This document shows positions 1 to 63,938 of a stretch of DNA of 63,938 nucleotides, in pieces. Location: contig JBAWYM010000002.1 in the NCBI GenBank assembly GCA_037143575.1, positions 1 to 63,938 on the forward strand. The letters are read 5' to 3'. The position numbers were made by a program, and so were the translations under genes. This DNA comes from Candidatus Peregrinibacteria bacterium (GTDB lineage: Bacteria > Patescibacteriota > Gracilibacteria > Peribacterales > Peribacteraceae). The stretch's first letter is position 1. Each line of letters opens with the position of its first letter. The notes below the pieces were generated by a model, which did not search any database, was not told where the DNA came from, and was given only the letters and a program-made list of their open reading frames with translations.

Positions 1-46
1 AAGGAACTGCGTCTCGCGCTGCGGCGCTTGAACGCAGGGCATGGGG

Positions 47-89
47 TAGTAAACTAATAACTAATAACTAGTTAACTAATAACTTACTA
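47..89. repeat. heptamer array abutting the start codon of gene 90..464
   Basis: 'actaata actaata actagtt aactaat aacttac' is the same unit as the arrays at 53801..53882. Confidence 0.55.
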
Positions 90-464
90 ATGCGCGTCCT
101 CCTCTTCGGAACCTTCGATCTCCTCCATCCCGGGCATCGTTTCGTGATCGAGGAAGGTACGAAGCGCGGCGAGGTAACGGTGGTCGTGGCGCGTGATGTC
201 ACGGTCGCACGCATAAAGAAGCACGTGCCAAGGCAGGCGGAGCACGAACGACGGAAGAGTATTGAAGAGGCATATCCTGCCGTGACAGCCATTCTTGGGG
301 ATCCTGAGGATTACCTCGTTTGTGTACGGAACGTGAAACCCGATCTCATTCTCCTTGGGTATGATCAGCAGTTTCCCCAGGGCGTCACCGCCGAATCCTT
401 TCCATGCCCTATAGAACGACTGCAGGCATTCGAGCCAGAGAAGTGGAAGAGCAGCAGGATGTGA
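90..464 (+). CDS. cytidylyltransferase-superfamily nucleotidyltransferase (small RibL/TagD-like enzyme)
   Basis: The 124-aa ORF has an N-terminal 'LLFGTFDLLHPGH', which is the (H/T)xGH nucleotidyltransferase signature. It starts with ATG. Confidence 0.6.
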   Translation: MRVLLFGTFDLLHPGHRFVIEEGTKRGEVTVVVARDVTVARIKKHVPRQAEHERRKSIEEAYPAVTAILGDPEDYLVCVRNVKPDLILLGYDQQFPQGVTAESFPCPIERLQAFEPEKWKSSRM

Positions 465-527
465 GGGATTGGGGATTGGTTATTCGGGATTAGGGTCTCT
501 AAGTTAGGAGAATAGAAATTGGCAGTT
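465..527 (+). repeat. degenerate heptamer array immediately after the stop of gene 90..464
   Basis: 'gggattg gggattg gttattc gggatta gggtctc taagtta ggagaat agaaatt ggcagtt'. Confidence 0.65.
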
Positions 528-666
528 TGTGCTATAGAGGAATCGCCAATTCTTCGGCCCCGCTCAGGATGCAACGAAGTTGAGTGGATGAACATGAACC
601 TCGCCAAGAACATTGTCCATAATCTTCAAATACGCTATACTATGGAGATTTCTCCACATCTCTCCT

Positions 667-1245
667 ATGGATGACCGCGATCTGCCTTACCCTTCTCTCT
701 GGAAGCAGCTCCTCGGTGCCGGTATCGGTGCGGGAGTAGCTTTGCTCCTCTATGGAGCCTACAGCACCGTTACGCCGCATATCTCGGCATGGCTCATTGC
801 GCCGCAGTCGCAGATTGTTGCCCAGAATCCAGGAGGCGTAGCGACGGCAACAGTGGATATGCCTGTCGCACAATATGAACGACTCGCCGCCAAATCAAAG
901 GCGGTGTATCAGCGTCTGGCCGCTCAGGATTTGTCACCGGCGCAGAATGATGGACAAACTGTGACCGTACCGGGTCCTCTGCAAACTCCGCCTTCTTTTC
1001 CTCCATCTCCTCCTCTGGTTGTGTCGGAAGTACAGAGCTCATCTTCACAAAACTCTCTGCCATTGCAGAATGATACTACCGTCCCTGCAGTACAGCGCAG
1101 TGCTCAGCGACGCGAGGAACGTATCCAGAAAATGGCCGGGGAAAGATTGCCGAGTTCTGGAATCGGTACAACGCTTGTCTTGCTGACTGCAGGAATGTTT
1201 GCAGGAGTACGCACTGTGCGATCGCGCAAGGAGAGGAATTTGTAG
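667..1245 (+). CDS. hypothetical membrane-anchored Pro/Ser-rich protein
   Basis: The ORF 613..1245 opens with TTG, so I prefer the internal ATG at 667. It has a hydrophobic segment 'LLGAGIGAGVALLLYGAY', a second C-terminal TM 'GIGTTLVLLTAGMFAG', and a P/S-rich middle. I recognise no family. Confidence 0.4.
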   Translation: MDDRDLPYPSLWKQLLGAGIGAGVALLLYGAYSTVTPHISAWLIAPQSQIVAQNPGGVATATVDMPVAQYERLAAKSKAVYQRLAAQDLSPAQNDGQTVTVPGPLQTPPSFPPSPPLVVSEVQSSSSQNSLPLQNDTTVPAVQRSAQRREERIQKMAGERLPSSGIGTTLVLLTAGMFAGVRTVRSRKERNL

Positions 1246-1267
1246 GCAAGGCGCTTGAGGCGCTACA

Positions 1268-2029
1268 GTGAAGGATATGCTTATCACTTCAGGTGTGGCG
1301 TGGATTGTTCTGGCCATTGTTCTCGGCATGACTTTTGGGAGCTTCGGGAATGTCCTTGTCGCGAGGCTTCCCAAGGGGCAGAGCATTCTCGGTCGTTCCC
1401 GCTGTCCGAAATGTCACCATATTCTTGCGGCGCGAGATCTCGTTCCCGTCTTTAGCTATCTCTTCCTTCGCCGCCGTTGCCGTTATTGCGGTCATCCGAT
1501 TGCTTTAATCTATATTCTCACAGAAGTGGTAGCAGCTGCACTCTTCGTCTTCGCATTCACCGTTTCGAGTGCGCCTTTACCAGCCATCATTCTTTCATTT
1601 ATTTTGTGGCTTCTCCTTCTTGTTTCGCTCACAGACTACTCAACGCAGACGATCCCCGATGCCCTTTCTATTCCACTCATTGTCCTTGCTGCTGCCTATA
1701 CCACCTCCACGCGCGGTATCGATATCACTGGCATGCTCCTGCCACCGCTATTTTTTGCAGTGCAGTGGATCCTGAGTCGCGGAAAGTGGGTCGGGAGCGG
1801 AGATATTCTCATTGCTGCTGCATCAGGATTCCTCATCGCTGATTTGAAGAAATCTCTCCTCATGCTTGGTCTCTCTTATATCATCGGTGCAGTATTCTGT
1901 ATTGTCATGCTCGTGCGCGGTCGTGCCAATCGCAAGAGCGCTATCGCCTTCGGGCCATTCCTCGCAATCGCTACGGTTATCGTGATGTTTTTCGGAGACA
2001 GTATTATGAGGGTGCTGCTACGATATTGA
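1268..2029 (+). CDS. pilD: prepilin peptidase (A24 family, PilD-like)
   Basis: It is polytopic and carries the typical N-terminal Cys box 'CPKCHHILAARDLVPVFSYLFLRRRCRYCGHPI'. The track start is GTG at 1268, and an ATG at 1277 is also possible. Confidence 0.85.
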   Translation: MKDMLITSGVAWIVLAIVLGMTFGSFGNVLVARLPKGQSILGRSRCPKCHHILAARDLVPVFSYLFLRRRCRYCGHPIALIYILTEVVAAALFVFAFTVSSAPLPAIILSFILWLLLLVSLTDYSTQTIPDALSIPLIVLAAAYTTSTRGIDITGMLLPPLFFAVQWILSRGKWVGSGDILIAAASGFLIADLKKSLLMLGLSYIIGAVFCIVMLVRGRANRKSAIAFGPFLAIATVIVMFFGDSIMRVLLRY

Positions 2030-2067
2030 GCTTCTTGATGTGGCTTATTCAAACGGATGAGTGAGCA

Positions 2068-2155
2068 GTGGGTAGTTTGTAATGAGTAGATTGTAAACAA
2101 CTCACATGCTGGTGCTTCGTCTCTCTACCCACGACAAACTACCCACTACACACTA
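2068..2155. repeat. inverted pair of degenerate heptamer arrays forming a long imperfect hairpin
   Basis: 'gtgggta gtttgta atgagta gattgta' faces 'tctctac ccacgac aaactac ccactac'. The outer arms 'gtgggtagtttgt' and 'acaaactacccac' are complementary. It lies in the pilD/queA intergenic region. Confidence 0.6.
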
Positions 2156-2478
2156 AAAATTTGGGCCCCCGAGCAGGATTCCGAGTTTCCGATTTTTCGG
2201 GAGCCTGAGCGGGAGCCCAGAAGTCGCCAGCTTTTCCATTATTCGGCCCCAAGAGGGGTCCGCCACCAGCTGATCCGTGAGAATCACCTGAGGAGGTCGA
2301 TGCTGACTTGACTATTATTGTTGTCTTTTGCTCTAAAGTCAAGTAATTATCAAATATTGGGAGATTTGGCGAATATTGACGGAATTATTATAATATTACG
2401 CTATATTCATGTTTCGGCCTCGACACGGTTCGCAGTGACATGGCTCACCCTAATATGCCCATTGTTTCCAGAGGCTTC

Positions 2479-3516
2479 TTAGAGAATGAGCATCGCATCG
2501 CCGAAGGAGAAAAACCGGAGCTTCTTTTCGATGGACTCAGCATAGAGCTTTAGGAGTTCCTCGCGTCCCATGAATGCCCCGACGAGCATCAGGAGACTGC
2601 TCCTAGGAACGTGGAAATTGGTGATGAGTCCATCGACGAAGCAGAAGCGGTATCCTTCACGGATGAAGAGTCGCGTCGATCCTTTCACAGGATGCAGTTT
2701 GCCTCTTCCATTTGCAGCAGATTCGAGCGTGCGTGCGACGGTCGTTCCCACGGCGATGATCGGACGGCCAGCCTTTTTCGCATTCTCCAGCAATCGTTTG
2801 TTTCGCGCATCGATCTCGTAGTGTTCTTTGTGGAGCAGGCCATTCTTCCACTGATCTTCTGTGAGGGGTGAGAATGTCCCGAGGTGCACGTGCAGCGTCA
2901 CTCGAGCGATCGTTATTCCTTCTCTCTGGAGACTCTTTAGAAGACGCTCTGTGAAGTGCAATGAGGCGGTGGGTGCGGCGATCGATCCGGGGTTCTTCGC
3001 AATGATGGTCTGATAGGCGCGCTTGCGCAGCGCTCTCGAAAGCGGTGAGTGTCGGAGATACGGTGGCAGGGGAGCGTTGCCGAATCGCTCAAAGATCTTC
3101 TGGAGTGTAGTGAGCGGGAAGGACGGTGTGAGCAGCCAGTATTTTCCCGATGTTCCTGAGACGGTGAAGCCGAGCTTGCCCTTCAGGGTGAGGAATTCTG
3201 CTTCCCAGAGTTTGCGGTTGGCGAAGGCGATGATGTTCCCCTCCTTCGTTCCGATCGACAGGATTTCCACCATTCCGCCGCTCGATCGTTTCAGGCAGAG
3301 CTGGGCGGGAATGACCTTGGTTTCGTTGAGGACGAGAACAGCATTCTCCGGCAGAAACTTCGGAAGTGTGCGGAATGTTGTCCAGGTTTTCTCTCCAGTC
3401 TTCCGGTCGTACGTAACGAGCCTGGCACTGTCGCGCGGGGAGGCGGGCGTGAGGGCGATGCGCTCCTTGGGGAGGACGTAGTCGTAGAGGGCCAGGGCTT
3501 GTTTCAGGGTGGGCAA
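2479..3516 (-). CDS. queA: S-adenosylmethionine:tRNA ribosyltransferase-isomerase
   Basis: The 345-aa ORF is QueA-like end to end ('LYDYVLPKERIA', 'TLHVHLGTFSP', 'AVGTTVARTLES'). It has a TTG start at 3516. Confidence 0.9.
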   Translation of the reverse strand: MPTLKQALALYDYVLPKERIALTPASPRDSARLVTYDRKTGEKTWTTFRTLPKFLPENAVLVLNETKVIPAQLCLKRSSGGMVEILSIGTKEGNIIAFANRKLWEAEFLTLKGKLGFTVSGTSGKYWLLTPSFPLTTLQKIFERFGNAPLPPYLRHSPLSRALRKRAYQTIIAKNPGSIAAPTASLHFTERLLKSLQREGITIARVTLHVHLGTFSPLTEDQWKNGLLHKEHYEIDARNKRLLENAKKAGRPIIAVGTTVARTLESAANGRGKLHPVKGSTRLFIREGYRFCFVDGLITNFHVPRSSLLMLVGAFMGREELLKLYAESIEKKLRFFSFGDAMLIL

Positions 3517-3562
3517 AATATACGTAGGACAGGAATATTCCTGTCCTACGTATATTTTGCCC
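3511..3562. promoter_or_regulatory. perfect 52-bp palindrome in the divergent queA/smpB control region
   Basis: 'gggcaaaatatacgtaggacaggaatattcctgtcctacgtatattttgccc' equals its own reverse complement. It overlaps the queA TTG start and ends 15 nt before the smpB ATG. Confidence 0.7.
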
Positions 3563-3576
3563 TATACTTCCTCCGA

Positions 3577-4017
3577 ATGAAAACCGTCTCCGAAAATCGC
3601 CGCGCGCGCTTCGACTACGAGATCCTAGAAACGGTGGAAGCTGGCATGATGCTCACGGGGCAGGAAGTGAAGTCCTGCAGGATGGGGCATATCAATCTCA
3701 CAGGATCGTATGTTTCTTTCCATTCCGGAAAGCCGATTCTCAAAAATGCATCCATTGCCCGTTATGTCCATACCTCCAAGCTCGAGCCGTACGACGAACA
3801 CCGCGATCGTCCGCTCCTCCTCAGCCGTGCGGATATTCGCAAGCTCACAACGAGAACGGAAGAAAAGGGCCTGACGGTCGTTCCTCTCGCCGTGCACGCA
3901 GGCCGCTTCATCAAGCTCCTCATCGGCATCGGGCGCGGAAGGAAGAGTATCGACAAGCGGCAGCATATCAAAGAAAGAGAGGTGGAACGCGTGCTCAAGC
4001 GGACGGGAAATTATTGA
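3577..4017 (+). CDS. smpB: SsrA-binding protein
   Basis: 'NRRARFDYEILETVEAGMMLTGQEVKS' is the canonical SmpB N-terminus. I chose the start at ATG 3577, because the longer ORF from 3499 runs through the palindrome. Confidence 0.9.
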   Translation: MKTVSENRRARFDYEILETVEAGMMLTGQEVKSCRMGHINLTGSYVSFHSGKPILKNASIARYVHTSKLEPYDEHRDRPLLLSRADIRKLTTRTEEKGLTVVPLAVHAGRFIKLLIGIGRGRKSIDKRQHIKEREVERVLKRTGNY

Positions 4018-5174
4018 ACCGAACCGATGTTCGCCCGAAATTCTTCGAGAGAAGCGGAGCGCGCATTGTCTGCGAGGAGCATGAGCCCGAGGGACGGGTA
4101 ATCGCAGGCGGCAATCCGCAGACGTGTCATGACCTGTTTCCACACTTCGAAGAGTTGGTTGAGCTCCGGCGATGTGGTTTCCTGCTCGTCATTCATTTCA
4201 TCACTGATGCGCTGTAGCGTGAGCTGTTCAAGAGCATCACGTTTCTGCTCGAAGAGCTCTTTCGTGGAGAGTGCTTGGGGTGAAAAATGTTCGGCGATGA
4301 TCTGCTCAATGGTACGGTTTGAATCATCCATACTCATGAGCGGTTCTCTATCATCAGTAGGAAGCATGGATACCCACGCATTGATAATCTCCGTAATACA
4401 CTGTTTCCTTTTTCCGTGAGAAAACACTTCTTTATGCTTGAGAAGTCCATGAAGGCTTCGTCGCAGCTCTATCGCGTATCGGACACAGTTCCCGGGATCG
4501 AGCGAGAGGAGGAAAGGTTGCTGTTGCAGCAGATACTCTTCGATACGCCCTTTCGCATTCTCTATATTCGGCGTTGGTCCTGCGAGGAATTGCGCGAGCT
4601 TTCTGCCGGGTACGGTGGATCTGGTCTGCCGTACGGCGGCACCGTTTGCGAGAGTTGTGGGTGCTCCTTTTTGCCAGACAGGGTTGCTTGGAGTCACGGC
4701 CACGTAGCAGAGTTTGTCCTCCTGAAATATCGCACACAAATCGCTGCGGATCAGGCGGAAAAAATCGGCGATTTCTATTTTCTGAGTATGGAGAGACGCG
4801 GAATGCTGCACGATCGTATGCGAGATGTAGCGCAGGAATTGTTCTGCCCGACCGATATCATCAATGCTCATTTCCTTGGTCAAACGCATGCGAGCGTCTT
4901 CGTCGGCAGCGGATGCATGCCGTTCATGGATGTCCTGCGTGAGTGCTTGCACGAGGCGGCTTCGGACATCGGCGGCGAAATCGTCGATCCGGAGCGTGGT
5001 ATCTTTGCACTTGGGAGCCAGATACCAGGGGACGAGCCACGGATTACGGTAATATGGATTCTGCTCTCTTAGCTGCAGGTCAGTAACCTTATGTTGTTCC
5101 GCAATACATACTCGCAGAAACTGCGAATCGTATATATCGTGATGCTCGGAAACGGACTGAAATATCGGCTGCAT
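4011..5174 (-). CDS. hypothetical protein (387 aa, soluble, no recognised domain)
   Basis: It is a long uninterrupted ORF with normal composition and an ATG start. Its end overlaps the smpB end by 7 nt in convergent orientation. Confidence 0.5.
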   Translation of the reverse strand: MQPIFQSVSEHHDIYDSQFLRVCIAEQHKVTDLQLREQNPYYRNPWLVPWYLAPKCKDTTLRIDDFAADVRSRLVQALTQDIHERHASAADEDARMRLTKEMSIDDIGRAEQFLRYISHTIVQHSASLHTQKIEIADFFRLIRSDLCAIFQEDKLCYVAVTPSNPVWQKGAPTTLANGAAVRQTRSTVPGRKLAQFLAGPTPNIENAKGRIEEYLLQQQPFLLSLDPGNCVRYAIELRRSLHGLLKHKEVFSHGKRKQCITEIINAWVSMLPTDDREPLMSMDDSNRTIEQIIAEHFSPQALSTKELFEQKRDALEQLTLQRISDEMNDEQETTSPELNQLFEVWKQVMTRLRIAACDYPSLGLMLLADNARSASLEEFRANIGSVQ

Positions 5175-5267
5175 AGAAGTGCATCACTGTAGCAGTACGG
5201 AGCTCTTCGACAAGAAATTCGTTCAGCTTCTCTTCAACCTGGCTCCTTTCTCCTGCATACTTCTCTT

Positions 5268-5864
5268 GTGTCCCTCCTCCCTCCCCAAATCCAGAAGGCC
5301 ATCGATGAATTCAGTAAGCTCCCGGGCATCGGGCAGAAATCGGCCGAACGGCTCACGTTTCATTTGCTGCGAAGTTCCAGAGCATCACCGGAGAATTTGG
5401 GGAAGGCCCTTTTCGAGCTCAAGACGCAGCTGCAATACTGCCGTAGCTGCCAGATGGTGACACTGAACGATGAGTGCGACATTTGCAGAGACTCTTCCCG
5501 CGATCATGCCATCGTTCTCGTGGTGGAGAATCCCCTCGATGTCATCGCCTTCGAGCGGTCGGGGTTCAAGGGTGTCTATCATGTGCTTCACGGCGTCATT
5601 TCCCCGATTGACGGTATGGGGCCAGAGCAGTTGAAGTTGAAAGAGCTCGTAGATCGCTGTCAGGCTGGTACGATTCAGGAAGTGATCGTGGCGACGAACC
5701 CGGATGTGGAAGGCGAAGCGACCGCAAGCTTCATGCGCGAGAGACTGAAGCATTGTGTTGCGGTCATTACCCGCTTAGCTCATGGCCTCCCGATGGGAGC
5801 CGATATCGAGTTTGCAGATCAGGTGACACTGAGGGAAGCACTTGCCGGAAGACGAGGTTTGTAG
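5268..5864 (+). CDS. recR: recombination protein RecR
   Basis: It has the helix-hairpin-helix 'LPGIGQKSAERLTFHLL', the C4 zinc finger 'CRSCQ...CDIC' and a Toprim region. It starts with GTG. Confidence 0.9.
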   Translation: MSLLPPQIQKAIDEFSKLPGIGQKSAERLTFHLLRSSRASPENLGKALFELKTQLQYCRSCQMVTLNDECDICRDSSRDHAIVLVVENPLDVIAFERSGFKGVYHVLHGVISPIDGMGPEQLKLKELVDRCQAGTIQEVIVATNPDVEGEATASFMRERLKHCVAVITRLAHGLPMGADIEFADQVTLREALAGRRGL

Positions 5865-5867
5865 GAG

Positions 5868-6464
5868 ATGGTTCCATTTATGACCTTTATGCCTGAACAA
5901 CCTTCTGAAGCTCTTTCTCCGGCGGATTATCAATCGCGATCTTCTTGTGGGATTTCTGTTCCGAAATCCAGTGCTTGGGCGCGGCTTGGGCTGATTGCCG
6001 TGCTCGCTATTCCGGCTTGTATTCGTTGTGAGTCGTTCTTGGGAACAGATGATGATCAAGGTCAGCGTCAGTCTGAACTGGCAATTTCCAAGAAAGTTTC
6101 CCAGATCCTTGCTCGAACGGATCTCCGTGTGCTCTGTATAGATCGTGCTCATGCGAGCCTCGGAATGACGCGCTATACGCCGGACAATTTTGAGATAGGT
6201 CTGGAATTATTGGATGGTTCTGATCCCAAGAACAGCCTCTTCGGCACTCCCGTTGCCGTGGAGTTCAGCATCAGCTCTTTCGCAGATCCCGTGGCTCACT
6301 TTGATGAATCTTCCCAGGCCAGAGAAATGTTTGAGGGCGCTCGAATCGAAATTTTCTCGAATGGCATATCGCTGGGAACAGCCGCTATTGGCGCGGATGG
6401 AAAGGCCCGTGTGCAGATCCCCGCCGGAGCCGTAGGTCCGTTCACGGTGAAATTTGTTCCGTGA
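5868..6464 (+). CDS. hypothetical membrane-anchored or secreted protein
   Basis: The 198-aa ORF starts 4 nt after the recR stop. It has a hydrophobic segment 'ARLGLIAVLAIPAC' and a beta-rich C-terminus ('GKARVQIPAGAVGPFTVKFVP'). Confidence 0.4.
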   Translation: MVPFMTFMPEQPSEALSPADYQSRSSCGISVPKSSAWARLGLIAVLAIPACIRCESFLGTDDDQGQRQSELAISKKVSQILARTDLRVLCIDRAHASLGMTRYTPDNFEIGLELLDGSDPKNSLFGTPVAVEFSISSFADPVAHFDESSQAREMFEGARIEIFSNGISLGTAAIGADGKARVQIPAGAVGPFTVKFVP

Positions 6465-6623
6465 TACCTCTCCCTCATACGGCTCCGCAATACAAACATC
6501 ATCAATGGTTGATGGAAGCTATCCTCAAATATCGGCGTAGCTTCGCCGGTATTGTGTAATGAAGTATATCTCCGAAAAATGCTGTTTATAAAGCGAAGCA
6601 GTATCAGAGTGCGGGGTTATTCA

Positions 6624-8309
6624 TCAATATACTTCGGTGAGGTAGCAGGTTTTGCAATAGATCTTCTCCGGTCTCTCTGGCGCGAAAGCTGCCTCAATAT
6701 TCTTTCCACACTTCGTGCAATTTCGCTTCCAGAGCCTTTTCGGTTTTCTCATCGTGAAGCGGTCAATATAGCGCCGGTCCGGACAGCGCCGCGGTAATGG
6801 AAGCCCGTTGCGCCGGTAGAAATCAAGCTCCTGCCGGATGATGCGGAAGGGCTTGCCGGTCACTTCGCATCGAATGGCGGAGTGGAGAATTTCATCGGTG
6901 ATTTCGGTGATGCGCTCCGGAAGATTCCCCGCATCAATAATCATTCCAGTTTCGGGCTGAGGCGGTTCGTAATTTGACCAAGGGATTTTTTCTTCCTGAG
7001 CTTGTTCTTTGGTGATCGGAAAATACTCCAGTGCCCGGGATTGGTTGTATCCAAATGGAGAAAACGCCATCGGAAAGAATTCTCCGTACTCTCCGGTGCG
7101 ATTCATGTGATCAATAATTTTCGGCACGAGCGCTTCGTACTCTTCTTTCGAATATTGCTTATTCAGAATACAGAAAGAGCCCTGATTGATACCGCAGCAG
7201 CCAAAGAGATCGTGGGAGTTCTGGGTACAGTCGGAGTACAAACAATTCTTGCAGTCGTAGGTGAAGTGACAGGCGATGCACTGGAAGGCATGGCTGATCG
7301 CGTGGCATTCATACATCAGCTCCGCCCAGCCGACGTGGTAGACATCCAGCGAGTCCTTGGCATCGATCCCGTCGAAGCAATGGCGGCAGTCGCGCATGCC
7401 GATGGAGTCGAAGCAATTCTCGCAGTCTTTGGATGTGAAGAGGAGATCGCCGCTGCAGCCCTCGGATTGCAGCTGAAAGATGGCAGGATGCATCGCGCGC
7501 CGTTCTTTCATGATGCAGTATTCCTCGCGAAGTTTCCGGAGAAGGGAATGGGAGAGCGGAAGGATCTCTGCCATGCGCTTGCGATACTCCTCCGGCGTGA
7601 GCTGCTCATTCTGGATGCAGTACTGCTTGTTCCTCAAGTTGCAGCTGAGGAAACAGTTCTTGCAGCCTGAGCAGTCGAAGCAGAACCACACCTCCTCACA
7701 CCTCCGGATGAATTCACAGAAGAAGGCCCGGTAACTGCCCCAGGCGTAGTACGTCTCATAGCAGAGCTCGCAGCCTTCCAGGAGGTACGAGCAATCGACG
7801 CAGTCCCGACAGTGCTCCACGATCCAGTCGCTGTAATAGATATCTTCACTCTCGAAGGTAATCGCGGACCAGTAGCAGTTCTTATTCTTGCCGGAGTGGT
7901 TGGTGAATGCGCTATTTTCGCTCTGTTTGTTGACGAGGGCATTGCGGGGGACCGCGAGCTGCAGTTCCCGGAACTGATCGAAGAAGGGGCGGCTGAAGTC
8001 GAAGTCGCGTCCGTAGGACCTCGCATCCCATTTGTCCGACCACCAGATTTCCTGATCGTAGACTTTGAATGGCGCATCCGGCGGGTACATCGAGATGATG
8101 GATTTTCCGCTGAAGTCGCATGTACGGCGGTACAAGTTCCGTTCATTCCTCCAGACGAGGCGGCGTTGCTGACGGCAGTCGGGACAGTGCGTTGGTGGAG
8201 GGATAGGGAATGTCCTTCCCGCGACCATTGGTGAGACGCGATCGAGGAGCGAGGTGTCTTTTGCATCGATCGTGAATGGTTGCCGGCAGTGGACGCAGAT
8301 CTTTTCCAT
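6624..8309 (-). CDS. large cysteine-rich protein with N- and C-terminal zinc ribbons (uncharacterised family, paralog A)
   Basis: The 561-aa ORF has about 40 Cys by hand count. It has 'CVHC...CPDCRQQRR' at the N-terminus and 'CTKCGK-x17-CKTCY' at the C-terminus, with many CxxC pairs in the middle. It is a paralog of 37372..39039. Confidence 0.8.
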   Translation of the reverse strand: MEKICVHCRQPFTIDAKDTSLLDRVSPMVAGRTFPIPPPTHCPDCRQQRRLVWRNERNLYRRTCDFSGKSIISMYPPDAPFKVYDQEIWWSDKWDARSYGRDFDFSRPFFDQFRELQLAVPRNALVNKQSENSAFTNHSGKNKNCYWSAITFESEDIYYSDWIVEHCRDCVDCSYLLEGCELCYETYYAWGSYRAFFCEFIRRCEEVWFCFDCSGCKNCFLSCNLRNKQYCIQNEQLTPEEYRKRMAEILPLSHSLLRKLREEYCIMKERRAMHPAIFQLQSEGCSGDLLFTSKDCENCFDSIGMRDCRHCFDGIDAKDSLDVYHVGWAELMYECHAISHAFQCIACHFTYDCKNCLYSDCTQNSHDLFGCCGINQGSFCILNKQYSKEEYEALVPKIIDHMNRTGEYGEFFPMAFSPFGYNQSRALEYFPITKEQAQEEKIPWSNYEPPQPETGMIIDAGNLPERITEITDEILHSAIRCEVTGKPFRIIRQELDFYRRNGLPLPRRCPDRRYIDRFTMRKPKRLWKRNCTKCGKNIEAAFAPERPEKIYCKTCYLTEVY

Positions 8310-8531
8310 AAGGAAACAGTAGGAGTTCTTTACGGATTTCCCTAACAGGGATTCTCATGAGTTGCTCACTCTTCTACAAATACCTATGATCAAAATAGGA
8401 CTTTCTATTTACAATACGCAGTTCTATATTATTGCGTAGATGAGTATCTACATATGAACCCTCACCCTACCCTCTCCCCCTGCGGGAGGAGAGGGAGCGC
8501 GGGCCGGCTCTCCCGTGAAAAAGAATGCATT

Positions 8532-9308
8532 ATGATTCCAGAACTCGAACAATTCGGCTTTACCCGCAACGAAGCGAATGTGTATCTCGCGGCGCTGAAG
8601 TTAGGGGCGACAACGGTTTCCAAACTTGCGAACGCTACAGGGCTCAATCGCATTACCGTCCACAGTATCGTGGAGAAATTTGAGGCGATGCAGCTTTTGC
8701 AAAGCAGTCTCGAAGGCAAGCGTCGTCGAATTTCCGCAGCATCTCCGGGTCGTCTGAGCGTGATTCTCGATATGCGCGAGGATGAACTCCTTCAGAAGAA
8801 GCGTGCGCTCTCCCGGGTTCTTCCCTCCCTAGACGATGCCTTCCGCATGGCGCAACGGGGCATTCAGATCCGCTCGTTCCATGGCGAAAAAGGGTACGAG
8901 CAAATTTGTCTGGATGTGCTTACGTCCAAAACGGAAACACTGGAATACGCCAATATCGAAGCACTGATGTCGGTGATTGGCCCGTACGTCGCCAGCGATT
9001 ACCTCCCCACGAAATATCGCCTGCAGCTTTCCACGAAGTTTCTGTATCTCGATACGCCGGGGGCACATCAGTACATCCAGAAAGCCTATCTCGATCCGCC
9101 TGAGGCTTCTCCCATGGAAGCGAAATTCATTCCTTCCGATGAATTTCAGCTGGATTCCTTCTTCGTCATTTACGACGATAAGCTCGCCATCCTCACGCCA
9201 TCGACCATGGATGGTGTCATCATCCAGGATAAGGGCATGTACGAGGCATTGCGATCATTTTTTTACTTTGTGTGGGGGCGTGCGGGGGAGGCGGTGGGGA
9301 ATCGATGA
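8532..9308 (+). CDS. TrmB-family transcriptional regulator
   Basis: 'FGFTRNEANVYLAALKLGATTVSKLANATGLNRITVHSIVEKF' is a TrmB-type winged HTH. I chose the start at ATG 8532, because the 8454 start translates a hairpin repeat. Confidence 0.7.
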   Translation: MIPELEQFGFTRNEANVYLAALKLGATTVSKLANATGLNRITVHSIVEKFEAMQLLQSSLEGKRRRISAASPGRLSVILDMREDELLQKKRALSRVLPSLDDAFRMAQRGIQIRSFHGEKGYEQICLDVLTSKTETLEYANIEALMSVIGPYVASDYLPTKYRLQLSTKFLYLDTPGAHQYIQKAYLDPPEASPMEAKFIPSDEFQLDSFFVIYDDKLAILTPSTMDGVIIQDKGMYEALRSFFYFVWGRAGEAVGNR

Positions 9309-9380
9309 AGAGGACTTCTCTCCTTCATACCTTGATGATCCACTCTTGCAGAGGACAACACAAACGGTTACACTGTGTGT

Positions 9381-9662
9381 ATGCGCAAAAAATCCGACGC
9401 CAATCTCCATATTCGTCTTCCTGCCAAGCTCAAGCGGGGCGCAGAGAAGGTCCTCGAAGCATTGGGGCTGGATTCCTCATCGGCCATACGTCTCTTTTAC
9501 ACACAGTTGACTCTCCAGCAGACTCTGCCGTTTCCCCTACCCAAGCTTCGTGTGATGTCACCCCGCACACACAAAATCGTTTCCGCTGCCCTCAAAGATG
9601 ATGTCATTGGACCATTTTCTACTCCGGAAAATGCCCTGAAAGCTCTCTATGCTGCAACATGA
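9381..9662 (+). CDS. dinJ: RelB/DinJ-family antitoxin
   Basis: 'ANLHIRLPAKLKRGAEKVLEALGLDSSSAIRLFYTQL' is a DinJ-like ribbon-helix-helix. It lies directly upstream of, and overlaps, the YafQ-like gene. Confidence 0.65.
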   Translation: MRKKSDANLHIRLPAKLKRGAEKVLEALGLDSSSAIRLFYTQLTLQQTLPFPLPKLRVMSPRTHKIVSAALKDDVIGPFSTPENALKALYAAT

Positions 9663-9918
9663 ATTCACCCGCACATTTTTGAAAGACATGAAACGGTGGC
9701 GCAAGGCAGGGAAAAGCATGCAACCCTTTGAAGATTTTCTCCTCACCATCAGAGAGACGTGGCCACCTGCGCCAAAGTATGAAGCCCATGTACTTGTAGG
9801 TTCGCTCAGTGGTATTTGGGACATTCATCTGCGGCAGAATTGGATCGTTCTTGCACGGTTTGAATCCGGGGTTGTTCGGTTTTTACGAATGGGTACACAC
9901 GCGGAATTAAGCTTATAA
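9649..9918 (+). CDS. yafQ: YafQ/RelE-family mRNA interferase toxin
   Basis: 'FLKDMKRWRKAGK...HVLVGSLSGIWDIHLRQNWIVL...LRMGTHAEL' matches the YafQ pattern. It overlaps dinJ by 14 nt. Confidence 0.7.
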   Translation: MLQHEFTRTFLKDMKRWRKAGKSMQPFEDFLLTIRETWPPAPKYEAHVLVGSLSGIWDIHLRQNWIVLARFESGVVRFLRMGTHAELSL

Positions 9919-10002
9919 TACGCGGATCCATAGTCTGTCTTGAAATATGTGTACCAAAAGGGTACACTTTAGGTACTTTAAAGTATCCCTTCCCCATCTC
10001 CC

Positions 10003-10251
10003 ATGATCACCCGGACAATCGGCATCAAAGAATTTCGGCAGAACATCACGAAGCTCAGTAAGCAGGCAAAGAAGGAGAAGATGTGCTTCATTGTCATGAA
10101 TCACCAAGTGCCCATGGGGCGCTTCGAGCCGATCGATGAGGATGAGCTGATCCTGGAAAAGTTCTGGCCGGAGATCCAGAGAAGCCTTGAGCAGGCAAAG
10201 GAAGGGAAAACGATTTCATCGGCTGAACTTCGCAAACGTTTAGGATTATAA
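10003..10251 (+). CDS. Phd/YefM-like antitoxin
   Basis: The 82-aa ORF has 'IGIKEFRQNITKLSKQAKKEKMCFIVMNHQVPMGRFEPI'. It lies 8 nt upstream of a RelE/ParE toxin gene. Confidence 0.55.
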   Translation: MITRTIGIKEFRQNITKLSKQAKKEKMCFIVMNHQVPMGRFEPIDEDELILEKFWPEIQRSLEQAKEGKTISSAELRKRLGL

Positions 10252-10258
10252 TTAGGCC

Positions 10259-10525
10259 ATGCGTGTTCGCTATACCGATGAAGCAGAGCTCTGTATGAAG
10301 CGCCTTCCCAGGCATATTGCTCGCAGGATTGCAGACAAAATCGACTGGTATGCGGAGCAGAAAGTACCATTATCTTTTGCACGTCGGTTATGGGATCCGG
10401 TTGATACCCTCTTTCGTTTCCGCATCGGCGACTACCGCGCAATTTTTCGCTTGGAGGGATGCACCCTAGAAATCATCCTTATCCTTACAGTGAAGCACAG
10501 GAAAGAGGTGTATAGGGGTGTGTAA
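10259..10525 (+). CDS. RelE/ParE-family toxin
   Basis: 'FRFRIGDYRAIFRLEGCTLEIILILTVKHRKEVY' is the classic RelE/ParE C-terminal motif. Confidence 0.7.
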   Translation: MRVRYTDEAELCMKRLPRHIARRIADKIDWYAEQKVPLSFARRLWDPVDTLFRFRIGDYRAIFRLEGCTLEIILILTVKHRKEVYRGV

Positions 10526-10534
10526 TACTTCGCT

Positions 10535-11224
10535 CTATCCCACGCATGGCCATCGATGACGCATGGGGAATGTCTCTCTGATCACCAGCACAATCGCGCG
10601 GATATTCATCGCGATTGCGAAGAGACAACCGATCATGAAAAGCTCAGCGCCTCCACTCGTGTACCCAAGGATCTGCATATGTATTTCTTGGGCGTGAGCG
10701 ACAGCGGGGATAAGCATACGCAGAGCAGGGGCGACAAGGAGGAGCGTCATGAAGCTGATTCCAAAGAAGAGGAGAAAACTACGGATCATATCTGCGATGA
10801 CGCGCATATTTCTATGGAACAGAATGATTCCGAGATATACGACAGAGAAGATGGTATACATGGATCCCATGAATGAGAGAGCGAGGGACACATAGCCGAT
10901 GAACATCCAGAAACAGAGGAAGATGAACGGCAGACTGACGATGAGCATGAAAGCTGCGAGGAAGATTTTCGTGAGAGGATGTCCCGCATGCAGGCGAAGG
11001 GCATACCTCAGACTGTAGGGAATGACCGAGAAGAAGTAGATGACGAAAAAGAGCGGCAGGACCGAGAGGCCGCTGAAGATGAGGAAGCGTGTGTAGCCCG
11101 GGTTGTGCGGAGCGAAGAAATGCCACAAAGTGATTATGAAGAATATGCTATTAAGTACGACAGGCACGATGGTCGACCAGAGGAATCCCAGCCGTGTGCG
11201 CAGGAGTTCCTTTTTCATCATCAA
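10535..11224 (-). CDS. hypothetical polytopic membrane protein
   Basis: The 229-aa ORF has about 6 hydrophobic segments. It overlaps the purH stop by 4 nt. Confidence 0.5.
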   Translation of the reverse strand: MMMKKELLRTRLGFLWSTIVPVVLNSIFFIITLWHFFAPHNPGYTRFLIFSGLSVLPLFFVIYFFSVIPYSLRYALRLHAGHPLTKIFLAAFMLIVSLPFIFLCFWMFIGYVSLALSFMGSMYTIFSVVYLGIILFHRNMRVIADMIRSFLLFFGISFMTLLLVAPALRMLIPAVAHAQEIHMQILGYTSGGAELFMIGCLFAIAMNIRAIVLVIRETFPMRHRWPCVG

Positions 11225-12780
11225 TGGCGGAACCCTCTCACCCCCGTAAATACCATCGTGATGCCCAGCGCATCCGCCTTCGCGATCACTTCCTGATCCC
11301 GCACTGATCCTCCCGGCTGGACGATGGCGCTGATGCCGTGCTTGGCCGCTTCTTCCACGGAATCCGGGAAGGGGAAGAACGCATCCGACGCCATCACCGC
11401 GCCCTTAGCTTTCTCTCCGGCTCTTCGGGCGGCGATCATCGTTGCGTCGACGCGGCTCGTTTGCCCTGCACCAATGCCGATGGTTACCGCGTCCTTCACG
11501 AAGACGATGGCATTGCTCTTGGCGTGCTTCACGACCTTCCAGGCGAAAAGGAGATCGCGGATCTGCTCCTTCGTCGGCTTCTTCTCCGTCACGCACGTCA
11601 GGTCTTTTGCGGTGATGACCCGCGTATCGAGATTCTGGATCAGCATGCCCCCGAGGGCTGAACGGTAACTTGTGAACTGTGAACTGTTAACAGTTAACTG
11701 TTGACTGTGCCCGATAGCCCTGACTTTCGGCTTCTTCTTGAGAAGCTCCAGCGCCTTCGGCTCATACGACGGTGCGATGATGATTTCGGTGAAAATCTTC
11801 TGCTCCAGGATTCTTTCGATGATGCTTGCAGAGCAGGTCCGGTTCATAGCGATGATCACCCCGAAGGCGGAGAGACGGTCGGCGTCGTAGGCGATCTGGA
11901 ACGCTTCGGCGATCTTCTTGTGCGAAGCGACTCCACAGGGATTGGCGTGCTTGATGCAGGCGACAGTAGGTTCCAAAAATTCACAGACGAGATTCCACGC
12001 GCCATCGGCATCGAGAATATTGAGGTAGCTGATGCCTTTTTCTTTGTCTTCCTGCAGAACTTTCCACTCTGGAGGATTGCCGGCGATTTCATAAAATGCA
12101 CCCCACTGATGCGGATTTTCGCCGTAGCGCAGGAGGGTTTTCTTGGTGAGGAGCACACCGGTGTGCTCACCTCCTGAGAGTGTTTTCGTAATTGCGGTAT
12201 CGTAGGTCGCGGTGTGGAGGAAGACTTTTTCGGCGAGTTCATTGCGCAATCCCAGCAGAAGATCGCGATCTTCTGCTGGGAGATCGAGAGTGAGAGACTG
12301 CAGCACTCGATCGTAGTCATCTGGATCGCAGATAACGGTGACATTCGCAGCATTCTTGGCGGCGGCGCGCAGCAAGCTCGGCCCACCGATATCGATTTGT
12401 TCGATGAGTTCTTCGCGCTTCGCATCTTTCTTCTCCGCAGTTTCTTCGAACGGATACAGATTCACGCAGACGACATCAATCGGTTCGATGCCAAGCTTCT
12501 TCGCCTCCTTCACCTGTTCCTTATCTTCACGCTTGAAAAGAATCCCGCCGAAAATCAGGGGATGCAGTGTCTTCAGTCGTCCGCCAAAGCACTCGGGAAA
12601 TCCGGTGATTTTCTCCACAGACGTTACGGGGATTTTCTTTTTGCGGAGCGCTTTTTCCGTTCCTCCTGTGGAGATGATTTCGTAGCCGAGTTTGATGAGC
12701 CCTGCGGCGAAGGATTCAATTCCGCGTTTGTCACTGACCGAGAGGAGGGCGCGCTTGTGCACGGGGGAAGGGTACAGCAA
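11221..12780 (-). CDS. purH: bifunctional AICAR transformylase / IMP cyclohydrolase
   Basis: 'KRALLSVSDKRGIESFAAGL...ISTGGT' is an MGS-like IMPCH domain, followed by a full AICARFT domain. The track start is TTG at 12780. A GTG at 12762, preceded by 'cccttccccc', is an alternative. Confidence 0.9.
   Translation of the reverse strand: MLYPSPVHKRALLSVSDKRGIESFAAGLIKLGYEIISTGGTEKALRKKKIPVTSVEKITGFPECFGGRLKTLHPLIFGGILFKREDKEQVKEAKKLGIEPIDVVCVNLYPFEETAEKKDAKREELIEQIDIGGPSLLRAAAKNAANVTVICDPDDYDRVLQSLTLDLPAEDRDLLLGLRNELAEKVFLHTATYDTAITKTLSGGEHTGVLLTKKTLLRYGENPHQWGAFYEIAGNPPEWKVLQEDKEKGISYLNILDADGAWNLVCEFLEPTVACIKHANPCGVASHKKIAEAFQIAYDADRLSAFGVIIAMNRTCSASIIERILEQKIFTEIIIAPSYEPKALELLKKKPKVRAIGHSQQLTVNSSQFTSYRSALGGMLIQNLDTRVITAKDLTCVTEKKPTKEQIRDLLFAWKVVKHAKSNAIVFVKDAVTIGIGAGQTSRVDATMIAARRAGEKAKGAVMASDAFFPFPDSVEEAAKHGISAIVQPGGSVRDQEVIAKADALGITMVFTGVRGFRH
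11666..11707. repeat. six tandem degenerate heptamers inside the purH CDS
   Basis: 'taacttg tgaactg tgaactg ttaacag ttaactg ttgactg' totals 42 nt, so the frame is preserved. It encodes 'QQLTVNSSQFTSY' in a variable PurH loop. Confidence 0.6.
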
Positions 12781-12855
12781 GAGGACTCTTCCATGAGAGA
12801 AAATGTCTAAGAGAGAAATTGACTATATACATTAAATAGTATTTAATAACATACC

Positions 12856-13515
12856 GTGGCAATCACTCTTCCTTCACCGGCTCATGCGACCGAACTGCGC
12901 GAAAGGGTGACTGCGCTTGTAGACCGAAAGCCGATTCCGAAAGAACAGGAGAGACAATTGGAGATTCGCATCCGTGAGATGCTTCATGAAGTTGCAGAAG
13001 CCATTATTGATCTAATGTTTGAACCCGAGGCAGAGGCAATGCATAAAATCGAACTAATGCTTCATCCGATAACGATAAATTATCGGGATCGGATTTCGGG
13101 GAACATCATGACTGGAGATACTACTTACTTAAATCCTCCATTTAGCAATGTCGATGATCGCTTACTCAAGGGATTGCTTCTCGGCGTTAGCGATATCCTG
13201 ATTGAGCAACCTGTCACCGAAAGAAGGAAACTTCTCTCGAGACTTTTCAACCGCGTGAAATTCGAAAGCCTGGATTCGCAGCCCTTGCGCGCAGAGAACA
13301 GGTGGACCGAAGAGTTGAGCCTCATGGATGATGATATGCGTCATTCCCTATCCTGTCGGTGTATCGTTGCTCTCGGGAATCTGATGTTCTGGGGGGATTC
13401 CGGTTATTCTGGAAGATCGAATGCAGCCGAAGGGTTTCAGCAAGTCGCTGGGCTTGGCGAGCGAAAAATATTTTTCAAAAATGATCAGTCCCCACGCACC
13501 GAATCTCATGAGTGA
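12856..13515 (+). CDS. hypothetical protein
   Basis: The 219-aa ORF starts with GTG and lies in a locally AT-richer stretch. I recognise no domain. Confidence 0.4.
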   Translation: MAITLPSPAHATELRERVTALVDRKPIPKEQERQLEIRIREMLHEVAEAIIDLMFEPEAEAMHKIELMLHPITINYRDRISGNIMTGDTTYLNPPFSNVDDRLLKGLLLGVSDILIEQPVTERRKLLSRLFNRVKFESLDSQPLRAENRWTEELSLMDDDMRHSLSCRCIVALGNLMFWGDSGYSGRSNAAEGFQQVAGLGERKIFFKNDQSPRTESHE

Positions 13516-13879
13516 ATATCTCCACACCCCTCTCCGGAAAAATCATCCCCATTTTGTTGACGCTCAAGCTCAGGCGAATAGAGTGCCGCAAATGTCAGAT
13601 TTAGAAATCGATGTTGGAGATCAGATTTTCCTTAAGCCCAAGGGAAATAATGGCGCAGAAGTTTTTCCACTTGTGTGCCGACGCGAGGTTGCCAATAGAC
13701 CGCCGAGACTATCCGATATCACCATAAAATTAAATCCAAATATCACCGTCCACATTGTTGAAAGGACATCCGATGGAGGTGCCACATTCTTGAACCCCAA
13801 AGATCCCAAGAAATTATGTTTTGCTACTGGTCAGCAACTGCGAACGTTGTTTGAAAGACAGTCAAAAGTCTCTGAGTAA
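13508..13879 (+). CDS. hypothetical protein
   Basis: An ATG at 13508 overlaps the upstream stop (ATGAGTGA), which suggests translational coupling. The longer 13421 start is also possible. I recognise no domain. Confidence 0.35.
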   Translation: MSEYLHTPLRKNHPHFVDAQAQANRVPQMSDLEIDVGDQIFLKPKGNNGAEVFPLVCRREVANRPPRLSDITIKLNPNITVHIVERTSDGGATFLNPKDPKKLCFATGQQLRTLFERQSKVSE

Positions 13880-14234
13880 AAATGATTTTGTTAAGGTTGT
13901 AAAAAGCATGCCATGGTTCGACGCGGCTCACTACAGGTGAACGCCACCTACGGTTGGTTTCGACATCAGTGTCTCTTGTCGAACCAGAAAGAGTGCGTTT
14001 GGTGGAAGACGATGCTTCTTCCTGCCCTCATCCCCGCCTTCTCCCTTTTCTGCCAAGGGCGTGTTGAGAACGTAGCTTTGTAGAGCATTGGGAGCAGGGA
14101 GAAGGGGTTGTGTGTGTTTTTGTTGTTCTCATACCTGTACGTGCTTCGTCTCATGAACTGATCATGTGTCACTCCTGCAAGAAATCCGGTGGTTCACTCG
14201 GCTCACCATGAAAGGCTTTGGCTCAGCCAAAAAA

Positions 14235-14266
14235 CCGCAGCTTGGGTTCATGAACCCAAGCTGCGG
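14235..14266. repeat. REP-like 32-nt perfect palindrome (GCAG/CTGC variant)
   Basis: 'ccgcagcttgggttca|tgaacccaagctgcgg' is preceded by an A-run. It has the same architecture as the hppA terminator. Confidence 0.7.
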
Positions 14267-14283
14267 TTGGCTTGTTATTTCGA

Positions 14284-14310
14284 TTACATGAACAGCGCCG
14301 CCAGCGCCAG
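14284..14310 (-). pseudogene. orphan fragment duplicating the last codons and stop of hppA
   Basis: 'ttacatgaacagcgccgccagcgccag' compares with the genuine hppA end 'ttacatgaacagcgccgccagtgccag' at 15387..15413. Confidence 0.65.
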
Positions 14311-14326
14311 TGGGCCATCAGGTTCC

Positions 14327-14974
14327 TTATGGTGTAGTCATAGGCTTGAAGTCATTGTCGCATTGAAATTCTCCCAGAACATTTTCGAACATCCTGTTGC
14401 TCTTTTCTGCGAGCGTTTCTGGTGTGAGCTTCTGCCCGAATGCATGTACTGCGATCTGTACAATGTCCTTTGACGAATATGATCCTCGCCTTGAAATTGT
14501 GATGCCTGCCATTCCAGTGCGCCTTGTGAGAGCGCGAATCATTTTTACTAATGGCAGTTGTTCCTCTCGATCAATTGCGCAGGAAGCCTGCACTGTTTTA
14601 TTGCACGACTGTCGATTTTCCTTCATGACTCCAAATATGTGGAAAAATGATGGTTTCTCTATAGGTGATTGCTGAAGTACCTTCGTTACAGCAGCAAGGA
14701 TCTTCGCAGCCACTGCAAAGGTATTGGTTTTGGGATCTCGGATAGATAAATATACATCTCCATCCCAAGGATCAGGCAATTTTGCTCCGGTAATGCCGAT
14801 AGCATCGCGACCTTTGGTAAAGGTCATACCCCTGCATTGAAATAGCTTCATTATTTTTTCTAGTTTTTTTCTAACTGTTCTGATGATGTCTTCAGATACA
14901 GATTCTGCATCCGCTACAAGGATCATCTCCAGTTGGTCGAATGGTTTCAAGAACATGTTATTATGATTCAACAC
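14327..14974 (-). CDS. hypothetical protein (215 aa)
   Basis: It is an intact ORF lying between two REP/hppA-end repeat units, in an AT-richer stretch. I recognise no domain. Confidence 0.45.
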   Translation of the reverse strand: MLNHNNMFLKPFDQLEMILVADAESVSEDIIRTVRKKLEKIMKLFQCRGMTFTKGRDAIGITGAKLPDPWDGDVYLSIRDPKTNTFAVAAKILAAVTKVLQQSPIEKPSFFHIFGVMKENRQSCNKTVQASCAIDREEQLPLVKMIRALTRRTGMAGITISRRGSYSSKDIVQIAVHAFGQKLTPETLAEKSNRMFENVLGEFQCDNDFKPMTTP

Positions 14975-15102
14975 TTAATATGTTATGTCAATAATTTTGG
15001 CACGGCATTTTCACTGGAAGATTTACCCCTTATCGAGGTGTGTTCAAAGCAATTCGGGGTAGAGGTTCTTCGGCAATCTTTTTTCTTAACTCATCATTTA
15101 AA

Positions 15103-15134
15103 CCGCAGCCGAGGTTGACGAACCTTGGCTGCGG
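15103..15134. repeat. REP-like palindrome (GCAG variant) followed by a second orphan hppA-end fragment (15152..15167)
   Basis: 'ccgcagccgaggtt gacg aaccttggctgcgg' has one G:T position in the stem. 'ttacatgaacagcgcc' follows 17 nt downstream. Confidence 0.65.
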
Positions 15135-15180
15135 AAATTGTTGAATACCAATTACATGAACAGCGCCACGAGCCCATTGC

Positions 15181-15415
15181 AAAAGCATGCCATGGTTCGA
15201 TGCCTCTTCCTGCCCTCATCCCCGCCTTCTCCCTCTTCTGCCAAGGGCGTGTTGAGAACGTCCCTTTGTAGAGCATTGGGAGCAGGGAGAAGGGGGTGTG
15301 TGTGTTTTTGTCGTTAGTTTGTCTTTGGCTCAACCAAAAAACCGTAGGTGGGATTCGCGAATCCCACCTACGGTTTTTATTTCCGATTACATGAACAGCG
15401 CCGCCAGTGCCAGGG
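15181..15415. repeat. composite repeat, copy 2 (ends in the genuine hppA 3' end)
   Basis: See copy 1. The module 15199..15310 contains the internal stem 'ccttctccct'/'agggagaagg'. Confidence 0.75.
15342..15373 (-). terminator. hppA intrinsic terminator = REP-like GTAG/CTAC palindrome
   Basis: 'ccgtaggtgggattcg|cgaatcccacctacgg' is perfect and is flanked by an A-run and a T-run, so it could act in both directions. It begins 14 nt after the hppA stop. Confidence 0.75.
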
Positions 15416-17450
15416 TGAGCGTAGAGAAGAGCTTGATGAGGACGTGGAGGGATGGGCCTGCCGTGTCCTTGAAGGGATCGCCCACGGTGTCTCCCGTGAC
15501 CGCTGCCTGGTGAGCGGGGCTGCGCTTGCCGCCGTAGAGGCCGGACTCGATGAGCTTCTTGGCGTTGTCCCACGCTCCACCCGAGTTATTGAGGTAGGCC
15601 GCCATGAGGACACCGACGATGGTGCCGACCATGAGGAGACCGGCGACTGCTTCCTTGCCGAGCGCGACACCGATGACGATCGGGGCGAGGACGGCAACGA
15701 GACCGGGGAGGATCATTTCGTGCAGCGCACTCTTGGTGGCGATATCCACCGCTGCGGCGTAATCCGGATCTTCCGTACCGGCCATGATGCCTTTCTTCTC
15801 CCTGAACTGTCTGCGGACTTCCTCCACGATCACGCTTGCGGCACGGCCGACGGCGCGGATGGTGAGGGAGGTGAAGAAGAAGACGACCATCGCGCCGAGG
15901 AAGGCGCCGATGAAGACTTTCATATCGGAGAGATCCACAGACGTCAGGCCTTTTTCCTGCATGTACGCGGAGAAGAGGAGGAACGCGGCGAGGGCGGCGG
16001 AGCCCACGGCGTAGCCCTTCGTGAGGGCTTTGGTCGTGTTGCCCGTAGCATCGAGCTCATCGGTGACGAGGCGGTAGGATTCGGGAGCCTTGCTCATTTC
16101 CACGATGCCTCCGGCGTTATCCGTGATAGGGCCGAACATGTCCATGGCGAGCACGTAGCCGACGACAGCGAGCATGCCCATGGTCGCGATCGCCGTTCCG
16201 TAGACGCCGCCATTGGCGACACCGGACTGCACGCCGAACCAATGCGAGGTGAAGAGCGCGGCGCAAACCGCGAGGACGGAGAGCGCGGTGGATTCCATGC
16301 CGATGGCCGTGCCGGCGATGATGTTTGTGGCGTGGCCGGTCTGCGATGCCTGCGCGATGGCTTGCACCGGTCGATGCTGCTTGCTGGTGTAGTAGTCCGT
16401 GATGTAGACGAAGGCGACGGAGGTGAGCACACCGCTGACTCCGGCGTAGAAGAACCAGAGCCACTCACCATTTTGGTTGAGTAGGAGGCGCGTGGTGGCG
16501 GCGAGAGCAATCGTGGTGAGGACGGTCGTGACCCAGAAGCCGCGGATGAGTGCCTGCATCGGCAATTCACCGTCTTTCGCTTTCACCGAGTAGACGCCGA
16601 TGATGGCGGCCACAAGACCGATGGCGCGGAGGATTAAGGGGAACATGATACCGGGGAGGCCAAAGGCGGCGACTCCCAGGACCATCGCTCCGATATTCTC
16701 TGCGGAGATGGATTCGAACAGGTCCGCACCGCGACCGGCGCAGTCTCCAACGTTGTCTCCGACGAGGTCCGCGATGACGGCGGGATTCCTCGGATCATCC
16801 TCCGGAATGCCGGCTTCGATCTTTCCCACAATGTCCGCTCCCACGTCTGCAGCTTTGGTATAAATACCTCCGCCGAGCTGGGCGAAGAGGGCGACGAAGC
16901 TCGCTCCGAAGCCATAACCGACGATGAGGGTGGGGATCGCTCCTGCGTCCACTCCCAAGACGAGACGGTAGAAAAGGTAGAGTCCGCTGATGCCGAGGAG
17001 CGAGAGAGCGGTGATGACGATAGCCGATACCGTTCCACCGCGCAGGGACATTTTCAATGCTGCGTTGAGACCGTGCTCGGAAGCTCCGGCGGTCTTCAGA
17101 TTCGCTTTCGTGGCGACGATCATGCTGACGACTCCCGAGAGACCAGAGAGGAATGCTCCGAGGAGGAATGACCCGCTGACTTCCGCACCGTGTGCCCATC
17201 CTTCTGCACCTCCCGTGAGGCCGTAGATGACGAACATGACTACGGAGACGACCACCGTGAGAATCGTGATGGTCCGGTATTGCCGGCGGACGAAGGCGCG
17301 TGCTCCGGTGGAGATCGCCGCTGCGACTTTCTGCATCGCCGGAGTGCCATCCGGAGCGGCCTTCACGGCCTTCCAGAAGACGAGACTATAGAGGAGTCCT
17401 GCGACGGCGATGACCGGAGCGAAGAGCTCGAGGAAGAGTTCGGATCCCAT
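15387..17450 (-). CDS. hppA: membrane-bound H+-translocating pyrophosphatase, K+-independent type
   Basis: The protein is H+-PPase-like over its full length. 'GNTTKA' (Lys rather than GNTTAA) marks the K+-independent class. I chose the start at ATG 17450 ('MGSELFLELF'). Confidence 0.9.
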   Translation of the reverse strand: MGSELFLELFAPVIAVAGLLYSLVFWKAVKAAPDGTPAMQKVAAAISTGARAFVRRQYRTITILTVVVSVVMFVIYGLTGGAEGWAHGAEVSGSFLLGAFLSGLSGVVSMIVATKANLKTAGASEHGLNAALKMSLRGGTVSAIVITALSLLGISGLYLFYRLVLGVDAGAIPTLIVGYGFGASFVALFAQLGGGIYTKAADVGADIVGKIEAGIPEDDPRNPAVIADLVGDNVGDCAGRGADLFESISAENIGAMVLGVAAFGLPGIMFPLILRAIGLVAAIIGVYSVKAKDGELPMQALIRGFWVTTVLTTIALAATTRLLLNQNGEWLWFFYAGVSGVLTSVAFVYITDYYTSKQHRPVQAIAQASQTGHATNIIAGTAIGMESTALSVLAVCAALFTSHWFGVQSGVANGGVYGTAIATMGMLAVVGYVLAMDMFGPITDNAGGIVEMSKAPESYRLVTDELDATGNTTKALTKGYAVGSAALAAFLLFSAYMQEKGLTSVDLSDMKVFIGAFLGAMVVFFFTSLTIRAVGRAASVIVEEVRRQFREKKGIMAGTEDPDYAAAVDIATKSALHEMILPGLVAVLAPIVIGVALGKEAVAGLLMVGTIVGVLMAAYLNNSGGAWDNAKKLIESGLYGGKRSPAHQAAVTGDTVGDPFKDTAGPSLHVLIKLFSTLTLALAALFM

Positions 17451-17602
17451 AATGTGAGGGGTGAAGAAGATGAAAATCTCCGTTTGCGCTACTGGAAGCG
17501 CGGGGAGTTCGCAGGAAGAGTAGGGATACATGCGGGATTGTCAATTTCGATAGAGTGGTTTCGCATATTGACAATATATGAAATAGAATCAATAATTCTA
17601 TT

Positions 17603-18202
17603 ATGGTGCTCCACTCCCCAGTAGAAATTCTTCGCCCATCATCTCCGTCATCAGAGTCAATGCGGCGCGAATCTCGCGACAATAGAGCCTCTCAATTGCG
17701 ATATCGTTCGGAGAATATGCACGATGCGATACAGGATGTTCTTGACGGATTTTCTACAGAGACTAGCGGAGAAATCGCAGCACGGATCCAGACGAACTGG
17801 TCTGCGGGGGGCAATGTTGAGCGCTACAGTCGAGAAGCTGCACAATTGATAAATTCAATGACGGAAAATTTCACAATACTTCAAGGATTATTGACTGAAT
17901 CCACCTCTGCATCTCCTCAGAAAATCTTTGAAGTCAGTAATCGTCTCTTGGTAGCGGGAAGTACTCTATGGGATATAGTGCAATCTCATGCACTTTCTGA
18001 CAAACTCTCTGAAGAGTCGTTTTATCTTGGTCAAGAACTTTCTTGTAAGCTCGATAAACAAGAAGCACGTTTTGCTGTAGCCAATGCATTGGGGATACAG
18101 GCAATGTCTCTGGATATACGTCTGAGGAAATTGGGGGAAAATCTGTGGAATTATTCGCGTTTCAACGCACAGAAAAGGCAAGAATTGGAGAACGATTCGT
18201 AG
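17603..18202 (+). CDS. hypothetical protein upstream of the pilus operon
   Basis: The 199-aa ORF is predicted helical. The start is uncertain because there are internal ATGs. I recognise no domain. Confidence 0.4.
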   Translation: MVLHSPVEILRPSSPSSESMRRESRDNRASQLRYRSENMHDAIQDVLDGFSTETSGEIAARIQTNWSAGGNVERYSREAAQLINSMTENFTILQGLLTESTSASPQKIFEVSNRLLVAGSTLWDIVQSHALSDKLSEESFYLGQELSCKLDKQEARFAVANALGIQAMSLDIRLRKLGENLWNYSRFNAQKRQELENDS

Positions 18203-18346
18203 AATTTTGGCAGGACCGCCGAACGCTTGCGCCTCGTAGTCTCATTCTCCCGTATTCTTCCTCAAAACTCTCGTATTTTCCTAGCCCAAATATCCCTTTG
18301 TCCAAAGCGCCCTTTTCTGCTATAATTACCATGAAAAGACACATCC

Positions 18347-18808
18347 ATGCCCGACATTCCCACACCCACTCCTTCTGTGGCTCCCGTGCCTTCGGCAACA
18401 CCTACAACCGGTGTGCCTGCTGCGCCAACAGGTCCGCACATTCTCATCGTGGAGGATGAGCGGCCGCTAGCGCATGCGCTGGAGTTAAAATTTCGACATG
18501 AGGGATTCCAGACGACGATTGCGATGGATGGTGAGGAGGCATTGAAAGTGGCGGTGGCGGGGGATTTCAAAGTGATTCTTCTGGATCTGATCATGCCGCG
18601 AATGGATGGGTTTACGTTCCTGCAAGAATTGCGCAAGCAGGGTTCCTCTTGCCCGACAATCATCCTCTCAAACTTGGGGCAGGATGAGGATAAGGAGCGG
18701 GCCAAGCAGCTCGGAGGGGTAGGGTACTTCGTGAAATCCAATACGCCGATCATGGAGATTGTGAAGCAGGTTCAATCCATTATTTCCTCCTCTTCCGCTT
18801 CATCCTGA
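18347..18808 (+). CDS. single-domain response regulator (CheY-like receiver)
   Basis: It has 'ILIVEDE', 'ILLDLIMPRMDG' and 'YFVKS'. A P/T-rich N-terminal tail precedes the receiver. Its stop overlaps the pilB start (TGATG). Confidence 0.8.
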   Translation: MPDIPTPTPSVAPVPSATPTTGVPAAPTGPHILIVEDERPLAHALELKFRHEGFQTTIAMDGEEALKVAVAGDFKVILLDLIMPRMDGFTFLQELRKQGSSCPTIILSNLGQDEDKERAKQLGGVGYFVKSNTPIMEIVKQVQSIISSSSASS

Positions 18809-20739
18809 TGGCACTATCCGATCTCGATCTTGGCCAAATTCTCCTCAATCAGAGTTACCTCTCCGAAGATGAGCTGAAGCGCACATTAGCGCTTGTAGCA
18901 GCGCGAAAAATGCCGCTTCTAGCGGTACTCTTCGATCAGGGACTCCTCACGCAGGATCTCTTCGAGAGCGCGATGGCGGAGCACTACAAGCTTCCCTTCT
19001 ATGATGTACAGGCTCACCTGCCGCCTCCCGATGTCGTGAGTACATTGCCCGAGGAAATTTCGCATATGTTCCATGCGATTGTTACGGAATATGCCGCAGA
19101 TCACGTGATCGTAGCGACGTCAGATCCCGGTATGGAACTTCTGGAACAAGCGATCCGTTTGAATATCGGGCAGAAAGAAGCGCAGATGCCGGTAAAGGAT
19201 GATGGCAAACCCAAAGAGGAAAAGAAGAGTATGACCTTGTTCTCGTTTGGTAAAAAAGAGGCTCCCAAGCGCATTCCCTTCGCTGGGTCTGTCACTTTCA
19301 CGTACTCGCCGGAGTCCGGCATCGAGGCGGCGTGGATGCACTATCGCAAGCCTCTCACTACGCGCTTCAGCGCTATTATCGAGCACGAGAAGAAAGTAGC
19401 CCCCGAAATCCTCGAGGAAATAATTAGTGATGCCATCGAATTGCGCGCTTCCGACGTGCACTTCGAACCACAGGAGAAAGTCGTCATCGTTCGCTTCCGC
19501 ATTGATGGCGTGATGCACGAAGCCGGACGCATTCCCAAGATGCACTATGAGGGCGTGGTGAACCGCGTGAAGATCGCATCCCAGATGCGCATCGACGAAC
19601 ACTTCGCTGCACAGGACGGAGCCATCCGGTTCCCCACTCCGCACGGATCCATGGATATCCGTGTCTCTATCGTGCCGATCGTCGAAGGAGAGAAAATCGT
19701 CATGCGCCTCCTTGCGTCCTACGTTCGCTCCCTCACGCTCACGGATCTCGGTTTCGCTCCCGCCTACCGGACGATCCTCGAGGATGCCGTGCATAAACCC
19801 TTCGGTATGGTGATCACGGTCGGCCCCACGGGATCGGGAAAATCCACAACGTTGAGTGCGCTCCTCAAAATGCGTAATACGCCTGACGTGAACATCTCCA
19901 CCATCGAAGACCCAGTGGAGTACAAGATGACCGGCGTGAACCACATTCAAGTGAATCCGAAGGCCAATCTCACCTTCGCCTCGGGACTTCGTGCCCTCGT
20001 GCGTCAAGACCCGGATATCATTCTCGTTGGCGAAATCCGTGACGGCGAAACGGCGGATATTTCCGTCAACGCGGCACTCACCGGGCACCTCGTCCTCTCT
20101 ACTCTTCACAGTAATGATGCCGCCACGGCTATCCCGCGCCTCCTCGAAATGGGTGTGGAACCGTTCCTCCTCGCCTCAACGCTCGAAGTCGTGGTCGGCC
20201 AGCGTCTCGTACGCCGCGTCTGTCCGCGTTGTCGCTTCAGTGTGGAGATCACAGGTACTGAAGCGCAAAAGCTCTTCCTCGGAGCACAACAATATTTCCC
20301 GGCCGATAAGAGTATCACACTCTATCGTGGCAAGGGTTGTGACGCGTGCAGCAGCACCGGATTCCGCGGGCGCATCGGCATCTACGAATTGCTCGTGGTG
20401 ACCCCGGAGATCGAAGACCTTATCGTGCATCACTCTTCGAGTTCGACGATCAATGATACCGCGCATCGCCAAGGAATGAAGCTTATGTTCGAGGATGGTC
20501 TTGATAAAGTCCTCTCGGGTGTGACGACGGTGGAGGAGCTCCTGCGCGTGGCGGCACCACCAGCGCTGGCGCTGGTGAATGTTGCATCGGTTGTGTCCCC
20601 TGCGACCCCTTCCCGCGAAACCCCGCAGGATGTTTTTCGATCCGACTCCCATGTGACAAGCTCAGAACAGGCATCCCGCGCTGGTGAAAAAAATGATAGT
20701 CATTCTCCTAACCTCCTCTATGGAAAGCACCACGATTGA
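18808..20739 (+). CDS. pilB: type IV pilus assembly ATPase (GspE/PilB family)
   Basis: It has an N-terminal T2SSE_N/MshEN-like domain, the Walker A 'GPTGSGKSTT', Asp/His boxes, and the tetracysteine 'CPRC...CDAC'. Confidence 0.9.
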   Translation: MALSDLDLGQILLNQSYLSEDELKRTLALVAARKMPLLAVLFDQGLLTQDLFESAMAEHYKLPFYDVQAHLPPPDVVSTLPEEISHMFHAIVTEYAADHVIVATSDPGMELLEQAIRLNIGQKEAQMPVKDDGKPKEEKKSMTLFSFGKKEAPKRIPFAGSVTFTYSPESGIEAAWMHYRKPLTTRFSAIIEHEKKVAPEILEEIISDAIELRASDVHFEPQEKVVIVRFRIDGVMHEAGRIPKMHYEGVVNRVKIASQMRIDEHFAAQDGAIRFPTPHGSMDIRVSIVPIVEGEKIVMRLLASYVRSLTLTDLGFAPAYRTILEDAVHKPFGMVITVGPTGSGKSTTLSALLKMRNTPDVNISTIEDPVEYKMTGVNHIQVNPKANLTFASGLRALVRQDPDIILVGEIRDGETADISVNAALTGHLVLSTLHSNDAATAIPRLLEMGVEPFLLASTLEVVVGQRLVRRVCPRCRFSVEITGTEAQKLFLGAQQYFPADKSITLYRGKGCDACSSTGFRGRIGIYELLVVTPEIEDLIVHHSSSSTINDTAHRQGMKLMFEDGLDKVLSGVTTVEELLRVAAPPALALVNVASVVSPATPSRETPQDVFRSDSHVTSSEQASRAGEKNDSHSPNLLYGKHHD

Positions 20740-21889
20740 GACACCCACACTTTCCGGCATGCCTGCAGATGCTTCTTCTCCCACGAACAAGAAGAAATCG
20801 CGATGGGTTACATTCAAGAAGAATCTCGCCTCTTTGAATAATATGGGAATGGGGAAACTTCGCAGCCTCTTCATTGAAAATGTTGCGATGATGATCATCG
20901 CGGGCTTGCCGCTCGTAGATGCGCTCCAGGCACAATTGCTCGAAACACGTTCCAAACCGATGAAGGAGATCATTCGGGCCATTACGACAGCAGTGGAGAG
21001 TGGCTCACCCCTCTGGAGAGCGATGGATGATCAGAATTTCTTCTCACCCTACGAGCTCTCGCTGATCCGTATCGGAGAGGAAGGGGGGAATCTCGCGCGG
21101 AATATGCAGTACCTCGCCGAGCAGCAGGAGAAAGATCGTGCGCTCAAGGCGAAAGTGCAGATGGCGATGATTTATCCGAGTGTCGTGTTTGTCATGATCT
21201 TCGTGCTCGTCATGGGACTTGGCCTTTTCGTTCTTCCCAATCTCGTCGGGGTCCTCATCTCACTCAACGTCCCCCTACCACTTGCGACCCGCGTTGTTAT
21301 TGCGATCTCCAAAATCTTTGAAGCACACGGGATCCTCATTGTCAGTCTGACGCTCTCCGCCGTTGTTTTCTTTTTTCTCCTCGCAAAATTCACACGATTC
21401 CGTTCGGTCTCTCAGTGGCTTGTCTATCATATCCCTGGCGTTGGTACTCTCGCGCGTGAGGCCACTATTGCTCAGTTCGGAGTGATCGTCGGTGGACTGC
21501 TCCGTGCAGGAGTGCCCCTCGTCGATACACTTTCATCGCTGGTCAATGTCACCGATATTGTCGCCTATCGCAGATTCTATGCCGAAGTCTACGAGCACAT
21601 TCTCGCAGGAGATTCATTCAGCAAAACCTTCGTTGCCATCAAGCGGACGAGCTCCCTTCTGCCGATCTCAGTTCAGCAGCTCATTATGACCGGAGAACGC
21701 TCCGGATCGCTGGCGGATGTTCTTATGAAAATCGCGGAAATTCACGATCGAAAAGCGCAGGAAACTGCGGAGAAGCTTCCCACGATTCTCGAGCCTATCC
21801 TTCTTCTCTCGATCGGAGGTATAGTCGCAACTATCGCCTTCGCGATCATTATTCCTATCTATAGCGTCGTCGGGAGTCTCGGCAAATAA
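20693..21889 (+). CDS. pilC: type IV pilus platform protein (GspF/PilC family)
   Basis: It has two GspF repeats and 3 TM segments. The start is uncertain: GTG 20684, ATG 20693, ATG 20720 or ATG 20759. The first three overlap the pilB end. Confidence 0.85.
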   Translation: MIVILLTSSMESTTIETPTLSGMPADASSPTNKKKSRWVTFKKNLASLNNMGMGKLRSLFIENVAMMIIAGLPLVDALQAQLLETRSKPMKEIIRAITTAVESGSPLWRAMDDQNFFSPYELSLIRIGEEGGNLARNMQYLAEQQEKDRALKAKVQMAMIYPSVVFVMIFVLVMGLGLFVLPNLVGVLISLNVPLPLATRVVIAISKIFEAHGILIVSLTLSAVVFFFLLAKFTRFRSVSQWLVYHIPGVGTLAREATIAQFGVIVGGLLRAGVPLVDTLSSLVNVTDIVAYRRFYAEVYEHILAGDSFSKTFVAIKRTSSLLPISVQQLIMTGERSGSLADVLMKIAEIHDRKAQETAEKLPTILEPILLLSIGGIVATIAFAIIIPIYSVVGSLGK

Positions 21890-21933
21890 TTTTCCACAGG
21901 AACAATTTTCTCTCTGTCTTTCCCCTTCATCTC

Positions 21934-24900
21934 ATGGACTCCATACTTTCCGCAACATTCTCGCAGGAGCTCGCACATTCTGCTATTTCCAGAAAAGCAG
22001 AAAGGCATCCATCTTCGCCTGCAGGCTTCTCCGGGCGAGGAGAGAACAAACCTGCAAAGCGGTCAGGGTTCACTGCCGTCGAGACGCTACTCACCATCGG
22101 AATCATTGCCGTGACATCGGGGATTATTGCTCCTCTCTATCGCAGTTACGTCGTACGTTCTGATTTAGGGATCGCCGTGGAACAGACGATGCAGGCACTG
22201 TCCCGTTCTCAAATATTGTCCCGCTCGGGGCTGGAGAATGCGACGTGGGGATTTGCTGTTGCCGAAGGCGTGCTCTTTAGTGGAGATGGGTATCCTGTAC
22301 GCGATGTGGAATTCGATGAATCCTATCCTCTCCCCAAATCCATTCGCGTGTCCGGACTCACAGAAGTGACGTTCCAACGTGTGACCGGGATTCCTAACCA
22401 GACTGGAGACATCATCTTCACTTCGAACTGGAGCCTAGAACAGCGCATCCTTACCGTCTCGGCAGATGGGACGGTTGTGGCTTCCGGCCTCATCCCCCCT
22501 CCGATCACACCCGAGAATATAATCGATAGCGATCTCCATAATGCCTCCGAGGCGGCTAGCGCCTCTTCCGCCTCTTCCGCCATTGCCTGTAATGTGAATG
22601 CGTGTGCCGGCGGTGCTCCTGGGGGGTTGCCCGTCTCCTGTAATGATGGGACATTCTCCGGTGCGATCTGTGTACAGATTGCTGACGGTGTGTGTGGTTG
22701 GACATGGAGGGATTGCCCTAGCACCATTCCCTTTTCCCCGATCTCGTCTTCCTCTGCGGGCATGGAGCAGAGTACAGCGATATCTTCTTTCTCGGCATAT
22801 TATGCCTTGGCATCTTCTTCATTGGGGGGAGCAGGGATCTCCTCTCAGGTTTCTTCTGTTGCGGGTTCCAGCCAGGGCTATGTGGAGAGTGGACTCCTTT
22901 GTGGAGAGAGTTTTCATCTCTGGAATGATGGTACCATCGAGCTCTCCGAAACTGTCGATACGTCGGTGGAAGTCCTCGGATCCGCTTTTACGTTCATGAA
23001 TGGCAACTTCGTCACAAATTTCTTTGCTGCGGCGGGGGGAGGAAACTCCATGATCACCGTATCTGTAAGTACGGATGGAGGGCATGTATGGGCATCCCTC
23101 TTCCAAGGAGACTCTCTCGCCAGAGGGCAGACGGATACCATCGCAAATCTCCCCTCCGGAACGCAGATCGTCTTCCGGGTGAATGGTCGACAGGGATGGC
23201 TCTTCGGCAAATCCTTCAAATCCAATGATCACCTTGGTCATATTCTTCTCCTCCGTAATGGAGACAGTCTCCCGGATGTTGATGCTATGCAAAACAGGGC
23301 GGCTCTTCCCGCCTCTCTTCGTGCTCATCTGGATAGTAGCGGTAAGATTGCCATCGATGAAGATCAGGTCCTCTTGCTTGCGGAAATTGGGGGCCTGTCG
23401 AAGAGTTCTGCAGATTTCAATGATGCGATGCTTCTCATCCGTTTCGCGGTGAAGCCCGGGAGTTGTGTTGCTGTCGACGACCCCAAGTTCTCCGTCAACT
23501 TCGAACGCGTAGAGAATATCAGTGGGGATTTGGGGCGGAGCACGTACGTCGGGAACAAAGGGATAGTCTTCGCCGATGGGCAATGGATACCCCTCGCGAC
23601 AGCCGGTGTGGACAATATTGATTTTGCTCCGCTACTGGAGGCTGTTCCAGGCTTTGCAGCAGAGAGGTTGGCCGGTGGTACAGTGCGTGTTCTCCTCCAT
23701 GGATCGCATCTCATGGGCAAGGAGATTGCCGATGCCCGTATTGTTTTCGCAGGAGCGACGATCACGGGGATCGAAAATGACACAGGCATCCATCAATTGG
23801 AGAATCCCTTCGACGGCATTGTCAATGATGGCGTAGGAGGAGATGAAGCCACGCTCGCTTCTGACCATCAATCTGTCCTGCTGCAGAGCCGTGTGATGGG
23901 TGAGGATGATGCCCTACTCATTCACTGGCAGCGATCCCTATCCGGGAACAGTAGTTCAGCGGGGTCTGCGGTTGCTGCAGATGGTGCGGAGCCGGATGCC
24001 TGTGCCGCAGCATTCATCCGCGATAGCCGCGGGCGTATTGTTCTGCAGGAGAAGGCCGATGTTCGCTTCTCCATTCTGGGTTCTCATGCACTTTTCGGCA
24101 CGACGGGGAACTCCGCACATATCCGGCTTCGCGCGAGTGTCGACGGCGGAATTTCTTGGAGGTACCTCTTCAGCTACTTTGATATTGTGTCAGGGGATCA
24201 AGAGACCCTGAGAGATGTCCCCGCACAATCCGTGATCACACTCGATGCTGAGGAGCGGTTCGCTACGCTCTTCAAAAAGACCGCACAATTGGGAGATATC
24301 GAGGGAAGAATCCGTGCGTTCCTTCCCGGCGAAACTCTCCCATCGATTGGCCTCCTCACTTCGCCTAGCCAATTACAATCATTCTTGAGTAGTATGCTGG
24401 AAAATGGGAAGGTGAAACACCTGCCGCAGCGTTCACTCCTTCTCCTTGTAGAGCTTCAGAGCCTCGATGGAACGGCGGATTTCCAGGATGCCGTCGTACT
24501 CGTAGATATTACCAAGCCCATCAGTGCAGGTGGATCTTGCGCAGCGGCGGTTACAGAATCCTCTTCTTCATCCTCATCCCTTGCTGTAGGGAGCGCGGCA
24601 TCACTGCCTTCCGCATCATCGATCCTGATATGCCACTTCCCTCCCAGTAATCCTTCGCAAACCGAGGATCTCCGTATCGAAACATCAAGCTGGGCGACAC
24701 ACGCCGCGCATGGTGACCATCGTGGTGCGTGCGCAGGGGATGATGATGGCGATGGCGTGACTAATGCTGTGGATCTGTGTCCGGGAACATATATGCCCGA
24801 AGGGACTCCTACCGAGAGTATGCTGGAGGGCCGGTATGCGGTGACGGGTGTAAGCAATGTGTTTACCACCGGTCCGCGCAATCGTACGAGCCCATATACC

Positions 24901-25086
24901 CTCCGCGATACCTACGGATGCACGTGCGAACAACTTATTGATGTCGCTGAGAGCAAAACAATGTATTATTTTGGACAGCATCCCTCTCTCCTTCAGCAGC
25001 TACGTGGCCTCTTCCCGTACTACACGCAGGGTGCGCAGCAGTATGGTTGCGGGAAAACACTGTTAGAGCTCTTTGGAATATTGTAG
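21934..25086 (+). CDS. giant type IV pilin-like protein (class III signal + ~1000-aa extracellular region)
   Basis: 'KRSG|FTAVETLLTIGIIAVTSGIIAPLY' is a prepilin cleavage motif followed by a hydrophobic helix. The rest has Ser-rich linkers, a Cys-rich module, two copies of a ~190-aa domain, and a 'DDDGDGVTNAVDLCPG' TSP3-like Ca-binding motif. Confidence 0.7.
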   Translation: MDSILSATFSQELAHSAISRKAERHPSSPAGFSGRGENKPAKRSGFTAVETLLTIGIIAVTSGIIAPLYRSYVVRSDLGIAVEQTMQALSRSQILSRSGLENATWGFAVAEGVLFSGDGYPVRDVEFDESYPLPKSIRVSGLTEVTFQRVTGIPNQTGDIIFTSNWSLEQRILTVSADGTVVASGLIPPPITPENIIDSDLHNASEAASASSASSAIACNVNACAGGAPGGLPVSCNDGTFSGAICVQIADGVCGWTWRDCPSTIPFSPISSSSAGMEQSTAISSFSAYYALASSSLGGAGISSQVSSVAGSSQGYVESGLLCGESFHLWNDGTIELSETVDTSVEVLGSAFTFMNGNFVTNFFAAAGGGNSMITVSVSTDGGHVWASLFQGDSLARGQTDTIANLPSGTQIVFRVNGRQGWLFGKSFKSNDHLGHILLLRNGDSLPDVDAMQNRAALPASLRAHLDSSGKIAIDEDQVLLLAEIGGLSKSSADFNDAMLLIRFAVKPGSCVAVDDPKFSVNFERVENISGDLGRSTYVGNKGIVFADGQWIPLATAGVDNIDFAPLLEAVPGFAAERLAGGTVRVLLHGSHLMGKEIADARIVFAGATITGIENDTGIHQLENPFDGIVNDGVGGDEATLASDHQSVLLQSRVMGEDDALLIHWQRSLSGNSSSAGSAVAADGAEPDACAAAFIRDSRGRIVLQEKADVRFSILGSHALFGTTGNSAHIRLRASVDGGISWRYLFSYFDIVSGDQETLRDVPAQSVITLDAEERFATLFKKTAQLGDIEGRIRAFLPGETLPSIGLLTSPSQLQSFLSSMLENGKVKHLPQRSLLLLVELQSLDGTADFQDAVVLVDITKPISAGGSCAAAVTESSSSSSSLAVGSAASLPSASSILICHFPPSNPSQTEDLRIETSSWATHAAHGDHRGACAGDDDGDGVTNAVDLCPGTYMPEGTPTESMLEGRYAVTGVSNVFTTGPRNRTSPYTLRDTYGCTCEQLIDVAESKTMYYFGQHPSLLQQLRGLFPYYTQGAQQYGCGKTLLELFGIL

Positions 25087-25140
25087 TGAGAGAAATAGGA
25101 AGGGGTATCTCCGAGATTTCCGAACAGCTCCAAGGCCGAA

Positions 25141-25178
25141 AGCAAGATGGCACAATCTCCCCCATTTCTTGCTTTTTT
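25141..25178 (+). terminator. possible intrinsic terminator after the pilin gene
   Basis: The stem 'agcaaga'/'tcttgct' has an 19-nt loop and is followed by 'tttttt'. The structure is weak. Confidence 0.35.
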
Positions 25179-25535
25179 GCCTTTCGTGACACTTCGACTG
25201 TCCAGAGAACAACGAGTTCAACCACTATGCGCTGAAGCGCAAAGAATGACGGGAGGCTAAAGCCATCTTGTCGAATTCAATTCATGATCATATGGTCTAC
25301 ACTTTATCTCGAAATACTTGTCCTCCAATGCATTGATTGTACGCGACGTGTGATGTTTTGCGGTACGGATTTATTCTATCAGCGTGGCACGATGAGGTCT
25401 CGGACTAAAGAGTCGCCTAAAGGCGAGGGTGTTCCCCATCCCCAAGGGAGACCATAAACCACTCGTATCACTTCTGCGACAACGCACTCATCATGAGAAA
25501 TGGAAGAGTGGAGCTCTTTGCCCCGTTCACAAAAG

Positions 25536-25780
25536 TTATCCACATCCCTGTGGAAAGACCGCCCTTACCATTGCTCCACATCAGGGAAGAGTTTTCCCAT
25601 GGCGCTCTTGTTCTTTGGCTCCATGAAGCCAATATGTATGATGTTAGGCTTACTAGCCTTTCCCCGGTTTACTTGTCCACAGGTTTTCCACACCCCCTCC
25701 ACAGGATTCTCCATACTTTCACTATTTCCCCTCGGCAACCGTAAGCCATTTCACTAGAATTCTTCCCTTCGTTCTCCACA
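25536..25780. promoter_or_regulatory. cluster of DnaA-box-like 9-mers (candidate oriC) upstream of dnaN
   Basis: The boxes are TTATCCACA (25536, perfect consensus), TGTGGAAAG (25549, inverted), TTGTCCACA (25673), TTTTCCACA (25684), CCCTCCACA (25695) and TTCTCCACA (25772). Confidence 0.5.
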
Positions 25781-25877
25781 GAGTACAGCGTGTATTCTCT
25801 TTGGAAGGGAAGGGGGTACTATGATGACGGATTATCTGTATTCTTTATTACTTATTATCTCAGTACCGTACACCTCT

Positions 25878-27050
25878 ATGAAACTCCTGTGCAAAACTCA
25901 AGATCTTCTTAGTGCTCTCACTCTCGTGAGTCGTGCGATCAGTAGCCAGCAGGCGCTTCCCATTCTTAGTAATATTCTTTTGGAAGTGGAAGGCAAGCGC
26001 TGCAAAGTCAGTGCGACGGATTTGGAATTGAGCATCGTCACCAGCTTCGAGGCGTCGATCGAAAATGAGGGCTCGATTACTGTTCCAGCAAAAGCCTTTC
26101 TCAACTTCGCACAATACAACACTGACGATGAGGTTCTTTTGGAAACCAGTGAAGGAACACAATTAAAAGCAACATCGAAGCATGCGAAGACGGTGATTGC
26201 AGGGGAAGCAGCTTCGGAATATCCCACGATTACACCAATTGATCGGCAAATCACTTTTACATTGGATGCGCCCCCACTCCTCGACGCTCTGCATTTGGTG
26301 ACCTTTGCTTCAACTAAAACTGCGCTCCGTCCCGTACTCTCCGGTGTCTTCATTCATGCGGAAAAAGGAGTGCTTACCTTCGTCGCTACGGATAGCTATC
26401 GTCTTTCGGAATACAAGATTCCCACCACAGCGGCATCCACAGATATTTCCTGCATCGTTCCTACAAAGGTTCTCGAGGAACTCCAGTCGATCATCGGAGC
26501 GAAGAGGGCGGATACAGCGGAGTCCAAAGAAGAAAATGTAGACGGAAAGAAGGAGAAGGGAGAAAAAATTATTCCTCCTGTGGAGGTTTCCCTCAGCCCC
26601 CAGCAGATCGAGCTGAAGGTGGGGGGCACCCGACTCCTCTCCCGCCTCATCGAAGGCCGCTTCCCGGATTACCGTCAGATCATTCCCAAAGAGGAGAAGA
26701 CATCCCTCACGCTTAAGACCCGTGAATGGGCACCCATCATGAAGCGCATGCACTACTTCGCGAAGGAGATTAATAATAATCTTACCTTCGCCTTCCAGAA
26801 GGACAGCGTGACCGTGAAGACGCCCCAGACGCAGGGTGGCCGCGACGAGGCGACGTTCTCCATCGATGTGAAGGGAGAGCCGAACAAAATCGCCCTCAGC
26901 TCTTCTTACATTCTTGAGTTCCTCTCCCATGCGGATCAGCCGGAGGTGGAGCTTTCCCTAAGTGATAGTATGCATCCAGCCGTCTTCCGTCTTCCGGGCA
27001 ATGACCGGTTCTTGCATCTGATCATGCCACTAAGGCTACAGGAGGAATAG
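25878..27050 (+). CDS. dnaN: DNA polymerase III beta sliding clamp
   Basis: 'MKLLCKTQDLLSALTLVSRAISSQQALPILSNILLE' is a canonical DnaN start, and the three-domain length fits. A charged insert 'KRADTAESKEENVDGKKEKGEK' is present. I chose the start at ATG 25878. Confidence 0.9.
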   Translation: MKLLCKTQDLLSALTLVSRAISSQQALPILSNILLEVEGKRCKVSATDLELSIVTSFEASIENEGSITVPAKAFLNFAQYNTDDEVLLETSEGTQLKATSKHAKTVIAGEAASEYPTITPIDRQITFTLDAPPLLDALHLVTFASTKTALRPVLSGVFIHAEKGVLTFVATDSYRLSEYKIPTTAASTDISCIVPTKVLEELQSIIGAKRADTAESKEENVDGKKEKGEKIIPPVEVSLSPQQIELKVGGTRLLSRLIEGRFPDYRQIIPKEEKTSLTLKTREWAPIMKRMHYFAKEINNNLTFAFQKDSVTVKTPQTQGGRDEATFSIDVKGEPNKIALSSSYILEFLSHADQPEVELSLSDSMHPAVFRLPGNDRFLHLIMPLRLQEE

Positions 27051-27100
27051 GGATTGGGGATTGGTTATTAGGGATGAGGAAAAGGGATCAGGAAGAATTC
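27048..27100 (+). repeat. degenerate heptamer array immediately after the dnaN stop
   Basis: 'gggattg gggattg gttatta gggatga ggaaaag ggatcag'. The first 27 nt are nearly identical to 468..494. Confidence 0.65.
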
Positions 27101-27170
27101 CTGTGGAGAAACATAGCCAGAATACAATTGAGTATCTCTGAGGCAATTGAGGCTCATCCTCCGGCACGTT

Positions 27171-27201
27171 CGTTAACCGGCGGTTTAACCGCCGGTTAAC
27201 G
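27171..27201. repeat. 31-nt hairpin palindrome
   Basis: 'cgttaaccggcgg tttaa ccgccggttaacg' has perfect 13-bp arms. There is no T-run, so it is not a clear terminator. Confidence 0.5.
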
Positions 27202-27404
27202 AGCTCGCGAGATGGGCGTAATTCAGAGGTATGAATAGGATTATTCGAAGTTTCCGAAATTCAACGGCAAAGAAAAAACTCTGTGATTTTGACTACGCAT
27301 TGTCTGAGTGCATGTCATTTCGGCTTTAGCAACGCTCCTCCGCAGAAATTCTTACTGATCCAGAAAAAGCTTGTGAAATTCAAAGCGTACGCTACAATGT
27401 ACGT

Positions 27405-27683
27405 ATGCATAAGCACATGACTGCTACCGAGGCCAGGAAGAACTTCTACATGATGATTGCTTCTGCTGAGCGTCCGGGGGCTCCTGTGGTGATTACTCTT
27501 GGCGGCCTTCCGAAGGTGATCATGATGTCTTTCGATGAGTTTGAAGGATGGCAGGAGACGATGGAAATCTTGTCCGATCCGGTGCTTTCCAAGCGCCTCA
27601 TTAGTACCCTGAAGCAGATCAAGAAAGGGAAAAAGCTGGATACAATGGACTTCGATGTATTTAAAAAAAGCCTTAAATTGTGA
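27405..27683 (+). CDS. Phd/YefM-family antitoxin
   Basis: 'MTATEARKNFYMMIASAERPGAPVVITLGGLPKVIMMSFDEFEGWQETMEIL' is the YefM fold signature. It overlaps the toxin gene by 4 nt. Confidence 0.75.
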   Translation: MHKHMTATEARKNFYMMIASAERPGAPVVITLGGLPKVIMMSFDEFEGWQETMEILSDPVLSKRLISTLKQIKKGKKLDTMDFDVFKKSLKL

Positions 27684-27934
27684 CGTATCGCATTATCATT
27701 GACTCACAGGCAAGAAAAGACATGAAGAAACTCTCCGCGGATATACAAAGACGTGTGAGTGCCGCGATCGATATTCTCCGGGAAAATCCATTTGCGGGAA
27801 AACGACTGAAGGGAGATCTCATAGGACTGTGGACACTGCGCGTATGGCCATATCGCATTCTTTACATCGTCGAAAGAAAAATCATCACCGTCACTGTTTT
27901 GGAGGTGGCGCACCGACAAGGGGTGTATCAATAG
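27680..27934 (+). CDS. RelE/StbE-family toxin
   Basis: 'LKGDLIGLWTLRVWPYRILYIVERKIITVTVLEVAHRQGVY' fits the RelE/StbE pattern. Confidence 0.75.
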   Translation: MTYRIIIDSQARKDMKKLSADIQRRVSAAIDILRENPFAGKRLKGDLIGLWTLRVWPYRILYIVERKIITVTVLEVAHRQGVYQ

Positions 27935-27938
27935 CACT

Positions 27939-28532
27939 TCACAGGTTCTCTCTTACGATCTCTCTTTTCCGTTCCTGCATTTCTTTCCGAAAGATATTCT
28001 TCGCCGTTTCGGTGTAGAACCGGTTATCCCGCATGCGGAAGCCATACATCTGCTCCGGGGTCACGCCGTATTCTTTCGCGTCGGTGGTGAACTGTTCCCG
28101 GAAGGCATCGGAGAGCTGGTCGGCATCGATGAGCAGGCGCCTGCTCAATAGTCGGGGATTTGCAAATTTATGCGCCTGAACGATCCCTACAATTTCTTCG
28201 ATCGTCTTCGCTGGATACTTCAGTGAATGCAGGATCGTTTTGATGATCGCGGGTGCCAAGGCAATATGCAGCTGCATTCCGCGGAGCTTCTTTTTCTTAT
28301 CGGTCGTCCGTTGATATTGCGCAGGAACCTTGGCCCAGCCGGTGTCGTGGAGGATCGCGGCTGGTATGAGAATATCCGGATCACCTTTTTCTTTTTTCAG
28401 CAGGAGTTCCATCGCATGAACTACTCCTTCGGTGTGCACGACGAAATTCTTGTTGAGGCCTTGCTCCAGATACTTTTGCGCGAGCGTCCACATCGCTGCG
28501 TATTGGATTTTCCAAGGTGAACGTGTCGGCAT
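27939..28532 (-). CDS. HD-domain phosphohydrolase
   Basis: It has 'VVHTEGVVHAME...IPAAILHDTGW...DAD'. It lies 64 nt downstream of, and on the same strand as, the HTH-Panacea gene. Confidence 0.7.
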   Translation of the reverse strand: MPTRSPWKIQYAAMWTLAQKYLEQGLNKNFVVHTEGVVHAMELLLKKEKGDPDILIPAAILHDTGWAKVPAQYQRTTDKKKKLRGMQLHIALAPAIIKTILHSLKYPAKTIEEIVGIVQAHKFANPRLLSRRLLIDADQLSDAFREQFTTDAKEYGVTPEQMYGFRMRDNRFYTETAKNIFRKEMQERKREIVRENL

Positions 28533-28596
28533 GTGCCCATTCTTCTTCAGAATTTCCCTTTGGGCAATGATTAATGAAGGAGGTTCCTAGAGCCTA

Positions 28597-29298
28597 TTAC
28601 TGCCTGGCATTCAAAATCAGCTTCTGGTTCCATCCCTCTTTGCCTCCGAGCGTTGCCCCAAGCCGCTTCATGGGCGCCGTTTCATACGAGAGCTTCTTCA
28701 GCCTCTCTCCATTATTGACCGGTAAGGAAGCGAGAGTTTGCTCTATGAGATCAATGAAATCATGAATGTAGGAAAATTGCAGGTCGAAAGATTTGCCTTC
28801 GAACAGGCTTCTGTAGACGTACATATTCTTATCGAATGGACCAAAATTATGCCGTACGTACGATAGATTGGAGAGTTGGAATCCAAGATTGTTCACTGCT
28901 TCCAGGTCGACGAAATACGGTAGCTTCATGAATTGCATAATGTCCCAATTCCAACTCAGCTTCGATCCGATATACGCATACAACTCAAATGTCTTTCGAT
29001 CGATGTTATCAGACAAAAGGTAGTCTCGATCGATTTCCAGCGCTGCTGCCAGCTTGTCATAGAGCTCTATGCCAATGCCGCTTGCCGGTGCGTACGATGC
29101 ATTTTCAAGCTCACTGATAATCCTCTGCGTCGTCCCGGCTTTCTCGGCAAGTTCACCCTGCGAGAGGCCAAGATCCTTCCTGCGGCCGTAGACTTTCTCC
29201 GCAAGCAGAATCATCCGCTTGTGGTGAGCAGATTTGGCACGGAAGCTCTCCGATCGCATGACTTTAGAGAGCTTGGAGGAGAGGGGGGAGGGGGTCAT
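28597..29298 (-). CDS. XRE-type HTH fused to a Panacea (DUF4065/SocA-like) antitoxin domain
   Basis: The HTH is 'LGLSQGELAEKAGTTQRIISELEN'. The C-terminal part 'MKLPYFVDLEAVNNLGFQLSNLSYVRHNFGPFDKNMY' resembles the DUF4065 core (KLLY..D....G.pl.......GP....y). Confidence 0.6.
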   Translation of the reverse strand: MTPSPLSSKLSKVMRSESFRAKSAHHKRMILLAEKVYGRRKDLGLSQGELAEKAGTTQRIISELENASYAPASGIGIELYDKLAAALEIDRDYLLSDNIDRKTFELYAYIGSKLSWNWDIMQFMKLPYFVDLEAVNNLGFQLSNLSYVRHNFGPFDKNMYVYRSLFEGKSFDLQFSYIHDFIDLIEQTLASLPVNNGERLKKLSYETAPMKRLGATLGGKEGWNQKLILNARQ

Positions 29299-29634
29299 AG
29301 CGTGGGGAGGAGGATATGAGCTCCGCGATCAAGGATGCGAAGGCTTCGGGGTGTGCGGAGGCCTGGAGGCAGAAGACATTCATAGTATACCCAATAAGGT
29401 ATAGACGCAAGGCGCATTGTCAAGAGGCCTTTTCGTGGTGTCTAACGGCGAAGTACTGCGGCAGTACAATTTGGAGCCGCACACCCGCTGTTCTATGACC
29501 GATCCGTTTTTTGGGTGGGGGGAGGAAAACACCATACAGAACAACACACACAAATAGCACTTTGCAGTAGGGACGATCGGTCCGTCGCATTTGTGTGTGA
29601 TAGACTTTGTACTGTCTCGTTCCATACATCATGC

Positions 29635-30921
29635 ATGAAGAAACTCCTCCTCGCCTCCCCGCTTCTGTTTCTCGCTCTGGCCACCGTCGCCTACGCAGGG
29701 AGCTTGCGTCCTTCGGCTTCTCCCGCCGCGACGAGCTACACCCTCACCGATATCTACACCCGTCTCACGACGAATGAGACGGCGACCGCCGGCGATCATG
29801 ATTTCGCTCCGTCCGGTGCTCCGGACGCGTCGTTCAAAACACTCACGCAGATTTACGACGCGATTCCGACGATCACCGCCACAAAGGTTTTCACGGGATC
29901 AACATTCCTCGGCGTCACGGGCAACCTGGTTCTCGCGTGTGCCACGGAAACTTTCGATGCGACTGCCAATAAGGTCGCGAATGCCTATGACGACAACGGC
30001 AACGGCAGCAATCGCTGGTGTATGAAGGATACAGGCGATGCCACTGAGGGTGATATTCTCGCATCCAAGAAAGCGTGGGTTGACGGTAGAGAAGTCACGG
30101 GCAGCATGACGAATGTGGGAGCCCAGACGATCACGCCCACAACCTCCGACACCGCCATTACCGCCGGGTACCACAATGGAGCAGGCTCCTGCGTCGGAGA
30201 TGCCAATCTTGTTGTCGGCAACATCAAAAATGCTGTATCTATTTTTGGAGTTACCGGGACGTATTCAGCGGCTCCCACGGTCCCGGCCACCGGTCAAACC
30301 ACCGCCAATTACGGAACTTCCAGAACATGCGCGGATGGCGGAACCGGCACGTGCGAAGATGGTTATTATCACACAGGCACGGCCTTGAGCTATGCCAATG
30401 TGGAAGTGAATGGTCAGTATGTTGCGGTAAACGACGCAGCAACGGGATTGATGTGGCAAAAATGTCCCGCCGGTCTGTCGGATACCAACAAGGCAAATAC
30501 GTGTACTGCCGGGTCAGCTGTTACGTTAGTTTGGAAAACAGCAGGGAATGTTACCGAGGCCATTAATTATTGCGAGAATCTTCGACTGTGCAATGACGGT
30601 ACGTACCAAGGGGACAAAACCACGGAAGGTGACTGTACCGATCACAGTGGTGATGTATATGTAAATTGGCGGCTGCCAAATGTAAAAGAACTGTTCAGTC
30701 TCACCATCCAAGAAGCCGGTGCAATTACCGGCGTAAAGGTCGCCGGAACCCCCTTTATCAATCAAACATTTTTCCCGGCCACAGCTTCCTCCAACTACTG
30801 GTCTTCTACGACTCGCCCGGTGAATACCATTTACGCTTTCTACGTGAATTTTCTCACTAGCGACGCGAGCATCAGTGCTAAGACTGCCGCTGCCAATGTT
30901 CGTTGTGTCCGAGGGCAATAA
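29635..30921 (+). CDS. secreted DUF1566 (Lcl C-terminal-like) domain protein
   Basis: The signal peptide is 'MKKLLLASPLLFLALATVAYA'. The C-terminus has 'GLMWQKCP', 'NWRLPNVKELFSL', 'YWSSTT' and 'VRCVRG'. I chose the start at ATG 29635. Confidence 0.7.
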   Translation: MKKLLLASPLLFLALATVAYAGSLRPSASPAATSYTLTDIYTRLTTNETATAGDHDFAPSGAPDASFKTLTQIYDAIPTITATKVFTGSTFLGVTGNLVLACATETFDATANKVANAYDDNGNGSNRWCMKDTGDATEGDILASKKAWVDGREVTGSMTNVGAQTITPTTSDTAITAGYHNGAGSCVGDANLVVGNIKNAVSIFGVTGTYSAAPTVPATGQTTANYGTSRTCADGGTGTCEDGYYHTGTALSYANVEVNGQYVAVNDAATGLMWQKCPAGLSDTNKANTCTAGSAVTLVWKTAGNVTEAINYCENLRLCNDGTYQGDKTTEGDCTDHSGDVYVNWRLPNVKELFSLTIQEAGAITGVKVAGTPFINQTFFPATASSNYWSSTTRPVNTIYAFYVNFLTSDASISAKTAAANVRCVRGQ

Positions 30922-31246
30922 TATCGGCAAAGAGAATAGATCATCATTTCCCCTCGTTCTTACCATTCCTCCAGCGTCCATACAACCCTCCTCTTCTCTC
31001 AAAGTCTCTCTCCTTTCGTTCGGACTCCTCGTCGGCGAAAAAACAGACAATCCACAACCAACAACACATGTGGGGGGACACCCAAAAAATTGGAATGTCA
31101 TATAACGTTTGCGGGTGTGCGACCTGTCCCCCGTAGCCCGCAGGCGAAGGGGGAAGTACGGCGACAGTACAATTGGGAGCGGAGCGAACATCCACCAAAA
31201 TTTGTAGGTTTTTCGCGTTTCTAGGCCTTGTTATTATTATGAAATA

Positions 31247-31522
31247 ATGTATAATGTACATGTTATGGAAGGTGATCAATCCTTAGTAAATCGGCAAAGA
31301 ATAGTGGCAGCATTTAAACAGATGCTAGGGGAATGCAGCTCTGCTGAGGAATTAAACTCAAAATTACAAGCAAGATTGACAAAGGTTCACGCAAGCAAGC
31401 TACAGGCTGAGGTTGCGCAACAGCTGAGCGATTGCGGTGAGCAGACAGTGAAAGCGGCGCGATCGCTCATTGCGCTTACCGCTTTGGGACTTGGTGATAG
31501 GGCAGCAAAAGAATCGAAGTAA
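31247..31522 (+). CDS. hypothetical small protein
   Basis: The 91-aa ORF is preceded by an AT-rich stretch. There is no other support. Confidence 0.25.
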   Translation: MYNVHVMEGDQSLVNRQRIVAAFKQMLGECSSAEELNSKLQARLTKVHASKLQAEVAQQLSDCGEQTVKAARSLIALTALGLGDRAAKESK

Positions 31523-31776
31523 ATACATGAGTTGTCCCGTTGCGAAAACTCTATGCGTCAAAATGATGTTCGCGTATTGCAGCTCACTCGTACTTCTATA
31601 AAATATCAGAGCTTTCCGGCATCCTCCCCACACAAGAGAAACACTAGAATCTCCTTGTCCCTCATAGGTCTTCCTGTAGAATGACAGGCGTTGATTCCTG
31701 CAAGTGCAGCCGTTTCTCATGCATTCACCCGCGTCCGGTTTTTTCGGATCGGGCATAGTAATATTTCGATTCGTCC

Positions 31777-34700
31777 ATGAAACCATCCCTCCTCCTTGGG
31801 GAGAGTACCCATCGGGAACTTGCTCAGCTGCTTTCGGCCAAGCGGCGTCTCGTCGTGTCCGGCGCATCCAACGAGACGGCCAAGGCGCTCGTCCTCGCTG
31901 CGCTCCTCGATCATCGCCCGACATCGACTTTACTAGTGAACGAGAAGGAGGAAGAGAGTGAGACGCTGGGGCACTGGCTCAACTTCTTCGAGCAGCCGGT
32001 CGCCATGCTTTACCCTGTGGAGAATGAGAATGAGGAGGTGATCCCCGGCGCGCTGCAGGTGTTTCTTCGGCTGATGCACGCGGAGGAAACCACCACCTTC
32101 ATTGCCCATCGTGAAACGTGGGAGAGGAATTTCCCGCTCTTTTCTGAGCTCCTCGAGCGCACGATCCATCTGAAGGTTGGCGAAGATGTTCCCTTCACAA
32201 GTTTCGTCGAAGATCTCATCGAGCGCGGGTACAGCCATGGCGCCGATTTGTACTTGTCTCCCGGGGAATACCGCCGCATTGGGGATGTGTTCGATATCTT
32301 CCCCATCCAGTTCGATCATCCCTACCGCGTATCGTTCGATGGCGATCGCGTCGAGAAGATCCTTGCCGTCGATAGCGCGGATTTATCGCTCACAACCGAT
32401 GCAGGGAAGACGCTGCCGATCATCCCTCTGCTCTACGAACGGACAGCGCCGTTGGCCAAACAACTTCCCGCCAAGACCCTCCTCGTCGTCAACGATCAGG
32501 ATGATATTGAGTTTCCGATGGGAGTGGAGGGGCTGCGGTTCACGCCGTTCCCCGAAACTGACGATTGCCATGTCCATCTACGGTATCTGTCGGTCCTCAA
32601 GTTCTACACGCTCGGAGATTTCCTCAATGACGTCCGCGACAAGCTCAATCAGGATTGGACGATCCTCGTGGTGACGAAGCGCAGTGAGGAGCTCCAGAAG
32701 ATTTGCGATGAGGAGCACATCATTGTGGAGTCCGGCGGCGGGAGCCGCCATGGTGCGCTCACGCTGATCCATGCCGAGCCCGAGGATCTCCTGCCCCACT
32801 CCCTCCAGAATCCGGATCTCAAGATTGCGCTTCTTACCGACCGCGAGATTTTTTCACTCAAGAAAGCGGGCCGCGAGAAGAGCATCCAGAAGCTCGCGCT
32901 CGATTTCATCACGTCCCTTGTCCCAGGCGATTACGTGGTGCACATGGAGCACGGGATCGGGCACTTCGAGGGGATGACGCAGAAGGAGGTGGATGAGACG
33001 CTGCGGGAATATTTGGCGTTAACGTATGCCGAGAATGACAAACTCTTCGTTCCGGTGGATCAGGCCGACAAACTCAGCAAGTTCGTCTACGAAGAAGGGC
33101 AGGAGCCGGTTCTCACGCGGCTCGGGACCGGGGAATGGAAGAAGCTTATGGCCAAGACGAAGGAGGAGACGCAGCAGATTGCCCGGGAGCTTCTTGCGGT
33201 GTACGCCAAGCGTGCCAAGGCCAAGGGGCATGCCTTCGGCGATGATGGCGAGATCCAGCGGCAGTTTGAGGAGAAGTTTCCGTACGAAGAGACGCCCGGG
33301 CAGCTCAAGGCCATCGAAGATTTCAAAAAAGACATGGAGAGTCCCCATCCGATGGACCGTCTCATCTGCGGAGATGTGGGCTTCGGGAAGACGGAGGTCG
33401 CGATGCGCGCCGCCTTCAAGGCCGTGCAGAACGGCAAGCAGGTTGCTGTCATCGCGCCCATCACCATTCTTGCCGATCAGCACTACCACAACTTCCGCAA
33501 GCGCATGGAGGGCTTCGATGTGCGCATCGACATGATGAGCCGCTTCCGCTCCCCCAGGGAATTGCAGGAGACGATTGAGAAACTGAAGGCGGGGACCGTG
33601 GATATCGTGATCGGTACGCATCGACTATTGCAGGATGATATCGCGTTCAAAAATCTCGGGCTCGTGGTCATCGACGAAGAGCAGCGCTTCGGAGTGAAGC
33701 AGAAGGAGAAGTTCAAAGAGATGCGCGCATCCGTGGATATCCTCACGCTCACGGCGACGCCCATTCCACGCACATTGAATCTCGGTCTGCATAAACTCCG
33801 CGACATCACGACGATCACTACTCCTCCTCCCGGCCGTCTCCCCATCATTACCGAGGTCCGCAAGTATTCCGAGTCTCTGATGCGGCACGCCATCGTCTTC
33901 GAGCTCAAGCGCAAGGGGCAGGTATTCGTCCTGCACAACCGCGTGGAGACGATCGATGCCTTCGCCGATAAGCTCCGGCTCCTCGTCCCCGAAGGGAAAT
34001 TTATCGTCGCGCACGGCCAGCTCAAAGCTGATGATCTGGAGGAGCGCATTCTGCAATTCAAAAAAGGCGAAGTGGATATCCTCGTCAGCTCGACTATTAT
34101 CGAAAATGGCATCGACTTGCCGCGGGCCAATACGCTGATTATCAACGAAGCCGAGCACTTCGGCCTGGCCCAGCTGTATCAGCTGCGTGGACGTGTGGGT
34201 CGTAGCTCCACACAAGCTTTCGCCTACTTCCTTTACCACGGTCAGAAGCTCAAAGAGGATGCCCGCAAGCGTTTACGCGCCATTGTGGAAGCCTGCGAAC
34301 TGGGCAGCGGTTTCCAAGTCGCCATGCGGGATCTGGAGATCCGCGGTGCCGGAGAAATTCTCGGTGCGAGCCAGTCGGGTACGATGCAGACTGTGGGCGT
34401 GAGTCACTATTTGCGCATGCTGAAAGGTGCCGTTGAAGAATTGAAGCACGGGGAGAAAGCGGACGTGGAAGAGATGAGCGCCATCGAAGTGCTGCTGCCG
34501 GTGGAAGCGATGATCCCGGCGTTCTACGTCACCGAGGAGCAGGAGCGTATCTCCGTCTACCAGAAGCTCGCGGGAAGCGAGGATTTGCCGACTCTCAAAG
34601 AATTCGAAGCCGATCTCCACGCGGAATTCGGTGAGCCGCCCCGGCAGGTCCTAAGCCTCCTCGCCGTCCTCCGTCTCAAGCTCGCCTGCAGGCACGCCGG

Positions 34701-34935
34701 TGTGCCCCGCGTCACACTGGAGCACGACGGTGGCAAAGATACCCTCGTTCTCACCCTCGCTCCGCGCGTGACCGCCGAAGAGATCATGCATCTCCTCAGT
34801 GAAAATCCCCGCTGGAAAATCTCGGGCACGCGTCTGCGTCATGACTTCGCAGAGTATCAGGACAAATTCGGGCACGCCGAAGCGGAGTGGATCGCCGCGC
34901 TGACGAAGGAGGTGGGGAGGTTGGAGAAGGCATAG
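31777..34935 (+). CDS. mfd: transcription-repair coupling factor
   Basis: The 1052-aa ORF has a CarD-like region, the helicase motifs 'GDVGFGKTEVAMRAAF' and 'DEEQRFG', and a TRG/C-terminal domain. Confidence 0.9.
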   Translation: MKPSLLLGESTHRELAQLLSAKRRLVVSGASNETAKALVLAALLDHRPTSTLLVNEKEEESETLGHWLNFFEQPVAMLYPVENENEEVIPGALQVFLRLMHAEETTTFIAHRETWERNFPLFSELLERTIHLKVGEDVPFTSFVEDLIERGYSHGADLYLSPGEYRRIGDVFDIFPIQFDHPYRVSFDGDRVEKILAVDSADLSLTTDAGKTLPIIPLLYERTAPLAKQLPAKTLLVVNDQDDIEFPMGVEGLRFTPFPETDDCHVHLRYLSVLKFYTLGDFLNDVRDKLNQDWTILVVTKRSEELQKICDEEHIIVESGGGSRHGALTLIHAEPEDLLPHSLQNPDLKIALLTDREIFSLKKAGREKSIQKLALDFITSLVPGDYVVHMEHGIGHFEGMTQKEVDETLREYLALTYAENDKLFVPVDQADKLSKFVYEEGQEPVLTRLGTGEWKKLMAKTKEETQQIARELLAVYAKRAKAKGHAFGDDGEIQRQFEEKFPYEETPGQLKAIEDFKKDMESPHPMDRLICGDVGFGKTEVAMRAAFKAVQNGKQVAVIAPITILADQHYHNFRKRMEGFDVRIDMMSRFRSPRELQETIEKLKAGTVDIVIGTHRLLQDDIAFKNLGLVVIDEEQRFGVKQKEKFKEMRASVDILTLTATPIPRTLNLGLHKLRDITTITTPPPGRLPIITEVRKYSESLMRHAIVFELKRKGQVFVLHNRVETIDAFADKLRLLVPEGKFIVAHGQLKADDLEERILQFKKGEVDILVSSTIIENGIDLPRANTLIINEAEHFGLAQLYQLRGRVGRSSTQAFAYFLYHGQKLKEDARKRLRAIVEACELGSGFQVAMRDLEIRGAGEILGASQSGTMQTVGVSHYLRMLKGAVEELKHGEKADVEEMSAIEVLLPVEAMIPAFYVTEEQERISVYQKLAGSEDLPTLKEFEADLHAEFGEPPRQVLSLLAVLRLKLACRHAGVPRVTLEHDGGKDTLVLTLAPRVTAEEIMHLLSENPRWKISGTRLRHDFAEYQDKFGHAEAEWIAALTKEVGRLEKA

Positions 34936-34959
34936 CGCCAGAGAACCCCTGAAGAACTG

Positions 34960-35044
34960 CCAATTTGTCACAGTGAGCCGCGTCGAACTGCGACAAATTG
35001 GGCTCTGGCTTCGAGTCATGGTTCGACGCGGCTCACCATGACAC
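34960..35044. repeat. two adjacent hairpin repeats with the conserved core GTGAGCCGCGTCGAAC in opposite orientations
   Basis: The two hairpins are 'ccaatttgtc acagtgagccgcgtcgaactgc gacaaattgg' and 'gtcatggttcgacgcggctcaccatgac'. The cores at 34973..34988 and 35021..36 are exact reverse complements. Confidence 0.75.
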
Positions 35045-35196
35045 AATCAAGAGTTCAAGGTTTCCTAGGCATTATCAACAAGTCCGCGCGAAGCCCTTCG
35101 ACATGCTCAGGACAGGCATCGCGCGCTAGGTTTCGTGATGGTGCCCCCTTCCCCCCACCTCCCAAAAATGCTATACTAATCAGAAATCCACATCAT

Positions 35197-35571
35197 ATGC
35201 CTAGTTCGACCCCGCTCACTACAGGCCAAACACAAACCACCACCTCGGTCGTTCCTATGCTCCCTTCCTCCGGGCAGGAAGTGTACGACATGATCATGCG
35301 AGAGATCGAGCCCGATCTGGTGACAGATCAAATTGAGCTCATGGGAGAGAAGTACAAGGATGAGACGCCCGAGCAGAAGAAGGCCCGCGGCGAGCGCTAC
35401 CAGAAGGCTTTCGCAGAGTACGACGTTCGCTATGCGCAGTACCTCACCGAGCAGCAGACCATGGTCCATTCCTTCAAGCGCAATCTCATCGCGTCCGTCG
35501 AGAGGAATTCCAGCGATGATGATCAGGCCAAAATTGACTCCCTGGAGTCCGCTTTCTCCACTACTGCATGA
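35197..35571 (+). CDS. hypothetical protein (first gene of a coupled pair)
   Basis: The start is uncertain (ATG 35197, 35257 or 35290), and the first codons after 35197 translate a repeat copy. The stop overlaps the next start (ATGA). Confidence 0.4.
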   Translation: MPSSTPLTTGQTQTTTSVVPMLPSSGQEVYDMIMREIEPDLVTDQIELMGEKYKDETPEQKKARGERYQKAFAEYDVRYAQYLTEQQTMVHSFKRNLIASVERNSSDDDQAKIDSLESAFSTTA

Positions 35572-37328
35572 TGCGCAAACACCCTTCATTATTCGGCGAA
35601 CAGCGACTATTGTTCTTTGTTGAGGTTCCCAAAGCTCAAGTCGAAGAGATGAAAGATGTCGCAGGAAAGGCGGAAAAACAACTACTGGCGGGATTGCCCG
35701 ATAAGCCTGAACTTGCCATTCAGATACAACAATTCAAAATCGATGCCGCAGAAAATGATGGGGCTAAATTAAAGGCATCATTCGAAGCGGGCATGAAGTC
35801 ATTGGCACAAGCTTTGTTTGATAAAGATAAGGCTTCTGCATCGACCGTAGCTGAATTAACCTCTCTGGCCGCAAGAGTCCAAGGGAAAATGGAGGCATCG
35901 AATGCGCCGGTGACGCTCAACGTAGATGCGGTGACAAAAAATCTGACCATTGGAGTGGGGGAAGTCCGCTATCTCACCCCTGAGACGGCGAAAATGATAG
36001 AAGATAATCTCCCCGGCTGCCCAGAGGATATGCTTCGTGCGATTAAAGAAGCTGCGAAGGAAGCTGTGCCCGGCTCGCGAATTCTCGAAGGGTTCACAAA
36101 TTTTTCAGCGGCGATGCGGGCAATCCCGCTTGAACATAGAGTGTTGGCGCTTCTCGTGCTTACTGGGAAGAAAGAGAGTAGAGATATTAAAGATACGGCG
36201 ATACAAGGGAAGGTGGATTCTTTCGTCGCATACTGCAAGGGAGATACAGGCGTTCAACAGCTCATGAAGAAGGTGCGTGGAAAATTTATGTTGATCAAAG
36301 GAGAGGAGAATGCAGAGAAGCGGAAAGATTCTGATGCAAAGATCCCTGGTCATGCCCTTGGGCTTTGTAAGAACTTCGATGAAAAACCAAATCCGACTCA
36401 AGCAGACAAGAATCTCATGCTCGCGAAGCTGATGATGGCGGGGGTAGACGTGAGTAATGAGGCAGCAGTCTTCGATAAGAAGCTTTCTCCGGAAGCGCGC
36501 TTCCCGCCGCTGCAGGGGGATGCGTTCGATCTCGCACTGAACAAGGCAATGGGTGCCCTCTCCTTTTTGGCCAATCTCTATGAGCAGGTGCAGGGTGTTG
36601 TCCAGAAGCCCGGAGAAAAGAAAAAGGAAGCCGCAGCAGCGAAGGCTGCCGAGTCGGCTGGCTCCGCTCCTGAGGATGCCACAGTAACTGCCCAAAGAAC
36701 AAAACTCTTGGGCGAAATGAAGGTTGCTCCAGGCACATCTGTTGATGCATATATTGCAGCTAAAGAAGGCCTGCAGGGAACAAAGCAGAGGGAAGTGGCT
36801 GGCAAAGAAGGAGATGTCGTTACGAAGAAGGGATTGGCCGCCGCAGCATCTGCAACGCCTGCTGATACAGCCGCTCTCGCCACCGCCGAAGCAACCCTGT
36901 CAAAAGCGCAGAAAGAGCTCAAGGAGCTCACCACTGATGTTGATCAGTTGAAATTGATGAAGACTGGCGCCGAACAATCCAATAAAGATATCCGGGAAAA
37001 TGTCGATGCTCTTCGGACTCTTCTGGCAACGGATCTCGTAAAGGATCGCGAAGGGGCTTCGGCACTTGCAGAGTTTTTGAAAGGCCTTGGTTGCTCTCTT
37101 ATCCTACCAGTTGGATTGGAGTTGAAAATCAGCGCTTCCGGCGGCGTTCCTTCGTTAGTGAATATGGGGAAGTTCAATAATGTGGTTCTCAGCCAATTGA
37201 AGAAAGATCCTGGCGGGGTGATCACCTTTGATGCATTGGGGAATGTCACGAGCAAGCCCGAAGATTTCGCCAGCGCTCTTAAGAGCTTGAGAGCCCATTA
37301 CATCGCAGAATCTGCGAAACCAAAATAG
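35568..37328 (+). CDS. hypothetical Ala/Lys-rich protein (586 aa)
   Basis: It is a long intact ORF, probably largely helical. I see no TM segment, signal peptide or recognised domain. Confidence 0.5.
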   Translation: MMRKHPSLFGEQRLLFFVEVPKAQVEEMKDVAGKAEKQLLAGLPDKPELAIQIQQFKIDAAENDGAKLKASFEAGMKSLAQALFDKDKASASTVAELTSLAARVQGKMEASNAPVTLNVDAVTKNLTIGVGEVRYLTPETAKMIEDNLPGCPEDMLRAIKEAAKEAVPGSRILEGFTNFSAAMRAIPLEHRVLALLVLTGKKESRDIKDTAIQGKVDSFVAYCKGDTGVQQLMKKVRGKFMLIKGEENAEKRKDSDAKIPGHALGLCKNFDEKPNPTQADKNLMLAKLMMAGVDVSNEAAVFDKKLSPEARFPPLQGDAFDLALNKAMGALSFLANLYEQVQGVVQKPGEKKKEAAAAKAAESAGSAPEDATVTAQRTKLLGEMKVAPGTSVDAYIAAKEGLQGTKQREVAGKEGDVVTKKGLAAAASATPADTAALATAEATLSKAQKELKELTTDVDQLKLMKTGAEQSNKDIRENVDALRTLLATDLVKDREGASALAEFLKGLGCSLILPVGLELKISASGGVPSLVNMGKFNNVVLSQLKKDPGGVITFDALGNVTSKPEDFASALKSLRAHYIAESAKPK

Positions 37329-37371
37329 GGAGGAGGGAATCATAACTTCAGAGCATTGCATCGTGCGGATT

Positions 37372-39039
37372 TTAGTTCGCTGTTTCGGCTATGCACCTCT
37401 CGCACCAAACCTGCATATCCGTATCCGCCGGGTACGTGGTGATCATGTCGCTGCCACACTTGGTGCACTTCCCCGTGCGCAGTTTGCAGGGATTCTTGGC
37501 CTTCAGCCGTGCATCGTATCGGCAGTCTGGGCAGCAGACCGGGAGCGGGATTTTCCTCTTACGGTAGACCGTCAGCTCTTGAGCGACGATCTTGTAATTC
37601 TTCCCGCATGTCGTGCACCTGAGCAGTTCCTTCGTGACGTCATCCTGCACCTGGTCGATGGTATCGGGGACAGAGTAGATCTGATCTTTGGGATTGCGGG
37701 GCTCATCCTGGTGCCAACGGTAACCACGCTCTTTTGCCTGTGCTTCGGTGAGCGGATACTGTTCCTGTGCCGCCGTTTCGTTGTAGGCGAAGAGCGCGCA
37801 GGAAGCCGGGAAGAATTCTCCCCACTCTTTGGTCGATCGCATCTGTGCGATAATTTTGGGCAGGAGGGCGGCATAGTCTTTTTCGGAATACTGCGTATTG
37901 AGAATGCAGTGAGACGCAGACTTGAGCCCAACGGAGCCGAAGATATCTTTCGAGGAATTGATGAAGAGGGAATAGCGAATCTGCTGGCAATTTGATGTTC
38001 GGCCACAGAATTGCACATCGTAAGAGGCCGCCCCGGAAGTTGTTTCGTAGAGCAGCTCGCTGTTTCTCCCGCCCGTATAGGCATCCATCGAATCGCGGTA
38101 CAAATTCACATCCCACAAGTACCGTCCGTCCGAACTGTCGAGCGTACCGAAGCATTGATGACAATTTTTGCAGTGCAGGAGGTTGTCGCCGGTGACGTTT
38201 TCACATTGGGCGTTCGTCAGTGCCCTTCGTACCGCCTTCTTGCGAATATCCCGGTACATTTTCTCCGCCAGTTCCACCATATGTCGTGAGCCGAAGTTGA
38301 ACTCCTTCAGTCGTGCTTCGTATTGTTCTTTGGTGAGCTGTTCATTGAGGAAGCAGAAGCGCTTATTGCGAAGGTTGCAGCACATGAAACAGTCCATGCA
38401 GGAGTGGCAATCGAGGAGGAATGCCGATGTCGCGCAGTGCGAGCAGGAGAAGAGAAAGCGGCTATCCTGGCATTCCACGCAGTCGACGCACTCGTAGAGG
38501 AAGGAGGATTTCTTGACCTGTGTACAGTCCACACAATCGTTGCTCCGGCTGCCGTGATAGGTGTAGAGCATGTCCTGCGATTGATGGGTGCGGGAGCAGA
38601 GGTAGCAATTGCTGCACTCGCGCATGTCGCTGTTGAATTCGCAGTTTTCGGAGAGCTCGACGCGCAGTGATGGAAGTGGGATTTCGAGGAGGAAATTCCT
38701 GAACTGTTCGAAAAATGGTTTGGAAAAATCGTATGGTCGGCCGTAAGCGAATGGGTCAAATTTATCACCGTACCAGTAATCCTTCTCGCAGACCTTGAAG
38801 GGTGAATCCGGGGAGAAGACCGAGACGATATCCTTGCCGGTGACGTCACATTTGCGGCGGTAAAGATGATGCTCATTGCGAAAGGCCATGCGGCGCTGTT
38901 GGCGACAGTCGGGGCAGAGGGTGGGCGGCGGGAGCGGTTCTTTCTTCCCCGCAATCATTGGCGAAAGCTTCTCGAGGAGGGCGAGATCATCGGGGAGGAT
39001 CTCGAAGGAGAGGCGGCAGTGGGGGCAGGCTTGGGGCAT
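37372..39039 (-). CDS. large cysteine-rich protein with N- and C-terminal zinc ribbons (paralog B)
   Basis: The 555-aa ORF has 'CPHCR...LSPMIAGKKEPLPPPTLCPDCRQQRRMAFRNEHHLYRRKCD...PFFEQFR'. This aligns with roughly half of its positions identical to 6624..8309. The C-terminus has 'CTKCGS-x17-CERC'. Confidence 0.8.
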   Translation of the reverse strand: MPQACPHCRLSFEILPDDLALLEKLSPMIAGKKEPLPPPTLCPDCRQQRRMAFRNEHHLYRRKCDVTGKDIVSVFSPDSPFKVCEKDYWYGDKFDPFAYGRPYDFSKPFFEQFRNFLLEIPLPSLRVELSENCEFNSDMRECSNCYLCSRTHQSQDMLYTYHGSRSNDCVDCTQVKKSSFLYECVDCVECQDSRFLFSCSHCATSAFLLDCHSCMDCFMCCNLRNKRFCFLNEQLTKEQYEARLKEFNFGSRHMVELAEKMYRDIRKKAVRRALTNAQCENVTGDNLLHCKNCHQCFGTLDSSDGRYLWDVNLYRDSMDAYTGGRNSELLYETTSGAASYDVQFCGRTSNCQQIRYSLFINSSKDIFGSVGLKSASHCILNTQYSEKDYAALLPKIIAQMRSTKEWGEFFPASCALFAYNETAAQEQYPLTEAQAKERGYRWHQDEPRNPKDQIYSVPDTIDQVQDDVTKELLRCTTCGKNYKIVAQELTVYRKRKIPLPVCCPDCRYDARLKAKNPCKLRTGKCTKCGSDMITTYPADTDMQVWCERCIAETAN

Positions 39040-39115
39040 TACTGAGGGAGATTACGGGAATACAGGAATACAGGGGGATTTTAGCCGGACTCTCCGTTCG
39101 GTGAAATCTCCTCTG

Positions 39116-39475
39116 CTACAGATGCTCCGCAGGCTCTTGCATTACCGTGGCGGTAACAGGAGCGGGGGCCGATGGGATTACGGTAACTGTTTCCGTGTCT
39201 GATGACGACGCTCCTTTGAACTTGGCTACCACTATTGTCGCACCGCCGCCGGCCAGAAGGCCCTGTATGAGATTATCGACGGGGGCAGAATTCTTGAGGA
39301 GGACGAAGCCGAGGACGCCTCCGATGAGGAGGGAGGTGAGCTGCTTCATGCGGCTGCGCTCGATGGGGAAGGCCGAGAAGATCGCCTCGCAGAGGAAGAA
39401 CGTGAGGACGGCGATGTACGCCGCATCACCGTTGAGGTACTTGCCGAGGACGCTGGTGAGGAGGGAGGAATCCAT
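39116..39475 (-). CDS. small membrane protein (holin-like by context only)
   Basis: The 119-aa ORF has 2-3 hydrophobic segments and a Ser/Thr/Pro tail. It lies immediately downstream of the amidase gene on the same strand. Confidence 0.4.
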   Translation of the reverse strand: MDSSLLTSVLGKYLNGDAAYIAVLTFFLCEAIFSAFPIERSRMKQLTSLLIGGVLGFVLLKNSAPVDNLIQGLLAGGGATIVVAKFKGASSSDTETVTVIPSAPAPVTATVMQEPAEHL

Positions 39476-39536
39476 GACGGAGGTTGGAAAGGTTTGGATG
39501 AAGTTCGAAAGGCCTGAAAGGTTTACGATTACTCAA

Positions 39537-40355
39537 TCATCCCTGTATCCCATGATGACTGCGCAGGTGCCGCGCGAGGACGGTTGCCAGTTCCGCACGC
39601 GAGACCGGTCGCTCCGGGTGAAAGAGGCCGTCTGCCGACATCTGGAAGAGCCCCTCGCGGAGGCAGAGCTTCACATCCTCGCGGTACCAGGCGAGCGCGG
39701 GGAGATCGGTGAAGGACGTGGGTGGAGTGGCGGGGCCGTGGAGAGGTGGGAGGGAGCATTGCACGCGGATTGCCCTGTGCAGTCCGTCGACGATTTTCTC
39801 CCGCAGAGCGGCATCCGTCAGAACTTTGGCGTCGAATTCATTGGAGAGGAATCCTGCCTCGAAGAGACATCCGACGCACAGGGTGTCATCGAGGATCCCG
39901 AGTCTTCCCCAGCGGTTGTCGGAGGAGATGAGCGCGGGTCGCGAACGCGGTGGGAGGCCGGTGGTGGTGGCGACCTGCTCGACGAGCGTCTTGGCGAAAT
40001 CGATCATCGTCGGGAACCTGGGGGAGTACCACGCTTCCAGCCCCCGAGCCGCTGGATCGGAAGCGGCATTCACGTGGATCGACAGGAGTAGCGCGTCCTC
40101 AGACTTCCACTGGTTCTCCTGACAGAGGATATTCACTTCTTTGATGTGATCGATGAGCATCAGCCGCTCATCCACACTCACTTTGATGATTTGTACCCCC
40201 CGAAAGTCCGGGTCCGCCGACAATTGCCCAGCCAACGACTGCGCCATCGCTACCACTTCCTTGCGCTCGGTCGTTCCGTTCCCCGCTGCACCATTATCGA
40301 TGCCCCCCGTGGGTCCCAGTCCGTGGCCGGCATCGACGAAGATTGCTTTGATCAT
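39537..40355 (-). CDS. N-acetylmuramoyl-L-alanine amidase (Amidase_3) with a C-terminal SLH domain
   Basis: The Amidase_3 motifs are 'IFVDAGHG', 'LLLSIHVNAA', 'GLEAWY' and 'CLFEAGFLSN'. The C-terminus 'FTDLPALAWYREDVKLCLREGLFQMSADGLFHPERPVSRAELATVL' is an SLH motif. Confidence 0.8.
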   Translation of the reverse strand: MIKAIFVDAGHGLGPTGGIDNGAAGNGTTERKEVVAMAQSLAGQLSADPDFRGVQIIKVSVDERLMLIDHIKEVNILCQENQWKSEDALLLSIHVNAASDPAARGLEAWYSPRFPTMIDFAKTLVEQVATTTGLPPRSRPALISSDNRWGRLGILDDTLCVGCLFEAGFLSNEFDAKVLTDAALREKIVDGLHRAIRVQCSLPPLHGPATPPTSFTDLPALAWYREDVKLCLREGLFQMSADGLFHPERPVSRAELATVLARHLRSHHGIQG

Positions 40356-40513
40356 AGGAGGGGAATGGTAGCTCCTCGAAAATTGAAAGGCAATGCGGGG
40401 TGTTTCAGTCGCTGGATCCAGACGGGTTGCGCTCTTCGCGCTCCGCAGAAATCGAGATTTTGAGGGCTGAGAGAACTATCTACCAAGAGCCGTGTGGTAC
40501 TATCCCGTTGGTC

Positions 40514-40548
40514 GATCTTTCTCTTATATCTACATGCCGAGGTGGCGG
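40514..40548 (+). repeat. duplicate of the tRNA-Leu upstream region plus its first 13 nt
   Basis: 'gatctttctct..(9)..atgccgaggtggcgg' occurs at 40514..40548 and again at 40615..40649. The copies are separated by a 66-nt segment containing a '...gacatgctcaggac...' repeat. Confidence 0.65.
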
Positions 40549-40636
40549 CCCTTCGCCTCTCGACTCCACTCGAGATGACATGCTCAGGACCGCTCGTAGA
40601 TATATACTCCTCCTGATCTTTCTCTCGATAATTTAT

Positions 40637-40723
40637 GCCGAGGTGGCGGAATTGGTAGACGCGCCAGCCTTAGGAGCTGGTCCGCTTATGCGGTTGGAGG
40701 TTCGAGTCCTCTCCTCGGCACCA
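40637..40723 (+). tRNA. tRNA-Leu (anticodon UAG), class II with long variable arm, CCA encoded
   Basis: I folded the cloverleaf by hand. The acceptor is GCCGAGG/CCTCGGC, the anticodon stem is CCAGC/GCTGG with loop CTTAGGA, the variable stem is CCGC/GCGG, and the T-arm is GGAGG-TTCGAGT-CCTCT. The 3' end is ACCA. Confidence 0.9.
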
Positions 40724-40756
40724 CGTAAAACGCCTGCGGCGCACGTGGCACAGCCA

Positions 40757-41230
40757 CTAACTCGGTCTCACATGTGTGAAGATCAAAATAAGATCGACAC
40801 CGATAGTCAGGAGCATTAATTGCAGGGCTAGTGGGACATATCGATTTCTGTAATACAGTATTGATCCGCATAATCCGCCTACACCTGCGGCAATAGCCAA
40901 TAGCATTCTGAGTGTCATGGGCTCCTGATATCCTTTCGTCGTGATGAAGAAGAAGACAGGTGCGAGAAAAAATAGAGAAAAGAAAACGACACAGAATGCT
41001 TTTACCTCTCGAGATACTCGGGGGATGATGCTCACAGGACTTCTCAGAGGGTAGAGCAATAGATCATCGTAGGGTTTCGTGAAATGCCAAAGGGCTTCTC
41101 CGAGGATGGTCAGAATAATTGCGGCGATCAACATCGTTATGCTCTGTGTATATACGGAAAACAGAACAAAGAGCGGGCAAACGATGAGCATGATTCCGCC
41201 GATCTGTTTTCGGATAGTCATCTGCCTCAC
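40757..41230 (-). CDS. hypothetical membrane protein
   Basis: The 157-aa ORF has 4 hydrophobic segments. Confidence 0.45.
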   Translation of the reverse strand: MRQMTIRKQIGGIMLIVCPLFVLFSVYTQSITMLIAAIILTILGEALWHFTKPYDDLLLYPLRSPVSIIPRVSREVKAFCVVFFSLFFLAPVFFFITTKGYQEPMTLRMLLAIAAGVGGLCGSILYYRNRYVPLALQLMLLTIGVDLILIFTHVRPS

Positions 41231-41274
41231 TATACCTGCCGTCCAGCTCGGCGAGAAGCATGCGCCATTGATAC

Positions 41275-42258
41275 TCAGATCTTCTCCGTCCCCATCGCCA
41301 CCCGATCCGCCCGGGCGTTCGTCTCGTCGCGGACTCTGGCTGCCTCCCGCTCGGCCGCGCGCAGTCGTTCCTGGCCTTCCTTTTCGATAGCGGCGAGGCG
41401 CATCCGTTCCTCCAGCGCCGCATCATCGCGTTTGCGGCGGCAGAGGAGCTCGGCTTCCTGAGAGTGCCTTGTGCCTTCGGTATCTGTCTCCTGATTCTTT
41501 CGGCGGTATTCCTGGACGATCTTCTCGGTGCTCTGGCGCTCCTCCTGTTCCACTGAACGGACTTCCATAGAGCGGGCGGGTTCCGGGAGAGACTCTGCCA
41601 TGTTCTTCTTTCGGGAAAAATCACTCATGTTCATTTGCTTCTTCCCCTGTTCCTCCATCATCAATTTCGCCTTCTTCGCTCTCGCCTCTTCCTGTGCTTC
41701 CTCTTTGAGTCGGTGCTCTTCGCTGTCCGCATCGGCACGTTTCTTTCTTGAGAGAGCAGCTGCCTTCTCCCGTTCCTTGCGCTCCCACACGTCGATCTCC
41801 AGCCGCGCGCGGGCCATCGTCCGGTCGCTCTCCTGACGCGCTTCGTCGCGCATGCGCTCGGCGTCATCTTTGCGTTTCTGCAGGGCAGTGATGTGCGCGT
41901 TCGACGCCGCCATTTCGTCCATGTATTCCTTCTGCTTTTTCTCCTCCTGATGATGCTTCTCTTCCTGCTCCTTCCAGTACTGCACTTCTTCGGCCTTTTT
42001 CTTCTTCATCTCTTCGACTTCTCGCTCATTCACCGTGCGTTGCTCTTTCCACTTTTTCCCCGCTGCGACACTCTCTCGTTCCTCTTGTTCCCCTTGGAGG
42101 ATGGCTTCATGATCGCGTCCAAGCTGTCTGGCCTCTTCGGCCTTGTGCTCTTTACGTTTCTCCTCCACTCGCAAAAGATCCTCCTCACGCTTCAGGCGAT
42201 TCTGCTCCTCGAGCTTGTCCCTGAGGAGACGCGCCGGGTCGGGAGGTGGGGAGGACAT
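41275..42258 (-). CDS. hypothetical highly charged (E/K/R-rich) coiled-coil-type protein
   Basis: The 327-aa ORF has low-complexity charged heptad-like composition throughout. Confidence 0.5.
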   Translation of the reverse strand: MSSPPPDPARLLRDKLEEQNRLKREEDLLRVEEKRKEHKAEEARQLGRDHEAILQGEQEERESVAAGKKWKEQRTVNEREVEEMKKKKAEEVQYWKEQEEKHHQEEKKQKEYMDEMAASNAHITALQKRKDDAERMRDEARQESDRTMARARLEIDVWERKEREKAAALSRKKRADADSEEHRLKEEAQEEARAKKAKLMMEEQGKKQMNMSDFSRKKNMAESLPEPARSMEVRSVEQEERQSTEKIVQEYRRKNQETDTEGTRHSQEAELLCRRKRDDAALEERMRLAAIEKEGQERLRAAEREAARVRDETNARADRVAMGTEKI

Positions 42259-42300
42259 ATCAGGGTATCTGAGCAGAAAAAGGCTGCCGTGTCGCCCATT

Positions 42301-42393
42301 GTCTGAACCTTGATTCAGAGGATTGTAAGGATTACTTGATGGCGCTCATTCGAAGATCATCATGAGAATCTAGTAATCCTTTTAATCAGGGTT
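42301..42393. repeat. 93-bp structured repeat, copy A (inverted relative to copy B)
   Basis: The reverse complement of 42301..42393 aligns with 43894..43986 with 9 mismatches out of 93, by hand alignment. Each copy also has self-complementary ends. Confidence 0.8.
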
Positions 42394-42420
42394 TAGACAA
42401 GGGGGGCGTGGGAGATGCTT

Positions 42421-43818
42421 TCACGCTCGTCCTCGCTTCGCCTTCCTCCACCCTGCGATTCCTCCCGCCATTGCCGTGAGCAGTAGCCCTGCTCCGAGTC
42501 CGCTTCCAGGCAGTGCGCTGGAGGATTTTTGCACTGGGATAATGGAGGCAAGGGTGTGCGGCGCATTGGTGTAGGCATTCGAGAAGACTTCGCTGAAGCG
42601 GCCCATGGAGGGGCGACCCTTGGTATCGATCAGTGCGACGCCCACACCGAACGGTGCACGTGTGACTCCCGGGAATTGCACGCCGGTCATGGTGCGCTTG
42701 AGATACTGCGGCGGACTGAATGTGCGCCCGCCATCGCGGCTCTGGCGAACGATCACCGAGGCATCAGCGGGTGCATTGGGAGCATACGTCCACTGGACGG
42801 TGACGAGGAATTTCCCCTCAGCACTGGGGTCCGGCACCGCTTCCATGCGGAAATCGAGGAAATCCGCAATCATGCCAGCAGGAGGGAGCTGTTGCTCCTG
42901 TGCTGTCGGTTCTGTTTGCGGAGGGGGATTGCCGGTGTCGTGTCCCTGGAAGAACGCCGTCCGTTCCACGGCATCGAGCGCGCTGCTTCCTTCTCCCTTG
43001 AGAGCATCGCCGATCTGGATCTCGTACACCATCCCCGCTGTCTGTCGCGGAGTCTGAAGTTCGATCGTGCTGCCGTCGATGGTAATCTGTTCGATGGGGA
43101 GGATGGTCCCCCCCGGTCCGCCGATGGTCATCGCTTTTCCTGCAGCTTCGGGGTCGGTGATAATGGGCAGAGAAAATTCCAGAGTGATGCGGGTCGCCGA
43201 GAGGGGTTTTACAGAGAGTAAATGGAGCGGCCCTTCAGGAGGAATGCTGATGGCGACGGAAGAAGGAGTAGAAGCAGAAGAAGAGAGAACGGGCTCTACA
43301 ATGGTTGCAGCGGAGGAAGACGATACCGCGGCTGATACTTTGGTCGGGAGTGCCGGAGCCGAAGACACCGGAGAGGGAGTCTGAAAGGGATCTAGGCTCT
43401 GCGTGGCTGTCGTGCTCGGAGCAGAGGAGGGAGATAGAGAGACACGTTCGAAGCTCAGCGAGGTTTCTTCCATGAAGAAGGCACTCTCTTCCCCGCCCTT
43501 GTTCACTGCCATGACACCGAAGTATGTCTTGCCGGCACTCGGGACGAAATCCTGCAGGATCTTCTCCGTCACCGGTCCGTCGGTCGCTTCGAAGTCATCG
43601 TACGCACCGTCGTTCTCCAGAATAGACATGCGGCTGCTATAGATTCTGTAGGAAGCGATATCGCTGCCCTGAACGGCTTGCCACGTTATGCGCACCTTCC
43701 CATCTGTCTGCTTCACCGCTCCGATCCCGGTGACACTGAGCGGAGGCGTGGCAAGCACGGAGATCGGCATGAGGAGCGCGACAGCAATGGCCAGAAGAGA
43801 GAGGTGTTTGTGGATCAT
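42421..43818 (-). CDS. secreted surface protein with an Ig/FN3-like region and a C-terminal sorting-signal-like tail
   Basis: The signal peptide is 'LSLLAIAVALLMPISVLA'. The middle has S/P/T-rich linkers. The C-terminus 'LPGSG-LGAGLLLTAMAGGIAGW-RKAKRGRA' is an LPxTG-like motif, then a hydrophobic stretch, then a basic tail. Confidence 0.6.
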   Translation of the reverse strand: MIHKHLSLLAIAVALLMPISVLATPPLSVTGIGAVKQTDGKVRITWQAVQGSDIASYRIYSSRMSILENDGAYDDFEATDGPVTEKILQDFVPSAGKTYFGVMAVNKGGEESAFFMEETSLSFERVSLSPSSAPSTTATQSLDPFQTPSPVSSAPALPTKVSAAVSSSSAATIVEPVLSSSASTPSSVAISIPPEGPLHLLSVKPLSATRITLEFSLPIITDPEAAGKAMTIGGPGGTILPIEQITIDGSTIELQTPRQTAGMVYEIQIGDALKGEGSSALDAVERTAFFQGHDTGNPPPQTEPTAQEQQLPPAGMIADFLDFRMEAVPDPSAEGKFLVTVQWTYAPNAPADASVIVRQSRDGGRTFSPPQYLKRTMTGVQFPGVTRAPFGVGVALIDTKGRPSMGRFSEVFSNAYTNAPHTLASIIPVQKSSSALPGSGLGAGLLLTAMAGGIAGWRKAKRGRA

Positions 43819-43893
43819 GGGTGGGGATGTGGGTATTTCCCTTTAGTATAGCAGAATCACGCTTTCTCGGCAATTTGCCATTAACGGTATTTG

Positions 43894-43986
43894 CACCTTG
43901 ATTACAAGGATTACCGGATACTCATGATGATCTTCGAATGAGCGTCATCAAGTAATCCTTACAATCCTTTTAATCAAGGTTCAGAC
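43894..43986. repeat. 93-bp structured repeat, copy B (overlaps the aspS stop codon)
   Basis: See copy A. The terminal stem is 'accttgattacaaggatta'/'taatccttttaatcaaggt'. Confidence 0.8.
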
Positions 43987-45750
43987 CGTTTCTTCGACAA
44001 TTTTAATCCCCAGCTCCTTGAGCTGCTTTTCCAGCACTACTGACGGGGCGCCCATCATGGCGTCTTGGGCGCGGCCGTTCTTGGGGAAGGCGTAGATGTC
44101 GCGGATACTCGGGCATTCCCACAGCACCATCATCAGGCGATCGATGCCGGGGGCGATGCCGCCGTGGGGTGGCGCGCCGAACTGGAAGGCGCGGATCATC
44201 CCGCCGAATTTCTTGTCCACATCTTCGTGCGTGTAGCCGGCGATTTCGAAGGCGCGGTACATGATGTCCGGCCGATGGTTGCGGATGGCGCCGGAGCTGA
44301 TTTCAAATCCGTTGCACACGAGGTCATATTGGAAAGCGAGGATGTCGCGTGGGTCTTTGGACTCCAGCACTTCCATCCCTCCCTGCGGCATGGAGAAGGG
44401 GTTATGCGAGAAGTCGATCTTCTTCTCCTCTTCGTTCCACTCGTACATCGGGAAATCCTTGATCCACACCCACGCCGCCTTCTTGGAGTCCGCGAGCTGT
44501 TGTCTCTTGGCGACATCGATGCGCACCTGCCCGAGGACTTTGCATGCGGTGAGCCACTTGTCCGCGCCGAAGAACACCGCATCGCCGGATTCTGCCCCTA
44601 CTGCTTTCACAATTTTCTGAGCCAATTCTTCGCCGAGGAATTTCACGATCGGCGAGGAGAGTTCCGTATCTTTCACGAGGATGTACGCGAGACCTTTGGC
44701 TCCGTAGATCTTGGCCGTCTCCGTGAGCCCGTCGATATCTTTGCGGGAGAATGCTGCGCCCTTGGGGACGCGGAGTGCCTGCACGGTTCCTCCCTTCTCG
44801 ATGGCATCAGCGAAGACGGAGAAGCCACAGCCTTTCACGAGTTCAGAAACATCCTTGAGCTCCATGCCGTAGCGCAGATCGGGCTTGTCGCAGCCGAAGC
44901 GCGCGATCGCCTCCTTCCAGGTGAGCTGGGGGAAGGGCGACATCTGAATCTTCTTGTCGCTGAAGGTCGTGGTGAGCTCCACCATCAGCGGTTCGACGGT
45001 TGCGAAGATATCATCCTGCGACACGAAGCTCATTTCCAGATCCAGCTGGTAGAACTCTCCGGGGTGACGATCGGCGCGCGGATCTTCGTCGCGGAAGCAC
45101 GGCGCGATCTGGAAGTAGCGGTCGAGACCGGCCACCATCAGGAGCTGCTTGAACTGCTGGGGAGCCTGTGGCAGCGCATAGAACATGCCCTTGTGAATGC
45201 GGCTGGGGACGAGGTAGTCACGCGCACCTTCCGGAGAGGAATTGGCGAGGATAGGAGTCTGCACTTCCGTGAACTGCAATCCATGCATGTACTTGCGGAT
45301 GTGCGTGATGAACTGATCGCGCTTCATCATCATGTTCTGCAGCGAAGGACGGCGGAGGTCCAGGAAGCGGTATTGCAAGCGCAGATCTTCATTCACGTCT
45401 TTATCCTGATCGATTTCGAAGGGAGGGGTTTTCGATTCACTGAGGATTTCGATTTGGTTGGCGAGCACTTCAATTTCCCCCGTCGGATTCTCCTTGCGCT
45501 CAGCCCCTTCTAGACGCTTGCGCACGACGCCATCTACTTTGAGGACCCACTCGGAGCGGATCTTCTCGGCCATCGCAAACGTCTCTTTATTCTCCGGATC
45601 GATGACGACCTGGGTAAATCCGTAGTGGTCCCGAAGATCGATGAAGATCAATCCGCCGTGGTCGCGGCGACGGTGGACCCAGCCACAGAGGGTGACGGAA
45701 ACTTTGTCGGAGGTGGGGCGGAGTTCGCCACAGGTGTGGGTGCGGAGCAT
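43981..45750 (-). CDS. aspS: aspartate--tRNA ligase (bacterial type)
   Basis: The 589-aa ORF has 'MLRTHTCGELR', an OB fold, class II motifs, and the GAD insertion domain. Confidence 0.92.
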   Translation of the reverse strand: MLRTHTCGELRPTSDKVSVTLCGWVHRRRDHGGLIFIDLRDHYGFTQVVIDPENKETFAMAEKIRSEWVLKVDGVVRKRLEGAERKENPTGEIEVLANQIEILSESKTPPFEIDQDKDVNEDLRLQYRFLDLRRPSLQNMMMKRDQFITHIRKYMHGLQFTEVQTPILANSSPEGARDYLVPSRIHKGMFYALPQAPQQFKQLLMVAGLDRYFQIAPCFRDEDPRADRHPGEFYQLDLEMSFVSQDDIFATVEPLMVELTTTFSDKKIQMSPFPQLTWKEAIARFGCDKPDLRYGMELKDVSELVKGCGFSVFADAIEKGGTVQALRVPKGAAFSRKDIDGLTETAKIYGAKGLAYILVKDTELSSPIVKFLGEELAQKIVKAVGAESGDAVFFGADKWLTACKVLGQVRIDVAKRQQLADSKKAAWVWIKDFPMYEWNEEEKKIDFSHNPFSMPQGGMEVLESKDPRDILAFQYDLVCNGFEISSGAIRNHRPDIMYRAFEIAGYTHEDVDKKFGGMIRAFQFGAPPHGGIAPGIDRLMMVLWECPSIRDIYAFPKNGRAQDAMMGAPSVVLEKQLKELGIKIVEETV

Positions 45751-45821
45751 AGAACGGGAGGAAAAATAGAGGCAGGAATACGAGGCAGAGATCGACGTTT
45801 TGAAGTTCTATAGGGACTATA

Positions 45822-45867
45822 GCAAAAAATGTCATAGTGAGCCGCGTCGAACTACGACATTTTTTGC
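45822..45867. repeat. hairpin repeat with the conserved core GTGAGCCGCGTCGAAC and a copy-specific stem
   Basis: 'gcaaaaaatgtc atagtgagccgcgtcgaactac gacattttttgc'. It has the same loop as 34960..35001 but a different, still complementary, stem. Confidence 0.7.
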
Positions 45868-45871
45868 GTCC

Positions 45872-46234
45872 TCATTCAAAATCCTTCAGTATCGCCCTTA
45901 TGACCTCCCGGAATGTCATGGAGATGTGGTGGTAGGCGTGATGTGTCATATTTGTGCATTCCGATAGCTTCGGTAATGCCTCGAAATCTCCGCGGATGAT
46001 CGCTTCTTTTTTCTTCCTGCTCCATCGTTTTACTCTTTTTTCCCACGAAATAGCTTCATTGATGTCTCCGAATATGCCGACATACACCAACCGCACCGGA
46101 CGTCGGCGGAATGTGTAACATGTTGGATCACAGCCGGACTGATGTTCATACAATCGTCGTTGGTAATCGTTGGTTACTCCTGTGTAGTAGCTATTATCCG
46201 CACATAGCAGAATGTAGACGTAATAATCTTTCAT
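45872..46234 (-). CDS. GIY-YIG nuclease-family protein (UPF0213-like)
   Basis: 'YYVYILLCADNSYYTGVTNDYQRRLYEHQSG' is the family signature. I chose the start at ATG 46234. Confidence 0.75.
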   Translation of the reverse strand: MKDYYVYILLCADNSYYTGVTNDYQRRLYEHQSGCDPTCYTFRRRPVRLVYVGIFGDINEAISWEKRVKRWSRKKKEAIIRGDFEALPKLSECTNMTHHAYHHISMTFREVIRAILKDFE

Positions 46235-46360
46235 GGAAGGAGCGTATCGAGAATAGGGATGATGTTCGAAGAAACATTCGTACACCTCCCTCTCACAACT
46301 CGGAAAATTCAAGCTCTTGGCTTCGAGTCATGGTTCGACTCCGCTCACCATGACAGCTTA

Positions 46361-46807
46361 TTATTTAAACAACCTCCCCACCTCCTCCTTAAACTCCTCC
46401 ACATCTTTAAACTCCCGATGCACCGAAGCAAAGCGGATGTAGGCGACCTGGTCGAGTTTCTTCAGCGCCTTCATCACATCCATGCCGATGGTCGAGGTGC
46501 CCACTTCTTTCTTATTCGCTCCCCACTTTTCCTCGAGGGTCGTCAGGAGCTTATCGATCTTCTCCTGCGTGACCGGTCGCTTGGTGCAGGAGAGCCAGAT
46601 GCCACGTTCCAGCTTGGTCCGGCTGTAGGGTTCGCGCGTTCCGTCGCGCTTCACGACGATCAGGGACGAAAGCTCCTGCCGTTCGAATGTGGTGAAGCGG
46701 TGGTTGCATTTGGGGCATTCCCGTCGCCGGCGAATCGCATGACCATCCTCCGCGATACGAGAATCGATCACGGCCGTGTCGTCACATTTGCAGTGGGGGC
46801 AGTGCAT
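46361..46807 (-). CDS. nrdR: transcriptional repressor NrdR
   Basis: 'MHCPHCKCDDTAVIDSR...CPKCNHRFTTFE' is the zinc ribbon, followed by an ATP-cone. Confidence 0.9.
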   Translation of the reverse strand: MHCPHCKCDDTAVIDSRIAEDGHAIRRRRECPKCNHRFTTFERQELSSLIVVKRDGTREPYSRTKLERGIWLSCTKRPVTQEKIDKLLTTLEEKWGANKKEVGTSTIGMDVMKALKKLDQVAYIRFASVHREFKDVEEFKEEVGRLFK

Positions 46808-46812
46808 AGAGC

Positions 46813-46855
46813 GGAGGACGAAGGACTTGGGACTTGGGACAGAGGGCTTCGAATA
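46813..46855. repeat. degenerate heptamer array
   Basis: 'ggaggac gaaggac ttgggac ttgggac agagggc' lies between tsaC and nrdR. Confidence 0.55.
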
Positions 46856-46897
46856 GCAAAATCATACTGAGTTCCAGCGAAACTGCATAGGAATGTC

Positions 46898-47497
46898 CTA
46901 CTTTCTGAGAATAATATTCGTACCGACGACAATCACTTTTGAAGGTGGGATTTTGGGCAGGACGCCGCTATCGATAAGCAGATCCGGCTGCACCACTTTC
47001 CCTTCGAATTGAGTCACAATCTCTTCCGCGCTGTACGTATTCGGCTGGCCATGGATATTCGCCGATGTCGTGGAGATGGGCTTACCAAAGCGCAGAGCGA
47101 GTTCGGTGGCGAGAGGGTGGGAGGAGACACGAATGCCAATTGTAGAGTTTGTTGGTTGTTGGTTATTAGTTATTAGTTGGACGAAGAGTGTGGGAGCTGT
47201 CTTCAGTAACGGGAGTATGAGAGTCAAAGGTCCCGGTAGGAATTCTCTCGCGAGTTTCTCCGCTTCGTCATTCCACTCCACGAATTTCTTAGCTTCTTCG
47301 ATCGTCGGAAAAAGCGCGCTCACCGGCTGATCGAAGGCGCGTTCTTTGATTTGGAAAAGCTTTTCCACGGCTTTCGGATTGGTGAGATCGCACGCAAGGC
47401 CGTAGCAGGTCTCGGTCGCATGGGCGACGATCCCGCCTTGAGCAAGGATTTCCAATGCCAGAGTGATTGCCTGTGGTGATGAAGGGGTGACCTGCAC
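46898..47497 (-). CDS. tsaC: L-threonylcarbamoyladenylate synthase (YrdC/TsaC domain)
   Basis: It has 'GGIVAHATETCYGLACD', 'FQIKERAFDQPVS' and 'STTSANIHG'. It starts with GTG. It contains an in-frame heptamer-array insert. Confidence 0.8.
   Translation of the reverse strand: MQVTPSSPQAITLALEILAQGGIVAHATETCYGLACDLTNPKAVEKLFQIKERAFDQPVSALFPTIEEAKKFVEWNDEAEKLAREFLPGPLTLILPLLKTAPTLFVQLITNNQQPTNSTIGIRVSSHPLATELALRFGKPISTTSANIHGQPNTYSAEEIVTQFEGKVVQPDLLIDSGVLPKIPPSKVIVVGTNIILRK
47146..47180. repeat. heptamer array inside the tsaC CDS
   Basis: 'agtttgt tggttgt tggttat tagttat tagttgg' encodes 'QLITNNQQPTNS' on the minus strand, in a loop that is shorter in E. coli TsaC. Confidence 0.6.
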
Positions 47498-47610
47498 AGA
47501 GAAAGGTTAGAGACCCCACTACGCCTGCCGGGCTTCGCGGGGCAGGGGTGAGAGACGCCAGACAGCTTACCAAGAATAAACCTATCAGGCCTCTATAACT
47601 TCTGTTGCTT

Positions 47611-47997
47611 CTACAGCCTCCCCATCCATTCCTCGAGCAACTCCAGCAGCCTCTCCCTCGACACATCCTCCCCATACGACGTCGTCACGAAGGCATCGGC
47701 CCCGGCGTCCATCGCTTCCTTGCGGAAGAACTCTCCGTCGGCTGTCGTGACGAGCGCGATGTGGCACTTCGGGAATTTCTCTCTGAGTACGCGGATGATC
47801 TCCGGACCATTCTCCGAAGGGATGTTGTAGTCGATGAAGGCGGCGGTGATTCCCACGGATTCCTCGATGAGATCGATGGCTTCTTCTGAGGTTGGTGCTT
47901 CGATGATTGCTGTATCGATTCCGCTTTCCTGTACGACGATCTTCAGGAAATTTCTCTTCCAGTCACTATCGTCGGCGATGAGGAAGGAGGAGGGCAT
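47611..47997 (-). CDS. single-domain response regulator (receiver only)
   Basis: It has 'FLIADDSDW' and 'AAFIDYNIPSENG'. I chose the start at ATG 47997, because the longer ORF translates the heptamer array. Confidence 0.7.
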   Translation of the reverse strand: MPSSFLIADDSDWKRNFLKIVVQESGIDTAIIEAPTSEEAIDLIEESVGITAAFIDYNIPSENGPEIIRVLREKFPKCHIALVTTADGEFFRKEAMDAGADAFVTTSYGEDVSRERLLELLEEWMGRL

Positions 47998-48054
47998 TGG
48001 GGGAGGTATAGCACGGAAGGGGAGATTGTTGAATGGAATGAGAGTGCCGAAGCG

Positions 48055-48118
48055 AATGACCAAGGACCAAATCCCAATGACCAGGGAAGGACCAATAACC
48101 AAACCACAATTACAGATT
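48055..48118 (-). repeat. degenerate heptamer array directly after the serS stop
   Basis: The minus-strand reading is 'ggtttgg ttattgg tccttcc ctggtca ttgggat ttggtcc ttggtca'. Confidence 0.6.
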
Positions 48119-48120
48119 GG

Positions 48121-49446
48121 TCATTGAATGGTTTCCTGCCCTCCCATATACCCCCTCAGCACCTCCGGTATCGTGATACTTCCATCTTCATTCTGATACA
48201 TCTCCAATATTGGGATCAGGATGCGCGGGGAGGCAATGAGCGTGTTATTGAGCGTGTGGACGAACTTCTTCTTCCCATCCTTGTCCTCGTATTTAATATT
48301 CAACCGTCGCGCCTGGAAGTCGCCGAGGTAGCTGCAGGAGTGTGTTTCACCATAGCCCTTGCGGCTGGGCATCCACGTCTCGATGTCCTGCATCTTCACC
48401 TTGCCCTTGCCCATATCTCCGGTGCACACATCCACCACGCGGTACGGCAATTTCAGCGCTTGCAACACTTCTTCCGCATTCGTCCGGATTTCCTCGAACA
48501 TGGCCAATGCCTCTTCCTGGTCGGCGCGACAGAGAACGACTTGCTCCACTTTATCGAACTGATGAATGCGGTAGAGACCCTTCGTATCCTTGCCATACGT
48601 TCCGGCTTCTCTGCGGAAGCACGGGGAGAATCCGGCGTAGCGCTTGGGCAGGTCCACTTCTTTGAGCACCTCATCCATGTGATAGCTCGCCACCGACACT
48701 TCCGATGTACCGATCATGTACATTCCGTCGGGTTGGACCAGCCCGTCTTTCTGCTCCTGCGCACCCACAGCGTATGTCTGTTCTTCCGCTCCGGGGAAGA
48801 ACCCGGTTCCCATCAGGCAGGCGTAGCTGGCCATGTACGGCGGCGTGAAGTGCACCCAGCCTTTCTTGGTGAGCTGATCGAGCGAGAATTGCAGCACTGC
48901 ACGGTGGAGTCGTGCACCATCACCTTTCAAAAAGTAACTCCGCGCTCCGGCGATTTTGACTCCGCGCGGGATATCGAGGATGCCGAGGTCTTCGCCGAGG
49001 GTTACGTGGTCTTTGGGATTGGCAATTTTGAGAAGTGTCGAGGGATCTCCCTGTCCTGAGCCTGTCGAAGGGCCCCATTTTTTGTTCTCCACATTATCGG
49101 CGTCGCTCTTCCCCACAGGAGTTGTCGCAAGCGGGATCGTGGGAAGCATCAATTGCATCGCGTTCCACTCGACTTCCACAGTCGTGAACTGCTCCTCTTT
49201 GCCTTTCATGTCTTCCGTGAGTTTCTTCATCTCACTCAGCGCCGTCGCTTTCTCCTCCCCTTTCATCGTCGGGATCTTCTTGCTCACAGCATTCTTCTCC
49301 GCGCGCATGTCATCCACAGATTTCTGCAGATCGCGGTGGAGGGTATCGAGCTTGAGGAATTGCTCGATGTTCACCCGCACATTCTTTTTGTCAGCGGCGT
49401 CTTGGTAGACATCGGGTCGGGCACGTAAATCTGTGAGGTCGATCAT
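48121..49446 (-). CDS. serS: serine--tRNA ligase
   Basis: It has the N-terminal coiled-coil arm and the class II core ('GTSEVSVASYH', 'RREAGTYGKDTKGLYRIHQF'). I chose the start at ATG 49446. It contains a repeat-derived insert. Confidence 0.92.
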   Translation of the reverse strand: MIDLTDLRARPDVYQDAADKKNVRVNIEQFLKLDTLHRDLQKSVDDMRAEKNAVSKKIPTMKGEEKATALSEMKKLTEDMKGKEEQFTTVEVEWNAMQLMLPTIPLATTPVGKSDADNVENKKWGPSTGSGQGDPSTLLKIANPKDHVTLGEDLGILDIPRGVKIAGARSYFLKGDGARLHRAVLQFSLDQLTKKGWVHFTPPYMASYACLMGTGFFPGAEEQTYAVGAQEQKDGLVQPDGMYMIGTSEVSVASYHMDEVLKEVDLPKRYAGFSPCFRREAGTYGKDTKGLYRIHQFDKVEQVVLCRADQEEALAMFEEIRTNAEEVLQALKLPYRVVDVCTGDMGKGKVKMQDIETWMPSRKGYGETHSCSYLGDFQARRLNIKYEDKDGKKKFVHTLNNTLIASPRILIPILEMYQNEDGSITIPEVLRGYMGGQETIQ

Positions 49447-49588
49447 GTGTGAAGGGTAGCGCAAAGGAAGGCAGGCATGAAGCTCGATACGAGCTTAAAG
49501 AACGAAATAGCTAATTAAGAAGTTTTACTTGATTTGTCAACTTCCCTTCATTACAATGATCAAGGTTTTTCCTTTTCTCCAATATTCA

Positions 49589-49942
49589 ATGGAACAACGA
49601 AGAATAGTAGATCATGTGACCATCCCCTCAGAGCCAATCGCGATACGGAAGCCTGCTGTTAACCCTGAAAAAATAGGTGAGATGTTTAGAGATGGGGGGC
49701 CTGTCATCAGAGAAATTACTGATAAGACATTCGCTGAGCTGGATAAAGATGGGTTTGCAGCGCGTACCCCAATAGACGTCACGATGGGTGACAACGAGCT
49801 AAAAATTGCTCGCCTGTTAGCCGAGGATCCGAAAGCTTCGGTGACTTATCAAAAAGGTCTGATTTCGACATGGCCGAGAAAACAAGTTAGATGGTCCCAG
49901 GCTGTGGATTCAAATCCGCCAGGTGATTCTGACGCTGCCTAA
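49589..49942 (+). CDS. hypothetical protein
   Basis: This is the 117-aa portion of ORF 49529..49942, starting at 'MEQRRIV'. I recognise no domain. Confidence 0.35.
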   Translation: MEQRRIVDHVTIPSEPIAIRKPAVNPEKIGEMFRDGGPVIREITDKTFAELDKDGFAARTPIDVTMGDNELKIARLLAEDPKASVTYQKGLISTWPRKQVRWSQAVDSNPPGDSDAA

Positions 49943-50056
49943 GATTGGCTCTTCGTAATGATGCATCAGTCGAAATGGTTTGGCGTCAGGCAGACTTAGC
50001 CCTTTTTCTTGGATAATGCATTCCCATAGCACTTCAATGCGCTACACTGCTTCGTC

Positions 50057-52036
50057 ATGTCAGATTCCAAACCCTTCCGCCTCGTCTCCGGCTTCCAGCC
50101 CACTGGCGATCAGCCCAAAGCGATCGAGCAGCTGCTCAAGGGTATCGCCAAGGGTGAGCGTCACCAGACTTTGCTTGGCGCCACCGGCACCGGCAAGACC
50201 TTCACGATGGCCAATATCATCGCGGAGTTGCAGCGGCCCACATTGGTTCTGGCGCATAACAAAACTCTGGCTGCGCAGCTGTGCAGTGAGTTCCAGTCGT
50301 TTTTCCCCGATAACGCCGTCTCGTACTTCGTCTCCTACTACGACTACTACCAGCCCGAGGCGTACCTGCCCGCCACCGATACCTACATCGAGAAGGACGC
50401 GTCCATCAATGAGGAGATCGAGAAGTTTCGCCATGCTGCGACGATGAATCTGCTCACGCGCCGCGATGTCGTCATCATCGCTTCCGTTTCTTGCATCTAT
50501 GGGCTTGGCAACGTCACCGACTACGAGGCTCTCGCGATTACGCTGAAGAAAGGTGATCCCGTGCAGCGCGATACGCTCCTGCGGCGCCTTTCTGATATCC
50601 AGTACCGCAGATCCGGGATTGAATTTAAGCAGGGCATGTTTCACGTTCTCGGTGATATGGTGGAGATCTTTCCGCCGGGGGGAGATACCGCGATCCGGCT
50701 GGAGTTACCGTTCGACGAGATTGATTCGATTGAAGAGGTCGACAGCTTCACCGGGGAACTCGTGCGGAAGATGGATGAAGTGACGATTTTCCCCGCTGCG
50801 CATAATGTGACGACCAAGGAGAAGATCGAGCAGGCCACCGAGGGCATCCTCGCGGAGATGAAGATTACCGAGAAGCAATTCCTCGAGCGGTCCGAGATGG
50901 CCAAGGCCGAGCGGATCCGCACCCGCACCGAGTATGACATCGAGATGCTCAAGGAGACGGGCTACTGCACCGGCATCGAGAACTACATTCGCTACCTCGA
51001 AGGCAAAGAAGCGGGCAGTCCGCCCTCGACGCTCATGGATTACTTCCCCAAGGATTTCCTGCTCTTCGTCGACGAGTCGCATATTACGATTCCGCAGATC
51101 GGCGGGATGCACGAGGGCAATCGCAGCCGCAAGCAAACACTCATCGACTACGGCTTTCGCCTCCCCAGCTCCCACGACAACCGGCCGCTCAAATTCGACG
51201 AGTTCGAGTCACGCGTGTATCAGGGCGTGTACGTTTCGGCGACTCCGGGAAAATACGAGTTCCTCCATACGCCCAAGGAGTGCCTCACCGAGCAGATCAT
51301 CCGTCCCACAGGCCTCCTCGATCCGCCGGTGACCATCAAGCCGAGCAAGCACCAGATCGATGACCTCACCGAGGAAATCCGCCAAGCGATTGCGCGCAAG
51401 GAACGCGTTCTCCTGACGACGCTCACCAAGAAAATGTCCGAGGATCTCACGCAGTACCTGCAGGATGCCGACTTCAAAGTGCGGTACCTCCACAGCGATA
51501 TCGAGACCATGGAGCGCATCGAAATCCTCCGACAATTGCGCACCGGCGAGATCGACATCATCGTTGGGATCAACCTGCTGCGCGAAGGGCTCGACCTTCC
51601 GGAAGTGAGCTTCATCGGGATCCTCGATGCCGACAAGCAGGGCTTCCTTCGCTCGCGCGATGCCCTCATTCAGACGATTGGTCGCGCCGCCCGTAACGTT
51701 AACGGCCACGTGACGCTCTACGCCGACAAAGATACTCCGGCGATTCACGATGCCGTGGCCGAAACCAACCGTCGCAGAGCGGTGCAGGAGGCATACAACA
51801 TTAAGCACGGCATTACGCCCAAATCCATCGAGAAGGCGGTGCGTGACATAGCAGAGTCCCACTCCAAAATGGAGCTCAAGCGTGGGCGCCACGATCACGG
51901 GAAGATTCCCAAAGATGAGAAGAAGAGGCTCGTTGATGAATTGGAATTGCAGATGGAATTGGCGTCGGCGAATCTGGAGTTCGAGAAAGCGGCCGATCTG
52001 AGAGACGAGATCGAATTACTTCAGAAAGGGGAATAA
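50057..52036 (+). CDS. uvrB: excinuclease ABC subunit B
   Basis: It has 'GATGTGKTFTMANII', the beta-hairpin region, helicase motifs, and a C-terminal UVR domain 'LEFEKAADLRDEI'. Confidence 0.95.
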   Translation: MSDSKPFRLVSGFQPTGDQPKAIEQLLKGIAKGERHQTLLGATGTGKTFTMANIIAELQRPTLVLAHNKTLAAQLCSEFQSFFPDNAVSYFVSYYDYYQPEAYLPATDTYIEKDASINEEIEKFRHAATMNLLTRRDVVIIASVSCIYGLGNVTDYEALAITLKKGDPVQRDTLLRRLSDIQYRRSGIEFKQGMFHVLGDMVEIFPPGGDTAIRLELPFDEIDSIEEVDSFTGELVRKMDEVTIFPAAHNVTTKEKIEQATEGILAEMKITEKQFLERSEMAKAERIRTRTEYDIEMLKETGYCTGIENYIRYLEGKEAGSPPSTLMDYFPKDFLLFVDESHITIPQIGGMHEGNRSRKQTLIDYGFRLPSSHDNRPLKFDEFESRVYQGVYVSATPGKYEFLHTPKECLTEQIIRPTGLLDPPVTIKPSKHQIDDLTEEIRQAIARKERVLLTTLTKKMSEDLTQYLQDADFKVRYLHSDIETMERIEILRQLRTGEIDIIVGINLLREGLDLPEVSFIGILDADKQGFLRSRDALIQTIGRAARNVNGHVTLYADKDTPAIHDAVAETNRRRAVQEAYNIKHGITPKSIEKAVRDIAESHSKMELKRGRHDHGKIPKDEKKRLVDELELQMELASANLEFEKAADLRDEIELLQKGE

Positions 52037-52075
52037 CACGGTATTATTCTCTTGCTTTTCTTTCTCCCCACTTCC

Positions 52076-52711
52076 ATGCGGTTCCTCCGGGTCAAGATTC
52101 TCCTTCTCGTTCTTCTGGTCGCAGGTCTTTCTGCAGCCGGAACATCCATCATTCTCAATTCAGAAGGTGGCAGGAGGTTTGCCAGCACGTCCGGGGAAAC
52201 TTCGGATGCGGTTCGCTACGGAACATTCAGCGGGTTTTTTACCACTCAGGAGATCATTTCCTATCCTCTGTTTCTCGATAGCCTCCGGACGACAAGCGGC
52301 GAAGGAACGACATCGCTCATGTTCGGCCCGAGTGGGTTTAAGGGATTTCAGGTGTTCATGAGCGTGACCCAGGCGAGTAAGACGGAGGCCGAGCGTATGA
52401 AGGCCATGTATCTCGATCGTCATTCCTTTCCGGAGGGAGTGAAGAGTACGGGGGGCGGCTATAGCGGCGAGCTCCTATCGTCAGATAACAGAGCGCACCC
52501 GGATCCCAACATGCAGACCTGTAGCTTTGGCTATACATTCTTTATTCCTCTGCGGACGAGCGATCATGCGCTCATTCTGGATATTAATGCGCAAGATCCC
52601 AACTGGGGTATGCCGACCTTCGAGCACTGCACCATTTTCGATGATGACAACTACACTGCCCTCAAGGGTGTCATGGATCACGTGATCGCGAATATTCAGC
52701 CGGCGTTTTAG
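52076..52711 (+). CDS. hypothetical secreted protein
   Basis: The signal-like N-terminus is 'MRFLRVKILLLVLLVAGLSAAG'. I recognise no domain. Confidence 0.45.
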   Translation: MRFLRVKILLLVLLVAGLSAAGTSIILNSEGGRRFASTSGETSDAVRYGTFSGFFTTQEIISYPLFLDSLRTTSGEGTTSLMFGPSGFKGFQVFMSVTQASKTEAERMKAMYLDRHSFPEGVKSTGGGYSGELLSSDNRAHPDPNMQTCSFGYTFFIPLRTSDHALILDINAQDPNWGMPTFEHCTIFDDDNYTALKGVMDHVIANIQPAF

Positions 52712-52801
52712 AGGGACACCCTTCCTATCTTTTCACCATGAAACCGTGTTGATCATCAGGGTGCTGTTGTGGTACGATATTCGAGTATTACTAGTATTCC
52801 T

Positions 52802-53092
52802 ATGATTTCCACTACTCTTTCCATGTGGGGCAACGGTGCCGTCACCCTTCCCAAGAAGTGGCGGGATCGTTATCCGACCAAGAATTTTCTAGCCAAAGAG
52901 AACATATCGGGAAATTTGGTGATTATGCCCGTCGAGGACATCGTCTACTATGAACGAGAAGATGGATCGTATGGTCTTCACTTCCCGCGTGGGATCGAAG
53001 CCGGGGAACTGTTGCGCAGATTCGAAGCAGCTTCGAAAAAGATAGAAAGAGAAGAACGTAGGCTCAGCAAGAAATCACGTACCAAAAAATGA
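52802..53092 (+). CDS. AbrB/MazE/SpoVT-family antitoxin-like protein
   Basis: 'WGNGAVTLPKKWRDRY' is a SpoVT-AbrB swapped-hairpin motif. It lies directly upstream of a RelE/ParE-like ORF. Confidence 0.55.
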   Translation: MISTTLSMWGNGAVTLPKKWRDRYPTKNFLAKENISGNLVIMPVEDIVYYEREDGSYGLHFPRGIEAGELLRRFEAASKKIEREERRLSKKSRTKK

Positions 53093-53095
53093 GCT

Positions 53096-53332
53096 GTGGA
53101 CAGAATTGAGAAGTTTTTGGCGAAGCAACCGCGGCACATCCGAAAGAAGCTGACACAGATATTGGCAGCGTTGTTCTCCGGAGACATTGTGGCGCTCGAT
53201 ATGCTTCCTCTCAAGGGTAGTCCGGGGCACTTCCGTGTCAGGTCCGGGAAAATCAGGATTCTCTGCTATCGCTATCAGGGTGTGTATGTCGTTTATGACA
53301 TTGATAAACGTGATAGCATATATAATACGTAA
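53096..53332 (+). CDS. RelE/ParE-like toxin
   Basis: The 78-aa ORF has 'LKGSPGHFRVRSGKIRILCYRYQGVYVVYDIDKRDSIY'. It starts with GTG, 4 nt after the antitoxin stop. Confidence 0.5.
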   Translation: MDRIEKFLAKQPRHIRKKLTQILAALFSGDIVALDMLPLKGSPGHFRVRSGKIRILCYRYQGVYVVYDIDKRDSIYNT

Positions 53333-53421
53333 GACGGTTTCTCCCCTGTTCTCGATTATCTCCAGAATTTGAACGGCAGGGTGCTTGACATATACCAATA
53401 CTCATCTATCATGATACACTT

Positions 53422-53790
53422 ATGTTCACCCGCCACCTCTCCACCATCGCCGTCTTCATCACCCTCTTCGCGGTCCTTCCGTCCACATTCAGCATGACGA
53501 AGTCGCCGTACGACTGGGATACCGAGTGGCTCCAGCAGACGCATGGCGGATTTATCAAGACCTATCCGTACGATTCCTCGACGTTCTACCAAACCCTTCC
53601 ATCCAATGCCAAGAGCTTCGCGCTCCATCCCTACACTCGCAACACCTACTACCAGTACTATCACGATGTGCCTGCTCCTCCGGGCTACGAATCGCCGATG
53701 TCCAATCAGGATATCTCCAGCTGCAGCAACTATACCTTCAAGCGTGCGGCGATGGTGCCGCCGTTCGGGTACCGGTGCCAGGGGAAGTAG
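53422..53790 (+). CDS. hypothetical small secreted protein (Tyr/Pro-rich)
   Basis: The signal peptide is 'MFTRHLSTIAVFITLFAVLPSTFS'. Confidence 0.4.
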   Translation: MFTRHLSTIAVFITLFAVLPSTFSMTKSPYDWDTEWLQQTHGGFIKTYPYDSSTFYQTLPSNAKSFALHPYTRNTYYQYYHDVPAPPGYESPMSNQDISSCSNYTFKRAAMVPPFGYRCQGK

Positions 53791-53882
53791 TTTTTGGTTT
53801 CTAGTTATTAGTTATTAGTTTTTTCAATAATGAGCATTTTTTGCGTGAAACTAGCAACCAATAACCAATAACTAATAACTAG
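53791..53882. terminator. inverted heptamer arrays forming a hairpin between convergent genes
   Basis: 'ctagttattagttattag' (53801..53818) and 'ctaataactaataactag' (53865..53882) are exact reverse complements. T-runs lie in between. The right arm overlaps the last codons of galU. Confidence 0.55.
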
Positions 53883-54711
53883 TTTTCGGCACTTTGAATA
53901 GCTCCACCGCCTTCGCATACCCCTCCGGTGATCCGGTATCGATGCGGGTTCCCTCACATTCGCAGGCATAGATCGGCAGGGTCTTGATTTGCGAAATGAG
54001 CGCATCAATCAGGCGGATCTCGCCGTCTTTTCCACCTTCCACTTTTGGCAGGGCTTCGAATGTTGAACTTGGAATGAGGTAGCGGCCGACGATAGCGAGC
54101 GTGGACGGTGCATCTTTGGAATCCGGCTTCTCCACGAGTCCTTTCACTCTGTGGATGCGTTCATGTTCCGGAAGGGCTTCTCCAGGATCGACGATGCCAT
54201 AGCGACTGGTCATTGCGCGGGGGACATTCTCTACCGCGAGTACCGCACATTCTTTTTTGGGGAGCTTCTTCTGCGCGTCGATCAATTGTTGAATACCAGG
54301 GGCAGCGCCCGTAAAGAGGTCATCGCCGAAGAGGATGGCGACCATGTCGGACTTCACCCACGGTGCGGCCTGCAGAATCGCATGACCGTCCCCGAGCTGT
54401 TCCTCCTGATAGACCACGTGGAAGTGTGCGTCGCGGTATCGCTCGAGAGGCTTCAGAAGGTCTGCCTTCCCCCGTCGCTTCAGCTCCGCCTCCAGCGCGG
54501 GATCATCGTAGAAATACTGCGGAATCATTTCCTTGCCGTGGCTGATCACGAAGCAGATATCCGTGATGCCGGCATCCAGACATTCATCGACTACCGCAGC
54601 GATGATGGGGCGGGTGCCCAGCGGCAGGAGCTCTTTCGGCACGACTTTGGTCCACGGGAGGAAGCGTGTGCCGAGTCCGGCGACGGGGAGGATGGCTTGG
54701 GTGATAGGCAT
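53872..54711 (-). CDS. galU: UTP--glucose-1-phosphate uridylyltransferase
   Basis: 'AILPVAGLGTRFLPWTKVVPKELLPLG' is the GalU signature. Confidence 0.85.
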   Translation of the reverse strand: MPITQAILPVAGLGTRFLPWTKVVPKELLPLGTRPIIAAVVDECLDAGITDICFVISHGKEMIPQYFYDDPALEAELKRRGKADLLKPLERYRDAHFHVVYQEEQLGDGHAILQAAPWVKSDMVAILFGDDLFTGAAPGIQQLIDAQKKLPKKECAVLAVENVPRAMTSRYGIVDPGEALPEHERIHRVKGLVEKPDSKDAPSTLAIVGRYLIPSSTFEALPKVEGGKDGEIRLIDALISQIKTLPIYACECEGTRIDTGSPEGYAKAVELFKVPKTSY

Positions 54712-54825
54712 GGTTTTAAAAGTTGTAAGGGTTGTAAGGGTTGAAAAGGTTCTAAAGGACGAAAGGATTGGAAGAAAACATGTTTACAGCCCTTAGAACC
54801 TTCCGAACCTTTACAACCTCAGTCT
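54712..54825. repeat. 9-nt periodic arrays in the divergent galU / 54878 control region
   Basis: 'ggttttaaa agttgtaag ggttgtaag ggttgaaaa ggttctaaa ggacgaaag gattggaag' abuts the galU ATG. The inverted-sense array 'cccttagaa ccttccgaa cctttacaa' is at 54790..54816. Confidence 0.6.
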
Positions 54826-54877
54826 TGCACAGAAGACCGGAATCCGCTACAATGTCCAGATTTCTTCCCACACCCAC

Positions 54878-55156
54878 ATGACTGTCTCCACCTCCGCTCT
54901 CGCCAAGGTTCATGACCTCTATGCCATGCAAATCGAACTCTGGAAGAGATTGCGCGTCGGTAACTTTCAGAATCCCACGCGCCGCAAAGAGACGCAGAAG
55001 TGTCTGCGCAAATTCTCGCAGCTCCTCGGCGAAGTGGACTGGCGCTACATGGGTGGCGAGGATGTGCTCGAGGGATTGGAGGGGATGAAGAGTGAGGTCT
55101 CGGCGAGACTGAGGAATATTCGGCAGAGGAAAGTTGCGAAGAAAGGGAGGCGGTGA
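54878..55156 (+). CDS. hypothetical small basic protein
   Basis: The 92-aa ORF starts with ATG. I recognise no domain. Confidence 0.35.
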   Translation: MTVSTSALAKVHDLYAMQIELWKRLRVGNFQNPTRRKETQKCLRKFSQLLGEVDWRYMGGEDVLEGLEGMKSEVSARLRNIRQRKVAKKGRR

Positions 55157-55158
55157 TC

Positions 55159-55255
55159 GGAGGTTTGAAAGGTTGTAAGGGTTATAAAGGTTTCAAAGGT
55201 TCATTTTTCCAAAACCTTTACAACCCTTAGAACTTTTAGAACCTTTCAAACCTCC
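55159..55255. terminator. 97-nt imperfect palindrome of 9-nt repeats exactly filling the gap between convergent stops
   Basis: The perfect 15-bp outer stem is 'ggaggtttgaaaggt'/'acctttcaaacctcc'. The inner units are 'ggttgtaag ggttataaa ggtttcaaa'. Confidence 0.6.
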
Positions 55256-55735
55256 TCACCCTCCCTCCATAATCCTCACCACCTTCACCTTCTCTTCCTT
55301 GGGGACGATGATCTTGAGGATAGAGTCGCGGTTGAATGTGGCCTTCACTTTCTTGGGATCGATGATGCACGGGAGCGTAATGCTCCGCGAGAATTCTCCC
55401 CAGAAACACTCCTGCAAATAGTACTGATCCTTCGGAATCGCATCGGGCATCGGGCGCTTGCCGCGGATCGTCAGCACCTTCTCATCCACTTCGATATCGA
55501 GATCCGAGAGCTTCACCCCAGCCAGCGGTGCGCGGATAATGTAGTAGGAATCCTGCTCGTAAATATCCACGGCGATCTGCCCGACGGAGGGCATTTTGGG
55601 CGGCGGTAGCGGCGCCTCTTCGGCTTGCAGCTGCACAGAAGTCTGCTTGTTGCCAGAGAGCGGAGACGCAGCATCATCCCACGACGATCCCGCCCCGAAG
55701 GAGGAGAAGATGCCGTGGAAAGGAGATGGCGTCAT
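55256..55735 (-). CDS. Hsp20/alpha-crystallin small heat-shock protein
   Basis: 'AVDIYEQDSYYIIRAPLAGVKLSDLDIEVDEKVLTIRGKR...FSRSITLP...ATFNRDSILKIIVPK'. I chose the start at ATG 55735, because the longer ORF would overlap the kinase gene. Confidence 0.8.
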   Translation of the reverse strand: MTPSPFHGIFSSFGAGSSWDDAASPLSGNKQTSVQLQAEEAPLPPPKMPSVGQIAVDIYEQDSYYIIRAPLAGVKLSDLDIEVDEKVLTIRGKRPMPDAIPKDQYYLQECFWGEFSRSITLPCIIDPKKVKATFNRDSILKIIVPKEEKVKVVRIMEGG

Positions 55736-55835
55736 TTCATCGAATCCTACAGAAGGTCTAGCGTAAGAGGCAAAGTTGATCGGTGGCGTTCCTGGAGAGA
55801 TGTGATGCAATGACAAGGGAATACGAAAAAGCTTT

Positions 55836-56987
55836 TCAGTAAGAATGTTTGGGCAAACGGGCCACAGATAAGTGAGTATCGGTTGAATCGATGGGCTCCT
55901 CCGGAAGGGGGAGAGTGAATCGGAAGATGCTCCCTCTGTCTGGTGCAGCATCTACCCATATTGTTCCATCGAGTTTTTCCACCAATCTTTTGGTACTTGC
56001 GAGCCCTAAGCCGGTGCCATCAACTTTTTGTGTAACTTTCAGACGATGGAATGGTTGGAATATCTCTTCTCGATGTTCTTCAGATATTCCCACGCCGTTA
56101 TCCTCGACGGAGAATTGGCATAGATCTTGGCCATCTTCTTTGATCATTGCGCATGAGATCGATACTATTGGGTTCATTCCGGGATGATGATATTTAATGG
56201 CATTGCTGATGAGGTTTTGGAATATTCGGACAAGGGCACCAAAATTCCCCAAGACATTTGGGAGATTTTTTTCGATTTTGACCGTTGCGCTGGCCCCACT
56301 GATATGCATGGAAATTTGGCTTTGAGCAGCTGTAGCTGCTTCATATGCAGCAACTGAGGTCACAAGGGTTTCGGTGCTTCCGACATGTGCCAACAATTTC
56401 AATGTATCGATCATGTGCACAAAAAGTTGTGATTGCCGGACGAGAATTTCGACAATCTCTTGGAGATCCGCTGTCGTTCTTTCCGGAAGTTCAGCAAATT
56501 CTAATTGCAATAGGCTTAAAGCACCCAGCACACCGGTAAGAGGCGACTTGAGATCATGCGCAAGATTGCTGAGATCGTGCCTCATATCCTCGATGTGTTT
56601 TTTCTGAGTATCAATTTTCTTTTGTAGTTCTGTGATCTGCCGCCTAGGTTCGAGAACCTCTACAGGGTTTTCTGTGCTTTGGAGATGTATATCTTGAGCC
56701 ACTGTATCTTCACGCCCCGTCTGTTGTGCGAGCGAAGAAAGTACAATACTTGTCCCATTCGATTGCCCTGATGATGCAAGAGAATTGCAGGGAGAAGCGA
56801 TGCCTCCGTTGGTCATAGAGGCTCCGCTCCCATTCGTCCCCAGAATCCCTTGTGCCGCACCAGTGACGGCAAGGAGAGTTCGTATGATGTTCGGATCTTG
56901 CGCCGCATTATTCCCCAGTATATTTGGGGCTACTGCATTTTGAGCAAGAAGCGTGACTTCTGCCTTCTCTTTAGGAAATTCTCGCAT
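55836..56987 (-). CDS. sensor histidine kinase without obvious TM segments
   Basis: The motifs are H-box 'HDLKSPLTG', N-box 'NLISNAIKY', G1 'DNGVGI' and G2 'GTGLGL'. I chose ATG 56987. The track start is TTG at 56996. Confidence 0.8.
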   Translation of the reverse strand: MREFPKEKAEVTLLAQNAVAPNILGNNAAQDPNIIRTLLAVTGAAQGILGTNGSGASMTNGGIASPCNSLASSGQSNGTSIVLSSLAQQTGREDTVAQDIHLQSTENPVEVLEPRRQITELQKKIDTQKKHIEDMRHDLSNLAHDLKSPLTGVLGALSLLQLEFAELPERTTADLQEIVEILVRQSQLFVHMIDTLKLLAHVGSTETLVTSVAAYEAATAAQSQISMHISGASATVKIEKNLPNVLGNFGALVRIFQNLISNAIKYHHPGMNPIVSISCAMIKEDGQDLCQFSVEDNGVGISEEHREEIFQPFHRLKVTQKVDGTGLGLASTKRLVEKLDGTIWVDAAPDRGSIFRFTLPLPEEPIDSTDTHLSVARLPKHSY

Positions 56988-57168
56988 AATTGTCAAAAAA
57001 ATTAGTATTTTACTATAGTATTCTTCATCAAGAAACGCAATACCTATTCCCCATTTTTGACATCAACTGCATGACGTAGGAGATGACCAAGCTGTGATAC
57101 GTCATACCCGATACAGGAGTTCCTTCGCAATACTTTCCCCGCGATTCTTCCGCAGCTATTCTGCGCTT

Positions 57169-57954
57169 ATGACAACACTCTCCGCGCTCCTCCTCGGTCT
57201 TCTCCAAGGATTCACCGAGCTCTTCCCGATCTCCAGCTCCGGCCACCTCGCGATCGCACAGAGCCTCTTTGGATTGGGAATCCCGGCAAACCTCCTCGCC
57301 TTCGATGTCGTCCTTCATGCCGGCTCGCTTGCGGCGCTCGTCGTCTGCTACTTCCGCATCTGGTGGAGCATTGCGCTCTCCCCCTTTCGGAAGGATGCGC
57401 AGAACATTCGCCTGCTCATTCTCCTGATTATTGCGACGATCCCCGGCGCCGTCGTCGGATTTTTCTTCCAGGATTTCATCGAGCACGTTGCATCGTCGCG
57501 AATGTTTATCGCGGTTTCGTTCGCGATCACTGGCGTCATTCTCCTTCTTGCTGAGCGATTGCCACAGCGTCGTGAACGATCGAGCATCGGCACGTTGGAT
57601 GCTGTTGCCATCGGCATTGCCCAGGCGTGTGCACTCGTCCCCGGCCTTTCCCGCTCCGGCCTCACTATCGCCGCGGGTCGCGCTTCGCATCTCACTCGTC
57701 GTGCAGCCGTAGACTTCTCCTTCCTCATGGCTGTGCCGATCATCGCCGGTGCGGTGCTTCTCACGTTCCGTCATGTGCTCAATGGCACAGCACAACTCCC
57801 GCCGCTCCCCATTACTCTCACCGGTTTCTGCGCTTCCTTCGTGGCAAGTTTACTCGCTATTCTCTTCATACTACGGTTCGTGCGCTCCCACAGTCTGGCG
57901 TGGTTCGCACTCTGGCTCTTCCCGCTTTCCCTTGTCCTTCTCCTCATGAAATAA
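57169..57954 (+). CDS. uppP: undecaprenyl-diphosphate phosphatase
   Basis: It has 'LLQGFTELFPISSSGHL' and 'PGLSRSG'. I chose the start at ATG 57169. Confidence 0.9.
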   Translation: MTTLSALLLGLLQGFTELFPISSSGHLAIAQSLFGLGIPANLLAFDVVLHAGSLAALVVCYFRIWWSIALSPFRKDAQNIRLLILLIIATIPGAVVGFFFQDFIEHVASSRMFIAVSFAITGVILLLAERLPQRRERSSIGTLDAVAIGIAQACALVPGLSRSGLTIAAGRASHLTRRAAVDFSFLMAVPIIAGAVLLTFRHVLNGTAQLPPLPITLTGFCASFVASLLAILFILRFVRSHSLAWFALWLFPLSLVLLLMK

Positions 57955-58054
57955 ATTTTGGAATGTTCATCAAGATGAACATCTCCGAAAAACTGGGCTT
58001 GATCTTCTGTGGCGAGCCCGTAGAATTGGCTCCGCTTTCCGCTCCTCCCCTCCA

Positions 58055-58279
58055 ATGACTACCATCGCCCTCAAAAATTGCATCCGCCGACTTCGTTTCG
58101 AGAAGAGTATGACGCAGGAAGAACTGGCCCTGCGCACCGGAGTGAGCCGCCAGACCATCATGTCCATCGAGCGCGGGCAGACCAATCCCTCCGTGCTCCT
58201 CGCCTTCAAAATCGCTTCTGCTCTCTCTATGCCCGTCGTTGAGGTTTTTCAAATGGAAGGGGTGCTGGCACCAGTATAG
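58055..58279 (+). CDS. XRE-family HTH transcriptional regulator
   Basis: 'MTQEELALRTGVSRQTIMSIERGQTNPSVLLAFKIASAL' is the XRE-type HTH. Confidence 0.75.
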   Translation: MTTIALKNCIRRLRFEKSMTQEELALRTGVSRQTIMSIERGQTNPSVLLAFKIASALSMPVVEVFQMEGVLAPV

Positions 58280-58330
58280 TTTCTGGTTGTTCGTTTCTGA
58301 CTTCTCGTGGTCTGTTTCGTTGTTCTTTGG
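58279..58330 (+). repeat. degenerate heptamer array after the XRE gene stop
   Basis: 'gtttctg gttgttc gtttctg acttctc gtggtct gtttcgt tgttctt'. Confidence 0.5.
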
Positions 58331-58557
58331 ACAATCGAAGCATCACGAAAGGCAAAAGGTTCTCTATGTATTGCCCTATTTTCTTTTTACCTTATTGCCT
58401 TAAGTCCGTGGGGCTGCCCAGAAATCTTGGAGACAGAACACTAGTTTTTTTGGCGTCTCGGAATTTTTAACGGTTTATCCGTACTCCTTTCCCACTGCCT
58501 AACAGCATCTCGCCTGTAAAAATTCCATCATCCTATCAACCGAAATGCGCAGCCGTA

Positions 58558-58917
58558 TCACTCCCACGCCAGTTCTTGGATATGCCCCACCACTTTTCCG
58601 TCCGCCACACTCACGACATCGATGCGATATCCTCCTTCGAATGCATGATCTGCAACCCATCGTCTCGCGGCTCGCCTGAGCGCCTTGGTTTTGCGGTAAT
58701 CAATGTTCATCTCCGGTCGGAAATATTCATCTGAACGTGATCGTGTTTTAACTTCGACGAATACCAGAACACGGTCCTCCGGATCGAAGGCGAGGATATC
58801 GATTTCATCATGGGTTCCTATCCGGATATTGCGGCCGCGGAGAAGGAATCCCAGACCCTGGAGATACTGGCAGGCGAGGTCTTCGCCGAGACGGCCGAGG
58901 TCGGTGTTTCGGGACAT
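58558..58917 (-). CDS. yraN: YraN-family (UPF0102) endonuclease-like protein
   Basis: It has 'GEDLACQYLQGLGFLLRGRNIRIGTHDEIDILAFD...LVFVEVKTR'. I chose the start at ATG 58917, because the longer ORF translates hairpin repeats. Confidence 0.75.
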   Translation of the reverse strand: MSRNTDLGRLGEDLACQYLQGLGFLLRGRNIRIGTHDEIDILAFDPEDRVLVFVEVKTRSRSDEYFRPEMNIDYRKTKALRRAARRWVADHAFEGGYRIDVVSVADGKVVGHIQELAWE

Positions 58918-59133
58918 AGGATACTGAGGGAAATCATGAACATCTACGAGCATGTCATGGTGAGCCCTGTCGCACCATGACATGCGAGTCATCCCTCGAC
59001 AGGGCTCGGGATGACAAGGATTTTTCCATTCTAGAAGAGCCTCAAACATGCGAAAGGTGTACGATTGTCCATTTGACTTTCCTATACTAAAAGGGGTGTA
59101 CTATCGTACACTCTCCTCATCCTCCCCACCCCC

Positions 59134-60633
59134 ATGCTCACACAGCTCACTTCCTTTGCTACCGTCGGACTCCAGAGCGAGAAGATCACCGTCGAGGTCG
59201 GCTGCGGCCCCGGCGAGGGCAAGATCTTCATCGTTGGGTTGGGTGATACTGCCGTACAAGAAAGTAAGCAGCGAGTGGTGCTCGCTTTACGTTCCAACGG
59301 CTACCGCGTCTCCACCGGCAGGACTACCACCATCAATCTGGCGCCGGCGGATCTGCGCAAGGCCGGCCCGCGCTACGATTTGGCGATCGCGCTCGGTGTC
59401 CTCTTCGTCAGCGGAGCCGTGACCGTCGACGAACACATTCTCAAGACGACGGCGTTCCTCGGAGAGCTCTCACTCGACGGGAGTCTACGGCACGTCACCG
59501 GCGTGCTTTCTGCTGCGATCGCGTGCAAGAACCATGGCATCACGTCGCTCGTGGTCCCGTCCGTGAATGCGCCGGAAGCTGCGCTCATTCCGGGCATTCG
59601 CGTGATCTCCGCGGATCACATTCAGGAGGTTATCGAGATTCTCCTCGGGGACCGGGAAGTACCTCCTGTTCCGGTGGCTGCGTGTGCGGCAGAAGATCCT
59701 CTGCGGGACCTCACGGACTTCTCGGATGTTCGCGGGCAGGAGCAGGCCAAGAGAGCACTAGAAATCGCGGCTGCCGGAGGGCACAATGTCTTACTTTGCG
59801 GAGCGCCGGGGTCCGGCAAAACACTGCTGGCGCGAGCTTTTCGTGGGATCCTTCCCCCCCTGACTCAGGAGGAATCCATCGAGGTCACTCAAGTCTATTC
59901 CGTCGCCAATCTTCTGCCGGAAGACACGCCGCTGATCACCCGTCGGCCGTTTCGGGTCGTTCATCATACGGCGAGTGGTGTGTCCATCGTCGGCGGCGGG
60001 CAGACGCCCGGCCCCGGAGAGATCAGCCTCGCGCACAAGGGCGTCCTCTTCCTCGATGAGCTCGCGGAGTTTCCGGCGCAGGTTCTGGAAGTGCTACGGC
60101 AGCCTCTGGAAGACCGGCACATTACGATCACCAGAGCACAGGGATCCGTCACCTTCCCCGCGGACTTCACGATGATCGCCGCGATGAATCCGCCGAAGTA
60201 TTCCGCCGGCAGTGCCGAGCGGATCCATCGACGGATCTCCGCTCCCCTGCTCGATCGCATCGATCTCAAAGTGAGTGTGCAGGCGGTGCCGCTGGAGGAT
60301 CTGCAGCGGCCGGCTGGGAAAAGCGGAGAAACCTCTTCGGCGATTCTCACCCGCGTGCTCTCGGCGAGGAAGAAGCAGGAGCAGAGATTTTCTGCGCTGC
60401 CGATTCTCACCAATACGCAGATGGGAGTAAAGGAAATCGATACGCTCTGTCCGCTCAATGATGCGGCCCAGAAGATTCTCCTGCAGGCGGTCAATCGTTT
60501 GGGGCTCACGGCCCGCAGCTACCATCGGACGATCAAGGTGGCGCGGACGATTGCGGATCTGGAAGGGTCAGAAGGGATTGAGGTGGGCCATATCGCGGAG
60601 GCGCTGCAGTATCGGCAGAGTATTGATGAATAG
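59134..60633 (+). CDS. comM: Mg-chelatase-like AAA+ protein YifB/ComM
   Basis: It has an N-terminal Lon-like domain, the Walker A 'GAPGSGKTLLA', 'GVLFLDELAEF', and a C-terminal ChlI domain. Confidence 0.9.
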   Translation: MLTQLTSFATVGLQSEKITVEVGCGPGEGKIFIVGLGDTAVQESKQRVVLALRSNGYRVSTGRTTTINLAPADLRKAGPRYDLAIALGVLFVSGAVTVDEHILKTTAFLGELSLDGSLRHVTGVLSAAIACKNHGITSLVVPSVNAPEAALIPGIRVISADHIQEVIEILLGDREVPPVPVAACAAEDPLRDLTDFSDVRGQEQAKRALEIAAAGGHNVLLCGAPGSGKTLLARAFRGILPPLTQEESIEVTQVYSVANLLPEDTPLITRRPFRVVHHTASGVSIVGGGQTPGPGEISLAHKGVLFLDELAEFPAQVLEVLRQPLEDRHITITRAQGSVTFPADFTMIAAMNPPKYSAGSAERIHRRISAPLLDRIDLKVSVQAVPLEDLQRPAGKSGETSSAILTRVLSARKKQEQRFSALPILTNTQMGVKEIDTLCPLNDAAQKILLQAVNRLGLTARSYHRTIKVARTIADLEGSEGIEVGHIAEALQYRQSIDE

Positions 60634-60635
60634 GT

Positions 60636-61211
60636 ATGGCACAGCGTCATTACGAACAGCACGGCACGTTTCACATCACGACGAATGCGAAGGGGAGAAT
60701 TCCGTGGTGTACGTTGCCGGGAGTTCCGGAGATAGTGATCGATAATTTGGTGATGACGAAGAATTTGTATAGGGCGGAGGTGTTTGCGTTCTGCATATTG
60801 CCGGATCATGTGCATATTGTGATGAGGCCGGGGGAGAAGGGGGTGAGTGCGTTCATGCATTCGTTCAAGCGGAACAGTTCGAGAGATGTTCATGCTTTGA
60901 TCGGGGCCCGTCACCGTAGCTGGGGTTCGCGAACCCCAGCTACGGTGACGGATGGCGAACATCATTTGAGAGTTGTTCATGAACCCCACCTGCGGAACGG
61001 GCGGGATTCCACATTTCATTGTGATCAAATCCGTTGGCAAAACGGCTTCCACGACGAACACATCCGCGACGCCACCCAACGTTCCGCTGCCCTCACCTAC
61101 GTCCAATACAACGCCTGGCGCCACGGTCTCTGTGCCGATCCGGAGGGCTGGCCGTGGTCATCGTTGCGATATGCTCACCTGATGGACCCACTGGAAATCT
61201 GGTTCGATTGA
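60636..61211 (+). mobile_element. rayT: REP-associated tyrosine transposase (RayT / IS200-like Y1 HUH enzyme) gene
   Basis: It has 'FHITTN', the HUH motif 'PDHVHIV', and the C-terminal 'YVQYNAWRHGL...WPWSS'. About 40 extra residues between HUH and Tyr are encoded by REP-like DNA. Confidence 0.7.
60911..60948. repeat. 38-nt perfect REP-like palindrome (GTAG/CTAC) inside the rayT ORF
   Basis: 'tcaccgtagctggggttcg|cgaaccccagctacggtga'. It differs from the hppA terminator palindrome at stem positions that are changed on both arms. Confidence 0.8.
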
Positions 61212-61286
61212 GAAAATCACGTATATACTTCTCCCGAGGATAACCTTTCAGGCCTTTCTAACCTCTCTGTCTTCTCCAACCTCTCT

Positions 61287-62123
61287 ATGCACTTCGCAGA
61301 TTCCCTCATCAAGAAGATCGCATCCATCTCCCCGATCTGTGTCGGGCTCGATCCCAATATTTCCAAACTTCCCGAAGGAATCTCCCATGATGCAGCCGGC
61401 GTGCTCGCCTTCGGCAAGGGCATCATCGATGCTGTCAAAGATCTTGCTTCGTGCGTAAAGCCGCAGATGGCGTACTACGAAGTTCTTGGCTGGGAAGGCA
61501 TGAAGGTCTTTTTCGAGACGTGTGCGTATGCCAAGTCCCAAGGACTCCTCGTGATCGCCGACGGCAAACGCAATGACATCGGCCCGACCTGCGAAGCCTA
61601 CGCCGATGCGTACCTCTCCAAAGACAGTCCCATCGATGCGCTCACCGTTTCGCCGTACCTCGGTTCCGACGGCATCAAGCCCTTCATCGACCGCTGTCAG
61701 AAGAATGAGAAAGGCATCTTCGTCCTCGTGAAGACGAGCAATCCCAGTTCCGGGGAATTGCAGGATTTACCGATCGGCGATGAAGCTGTCCACGAACACA
61801 TGGCACAGCTGGTGCAGAGCTGGGGCGGGGAATGTCTCGGTCCGAATTCGCATTATTCATCGGTGGGCGCGGTCGTCGGTGCGACGTATCCGGAGGAGCT
61901 CAAATATGCACGGAGTCTGATGCCCAATGCCATCATCCTCATCCCCGGCTACGGCGCGCAGGGCGGCACGGCGACGGATATCGTCCCCGGCTTCGTCAAC
62001 GGTACCGGTGCCATCGTCAATTCCTCGCGGGCCATCATCTTCGCTTCCAAAGACAAAGATTGGCAGGAAGCGGCGCGGAAGGCGGCGGAGACGATGAAGG
62101 AGGAGATTGGGGCGGTGTTGTGA
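61287..62123 (+). CDS. pyrF: orotidine-5'-phosphate decarboxylase (long type 2)
   Basis: It has 'ICVGLDPN', 'DGKRNDIGPT' and 'PGYGAQGG'. Confidence 0.85.
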   Translation: MHFADSLIKKIASISPICVGLDPNISKLPEGISHDAAGVLAFGKGIIDAVKDLASCVKPQMAYYEVLGWEGMKVFFETCAYAKSQGLLVIADGKRNDIGPTCEAYADAYLSKDSPIDALTVSPYLGSDGIKPFIDRCQKNEKGIFVLVKTSNPSSGELQDLPIGDEAVHEHMAQLVQSWGGECLGPNSHYSSVGAVVGATYPEELKYARSLMPNAIILIPGYGAQGGTATDIVPGFVNGTGAIVNSSRAIIFASKDKDWQEAARKAAETMKEEIGAVL

Positions 62124-62233
62124 TACGGCTTCGCAATTGAGTGGATACGTTGGTTGATCCATTTTGTTATTGCTGTGGCGGTTTGCTACGCCGGCATTCA
62201 TATCGTTTCTTATGCAATATGGTATGAGATCGG

Positions 62234-63229
62234 TCAGGAAAAATTGTATTCCGATGGAGCGAAGAACTTTTCCACGAGTCTGCCTGCATCGATGGCATCG
62301 CCCAATTTCTTCAGATAGATCTCGTGGGTTTTCACGAATTGATCGACCATGAATTTGTAGAAATGCTCCGGTCTTCCCTCCATTCTTTTGGCGAATGCCG
62401 TCATGTGCTCCACACGCTTTTTGTTCCAGACAATCATCGGATGATAGCGATGATCCTTGAGAATGCGGTTCATGATCAATCTCCCCGTTCGTCCGTTGCC
62501 GTCGATGAACGGATGAATGCGCTCGAAATGGTAATAGAAATCGAATGCGAACATCGGCGGATACATCTTCCCCTCATTCTTCCTGTACCACGCGAAGAGC
62601 TCCTTGAGCTTCTCTTCAATCGATTGCCACTGGGCTACCGGAAGGTTATTCACCACCACTTCCTCCGATCGTAATCCCTGCTTTACCGGTTCGTGCCCCA
62701 GCAGGATTTTGTGCAGCTCCACGACGCTTTTGGGAGTGAATGCAAAGAAATCGCTGTCCACGTAATGCAGAGCCTTGAGCGTATTTCTCACTTCTTGGCT
62801 GACGTTCTCCGACGGCCTCTTCACTTGCTCCTCTACCTGCTTGAATGGGACTTTGCTCCCTTCGATCTTGTTGGAGTTGTAGATGAAATCTACACGGAAA
62901 TTCTGCTCCATCAAGTCCAGACCGATTGTTCCAATTTCCTGTTTCGACCTCAGTAGAGAAGTTCGTAGCTCCTCAATGCTTCTGATCGATACGTATTTGA
63001 AGAATTCCTGATGCGTTTCTTTGCCTCCCCAATATTTGCTCCGCTCAACAGCCTCCTGATTTTTCAGATATTCGGCGAACTCTTTCTTGCGGATGGAAAC
63101 CAATGCCAGATCATCGGGCCTGCCAAGAAGCTTTTTCTTCTGCACACTTTTGCCCTTCGTCACGAAGATGCTGTCATACGCATAGAGGTACTTGTGGCCG
63201 TTAATATTGCTGATGTACGTTCTGAACAT
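62234..63229 (-). CDS. Fic-family protein
   Basis: The Fic motif 'HPFIDGNGRTGR' is HxFx(D/E)GNGRxxR. The ORF is 331 aa. Confidence 0.8.
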   Translation of the reverse strand: MFRTYISNINGHKYLYAYDSIFVTKGKSVQKKKLLGRPDDLALVSIRKKEFAEYLKNQEAVERSKYWGGKETHQEFFKYVSIRSIEELRTSLLRSKQEIGTIGLDLMEQNFRVDFIYNSNKIEGSKVPFKQVEEQVKRPSENVSQEVRNTLKALHYVDSDFFAFTPKSVVELHKILLGHEPVKQGLRSEEVVVNNLPVAQWQSIEEKLKELFAWYRKNEGKMYPPMFAFDFYYHFERIHPFIDGNGRTGRLIMNRILKDHRYHPMIVWNKKRVEHMTAFAKRMEGRPEHFYKFMVDQFVKTHEIYLKKLGDAIDAGRLVEKFFAPSEYNFS

Positions 63230-63459
63230 AAATTTAGGATAGAACTACAAATAGATTATATCAAAATGGTGATATCTACAATTATATATCATCTATATAA
63301 ATTATCTATATAATATAAAACCAATGGTTATTGCAGGCGTTTGTATGACAATTGAGCAAAGATCGCCTTATTTCTTCCTCGCCACCGTCATGAAGCTCTT
63401 CTCCTCGAAGTTCGGTCGGTGCGCGATGAATGTGAGTGGATTCCAACGCTCTATGGTAG

Positions 63460-63861
63460 CTAGGGTTTCTCGATGTATTTCACGCCCGTTTTTTGCTCTC
63501 TCTTTGAGAAAAACCCCATAGAAATTCTATGGATTCCCAGAGTGACAACACTCCAAAACAGCACCGACAAGAAAACGAAAACAAACACAAAACCATCAAC
63601 AGATGAAGATGGGCTTCCGGCCGCATTTACCAAAGAGCACATCGGGGCGGCGTACATTTTCAGAGGCAAATACACTGCCTTATGAAACACCATTGGGCCG
63701 CAAGGCAAAGCTACGTATCCGGACCACCAATCAAGGCTCAACCAGATGCGTATTTGATACGCCGTCAGCAGAAGGACATGCGCGAGAAAATTCCCTGCCA
63801 AATGCCATTTGAAATTTTGCCGAAGAAAGAGAGGGACCGACATGTGATGAGTATTACACAT
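63460..63861 (-). CDS. hypothetical membrane protein
   Basis: The 133-aa ORF has 3-4 hydrophobic segments. There is no other support. Confidence 0.3.
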   Translation of the reverse strand: MCNTHHMSVPLFLRQNFKWHLAGNFLAHVLLLTAYQIRIWLSLDWWSGYVALPCGPMVFHKAVYLPLKMYAAPMCSLVNAAGSPSSSVDGFVFVFVFLSVLFWSVVTLGIHRISMGFFSKREQKTGVKYIEKP

Positions 63862-63938
63862 GGATATCAGACTGAAAACTCAATGTACCTCGCCATAACA
63901 TTTGTCCGCAAAGGGGGTCAGATTGACGGTCCTTTGGA

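Follow-up and report, generated by a model that had tools for sequence, protein, structure and literature searches.

A cysteine-rich protein family seen in Patescibacteria, with zinc-ribbon modules at both ends of a duplicated 12-residue-coil solenoid

The cysteine-rich protein encoded by copy A, one of two paralogous genes in the window (the whole stretch of 63,938 nucleotides that was analysed), is composed of a zinc-ribbon module, a solenoid with a cap helix, a second solenoid with a cap helix and a second zinc-ribbon module, an architecture that arose via internal duplication. Eight of its cysteines are assigned to two predicted structural Zn(Cys)4 sites, of which each terminal module has one, and two further ancestral Zn sites have decayed. 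About 25 further cysteines line the narrow core of the solenoid as a cysteine ladder and are not ligands. In this analysis the family was seen only in Patescibacteria (CPR), across several classes. Taken as a whole, copy A is tentatively read as a soluble cytoplasmic CPR-family protein of this build with a non-enzymatic recognition or adaptor role under TrmB-like control, a reading that we consider plausible, if short of probable.

Domain architecture and terminal zinc sites

The features of copy A and the location of its paralog are as follows.

6624..8309 (-): copy A gene, an intact ORF of 561 aa plus stop codon
7935..8309 (-): N-terminal module, residues 1-125, with an intact Cys4 ribbon (C5, C8, C42, C45)
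7602..7934 (-): solenoid 1, residues 126-236, about 12 residues per coil
7494..7601 (-): helical hairpin, residues 237-272 (TPEEY... helices)
7095..7493 (-): solenoid 2 and cap helix, residues 273-405, a duplicate of solenoid 1
6882..7094 (-): EYGEFFP...SPFGYN block, conserved in the alignment, and acidic variable linker, residues 406-476
6627..6881 (-): C-terminal module, residues 477-561, basic (+13 in copy A)
37372..39039 (-): copy B, the paralog, 555 aa with 41 Cys

The initial annotation, made from the letters and the ORF list, had described an intact frame with about 40 cysteines, and both statements were right; residue counting gave exactly 40 Cys (7.1%) and 14 His. A motif scan of copy A located all of the motifs quoted there at the expected places: CVHC at residue 5, CPDCRQQRR at 42 and the aromatic/acidic block at 59-114 in the N-terminal part; HCRDCVDC (166), GCELC (179), FCFDCSGCKNCFLSC (209), KDCENCFD (294), RDCRHCFD (306), QCIACH (343) and YDCKNCLYSDC (351) in the centre, with the two reported NKQY...EEY punctuations present as NKQYC at 227 and NKQYS at 383; and FRIIRQELDFYRRNGLPLPRRCP (488), CTKCGK (531) and CKTCY (552) towards the C-terminus. 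The x33 and x17 spacings were matched exactly. The predicted lack of a TM segment agrees with a maximum 19-residue Kyte-Doolittle mean of 0.81, and a signal peptide is likewise absent, since the N-terminus opens straight with the zinc ribbon. The conserved second copy is also real: copy B shares 38% identity with copy A over the full length, a resemblance far above chance, and the two are the only large ORFs with more than 5% Cys in the window.

The N-module and C-module of copy A are homologous (E 6e-11), and the two solenoid halves match each other in BLASTP (E 8e-10). The AF2 model of copy A reached a pLDDT of 84.3 and a pTM of 0.83, and an independent model of copy B (pLDDT 82.3, pTM 0.84) showed the same topology. 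The N-terminal module contains an Arg-rich helix (CPDCRQQRRLVWRNER) and the conserved WWSDKWD...FDFSRPFFDQFR block. Solenoid 1 terminates in the invariant NLRNKQYCIQN cap (N234) and is followed by the helical hairpin, with helices at 239-249 and 254-271 in the copy A model and a family-wide variable sequence (entropy 2.9-3.1). Solenoid 2 is less regular than solenoid 1, and the model is of low confidence over residues 280-360 (pLDDT 47-62); its ILNKQYSKEEY segment is the most conserved block of the family (entropy 1.27). Median charges in the family are +2 for the N-module, -5 and -3 for the solenoids, -7 for the linker (taken over residues 386-476) and +6 for the C-module, and the whole protein is near-neutral, with a pI of about 6. 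The C-module of copy A closes with the fixed-length tail ...CYLTEVY, and 91% of family members stop exactly 6 residues past the last CxxC.

Conservation and covariation were analysed in an alignment of 481 homologs, in which the terminal cysteines come and go as whole Cys4 sets. The correlation was 0.85 for C8/C45, about 1.0 for positions 67/85/88 (Cys in 27% of members) and 0.97 for 484/512. All four cysteines were present at the two facultative terminal sites with frequencies of 0.27 (0.02 expected) and 0.30 (0.04 expected), and at the last finger in 95% of the 481 members. Copy A retains two of the four ancestral Cys4 sites and copy B three. The second finger of the N-module is degenerate in copy A, where C64 alone is left and positions 67/85/88 are S/D/I, as is the first finger of the C-module (C481, T484, C509, R512); the C-module treble clef, CxxC-x17-CxxC, is intact (C531, C534, C552, C555). 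The bracketing zinc ribbons proposed earlier are thereby upheld by conserved cysteines that are gained or lost in fours. In the alignment, invariant basic residues (R46, R49, R50, R54, R57, R62) lie right behind the zinc knuckles.

The earlier statement that the protein belongs to no characterised family was borne out, as the only Pfam and NCBIfam matches of copy A covered the last 30 residues below threshold (PF23477, E 2.4e-5 and 24.4 bits against a curated cut-off of 27; TIGR04272, 18.2 bits against 36) and Foldseek gave nothing significant. For both copies, Pfam, NCBIfam, PADLOC and PHROGs returned just the C-terminal finger and a weak phrog_15341 match (E 0.003); PDB sequence and profile searches returned LIM-like similarity to the last finger and nothing else. 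The C-terminal finger resembles zf_Tbcl_2 (PF23477, TIGR04272) in its spacing, C531-x2-C534-x17-C552-x2-C555, and in the ...RPExVYCxxCY signature, and many orthologs have a precomputed PF23477 match. The zf_Tbcl profile (PF13451), which describes a CxxC...F.I...(D/E)L.FY...P.P..CP.CR finger, did not match copy A at E up to 10; it matched homologs including P0025, P0036 and P0042, as well as P0254 (N-terminal finger) and P0188 (C-module finger), and in homologs it picks up the first finger of each terminal module. A CxxC-x17-CxxC domain binds Zn in small proteins of M. mazei (PMC12704099). The zf_Tbcl-type domains are small, stand-alone and uncharacterised in function. In the present family, by contrast, they come as two tandem pairs with about 400 aa of unrelated solenoid and helices in between; copy A has lost two of the four sites to decay, and its scores fall under both curated thresholds.

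The central solenoid and its cysteines

In the AF2 model of copy A, DSSP assigned strands at 205-208, 217-220 and 229-232, the bridges recurring at intervals of 3 residues. Autocorrelation gave a period of 3 for Cys and of 12 for hydrophobic residues. The in-register solenoid positions of the 481 homologs are occupied by C (49%), S (16%) and L (12%), followed by V/A/I/T, with His, Asp and Glu outside the 12 commonest residues; outer positions favour Y, N, D, F, E and R. Occupancy by Cys ranges from 20 to 80% per central position, pairwise correlations are at most r 0.4, and the frequencies of coils with all four Cys (0.53, 0.04 and 0.02) are close to those expected (0.51, 0.05 and 0.03). Because the central cysteines are exchanged with Ser, Leu, Val, Ala and Ile and vary independently, they are assigned to core packing and not to metal coordination. 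The multi-Zn or Fe-S scaffold suggested in the initial annotation therefore stands at the two ends, where the cysteines come in Cys4 sets, and fails for the central ~250 aa, where they fall on every third position of a 12-residue-coil solenoid.

That the stacked central CxxC pairs nevertheless coordinate metal ions or clusters (Zn or Fe-S), or act as a metal or thiol store, is very unlikely. Copy A has 12 CxxC pairs among its 40 Cys, and cysteine richness extends to the family as a whole (median 37, range 24-50). The coil with the strongest conservation, C213/C216/C219/C222, keeps its full set of four Cys in 53% of members and could still be metal-binding, and a single CxxCxxCxxxC string runs from 213 to 223 in copy A. 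This string lacks Pro, however, and its C223 is Cys in only 2% of members; neither the radical-SAM CxxxCxxC, already reported as missing, nor a conserved ferredoxin-type CxxCxxCxxxCP was found in copy A. Unlike the ligands of a multi-metal thiolate scaffold, the central cysteines are not conserved or co-varying as sites, and other ligand residues are not among their commonest replacements; their occupancy per coil equals independence, in contrast to the all-or-none terminal sites. The paralog-specific conserved surfaces described below would also be unexpected in a bulk store. For annotation practice, the family is a clear example that high cysteine density does not equal a metal cluster.

Foldseek searches against PDB with both models and against BFVD gave no significant match. 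The top PDB matches of copy A were left-handed beta-helix proteins (GlmU, LpxD, gamma-carbonic anhydrase), at E of at least 0.035, TM of at most 0.14 and rmsd of 10-17 A. These share short six-residue strand-turn units with the family, but their coil is an 18-residue triangle as opposed to 12 residues. Membership of the left-handed beta-helix/hexapeptide group was rejected on the 12-residue coil, the lack of a Hexapep Pfam match, the poor fold scores of copy A and the lack of any Foldseek match for copy B.

The 12-residue coil with a small inward residue at every third position is shared with the hyperactive beetle antifreeze protein TmAFP (PDB 1EZG), a right-handed beta-helix with a Cys/Ser/Ala core (PMC8038014). 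TmAFP is secreted and of 8-12 kDa; every one of its coils contains a disulfide, and it binds ice through a TxT face. The proteins of the present family are cytoplasmic, combine Leu and Val with as many as four Cys in a coil, present outer faces rich in Tyr/Asn/Asp/Phe and not Thr, and have zinc modules flanking the solenoid. Sequence inspection, Foldseek and TM scans revealed no TxT face, secretion signal or sequence or fold homology of the TmAFP type, and the resemblance is an analogy of construction, not membership. Pentapeptide-repeat proteins (Qnr, MfpA) are acidic, non-enzymatic beta-solenoids that act by surface recognition or mimicry and have many paralogs in some phyla; they differ in having a 20-residue quadrilateral coil with an A(D/N)LXX repeat and in being without zinc modules, and the Pfam pentapeptide model did not match copy A. 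The build is an unusual one: a cytoplasmic solenoid with 12 residues to the coil contains a cysteine ladder and is flanked on either side by zinc-finger modules, and it has no match among solved structures.

A multi-copy family of Patescibacteria

The searches yielded at least 7,497 homologs, which form 5,913 clusters at 50% identity and are almost all full length. All of the genomic loci fetched (78/78) belong to Patescibacteria. The genes occur in tandem arrays of up to 11, with 11 within one 21-kb stretch, and at least 18 copies were counted in one assembly. In more than half of the cases, the neighbour in the tandem array is a more distant relative of a member than is some protein from a different CPR class; copy A itself shares 55% identity with a Gracilibacteria protein, as against 38% with copy B. 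These paralogs are ancient, evolve under purifying selection and carry no annotation. Positions whose conservation is specific to an orthogroup account for 21-26% of the solenoids versus 2-3% of the terminal modules. With inward and outward residues assigned from periodicity, DSSP and residue composition, the entropy of outward solenoid positions is 0.88 within the orthogroup versus 2.39 family-wide. The solenoid carries lineage-specific residues and the zinc modules are shared. The internal duplication, the CPR restriction, the tandem arrays and the two conserved gene neighbours had been missed by the initial annotation.

Patescibacteria are tiny symbionts with genomes of about 1 Mb, yet some give up to about 30 kb to this family; since many copies are kept by organisms that discard almost everything else, the family is likely central to their biology. 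No family match was obtained by tblastn against phage and plasmid collections, and an IMG/VR scan gave one partial match at a contig end; a mobile-element origin was therefore rejected. Some arrays lie directly downstream of an S4-rpoA-L17-L13-S9 operon (about 4 related loci), and other recurrent neighbours (ClpB, RF-1, ribosomal proteins, Ddl, GuaA, DnaK/GrpE) reflect housekeeping synteny. A GNAT fusion (P0265) was the only domain fusion and is uninformative.

Identity with the 'cysteine-rich proteins' of the Peribacter paper was also rejected: those are 580-3,860 aa long with at least 56 Cys each, most of them with a predicted signal peptide, and the present family is missing from Table S4 of that paper. 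Nothing on the family was found in the CPR protein-family preprint, the Lipocone paper or the literature searched by domain accession and TrmB.

Gene neighbours and possible roles

Two features adjoin copy A on its upstream side.

8454..9308 (+): TrmB-like winged-helix regulator, divergent from copy A (PF01978, E 4.3e-8)
8436..8451 (.): operator-like palindrome GTAGAT-GAGT-ATCTAC between the two divergent genes, lying upstream of copy A at 127 bp from its start codon

Translation of the regulator probably begins with the ATG at 8532, for a length of 258 aa as in its homologs; no recognisable sugar-binding domain and no solved close relative were found for it. Two neighbours recur, in counts over loci that are not phylogenetically independent: a TrmB-like gene at 30 of about 73 loci, which nearly always lies 80-350 bp upstream of the first family gene and is transcribed away from it, and a VirD4/TraG/TrwB/HerA-like ATPase gene at 20 of about 73 loci, in several classes. 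The motif GTAGAW-N4-WTCTAC (GTAGA[AT]-N4-[AT]TCTAC) has 8 matches in 1.37 Mb versus 0.35 expected, six of them 127-230 bp upstream of a family gene start. Scanning for sigma-70 promoters and terminators around copy A gave background levels.

The ATPase gene is adjacent to and on the same strand as family genes in 20 of 22 cases. It lies within 10 kb at only about a quarter of the loci and is not encoded in the window; the partnership may be facultative, or the linkage may reflect synteny. The ATPase has no annotation over its N-terminal 320 aa, has no TM segment, scores far under every curated T4CP cut-off, is weakly similar to TrwB DNA-binding, TraD and the DNA-translocating CedD, and matches PADLOC mad8 (E 3.7e-15) and HerA models. 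Patescibacteria have about 2 T4CP-like genes per genome, rarely near virB4 and possibly 'exapted' (PMC12102498). At that rate roughly 3 such genes would be expected by chance in 1.37 Mb, versus 22 seen. The puzzle of these genes has been raised in published work, and the link to an orphan VirD4-like ATPase offers a concrete way into it that can be tested. Linkage in 20 loci and a basic C-terminal region recall the clients, substrates and adaptors alike, of type IV coupling proteins (VirD4/TraD). The family differs from them in that the ATPase is without a TM anchor and sub-threshold, in that the survey of neighbours found neither VirB4 nor other T4SS genes near the arrays, and in that the ATPase is missing from the window.

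The most likely role for copy A is that of an adaptor or recognition protein with no enzymatic activity. All paralogs have in common the two basic zinc modules and the fixed-length ...[V/I]-Y tail, which would dock on a shared partner, most probably the orphan anchor-less VirD4/TraD-like ATPase encoded in many arrays, or nucleic acid. The acidic solenoid surface, which differs between paralogs and is conserved in each orthologous lineage, may bind a paralog-specific ligand, and the divergent TrmB-like regulator may control copy A transcription through the palindrome at 8436-8451. No homology links the family with an activity, and we infer its function from the features above. An active site that has escaped recognition could be made up of conserved polar residues, among them H401, E407, D92, D104, D172 and D212.

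The Arg-rich zinc-ribbon modules might instead have DNA or RNA as their target, the protein aiding a cytoplasmic DNA-translocating ATPase (for example with imported DNA) or serving as an RNA/DNA regulator. We regard this as unlikely. The invariant basic residues behind the zinc knuckles, the weak similarity of the ATPase to TrwB DNA-binding, TraD and CedD and the position of some arrays behind a ribosomal operon are consistent with it, but the protein is near-neutral and its variable, specificity-bearing part is acidic, Foldseek retrieved no known nucleic-acid-binding fold with either model, and the ribosomal adjacency is confined to a few related loci. An improbable alternative has the VirD4-like ATPase recruiting the protein via its basic C-module and tail for export (e.g. 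type IV) into a host, where the variable solenoid would bind host targets. T4SS are widespread in Patescibacteria, apparently not for conjugation (PMC12102498), and the operon linkage with a T4CP-like ATPase, the C-module charge (+6 median, +13 in copy A), the fixed tail, the lack of a Sec signal and a repertoire of many paralogs that keep the frame and vary in the middle would all suit an effector. The ATPase, however, has neither the membrane anchor nor the score of a coupling protein and the arrays have no T4SS genes nearby; the paralogs are ancient and under purifying selection, not fast-evolving, and Zn-stabilised, tightly folded domains would be expected to make poor secretion substrates.

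An anti-phage or conflict system, in which diversified solenoid sensors and a HerA/FtsK-like ATPase would work under a wHTH regulator, is highly improbable. The mad8 and HerA matches of the ATPase, the wHTH regulators, toxin-antitoxin pairs and ORF6N genes nearby, and a copy number that varies between genomes point that way. Against it, the family itself has no PADLOC match, sits among housekeeping genes, is absent from the phages and plasmids searched, and is ancient, with orthologs in different classes and purifying selection instead of rapid diversification.

A further reading, which we consider rather doubtful, is that the arrays of ancient, sub-functionalised solenoid proteins, the orphan anchor-less ATPase and the TrmB-like regulator are parts of one cellular machine that occurs throughout Patescibacteria and has so far escaped notice. 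Its motor, a hexamer, would have 10-20 paralogous proteins either as its adaptors or as its clients; docking on the motor would fall to their shared zinc-finger ends, and the choice of cargo (host or cellular proteins, nucleic acids) to their paralog-specific solenoid faces. If true, this would also explain the thousands of 'exapted' coupling-protein genes away from type IV secretion loci. Within the window, copy B, with its three intact Cys4 sites, ends in an atypical C-terminal tail, ...ETAN.

Genes, architecture and solenoid fold

Only two large ORFs of the window exceed 5% Cys, and the remainder is an ordinary CPR chromosome encoding smpB, recR, AspRS, SerRS, UvrB, Mfd and PilB/PilC.

6624-8309, minus strand: copy A, intact ORF of 561 aa
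37372-39039, minus strand: copy B, 555 aa with 41 Cys, detected by tblastn with the copy A protein

The initial annotation described copy A as an intact 561-aa ORF with about 40 Cys and a conserved second copy. The ORF was intact, with exactly 40 Cys (7.1%) and 14 His, and copy B was the single paralog in the window, with 38% identity over the full length. Each reported motif string was found at a single place, with exact x33 and x17 spacings, and the reported absences also held: the radical-SAM motif CxxxCxxC was not found, the highest 19-residue hydropathy was 0.81 with nothing TM-like, and a signal peptide is absent because the N-terminus begins directly with a CxxC knuckle. The database record of the copy A protein (P0001) has a public start at M74 and only 488 aa, so that the N-terminal zinc ribbon is missing from it; the same start-site miscall is probable for many homologs 488-503 aa long (P0012, P0018, P0029, P0030 and others).

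Copy A consists of an N-module (residues 1-125), solenoid 1 (126-236) with a cap helix, solenoid 2 (273-405) with a cap helix and a C-module (477-561). The protein is internally duplicated, as residues 36-84 align with 503-551 (E 6e-11) and residues 166-250 with 310-399 (E 8e-10). Each terminal module is ancestrally a finger pair, in which a zf_Tbcl-type ribbon (CxxC...F.I...EL.FY...P.P..CP.CR) and an Arg-rich helix are followed by a CxxC-x17-CxxC treble clef; the PF13451 assignment of the first finger was borne out by homologs in both modules. The C-terminus lies exactly six residues past the last CxxC in 91% of family members and ends in [V/I]-Y in about 78%, a pattern to which copy A (...CYLTEVY) conforms and from which copy B deviates. 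In a single case (P0265, 731 aa) a family member carries an N-terminal GNAT acetyltransferase fusion, which may be real or a gene-call artefact.

The AlphaFold2 model of copy A, built from a 67-sequence alignment, reached pLDDT 84.3 and pTM 0.83, with low confidence only over residues 280-360; copy B, modelled independently (pLDDT 82.3, pTM 0.84), showed the same topology. Residues 205-232 of copy A follow the pattern EEEE--E--E-- twice, with strands at 205-208, 217-220 and 229-232, indicating a 12-residue coil, and beta-bridges lie 5-7 residues apart in the matching region of copy B. Across 227 family members, solenoid 1 Cys showed strict period-3 autocorrelation (multiples of 3 positive, all other lags negative) and its hydrophobic residues peaked at lag 12. 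Over residues 133-231, Cys is possible at every third position, with two one-residue register shifts. This construction matches the description of the beetle antifreeze beta-helix, but homology was not detectable and the family lacks the TxT face and the secretion signal; the likeness is taken as one of construction only.

The claim that copy A fits no characterised family was upheld. Pfam returned only PF23477 (zf_Tbcl_2) at residues 528-557 (24.4 bits, cut-off 27), NCBIfam only TIGR04272 (CxxC-x17-CxxC; 18.2 bits, cut-off 36), PDB sequence and profile searches only LIM-like similarity in the last finger, and PHROGs only phrog_15341, a family of unknown function that the central region matches weakly. 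Foldseek with the copy A model found nothing in PDB below E = 0.035, the weak top matches all being left-handed beta-helix enzymes with TM ≤0.14, and in BFVD only a small 'zinc-ribbon domain protein'; the copy B model had no PDB match (best E = 2.9). Among the characterised families, solved structures and literature searched, none covers more than the last 30 residues of copy A. Zinc ribbons and a beta-solenoid of the beetle-protein type are its recognisable parts; no description of the protein as a whole, of its genomic system or of its distribution was found in the literature searched.

Terminal Cys4 sites and a cysteine-lined core

Gain and loss of Cys were analyzed in an alignment of 481 distinct full-length members. 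Cys richness is a family trait (median 37, range 24-50). The terminal Cys sites behave as units. Positions 67, 85 and 88 carry Cys jointly or not at all (r 0.99-1.0), together with C64, in 27% of members; positions 484 and 512 covary at r 0.97, each at about 0.7 with 509, together with C481, in 31%; and for positions 8 and 45 r is 0.85. The two facultative sites had a full set of four Cys at frequencies of 0.27 and 0.30, compared with 0.02 and 0.04 under independence, and the two constitutive sites were complete in 85% and 95% of members. On this basis, two Cys4 sites are intact in copy A (5/8/42/45 and 531/534/552/555) and two others have decayed, to C-S-D-I and C-T-C-R; in copy B three are intact. 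The CxxC-x17-CxxC domain binds zinc in small proteins of Methanosarcina (PMC12704099).

Central Cys occupy individual positions in 20-80% of members, with a best correlation of 0.4, mostly at lags 12, 3 and 9, and the numbers per coil match independence (0.53 vs 0.51, 0.04 vs 0.05, 0.02 vs 0.03). In-register positions hold C (49%), S (16%) and L (12%), then V, K, A, I and T, with His, Asp and Glu outside the 12 commonest residues, and out-of-register solenoid positions most often hold Y, N, D, F, E and R. Independent variation and this in-register composition indicate that the central Cys are the signature of a buried solenoid core, not ligand sets. Within the central region, a metal may still be bound only at the best conserved coil, 213/216/219/222, where all four positions are Cys in 53% of members, but with no co-dependence.

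An ancient CPR family in tandem arrays

The homolog search with copy A gave at least 7,497 matches, the named ones all 'hypothetical protein' from Peregrinibacteria/Peribacteria, Gracilibacteria, Nomurabacteria and 'Patescibacteria group'. An exhaustive profile search gave 5,913 clusters at 50% identity (2,500 at E <1e-30), nearly all full length at 540-580 aa, and at least 562 stretches of species-representative genomes encode a relative. All 78 fetched loci were from Patescibacteria, including also Abawacabacteria, Liptonbacteria, Paceibacterota, Minisyncoccia and MAGs labelled Saccharibacteria; the family was not found in 50,697 phage genomes or 72,556 plasmids, and IMG/VR yielded one partial match. 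Among the sequences sampled the distribution is CPR-only. The 'cysteine-rich proteins' of the Peribacter genome paper, most with a predicted signal peptide, are another set and far larger (580-3,860 aa).

Family genes stand in tandem arrays on the same strand with short spacers: 11 copies in 21.7 kb (L025), 10 each in L042 and L057, 9 each in L018 and L068, and at least 18 over two loci of assembly CAYWJA01. The paralogs are old. Tandem neighbours share about 44% identity, and more than half of the time a protein from another CPR class resembles a member more closely than any of its array neighbours does. For copy A, identity is 69% with Peribacteria orthologs, 55% with a Gracilibacteria protein and 38% with copy B. 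Within the copy A orthogroup (56 sequences) outward solenoid positions match the N-module in conservation (entropy 0.88 vs 0.98), and over the whole family they rank with the most variable (2.39). The share of positions with orthogroup-specific conservation is 21-26% in the solenoids and 2-3% in the terminal modules, indicating a common frame on which the solenoid carries lineage-specific, selectively maintained surfaces. Such surfaces argue against an arms race and against bulk storage, and favour a panel of specific binders.

In five loci (L049, L050, L051, L072, L077) family genes are broken by in-frame UGA under table 11; under table 25 the same loci hold 6-10 intact copies. L072 belongs to a complete genome, CP060226.1, which is labelled 'Candidatus Peribacteria'. 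In the code-25 arrays L051 8170-21304 and L072 3837-20514, canonical members (profile score ~700) alternate with a divergent subfamily (220-300; open frames of ~470-640 codons), which suggests a paired or two-type organisation.

Genomic partners and possible roles

ORFs within 4 kb of family genes were clustered, and two specific partners emerged; the remaining recurrent neighbours were housekeeping genes, with no VirB4 or other T4SS part found among them. The first partner is a TrmB-like winged-helix gene (PF01978) in 30 of ~73 loci (39 genes), nearly always divergent and 80-350 bp upstream of the first family gene. Copy A has exactly this arrangement. A palindrome of these intergenic regions, GTAGA[AT]-N4-[AT]TCTAC, occurs 8 times in 1.37 Mb (0.35 expected), 6 of them 127-230 bp upstream of a family gene start.

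8436-8451: symmetric palindrome variant GTAGAT-GAGT-ATCTAC, copy A/TrmB-like intergenic region
8454-9308, plus strand: TrmB-like gene, divergent from copy A
9375-9662, plus strand: RelB antitoxin (pair 1)
9649-9918, plus strand: YafQ toxin (pair 1)
10003-10251, plus strand: unannotated 82-aa ORF (pair 2)
10259-10525, plus strand: ParE toxin (pair 2)

The TrmB-like start at 8454 is probably too early; ATG at 8532 gives 258 aa, typical of homologs. A second intergenic palindrome, TACGCA-N12-TGCGTA, lies at 8415-8438, and of the two only GTAGAT-N4-ATCTAC recurs at other loci. The type II toxin-antitoxin pairs (9375-9918 and 10003-10525) lie directly downstream of the TrmB-like gene, and L033 and L038 likewise have ParE-like genes close to family genes. 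ORF6N-domain (KilA-N/antirepressor-like) genes were seen in or beside arrays at L031 15089-15685 and four other loci, and a PaaX-like regulator at four loci.

The second partner is a VirD4-like ATPase of ~747 aa, found in 20 loci (22 genes) of Peribacteria, Gracilibacteria, Abawacabacteria and the Nomurabacteria/Minisyncoccia group; 20 of the 22 genes stand next to a family gene in the same orientation.

L018 15137-17377: VirD4-like ATPase
L031 5987-8227: VirD4-like ATPase
18 other loci: VirD4-like ATPase

Compared with the 22 genes observed, about 3 would be expected by chance in 1.37 Mb, given ~2 VirD4-like genes per ~1 Mb genome, a rough figure as the loci are non-independent. The window itself has the TrmB-like gene and no VirD4-like ATPase. 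The ATPase matches T4SS-DNA_transf, TrwB_AAD_bind, TraG-D_C and DUF87, and strongly phrog_5156, a phage family of unknown function (E 3e-72); its N-terminal ~320 aa are unannotated, and no TM segment was found. It falls far below every curated coupling-protein threshold, with weak matches to TraD, VirD4-like CD1115 and CedD. A Patescibacteria survey counted 5,713 VirD4-like genes in 2,918 genomes, only 148 near virB4, and its authors proposed possible exaptation to some other role (PMC12102498).

Confidence is high for what our explanation says of structure and evolution. Beyond it, copy A would be a non-enzymatic recognition or adaptor module, in which the common zinc modules and tail may engage a common partner (the VirD4-like ATPase or nucleic acid), the solenoid face would bind a paralog-specific ligand, and the TrmB-like protein might regulate copy A. 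This best explanation overall falls somewhat short of an even chance, and the adaptor or client-of-ATPase mechanism is more tentative still.

Over the family, median charge is positive in the terminal modules (+2 and +6) and negative between them (-5, -3 and -7). A nucleic-acid-binding factor is rather unlikely; an exported effector is rated marginally lower. The multi-Zn or Fe-S scaffold proposed initially keeps the intact terminal sites and is otherwise largely wrong, as the central Cys vary independently and are swapped for S, L, V and A, not His, Asp or Glu; it is now improbable. The ATPase matches PADLOC mad8 (E 4e-15) and the PADLOC search with copy A gave no match; a defence sensor is the least probable reading. 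In place of the metal scaffold stands an ancient, CPR-specific family that has expanded heavily and is linked to unexplained orphan coupling-protein-like ATPases, a picture that is arguably more interesting and directly testable.

Copy B has no TrmB-like neighbour. Directly upstream on the same strand lie a small hydrophobic 119-aa ORF (39116-39475, minus strand) and an Amidase_3 plus SLH cell-wall amidase (39537-40355, minus strand), and copy B may be co-transcribed with both (39116-40355). Farther along, a tRNA-Leu (40637-40723) lies near a 327-aa coiled-coil-like ORF of extreme Glu/Lys/Arg content (41275-42258, minus strand; no Pfam match).

Follow-up and report, generated by a model that had tools for sequence, protein, structure and literature searches.

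The window, a stretch of 63,938 nucleotides from a Candidatus Peregrinibacteria bacterium, contains two genes for cysteine-rich proteins of one family, which is called F in the following. A scan with the HMM of this family detected only these two copies, A and B, in the window, and both open reading frames are located where a preliminary description, made from the sequence alone, had placed them (Table 1). Copy B is solitary and lies outside any array of F genes. As had been described, it is preceded on the same strand by an amidase gene and the gene of a 119-aa protein; in the order amidase, 119-aa ORF, copy B the genes are separated by 61 and 76 nt.

Table 1. Genes, domains and sites discussed in the text; positions are counted from the first nucleotide of the window.
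Feature	Position	Strand	Characteristics
Copy A	6624..8309	(-)	561 aa; F family, orthogroup other than that of copy B
TrmB-family HTH regulator X	8454..9308	(+)	divergent from copy A; Pfam TrmB E=4.3e-08
Copy B	37372..39039	(-)	intact ORF, 555 aa; F family, 'B' orthogroup
C-terminal double zinc-ribbon module of copy B (C)	37375..37644	(-)	residues 466-555; C475/C478/C503/C506 and C525/C528/C546/C549
Conserved linker of copy B	37645..37833	(-)	residues 403-465; motif (E)WGEFFP...FAYNETxAQEQYPLT...GxxW
Second beta-solenoid-like domain of copy B (M2)	37885..38229	(-)	residues 271-385; homologous to M1
First Cys-rich beta-solenoid-like domain of copy B (M1)	38335..38667	(-)	residues 125-235
N-terminal zinc-ribbon (treble-clef-like) module of copy B (N)	38755..39039	(-)	residues 1-95; C5/C8/C42/C45
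Sigma-70-like promoter match	39078..39105	(-)	TTCACC-16-TAAAAT; between the 119-aa ORF and copy B
119-aa small membrane protein	39116..39475	(-)	upstream of copy B; marginal PHROG holin match, E=0.009
Amidase_3 + SLH cell-wall amidase	39537..40355	(-)	Pfam E=1.8e-22 and 1.1e-07; PHROG endolysin E=4.6e-21

Domain architecture of copy B

Compared with the family HMM, copy B reached 860.8 bits (E=2e-260) over HMM positions 2-554, and copy A reached 742 bits and spanned the entire HMM. The copy B protein contains 41 Cys residues, has a pI of 7.05 and is devoid of TM segments. Every residue that is invariant or near-invariant in the columns of the family alignment is retained, including C5, C42, R46, R50, Q112, D171, D319, C378, N381, Y384, G407, C475, E488, R507 and R511. 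The dN values against orthologs amount to about 0.23-0.25 and are much lower than dS; synonymous sites are saturated in the comparison of A with B and in every ortholog pair (pS 0.70-0.82), so that the dN/dS ratio shows no more than a dN far below dS. As a member of the F family, copy B is complete in length and maintained by selection.

The N-terminal module of copy B carries the basic motif CPDCRQQRR..RNE and was modeled with a pLDDT of 88-94. The 17 Cys residues of M1 are arranged in CxxC(xxC) groups which recur every 12-15 residues; the run C211-x2-C214-x2-C217-x2-C220 is near-invariant and the domain ends with ...CFLNEQLTKEQY. The corresponding end of M2 reads ...CILNTQYSEKDY. In the linker (pLDDT 84-96) the columns E405, G407, E408, F409, F410, P411, Y419, N420, T422, A424, P429, G439 and W442 are near-invariant.

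Comparison of the modules with hhalign revealed that N (residues 1-93) matches C (residues 471-554) with a probability of 99.7% (E=4e-26) and that M1 matches M2 with a probability of 99.9% (E=3e-33). Judged by these profile alignments the F architecture is pseudo-symmetric, with N, M1, M2 as a homolog of M1, the linker, and C as a homolog of N. An AF2 model of the whole protein had a pTM of 0.87. A search of the PDB with this model gave no fold match at E<4, and in BFVD the matches were restricted to local zinc-ribbon segments of about 43 residues. The sole match in a sequence profile search of the PDB was LIM-like (E=0.003) and covered 30 residues of the C-terminal module.

The terminal modules show a distant resemblance to the domains zf_Tbcl (PF13451), zf_Tbcl_2 (PF23477) and TIGR04272, a CxxC-x17-CxxC 'probable treble-clef'. 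They carry the pattern CxxC...(F/Y)xI...FY...PxPxxCPxCR and gave weak matches to these models, and some homologs have precomputed PF13451 or PF23477 hits. However, copies A and B remain below all curated cutoffs: the C-terminal module of B scored 18.5 bits with PF13451 (cutoff 24) and its N-terminal match was likewise sub-threshold, whereas copy A scored 24.4 with PF23477 (cutoff 27) and 18.2 with TIGR04272 (cutoff 36). Domains of the zf_Tbcl type are in addition only about 40 aa long and of unknown function, in contrast to the two copies of about 90 aa which flank about 370 aa in F.

This central region of about 370 aa gave nothing meaningful in a Pfam search of the isolated sequence at E<=10. 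AF2 models of the isolated central domains had a pLDDT of 84-90 and showed short strands with a period of 5-12 residues. Foldseek searches with M1 and M2 returned exclusively beta-helix and pentapeptide-repeat proteins; these matches were weak, with E at best 8.6e-4, TM-scores <=0.18, probabilities <=0.28 and an rmsd of about 17 A. With respect to the strand period, the AF2 models of M1 and M2 recall pectate-lyase-like right-handed beta-helices such as AlgE4 and the P22 tailspike and the pentapeptide-repeat DNA mimics MfpA, Qnr and AlbG, but sequence similarity to them is absent and E reaches only about 1e-3. The antifreeze protein from Tenebrio is a beta-solenoid with a Cys-laddered repeat of 12 residues, and the spacing of the Cys groups of M1 is comparable. 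As M1 and M2 are predicted to be cytoplasmic, their Cys residues are more likely to bind metal than to form disulfides.

The F family and the relationship of copies A and B

A search with copy B identified 1,545 homologs, all of them from Patescibacteria (CPR) and all annotated as 'hypothetical'. With a profile search (E<=1e-30), at least 2,495 clusters were obtained at an identity level of 50%; the 150 best representatives align over their entire length and are uniform in size, with about 545-600 aa. At least 594 matching stretches were found in species-representative genomes. The family is restricted to Patescibacteria and is not represented by any model of Pfam or NCBIfam. A phage origin of F was rejected; a search of 2.9 million viral contigs gave a single partial match, and the match to phrog_15341 was marginal. 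The 'cysteine-rich protein cluster' of the Peribacteria genome paper (Table S4), with a mean length of 1,655 aa and mostly predicted signal peptides, is a different set of proteins.

F proteins have a length of about 555 aa and contain about 7% Cys, which corresponds to about 39 Cys per protein in the form of CxxC pairs and CPxC knuckles. As a whole they are near-neutral (pI about 6.2), and a mildly basic character is limited to the terminal modules. Without a signal peptide or TM segment the proteins are predicted to be soluble and cytoplasmic. Most of them end with a conserved C-terminal tail (consensus ...CYLxEVY). Many Cys sites, for instance those of the second ribbon and of M2, have been lost in whole orthogroups, whereas the non-Cys residues R46, R50, Q112, D171, D319, N381, Y384, E488 and R507 are invariant. 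Of the four Cys residues of the second ribbon, copy A retains only one (CEVTG.../CPDRR). A fusion of F with a GNAT domain was observed in a single case (P0183) and may be a gene-calling artefact.

The preliminary description had proposed that copies A and B share their whole architecture, with about half of the first 125 residues or so identical. BLASTP aligned both proteins over the full length with 215/565 identities (38%, 58% positives, E=2e-140), and the identity amounts to 55% at residues 1-95 and 48% at residues 96-124, in agreement with this proposal. The similarity goes far beyond generic CxxC spacing. The sequence blocks listed as common to both copies were found again for PPPT.CPDCRQQRR, LYRR.CD, PFKV, PFF(D/E)QFR and CTKCG...C..C; the first block has to be corrected, as copy A contains VSPMVAG and not LSPM.

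The copies are separated by 29,063 nt, which matches the 29 kb given before. Orthologs of B in other genomes show 58-69% identity to B, those of A 60-69% identity to A, and the remaining F members do not exceed 46% identity to either copy. The nearest B orthologs are P0002 with 77% and P0004 with 68%. Both orthogroups recur across genomes. Orthologs at 58-69%, compared with 38% between A and B, confirm the earlier view that the protein diversified and was not recently duplicated. On the basis of these identities A and B represent two distinct ancient orthogroups.

The genes upstream of copy B

The position of copy B behind the amidase and the 119-aa protein had led to the suggestion that it is linked to remodelling of the cell envelope. 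Copy B would then be the last gene of an operon for envelope remodelling or lysis. The arrangement as such is compatible with an operon: all three genes have the same orientation and are separated by the gaps mentioned above, and a consensus scan detected no terminator-like site between amidase, 119-aa gene and copy B. The amidase is similar to endolysins; the protein of 119 aa, which contains three hydrophobic segments, is weakly holin-like. The combination is reminiscent of a holin-endolysin pair. In contrast to such a pair, the holin match is marginal, other phage genes are absent nearby, and the SLH wall anchor of the amidase is a typical feature of cellular autolysins; copy B itself is not concerned by this similarity.

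The promoter-like site in the gap upstream of copy B could drive this gene, although such sites are no more frequent than expected by chance (2 in the scanned region, 1.7 expected), and co-transcription with the amidase is therefore still compatible with the data. The locus was found in only three runs, all of them lake-water DNA metagenomes.

In a sample of 159 related F loci, neither the amidase nor the small membrane protein was a neighbour of an F gene. None of five B-ortholog contexts (P0003, P0009, P0011, P0019 and P0008) contained an amidase or a holin-like neighbour. With the amidase and the 119-aa protein of the window as phmmer queries, zero matches were obtained in the first 82 F loci; in 79 further loci the 119-aa protein was again not detected and the amidase gave one match, more than 5 kb away from the F gene. 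A reciprocal look-up identified two relatives (P0391 and P0392) which retain the small membrane protein behind a gene that encodes an SLH domain, in P0391 an intact Amidase_3+SLH protein. In both cases the small membrane protein is followed by a gene for 125-130 aa, and an F member is absent there. Furthermore, F proteins lack signal peptides and TM segments, and their recurrent partners are the regulator X and the ATPase V described below and not wall enzymes. The lack of conserved synteny largely refutes the operon reading, and we regard it as highly improbable. In our judgement the amidase and the 119-aa protein form a module which is independent of copy B and the F system, and the location of B beside the amidase is a coincidence of one lineage. 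Same-strand adjacency in one CPR genome is a poor functional guide unless the synteny is checked elsewhere.

F arrays, the regulator X and the ATPase V

At least two F copies are present in 107 of the 159 loci and a single copy in the other 52; the maximum is 11. Adjacent F genes are almost always on the same strand (219/224 pairs), with a median gap of 18 nt. As only 14 same-cluster duplicates occur among 396 F genes, the arrays are composed of differing orthogroups. At 52% identity, 398 F proteins fell into 163 sequence clusters. Typically an array starts beside a divergent X gene, and it often ends at a V gene. Because 52 loci contain a single copy, the array context is typical of F but not defining. 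Clustering of the neighbouring genes identified X and V as the only recurrent partners, the next cluster being present in at most five loci. Neither of them had been noticed in the preliminary description. A single B ortholog had PrgI and TraC-like genes in its surroundings, at a distance of 5 kb.

The TrmB-like regulator X occurs in 45 of the 159 loci, and in 30 of these it is the direct, divergently transcribed neighbour of an F gene. With the X protein of the window, phmmer matched 29 members of the X neighbour cluster, down to E=3e-19, and the homologs suggest that its true start is at 8532. Copy A has kept X as its neighbour; copy B has neither X nor V adjacent, and a V gene is not present in the window. 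Between the upstream gap of B and the A-X intergenic region no k-mer of at least 9 nt is shared, so that this search for a common operator provides no evidence that B stays in the X regulon.

The high Cys content raises the question whether F proteins simply store or buffer zinc or iron, or act as a thiol redox buffer, for example with rubredoxin-like Fe(Cys)4 chains, the association with V being incidental. The approximately 39 Cys residues with their CxxC pairs and CPxC knuckles would fit this function, and one F cluster (L169) is located next to genes for Fur, ferredoxin and hydrogenase. However, many of the Cys sites have disappeared from entire orthogroups and the non-Cys residues listed above have remained invariant, the regulator is TrmB-like and not Zur or Fur, and storage leaves the division of 398 proteins into 163 clusters and the mixed-orthogroup arrays unexplained. 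A role in metal or redox buffering is therefore very improbable.

V is a VirD4/TraD/TrwB-like ATPase of about 747 aa which was found in 28 of the 159 loci; many of the loci sampled are on short or incomplete contigs. In 17 loci it directly adjoins the F array in the same orientation, at a distance of 1-262 nt. When loci were retrieved with V, F genes were present within 10 kb in four of five cases and X in three of five. The protein displays T4SS-DNA_transf, TrwB_AAD_bind and TraG-D_C signatures and Walker motifs, with scores far below all curated cutoffs, and its nearest families are the DNA-translocating ATPases TraD, TrwB and CedD. The identity of V across classes is 54-60%. From these signatures V is a remote relative of the type IV coupling proteins (T4CPs).

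V shares with T4CPs such as VirD4, TraD and TrwB the domain signatures, and it is a same-strand neighbour of F, but the V proteins beside arrays have no TM helices and would be soluble, with a DUF8128 N-domain in place of the TM helices. In addition, V is not located beside virB4, relaxase or other T4SS genes: neighbour clustering revealed no T4SS structural gene (virB4, virB6 etc.) and no relaxase recurring near F arrays. In this respect V fits the 'orphan' T4CPs (PMC12102498). That survey from 2025 counted 5,713 T4CP homologues in Patescibacteria, only 148 of them near virB4, and its authors considered that such homologues may be 'exapted for other functions' (PMC12102498). In the literature we found no published description of the F family or of its association with X and V, and nothing on DUF8128 or on CPR zinc-ribbon paralogs.

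Genes beside a T4CP often encode its clients. F proteins could be secreted effectors, with V as the coupling protein which passes them to a T4SS or another envelope machine and finally into the host. The arrays abut a T4CP-like ATPase with TraG-D_C and TrwB_AAD_bind signatures, and the conserved tail ...CYLxEVY is present on most F proteins. CPR bacteria live as epibionts and require their T4SS to grow on the host (PMC12102498), and T4SS-linked arrays of VirB2 pilin paralogs are known in CPR. The F arrays resemble these pilin arrays as tandem arrays of 2-11 strongly diverged paralogs tied to T4SS-type machinery; unlike F, which consists of 555-aa soluble zinc proteins near a T4CP-like gene, the pilins are small secreted membrane proteins near virB4 (PMC12102498). 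Against export it has to be considered that V lacks the canonical membrane anchor of T4CPs, that T4SS structural genes do not recur near the arrays and that the F orthogroups are stable, with 58-69% identity across genera, and not fast-evolving. Proteins with many zinc sites are also poor substrates for unfolded secretion. Moreover, the T4CP homologue of S. epibionticum is non-essential whereas other T4SS genes are essential (PMC12102498). We consider the effector reading rather unlikely.

The relationship of V to DNA-translocating ATPases suggests a second function, in which F proteins would bind nucleic acids in a sequence- or structure-specific manner, with a separate target for every paralog, and would load or guide V as a DNA or RNA translocase of the FtsK/HerA/TraD type; uptake, processing or segregation of DNA are examples of such a role. 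V is closest to TraD, TrwB and CedD, each terminal module has a pair of invariant Arg residues behind its CPDC knuckle (R46/R50 and R507/R511), and treble-clef ribbons often bind nucleic acids. A DprA gene is located near one F array (L007). In contrast, the overall pI of about 6.2 is near-neutral, with mildly basic terminal modules only, nuclease, relaxase and helicase genes do not recur nearby, and beta-helix-like domains such as those in the centre of F are more often DNA mimics or binders of proteins or glycans than sequence readers. This function of F is unlikely.

ATPases of the HerA/FtsK superfamily also occur in defence systems, and X, F and V might form an island directed against phages or other mobile elements, with V as the motor and variable F proteins as sensors. 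Apart from the superfamily of V, the variable paralogs in arrays would be in line with such an island. The orthogroups are, however, conserved and the family is widespread, which looks vertical, V is 54-60% identical across classes, and a nuclease or other effector domain is absent. We give hardly any credence to a defence function.

The reading which we favour, with a probability of roughly 0.55, is that the F paralogs are partners of V which diversified in specificity, and that copy B is a displaced member of this system with no tie to the amidase. F proteins would act as clients or adaptors of the V ATPase, and X would control their expression. Within arrays, the terminal modules and the linker are 36-57% identical, and M1, M2 and the helix between them 22-38%. 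The terminal zinc modules and the linker may therefore be the common docking or scaffold part, and the more variable surfaces of the beta-solenoids may let each paralog recognize its own protein or nucleic-acid target; this assignment of roles is read from a modest difference in conservation. Likewise, the link between F and V is deduced from gene adjacency, which does not show physical interaction. V occurred in no more than about 18% of the loci sampled and one V locus (L167) is devoid of an F gene, which both speak against the favoured reading, and the near-neutral pI disfavours simple binding of nucleic acids. Copy A has kept X. Copy B has been displaced to a site downstream of the unrelated amidase and small membrane protein genes, and it probably still serves the F-V system in trans from its own promoter.

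It is also possible, although we propose this only tentatively, that the F arrays are the missing partners of the thousands of orphan T4CPs of Patescibacteria. The complete system would then comprise a TrmB-like regulator, a battery of up to 11 multi-zinc beta-solenoid F proteins which diverged long ago and have a new fold, and a soluble, hexameric and coupling-protein-like V. Patescibacteria genomes have a size of about 1 Mb, and F arrays, with up to 11 genes of 1.7 kb in one 22-kb stretch (L047), are a sizeable investment. The recurrent operonic link of V with F and X provides a concrete and testable partner candidate for the question of the orphan T4CPs. If the proposal is true, X, F and V would constitute a three-component system which has not been described before, in which F proteins are either exported toward the host or serve as interchangeable adaptors for moving protein or nucleic acid, and copy B would be a dispersed member which still feeds into the X-F-V system.

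Two copies and the extent of their family

Copy A and copy B, the two Cys-rich zinc-protein paralogs of the window, were found as open reading frames exactly where the preliminary description had placed them (Table), and the family HMM detected just these two members of their family, F, within the window. A BLASTP alignment covering the full length of both proteins (38% identity, 58% positives, E=2e-140) confirmed the proposed paralogy over the whole architecture. The N-terminal identity of about one half, estimated by eye, is likewise correct, with 55% for residues 1-95 and 48% for residues 96-124, and the quoted motif blocks are present. Since A and B each have their own orthologs elsewhere (60-69% and 58-69% identity, respectively) and no further member of F exceeds 46% identity with A or B, the claim that the protein diversified and was not recently duplicated holds as well. 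A dN/dS comparison showed that dN is much smaller than dS; beyond this the ratio is uninformative because the synonymous sites are saturated. Judged from these sequence comparisons, the paralogy of A and B is real and ancient.

A search of 5.8 billion proteins revealed 1,545 homologs of B (E<=1e-5), each annotated as "hypothetical" and all from Patescibacteria/CPR (Peribacteraceae, Peregrinibacteria, Gracilibacteria, Uhrbacteria, Paceibacterota, Nomurabacteria and Abawacabacteria). An exhaustive search with a profile against 1.84 billion representatives yielded 2,495 clusters at 50% identity (E<=1e-30), and the best 150 of them match end to end with a length of ~545-600 aa. The 398 full-length F proteins of the fetched loci fall into 163 clusters at 52% identity. 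F is essentially missing from 2.9 million viral contigs. Read with table 11, the F genes of L089-L092, L112, L130, L132, L142, L147, L149 and L162-L164 seem to be split into pieces of ~100-330 aa, so that copy counts are unreliable for these loci; the splitting is consistent with UGA-recoding lineages (code 25, Gracilibacteria/Absconditabacteria). One homolog of 731 aa, P0183, carries an N-terminal GNAT acetyltransferase domain of ~180 aa, which may reflect either a genuine fusion or two genes merged in gene calling.

Anatomy and predicted structure of F

Profile-profile comparison identified two internal duplications, one relating residues 1-93 to 471-554 (probability 99.7%, E=4e-26) and one relating residues 120-250 to 269-398 (probability 99.9%, E=3e-33), and the architecture therefore consists of an N module, M1, M2, a conserved linker and a C module. 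Each of the two terminal modules, N and C, is an extended zinc ribbon with the motif CxxC...FY...PxPxxCPDCRxxRR...RxCxxxGKxI...PDxPxxVY. M1 and M2 are rich in Cys and both terminate in C(I/F)xNxQ(Y/L)(S/T)KEEY; M1 contains 17 Cys in CxxC(xxC) groups spaced 12-15 residues. In total B has 41 Cys (F median ~39). The F proteins show no hydrophobic segments and are soluble and cytoplasmic.

No Pfam or NCBIfam model covers F. The terminal ribbons of A and B gave sub-threshold matches only (zf_Tbcl, zf_Tbcl_2, TIGR04272), the central 280 residues had zero Pfam matches even at E=10, and the PDB holds no sequence relative apart from one 30-residue LIM-like stretch. Residues 139-380 of B (37900..38625, reverse strand) match positions 36-267 of the 276-position profile phrog_15341, a phage family of unknown function, at a marginal E=0.003.

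An AlphaFold2 model from an 86-sequence alignment reached a pLDDT of 83.6 and a pTM of 0.87. Foldseek with the whole model found nothing in the PDB at E<4, and in BFVD only local zinc-ribbon matches of ~43 residues. Modelled in isolation (pLDDT 84-92), M1 and M2 show short strands with a period of 5-12 residues. Foldseek matched this M1-M2 model exclusively to right-handed beta-helix and pentapeptide-repeat proteins, at E about 1e-3 and with TM-scores that are very low; for this reason we describe the predicted M1 and M2 as beta-solenoid-like without assigning them to the beta-solenoid fold.

The surroundings of copy B

Table. Features of the window
Feature	Position	Strand	Remarks
Type IV pilus genes	1268..2029, 18808..25086	+	prepilin peptidase, PilB-like T2SSE ATPase, PilC-like T2SSF
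Copy A	6624..8309	-	561 aa
TrmB-like regulator, X member	8454..9308	+	Pfam TrmB E=4e-8
Small-ORF pair	9375..9662 + 9649..9918
Small-ORF pair	10003..10251 + 10259..10525
HTH_3 + SocA/Panacea antitoxin-like protein	28597..29298	-
177-aa and 586-aa ORFs	35038..37328	+	overlapping
Copy B	37372..39039	-	555 aa
Tandem direct repeat TGTATTCC x2	39057..39072	-
Promoter-like site	39105..39078		consensus scan
119-aa hydrophobic protein	39116..39475	-
Amidase_3+SLH protein	39537..40355	-	Pfam E=1.8e-22 and 1.1e-07
tRNA-Leu (anticodon TAG)	40637..40723	+
IS200-type Y1 transposase	60636..61211	+
Fic/DOC protein	62234..63229	-

The same-strand run of amidase-SLH gene, small membrane protein gene and copy B exists as described, with gaps of 61 and 76 nt. 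The functional link to cell-envelope remodelling proposed from it is not supported, as the check for conserved synteny was negative. None of five inspected contexts of B orthologs contained amidase or holin-like genes; the neighbours were DHH/enolase genes, a GDSL lipase gene, the other members of a 9-gene array, a V-containing array (V being a T4CP-like ATPase) and, directly downstream, V itself. When the amidase, the 119-aa protein and the flanking unknowns of the window were used as phmmer queries, zero matches were found in the first 82 loci, and 79 further loci yielded one amidase match, which lies over 5 kb away from the F gene.

Five homologs of the 119-aa protein were found. In the two with readable context, P0391 and P0392, the small protein follows an SLH-bearing gene, an intact Amidase_3+SLH gene in P0391 and a 107-aa SLH-only ORF with no recorded amidase match in P0392, and thus its place is kept in both. 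The next gene encodes 125-130 aa and is not F. The position of B behind the small membrane protein is specific to this lineage.

The consensus scan showed one promoter-like site within the 76-nt gap, with a promoter count not above chance, and no terminators; the runs containing the locus are DNA metagenomes only. A tandem direct repeat lies just downstream of this site in the copy B leader. The pair at 39116..40355 (reverse strand) looks like a lysis cassette or an autolysin module: the amidase matches endolysin PHROG 435 (E=4.6e-21), whereas the small protein, with three hydrophobic segments, matches a holin PHROG only at E=0.009. The tRNA-Leu gene lies 281 nt from the amidase start and is flanked on its other side by a multi-TM ORF of 157 aa.

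Two overlapping ORFs are convergent with copy B, the stop codons being 43 nt apart; neither has a match in Pfam, NCBIfam or PHROG, or a homolog in any fetched locus. The window is ordinary CPR chromosome (recR, dnaN, mfd, uvrB, aspS, serS, H+-PPase, type IV pilus genes). The pilus genes lie 10-17 kb from copies A and B without linkage to either; after them comes a protein of 1,050 aa that shows a weak repeat of the thrombospondin type. Four ORFs of 82-95 aa at 9375..10525 form two overlapping or adjacent pairs that look like putative toxin-antitoxin pairs.

Arrays of F genes and a possible partnership with V

The genomic context of F was analyzed in 159 non-redundant loci from species-representative genomes, metagenome contigs and exact-protein look-ups. 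At least two F genes are present in 107 of them, the largest array comprising 11 F genes in 22 kb (L047). Adjacent F genes are nearly always on the same strand (219/224 pairs; median gap 18 nt), and duplicates of the same cluster within arrays are rare (14 among 396 genes). The F paralog set is one of stable subfunctionalisation rather than an arms-race pattern.

Unsupervised clustering of all neighbour genes revealed only two recurrent partners, X and V. X, a TrmB-family HTH regulator of ~252 aa, occurs in 45 loci and directly adjoins an F gene in divergent transcription in 30 of these. V, an ATPase of ~747 aa with DUF8128, T4SS-DNA_transf, TrwB_AAD_bind and TraG-D_C signatures, occurs in 28 loci, and in 17 of them it is the immediate same-strand neighbour of F, at a distance of 1-262 nt. 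The canonical order is X(-), F(+)n, V(+), as in L024, L018, L063 and L166. Among five loci retrieved via V and not via F, X occurs in three, and in four there are 2-4 F genes at a distance of up to 10 kb. In a single case, L169:1805-17358, the F/X/V cluster adjoins Fur, ferredoxin, NiFe hydrogenase and radical-SAM maturase-like genes.

Copy A keeps the conserved X/F arrangement, because the regulator transcribed divergently from it belongs to cluster X (phmmer matches to 29 members, down to E=3e-19). The mechanical ORF of this regulator starts at 8454; since its homologs start at the residue corresponding to M27 (8532), the true start is probably 8532 and the intergenic region probably 222 bp instead of 144 bp. 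Copy B stands without this arrangement, and the window contains no V gene.

V is a remote relative of TraD, VirD4, TrwB and CedD: none of its scores comes near a curated cutoff, and TrwB is the best match in the PDB (E=0.003). The V family is large and well conserved, with 2,750 matches at E<=1e-10; among the matches listed, the homologs have ~745 aa and are mostly 54-60% identical across classes. No TM helix is present in those V proteins that are encoded beside an array. A longer T4CP-like subfamily of the V cluster (825-910 aa; L056, L079, L059, L015:3971-6520) has an N-terminal TM helix in two of four variants; none of the four directly adjoins F.

That F arrays are so tightly and recurrently linked to the soluble V on one strand, under a dedicated divergent regulator, suggests that F proteins work with this ATPase, a mechanism to which we assign a probability of roughly 0.3-0.4. 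The N and C modules with the linker would then be a common docking and scaffold part, and the solenoid surfaces would confer paralog-specific recognition. Such a division fits the conservation within arrays, where identity is 36-57% in the two terminal modules and the linker stretches and 22-38% in M1, M2 and the helix that separates these two. F proteins might be adaptors that supply V with different targets. They might also be cargo, effectors passed to a secretion machine, but V lacks a membrane anchor, T4SS genes are absent as recurrent array neighbours and the F orthogroups are stable, all of which speaks against a simple effector. Or they might be loaders that bind nucleic acids, but the near-neutral pI (median 6.2) argues against a simple nucleic-acid binder.

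S. epibionticum is reported not to need its T4CP homologue, and exaptation has been considered possible (PMC12102498); Cys-rich arrays are not mentioned there. The high proteome cysteine of a Peribacteria genome was ascribed to large proteins (PMC4736985); most of these have predicted signal peptides, and they are a different set from F. Literature on the domain names and on CPR zinc-ribbon paralogs gave no match, and the family and its X-F-V neighbourhood thus appear to be undescribed as far as the literature searched shows. Taken together, and with high confidence in identity and context, F is a CPR-wide, heavily expanded soluble multi-zinc family whose fold is unmatched and whose genes are coupled in the genome to those of TrmB-like regulators and of soluble, orphan T4CP-like ATPases.
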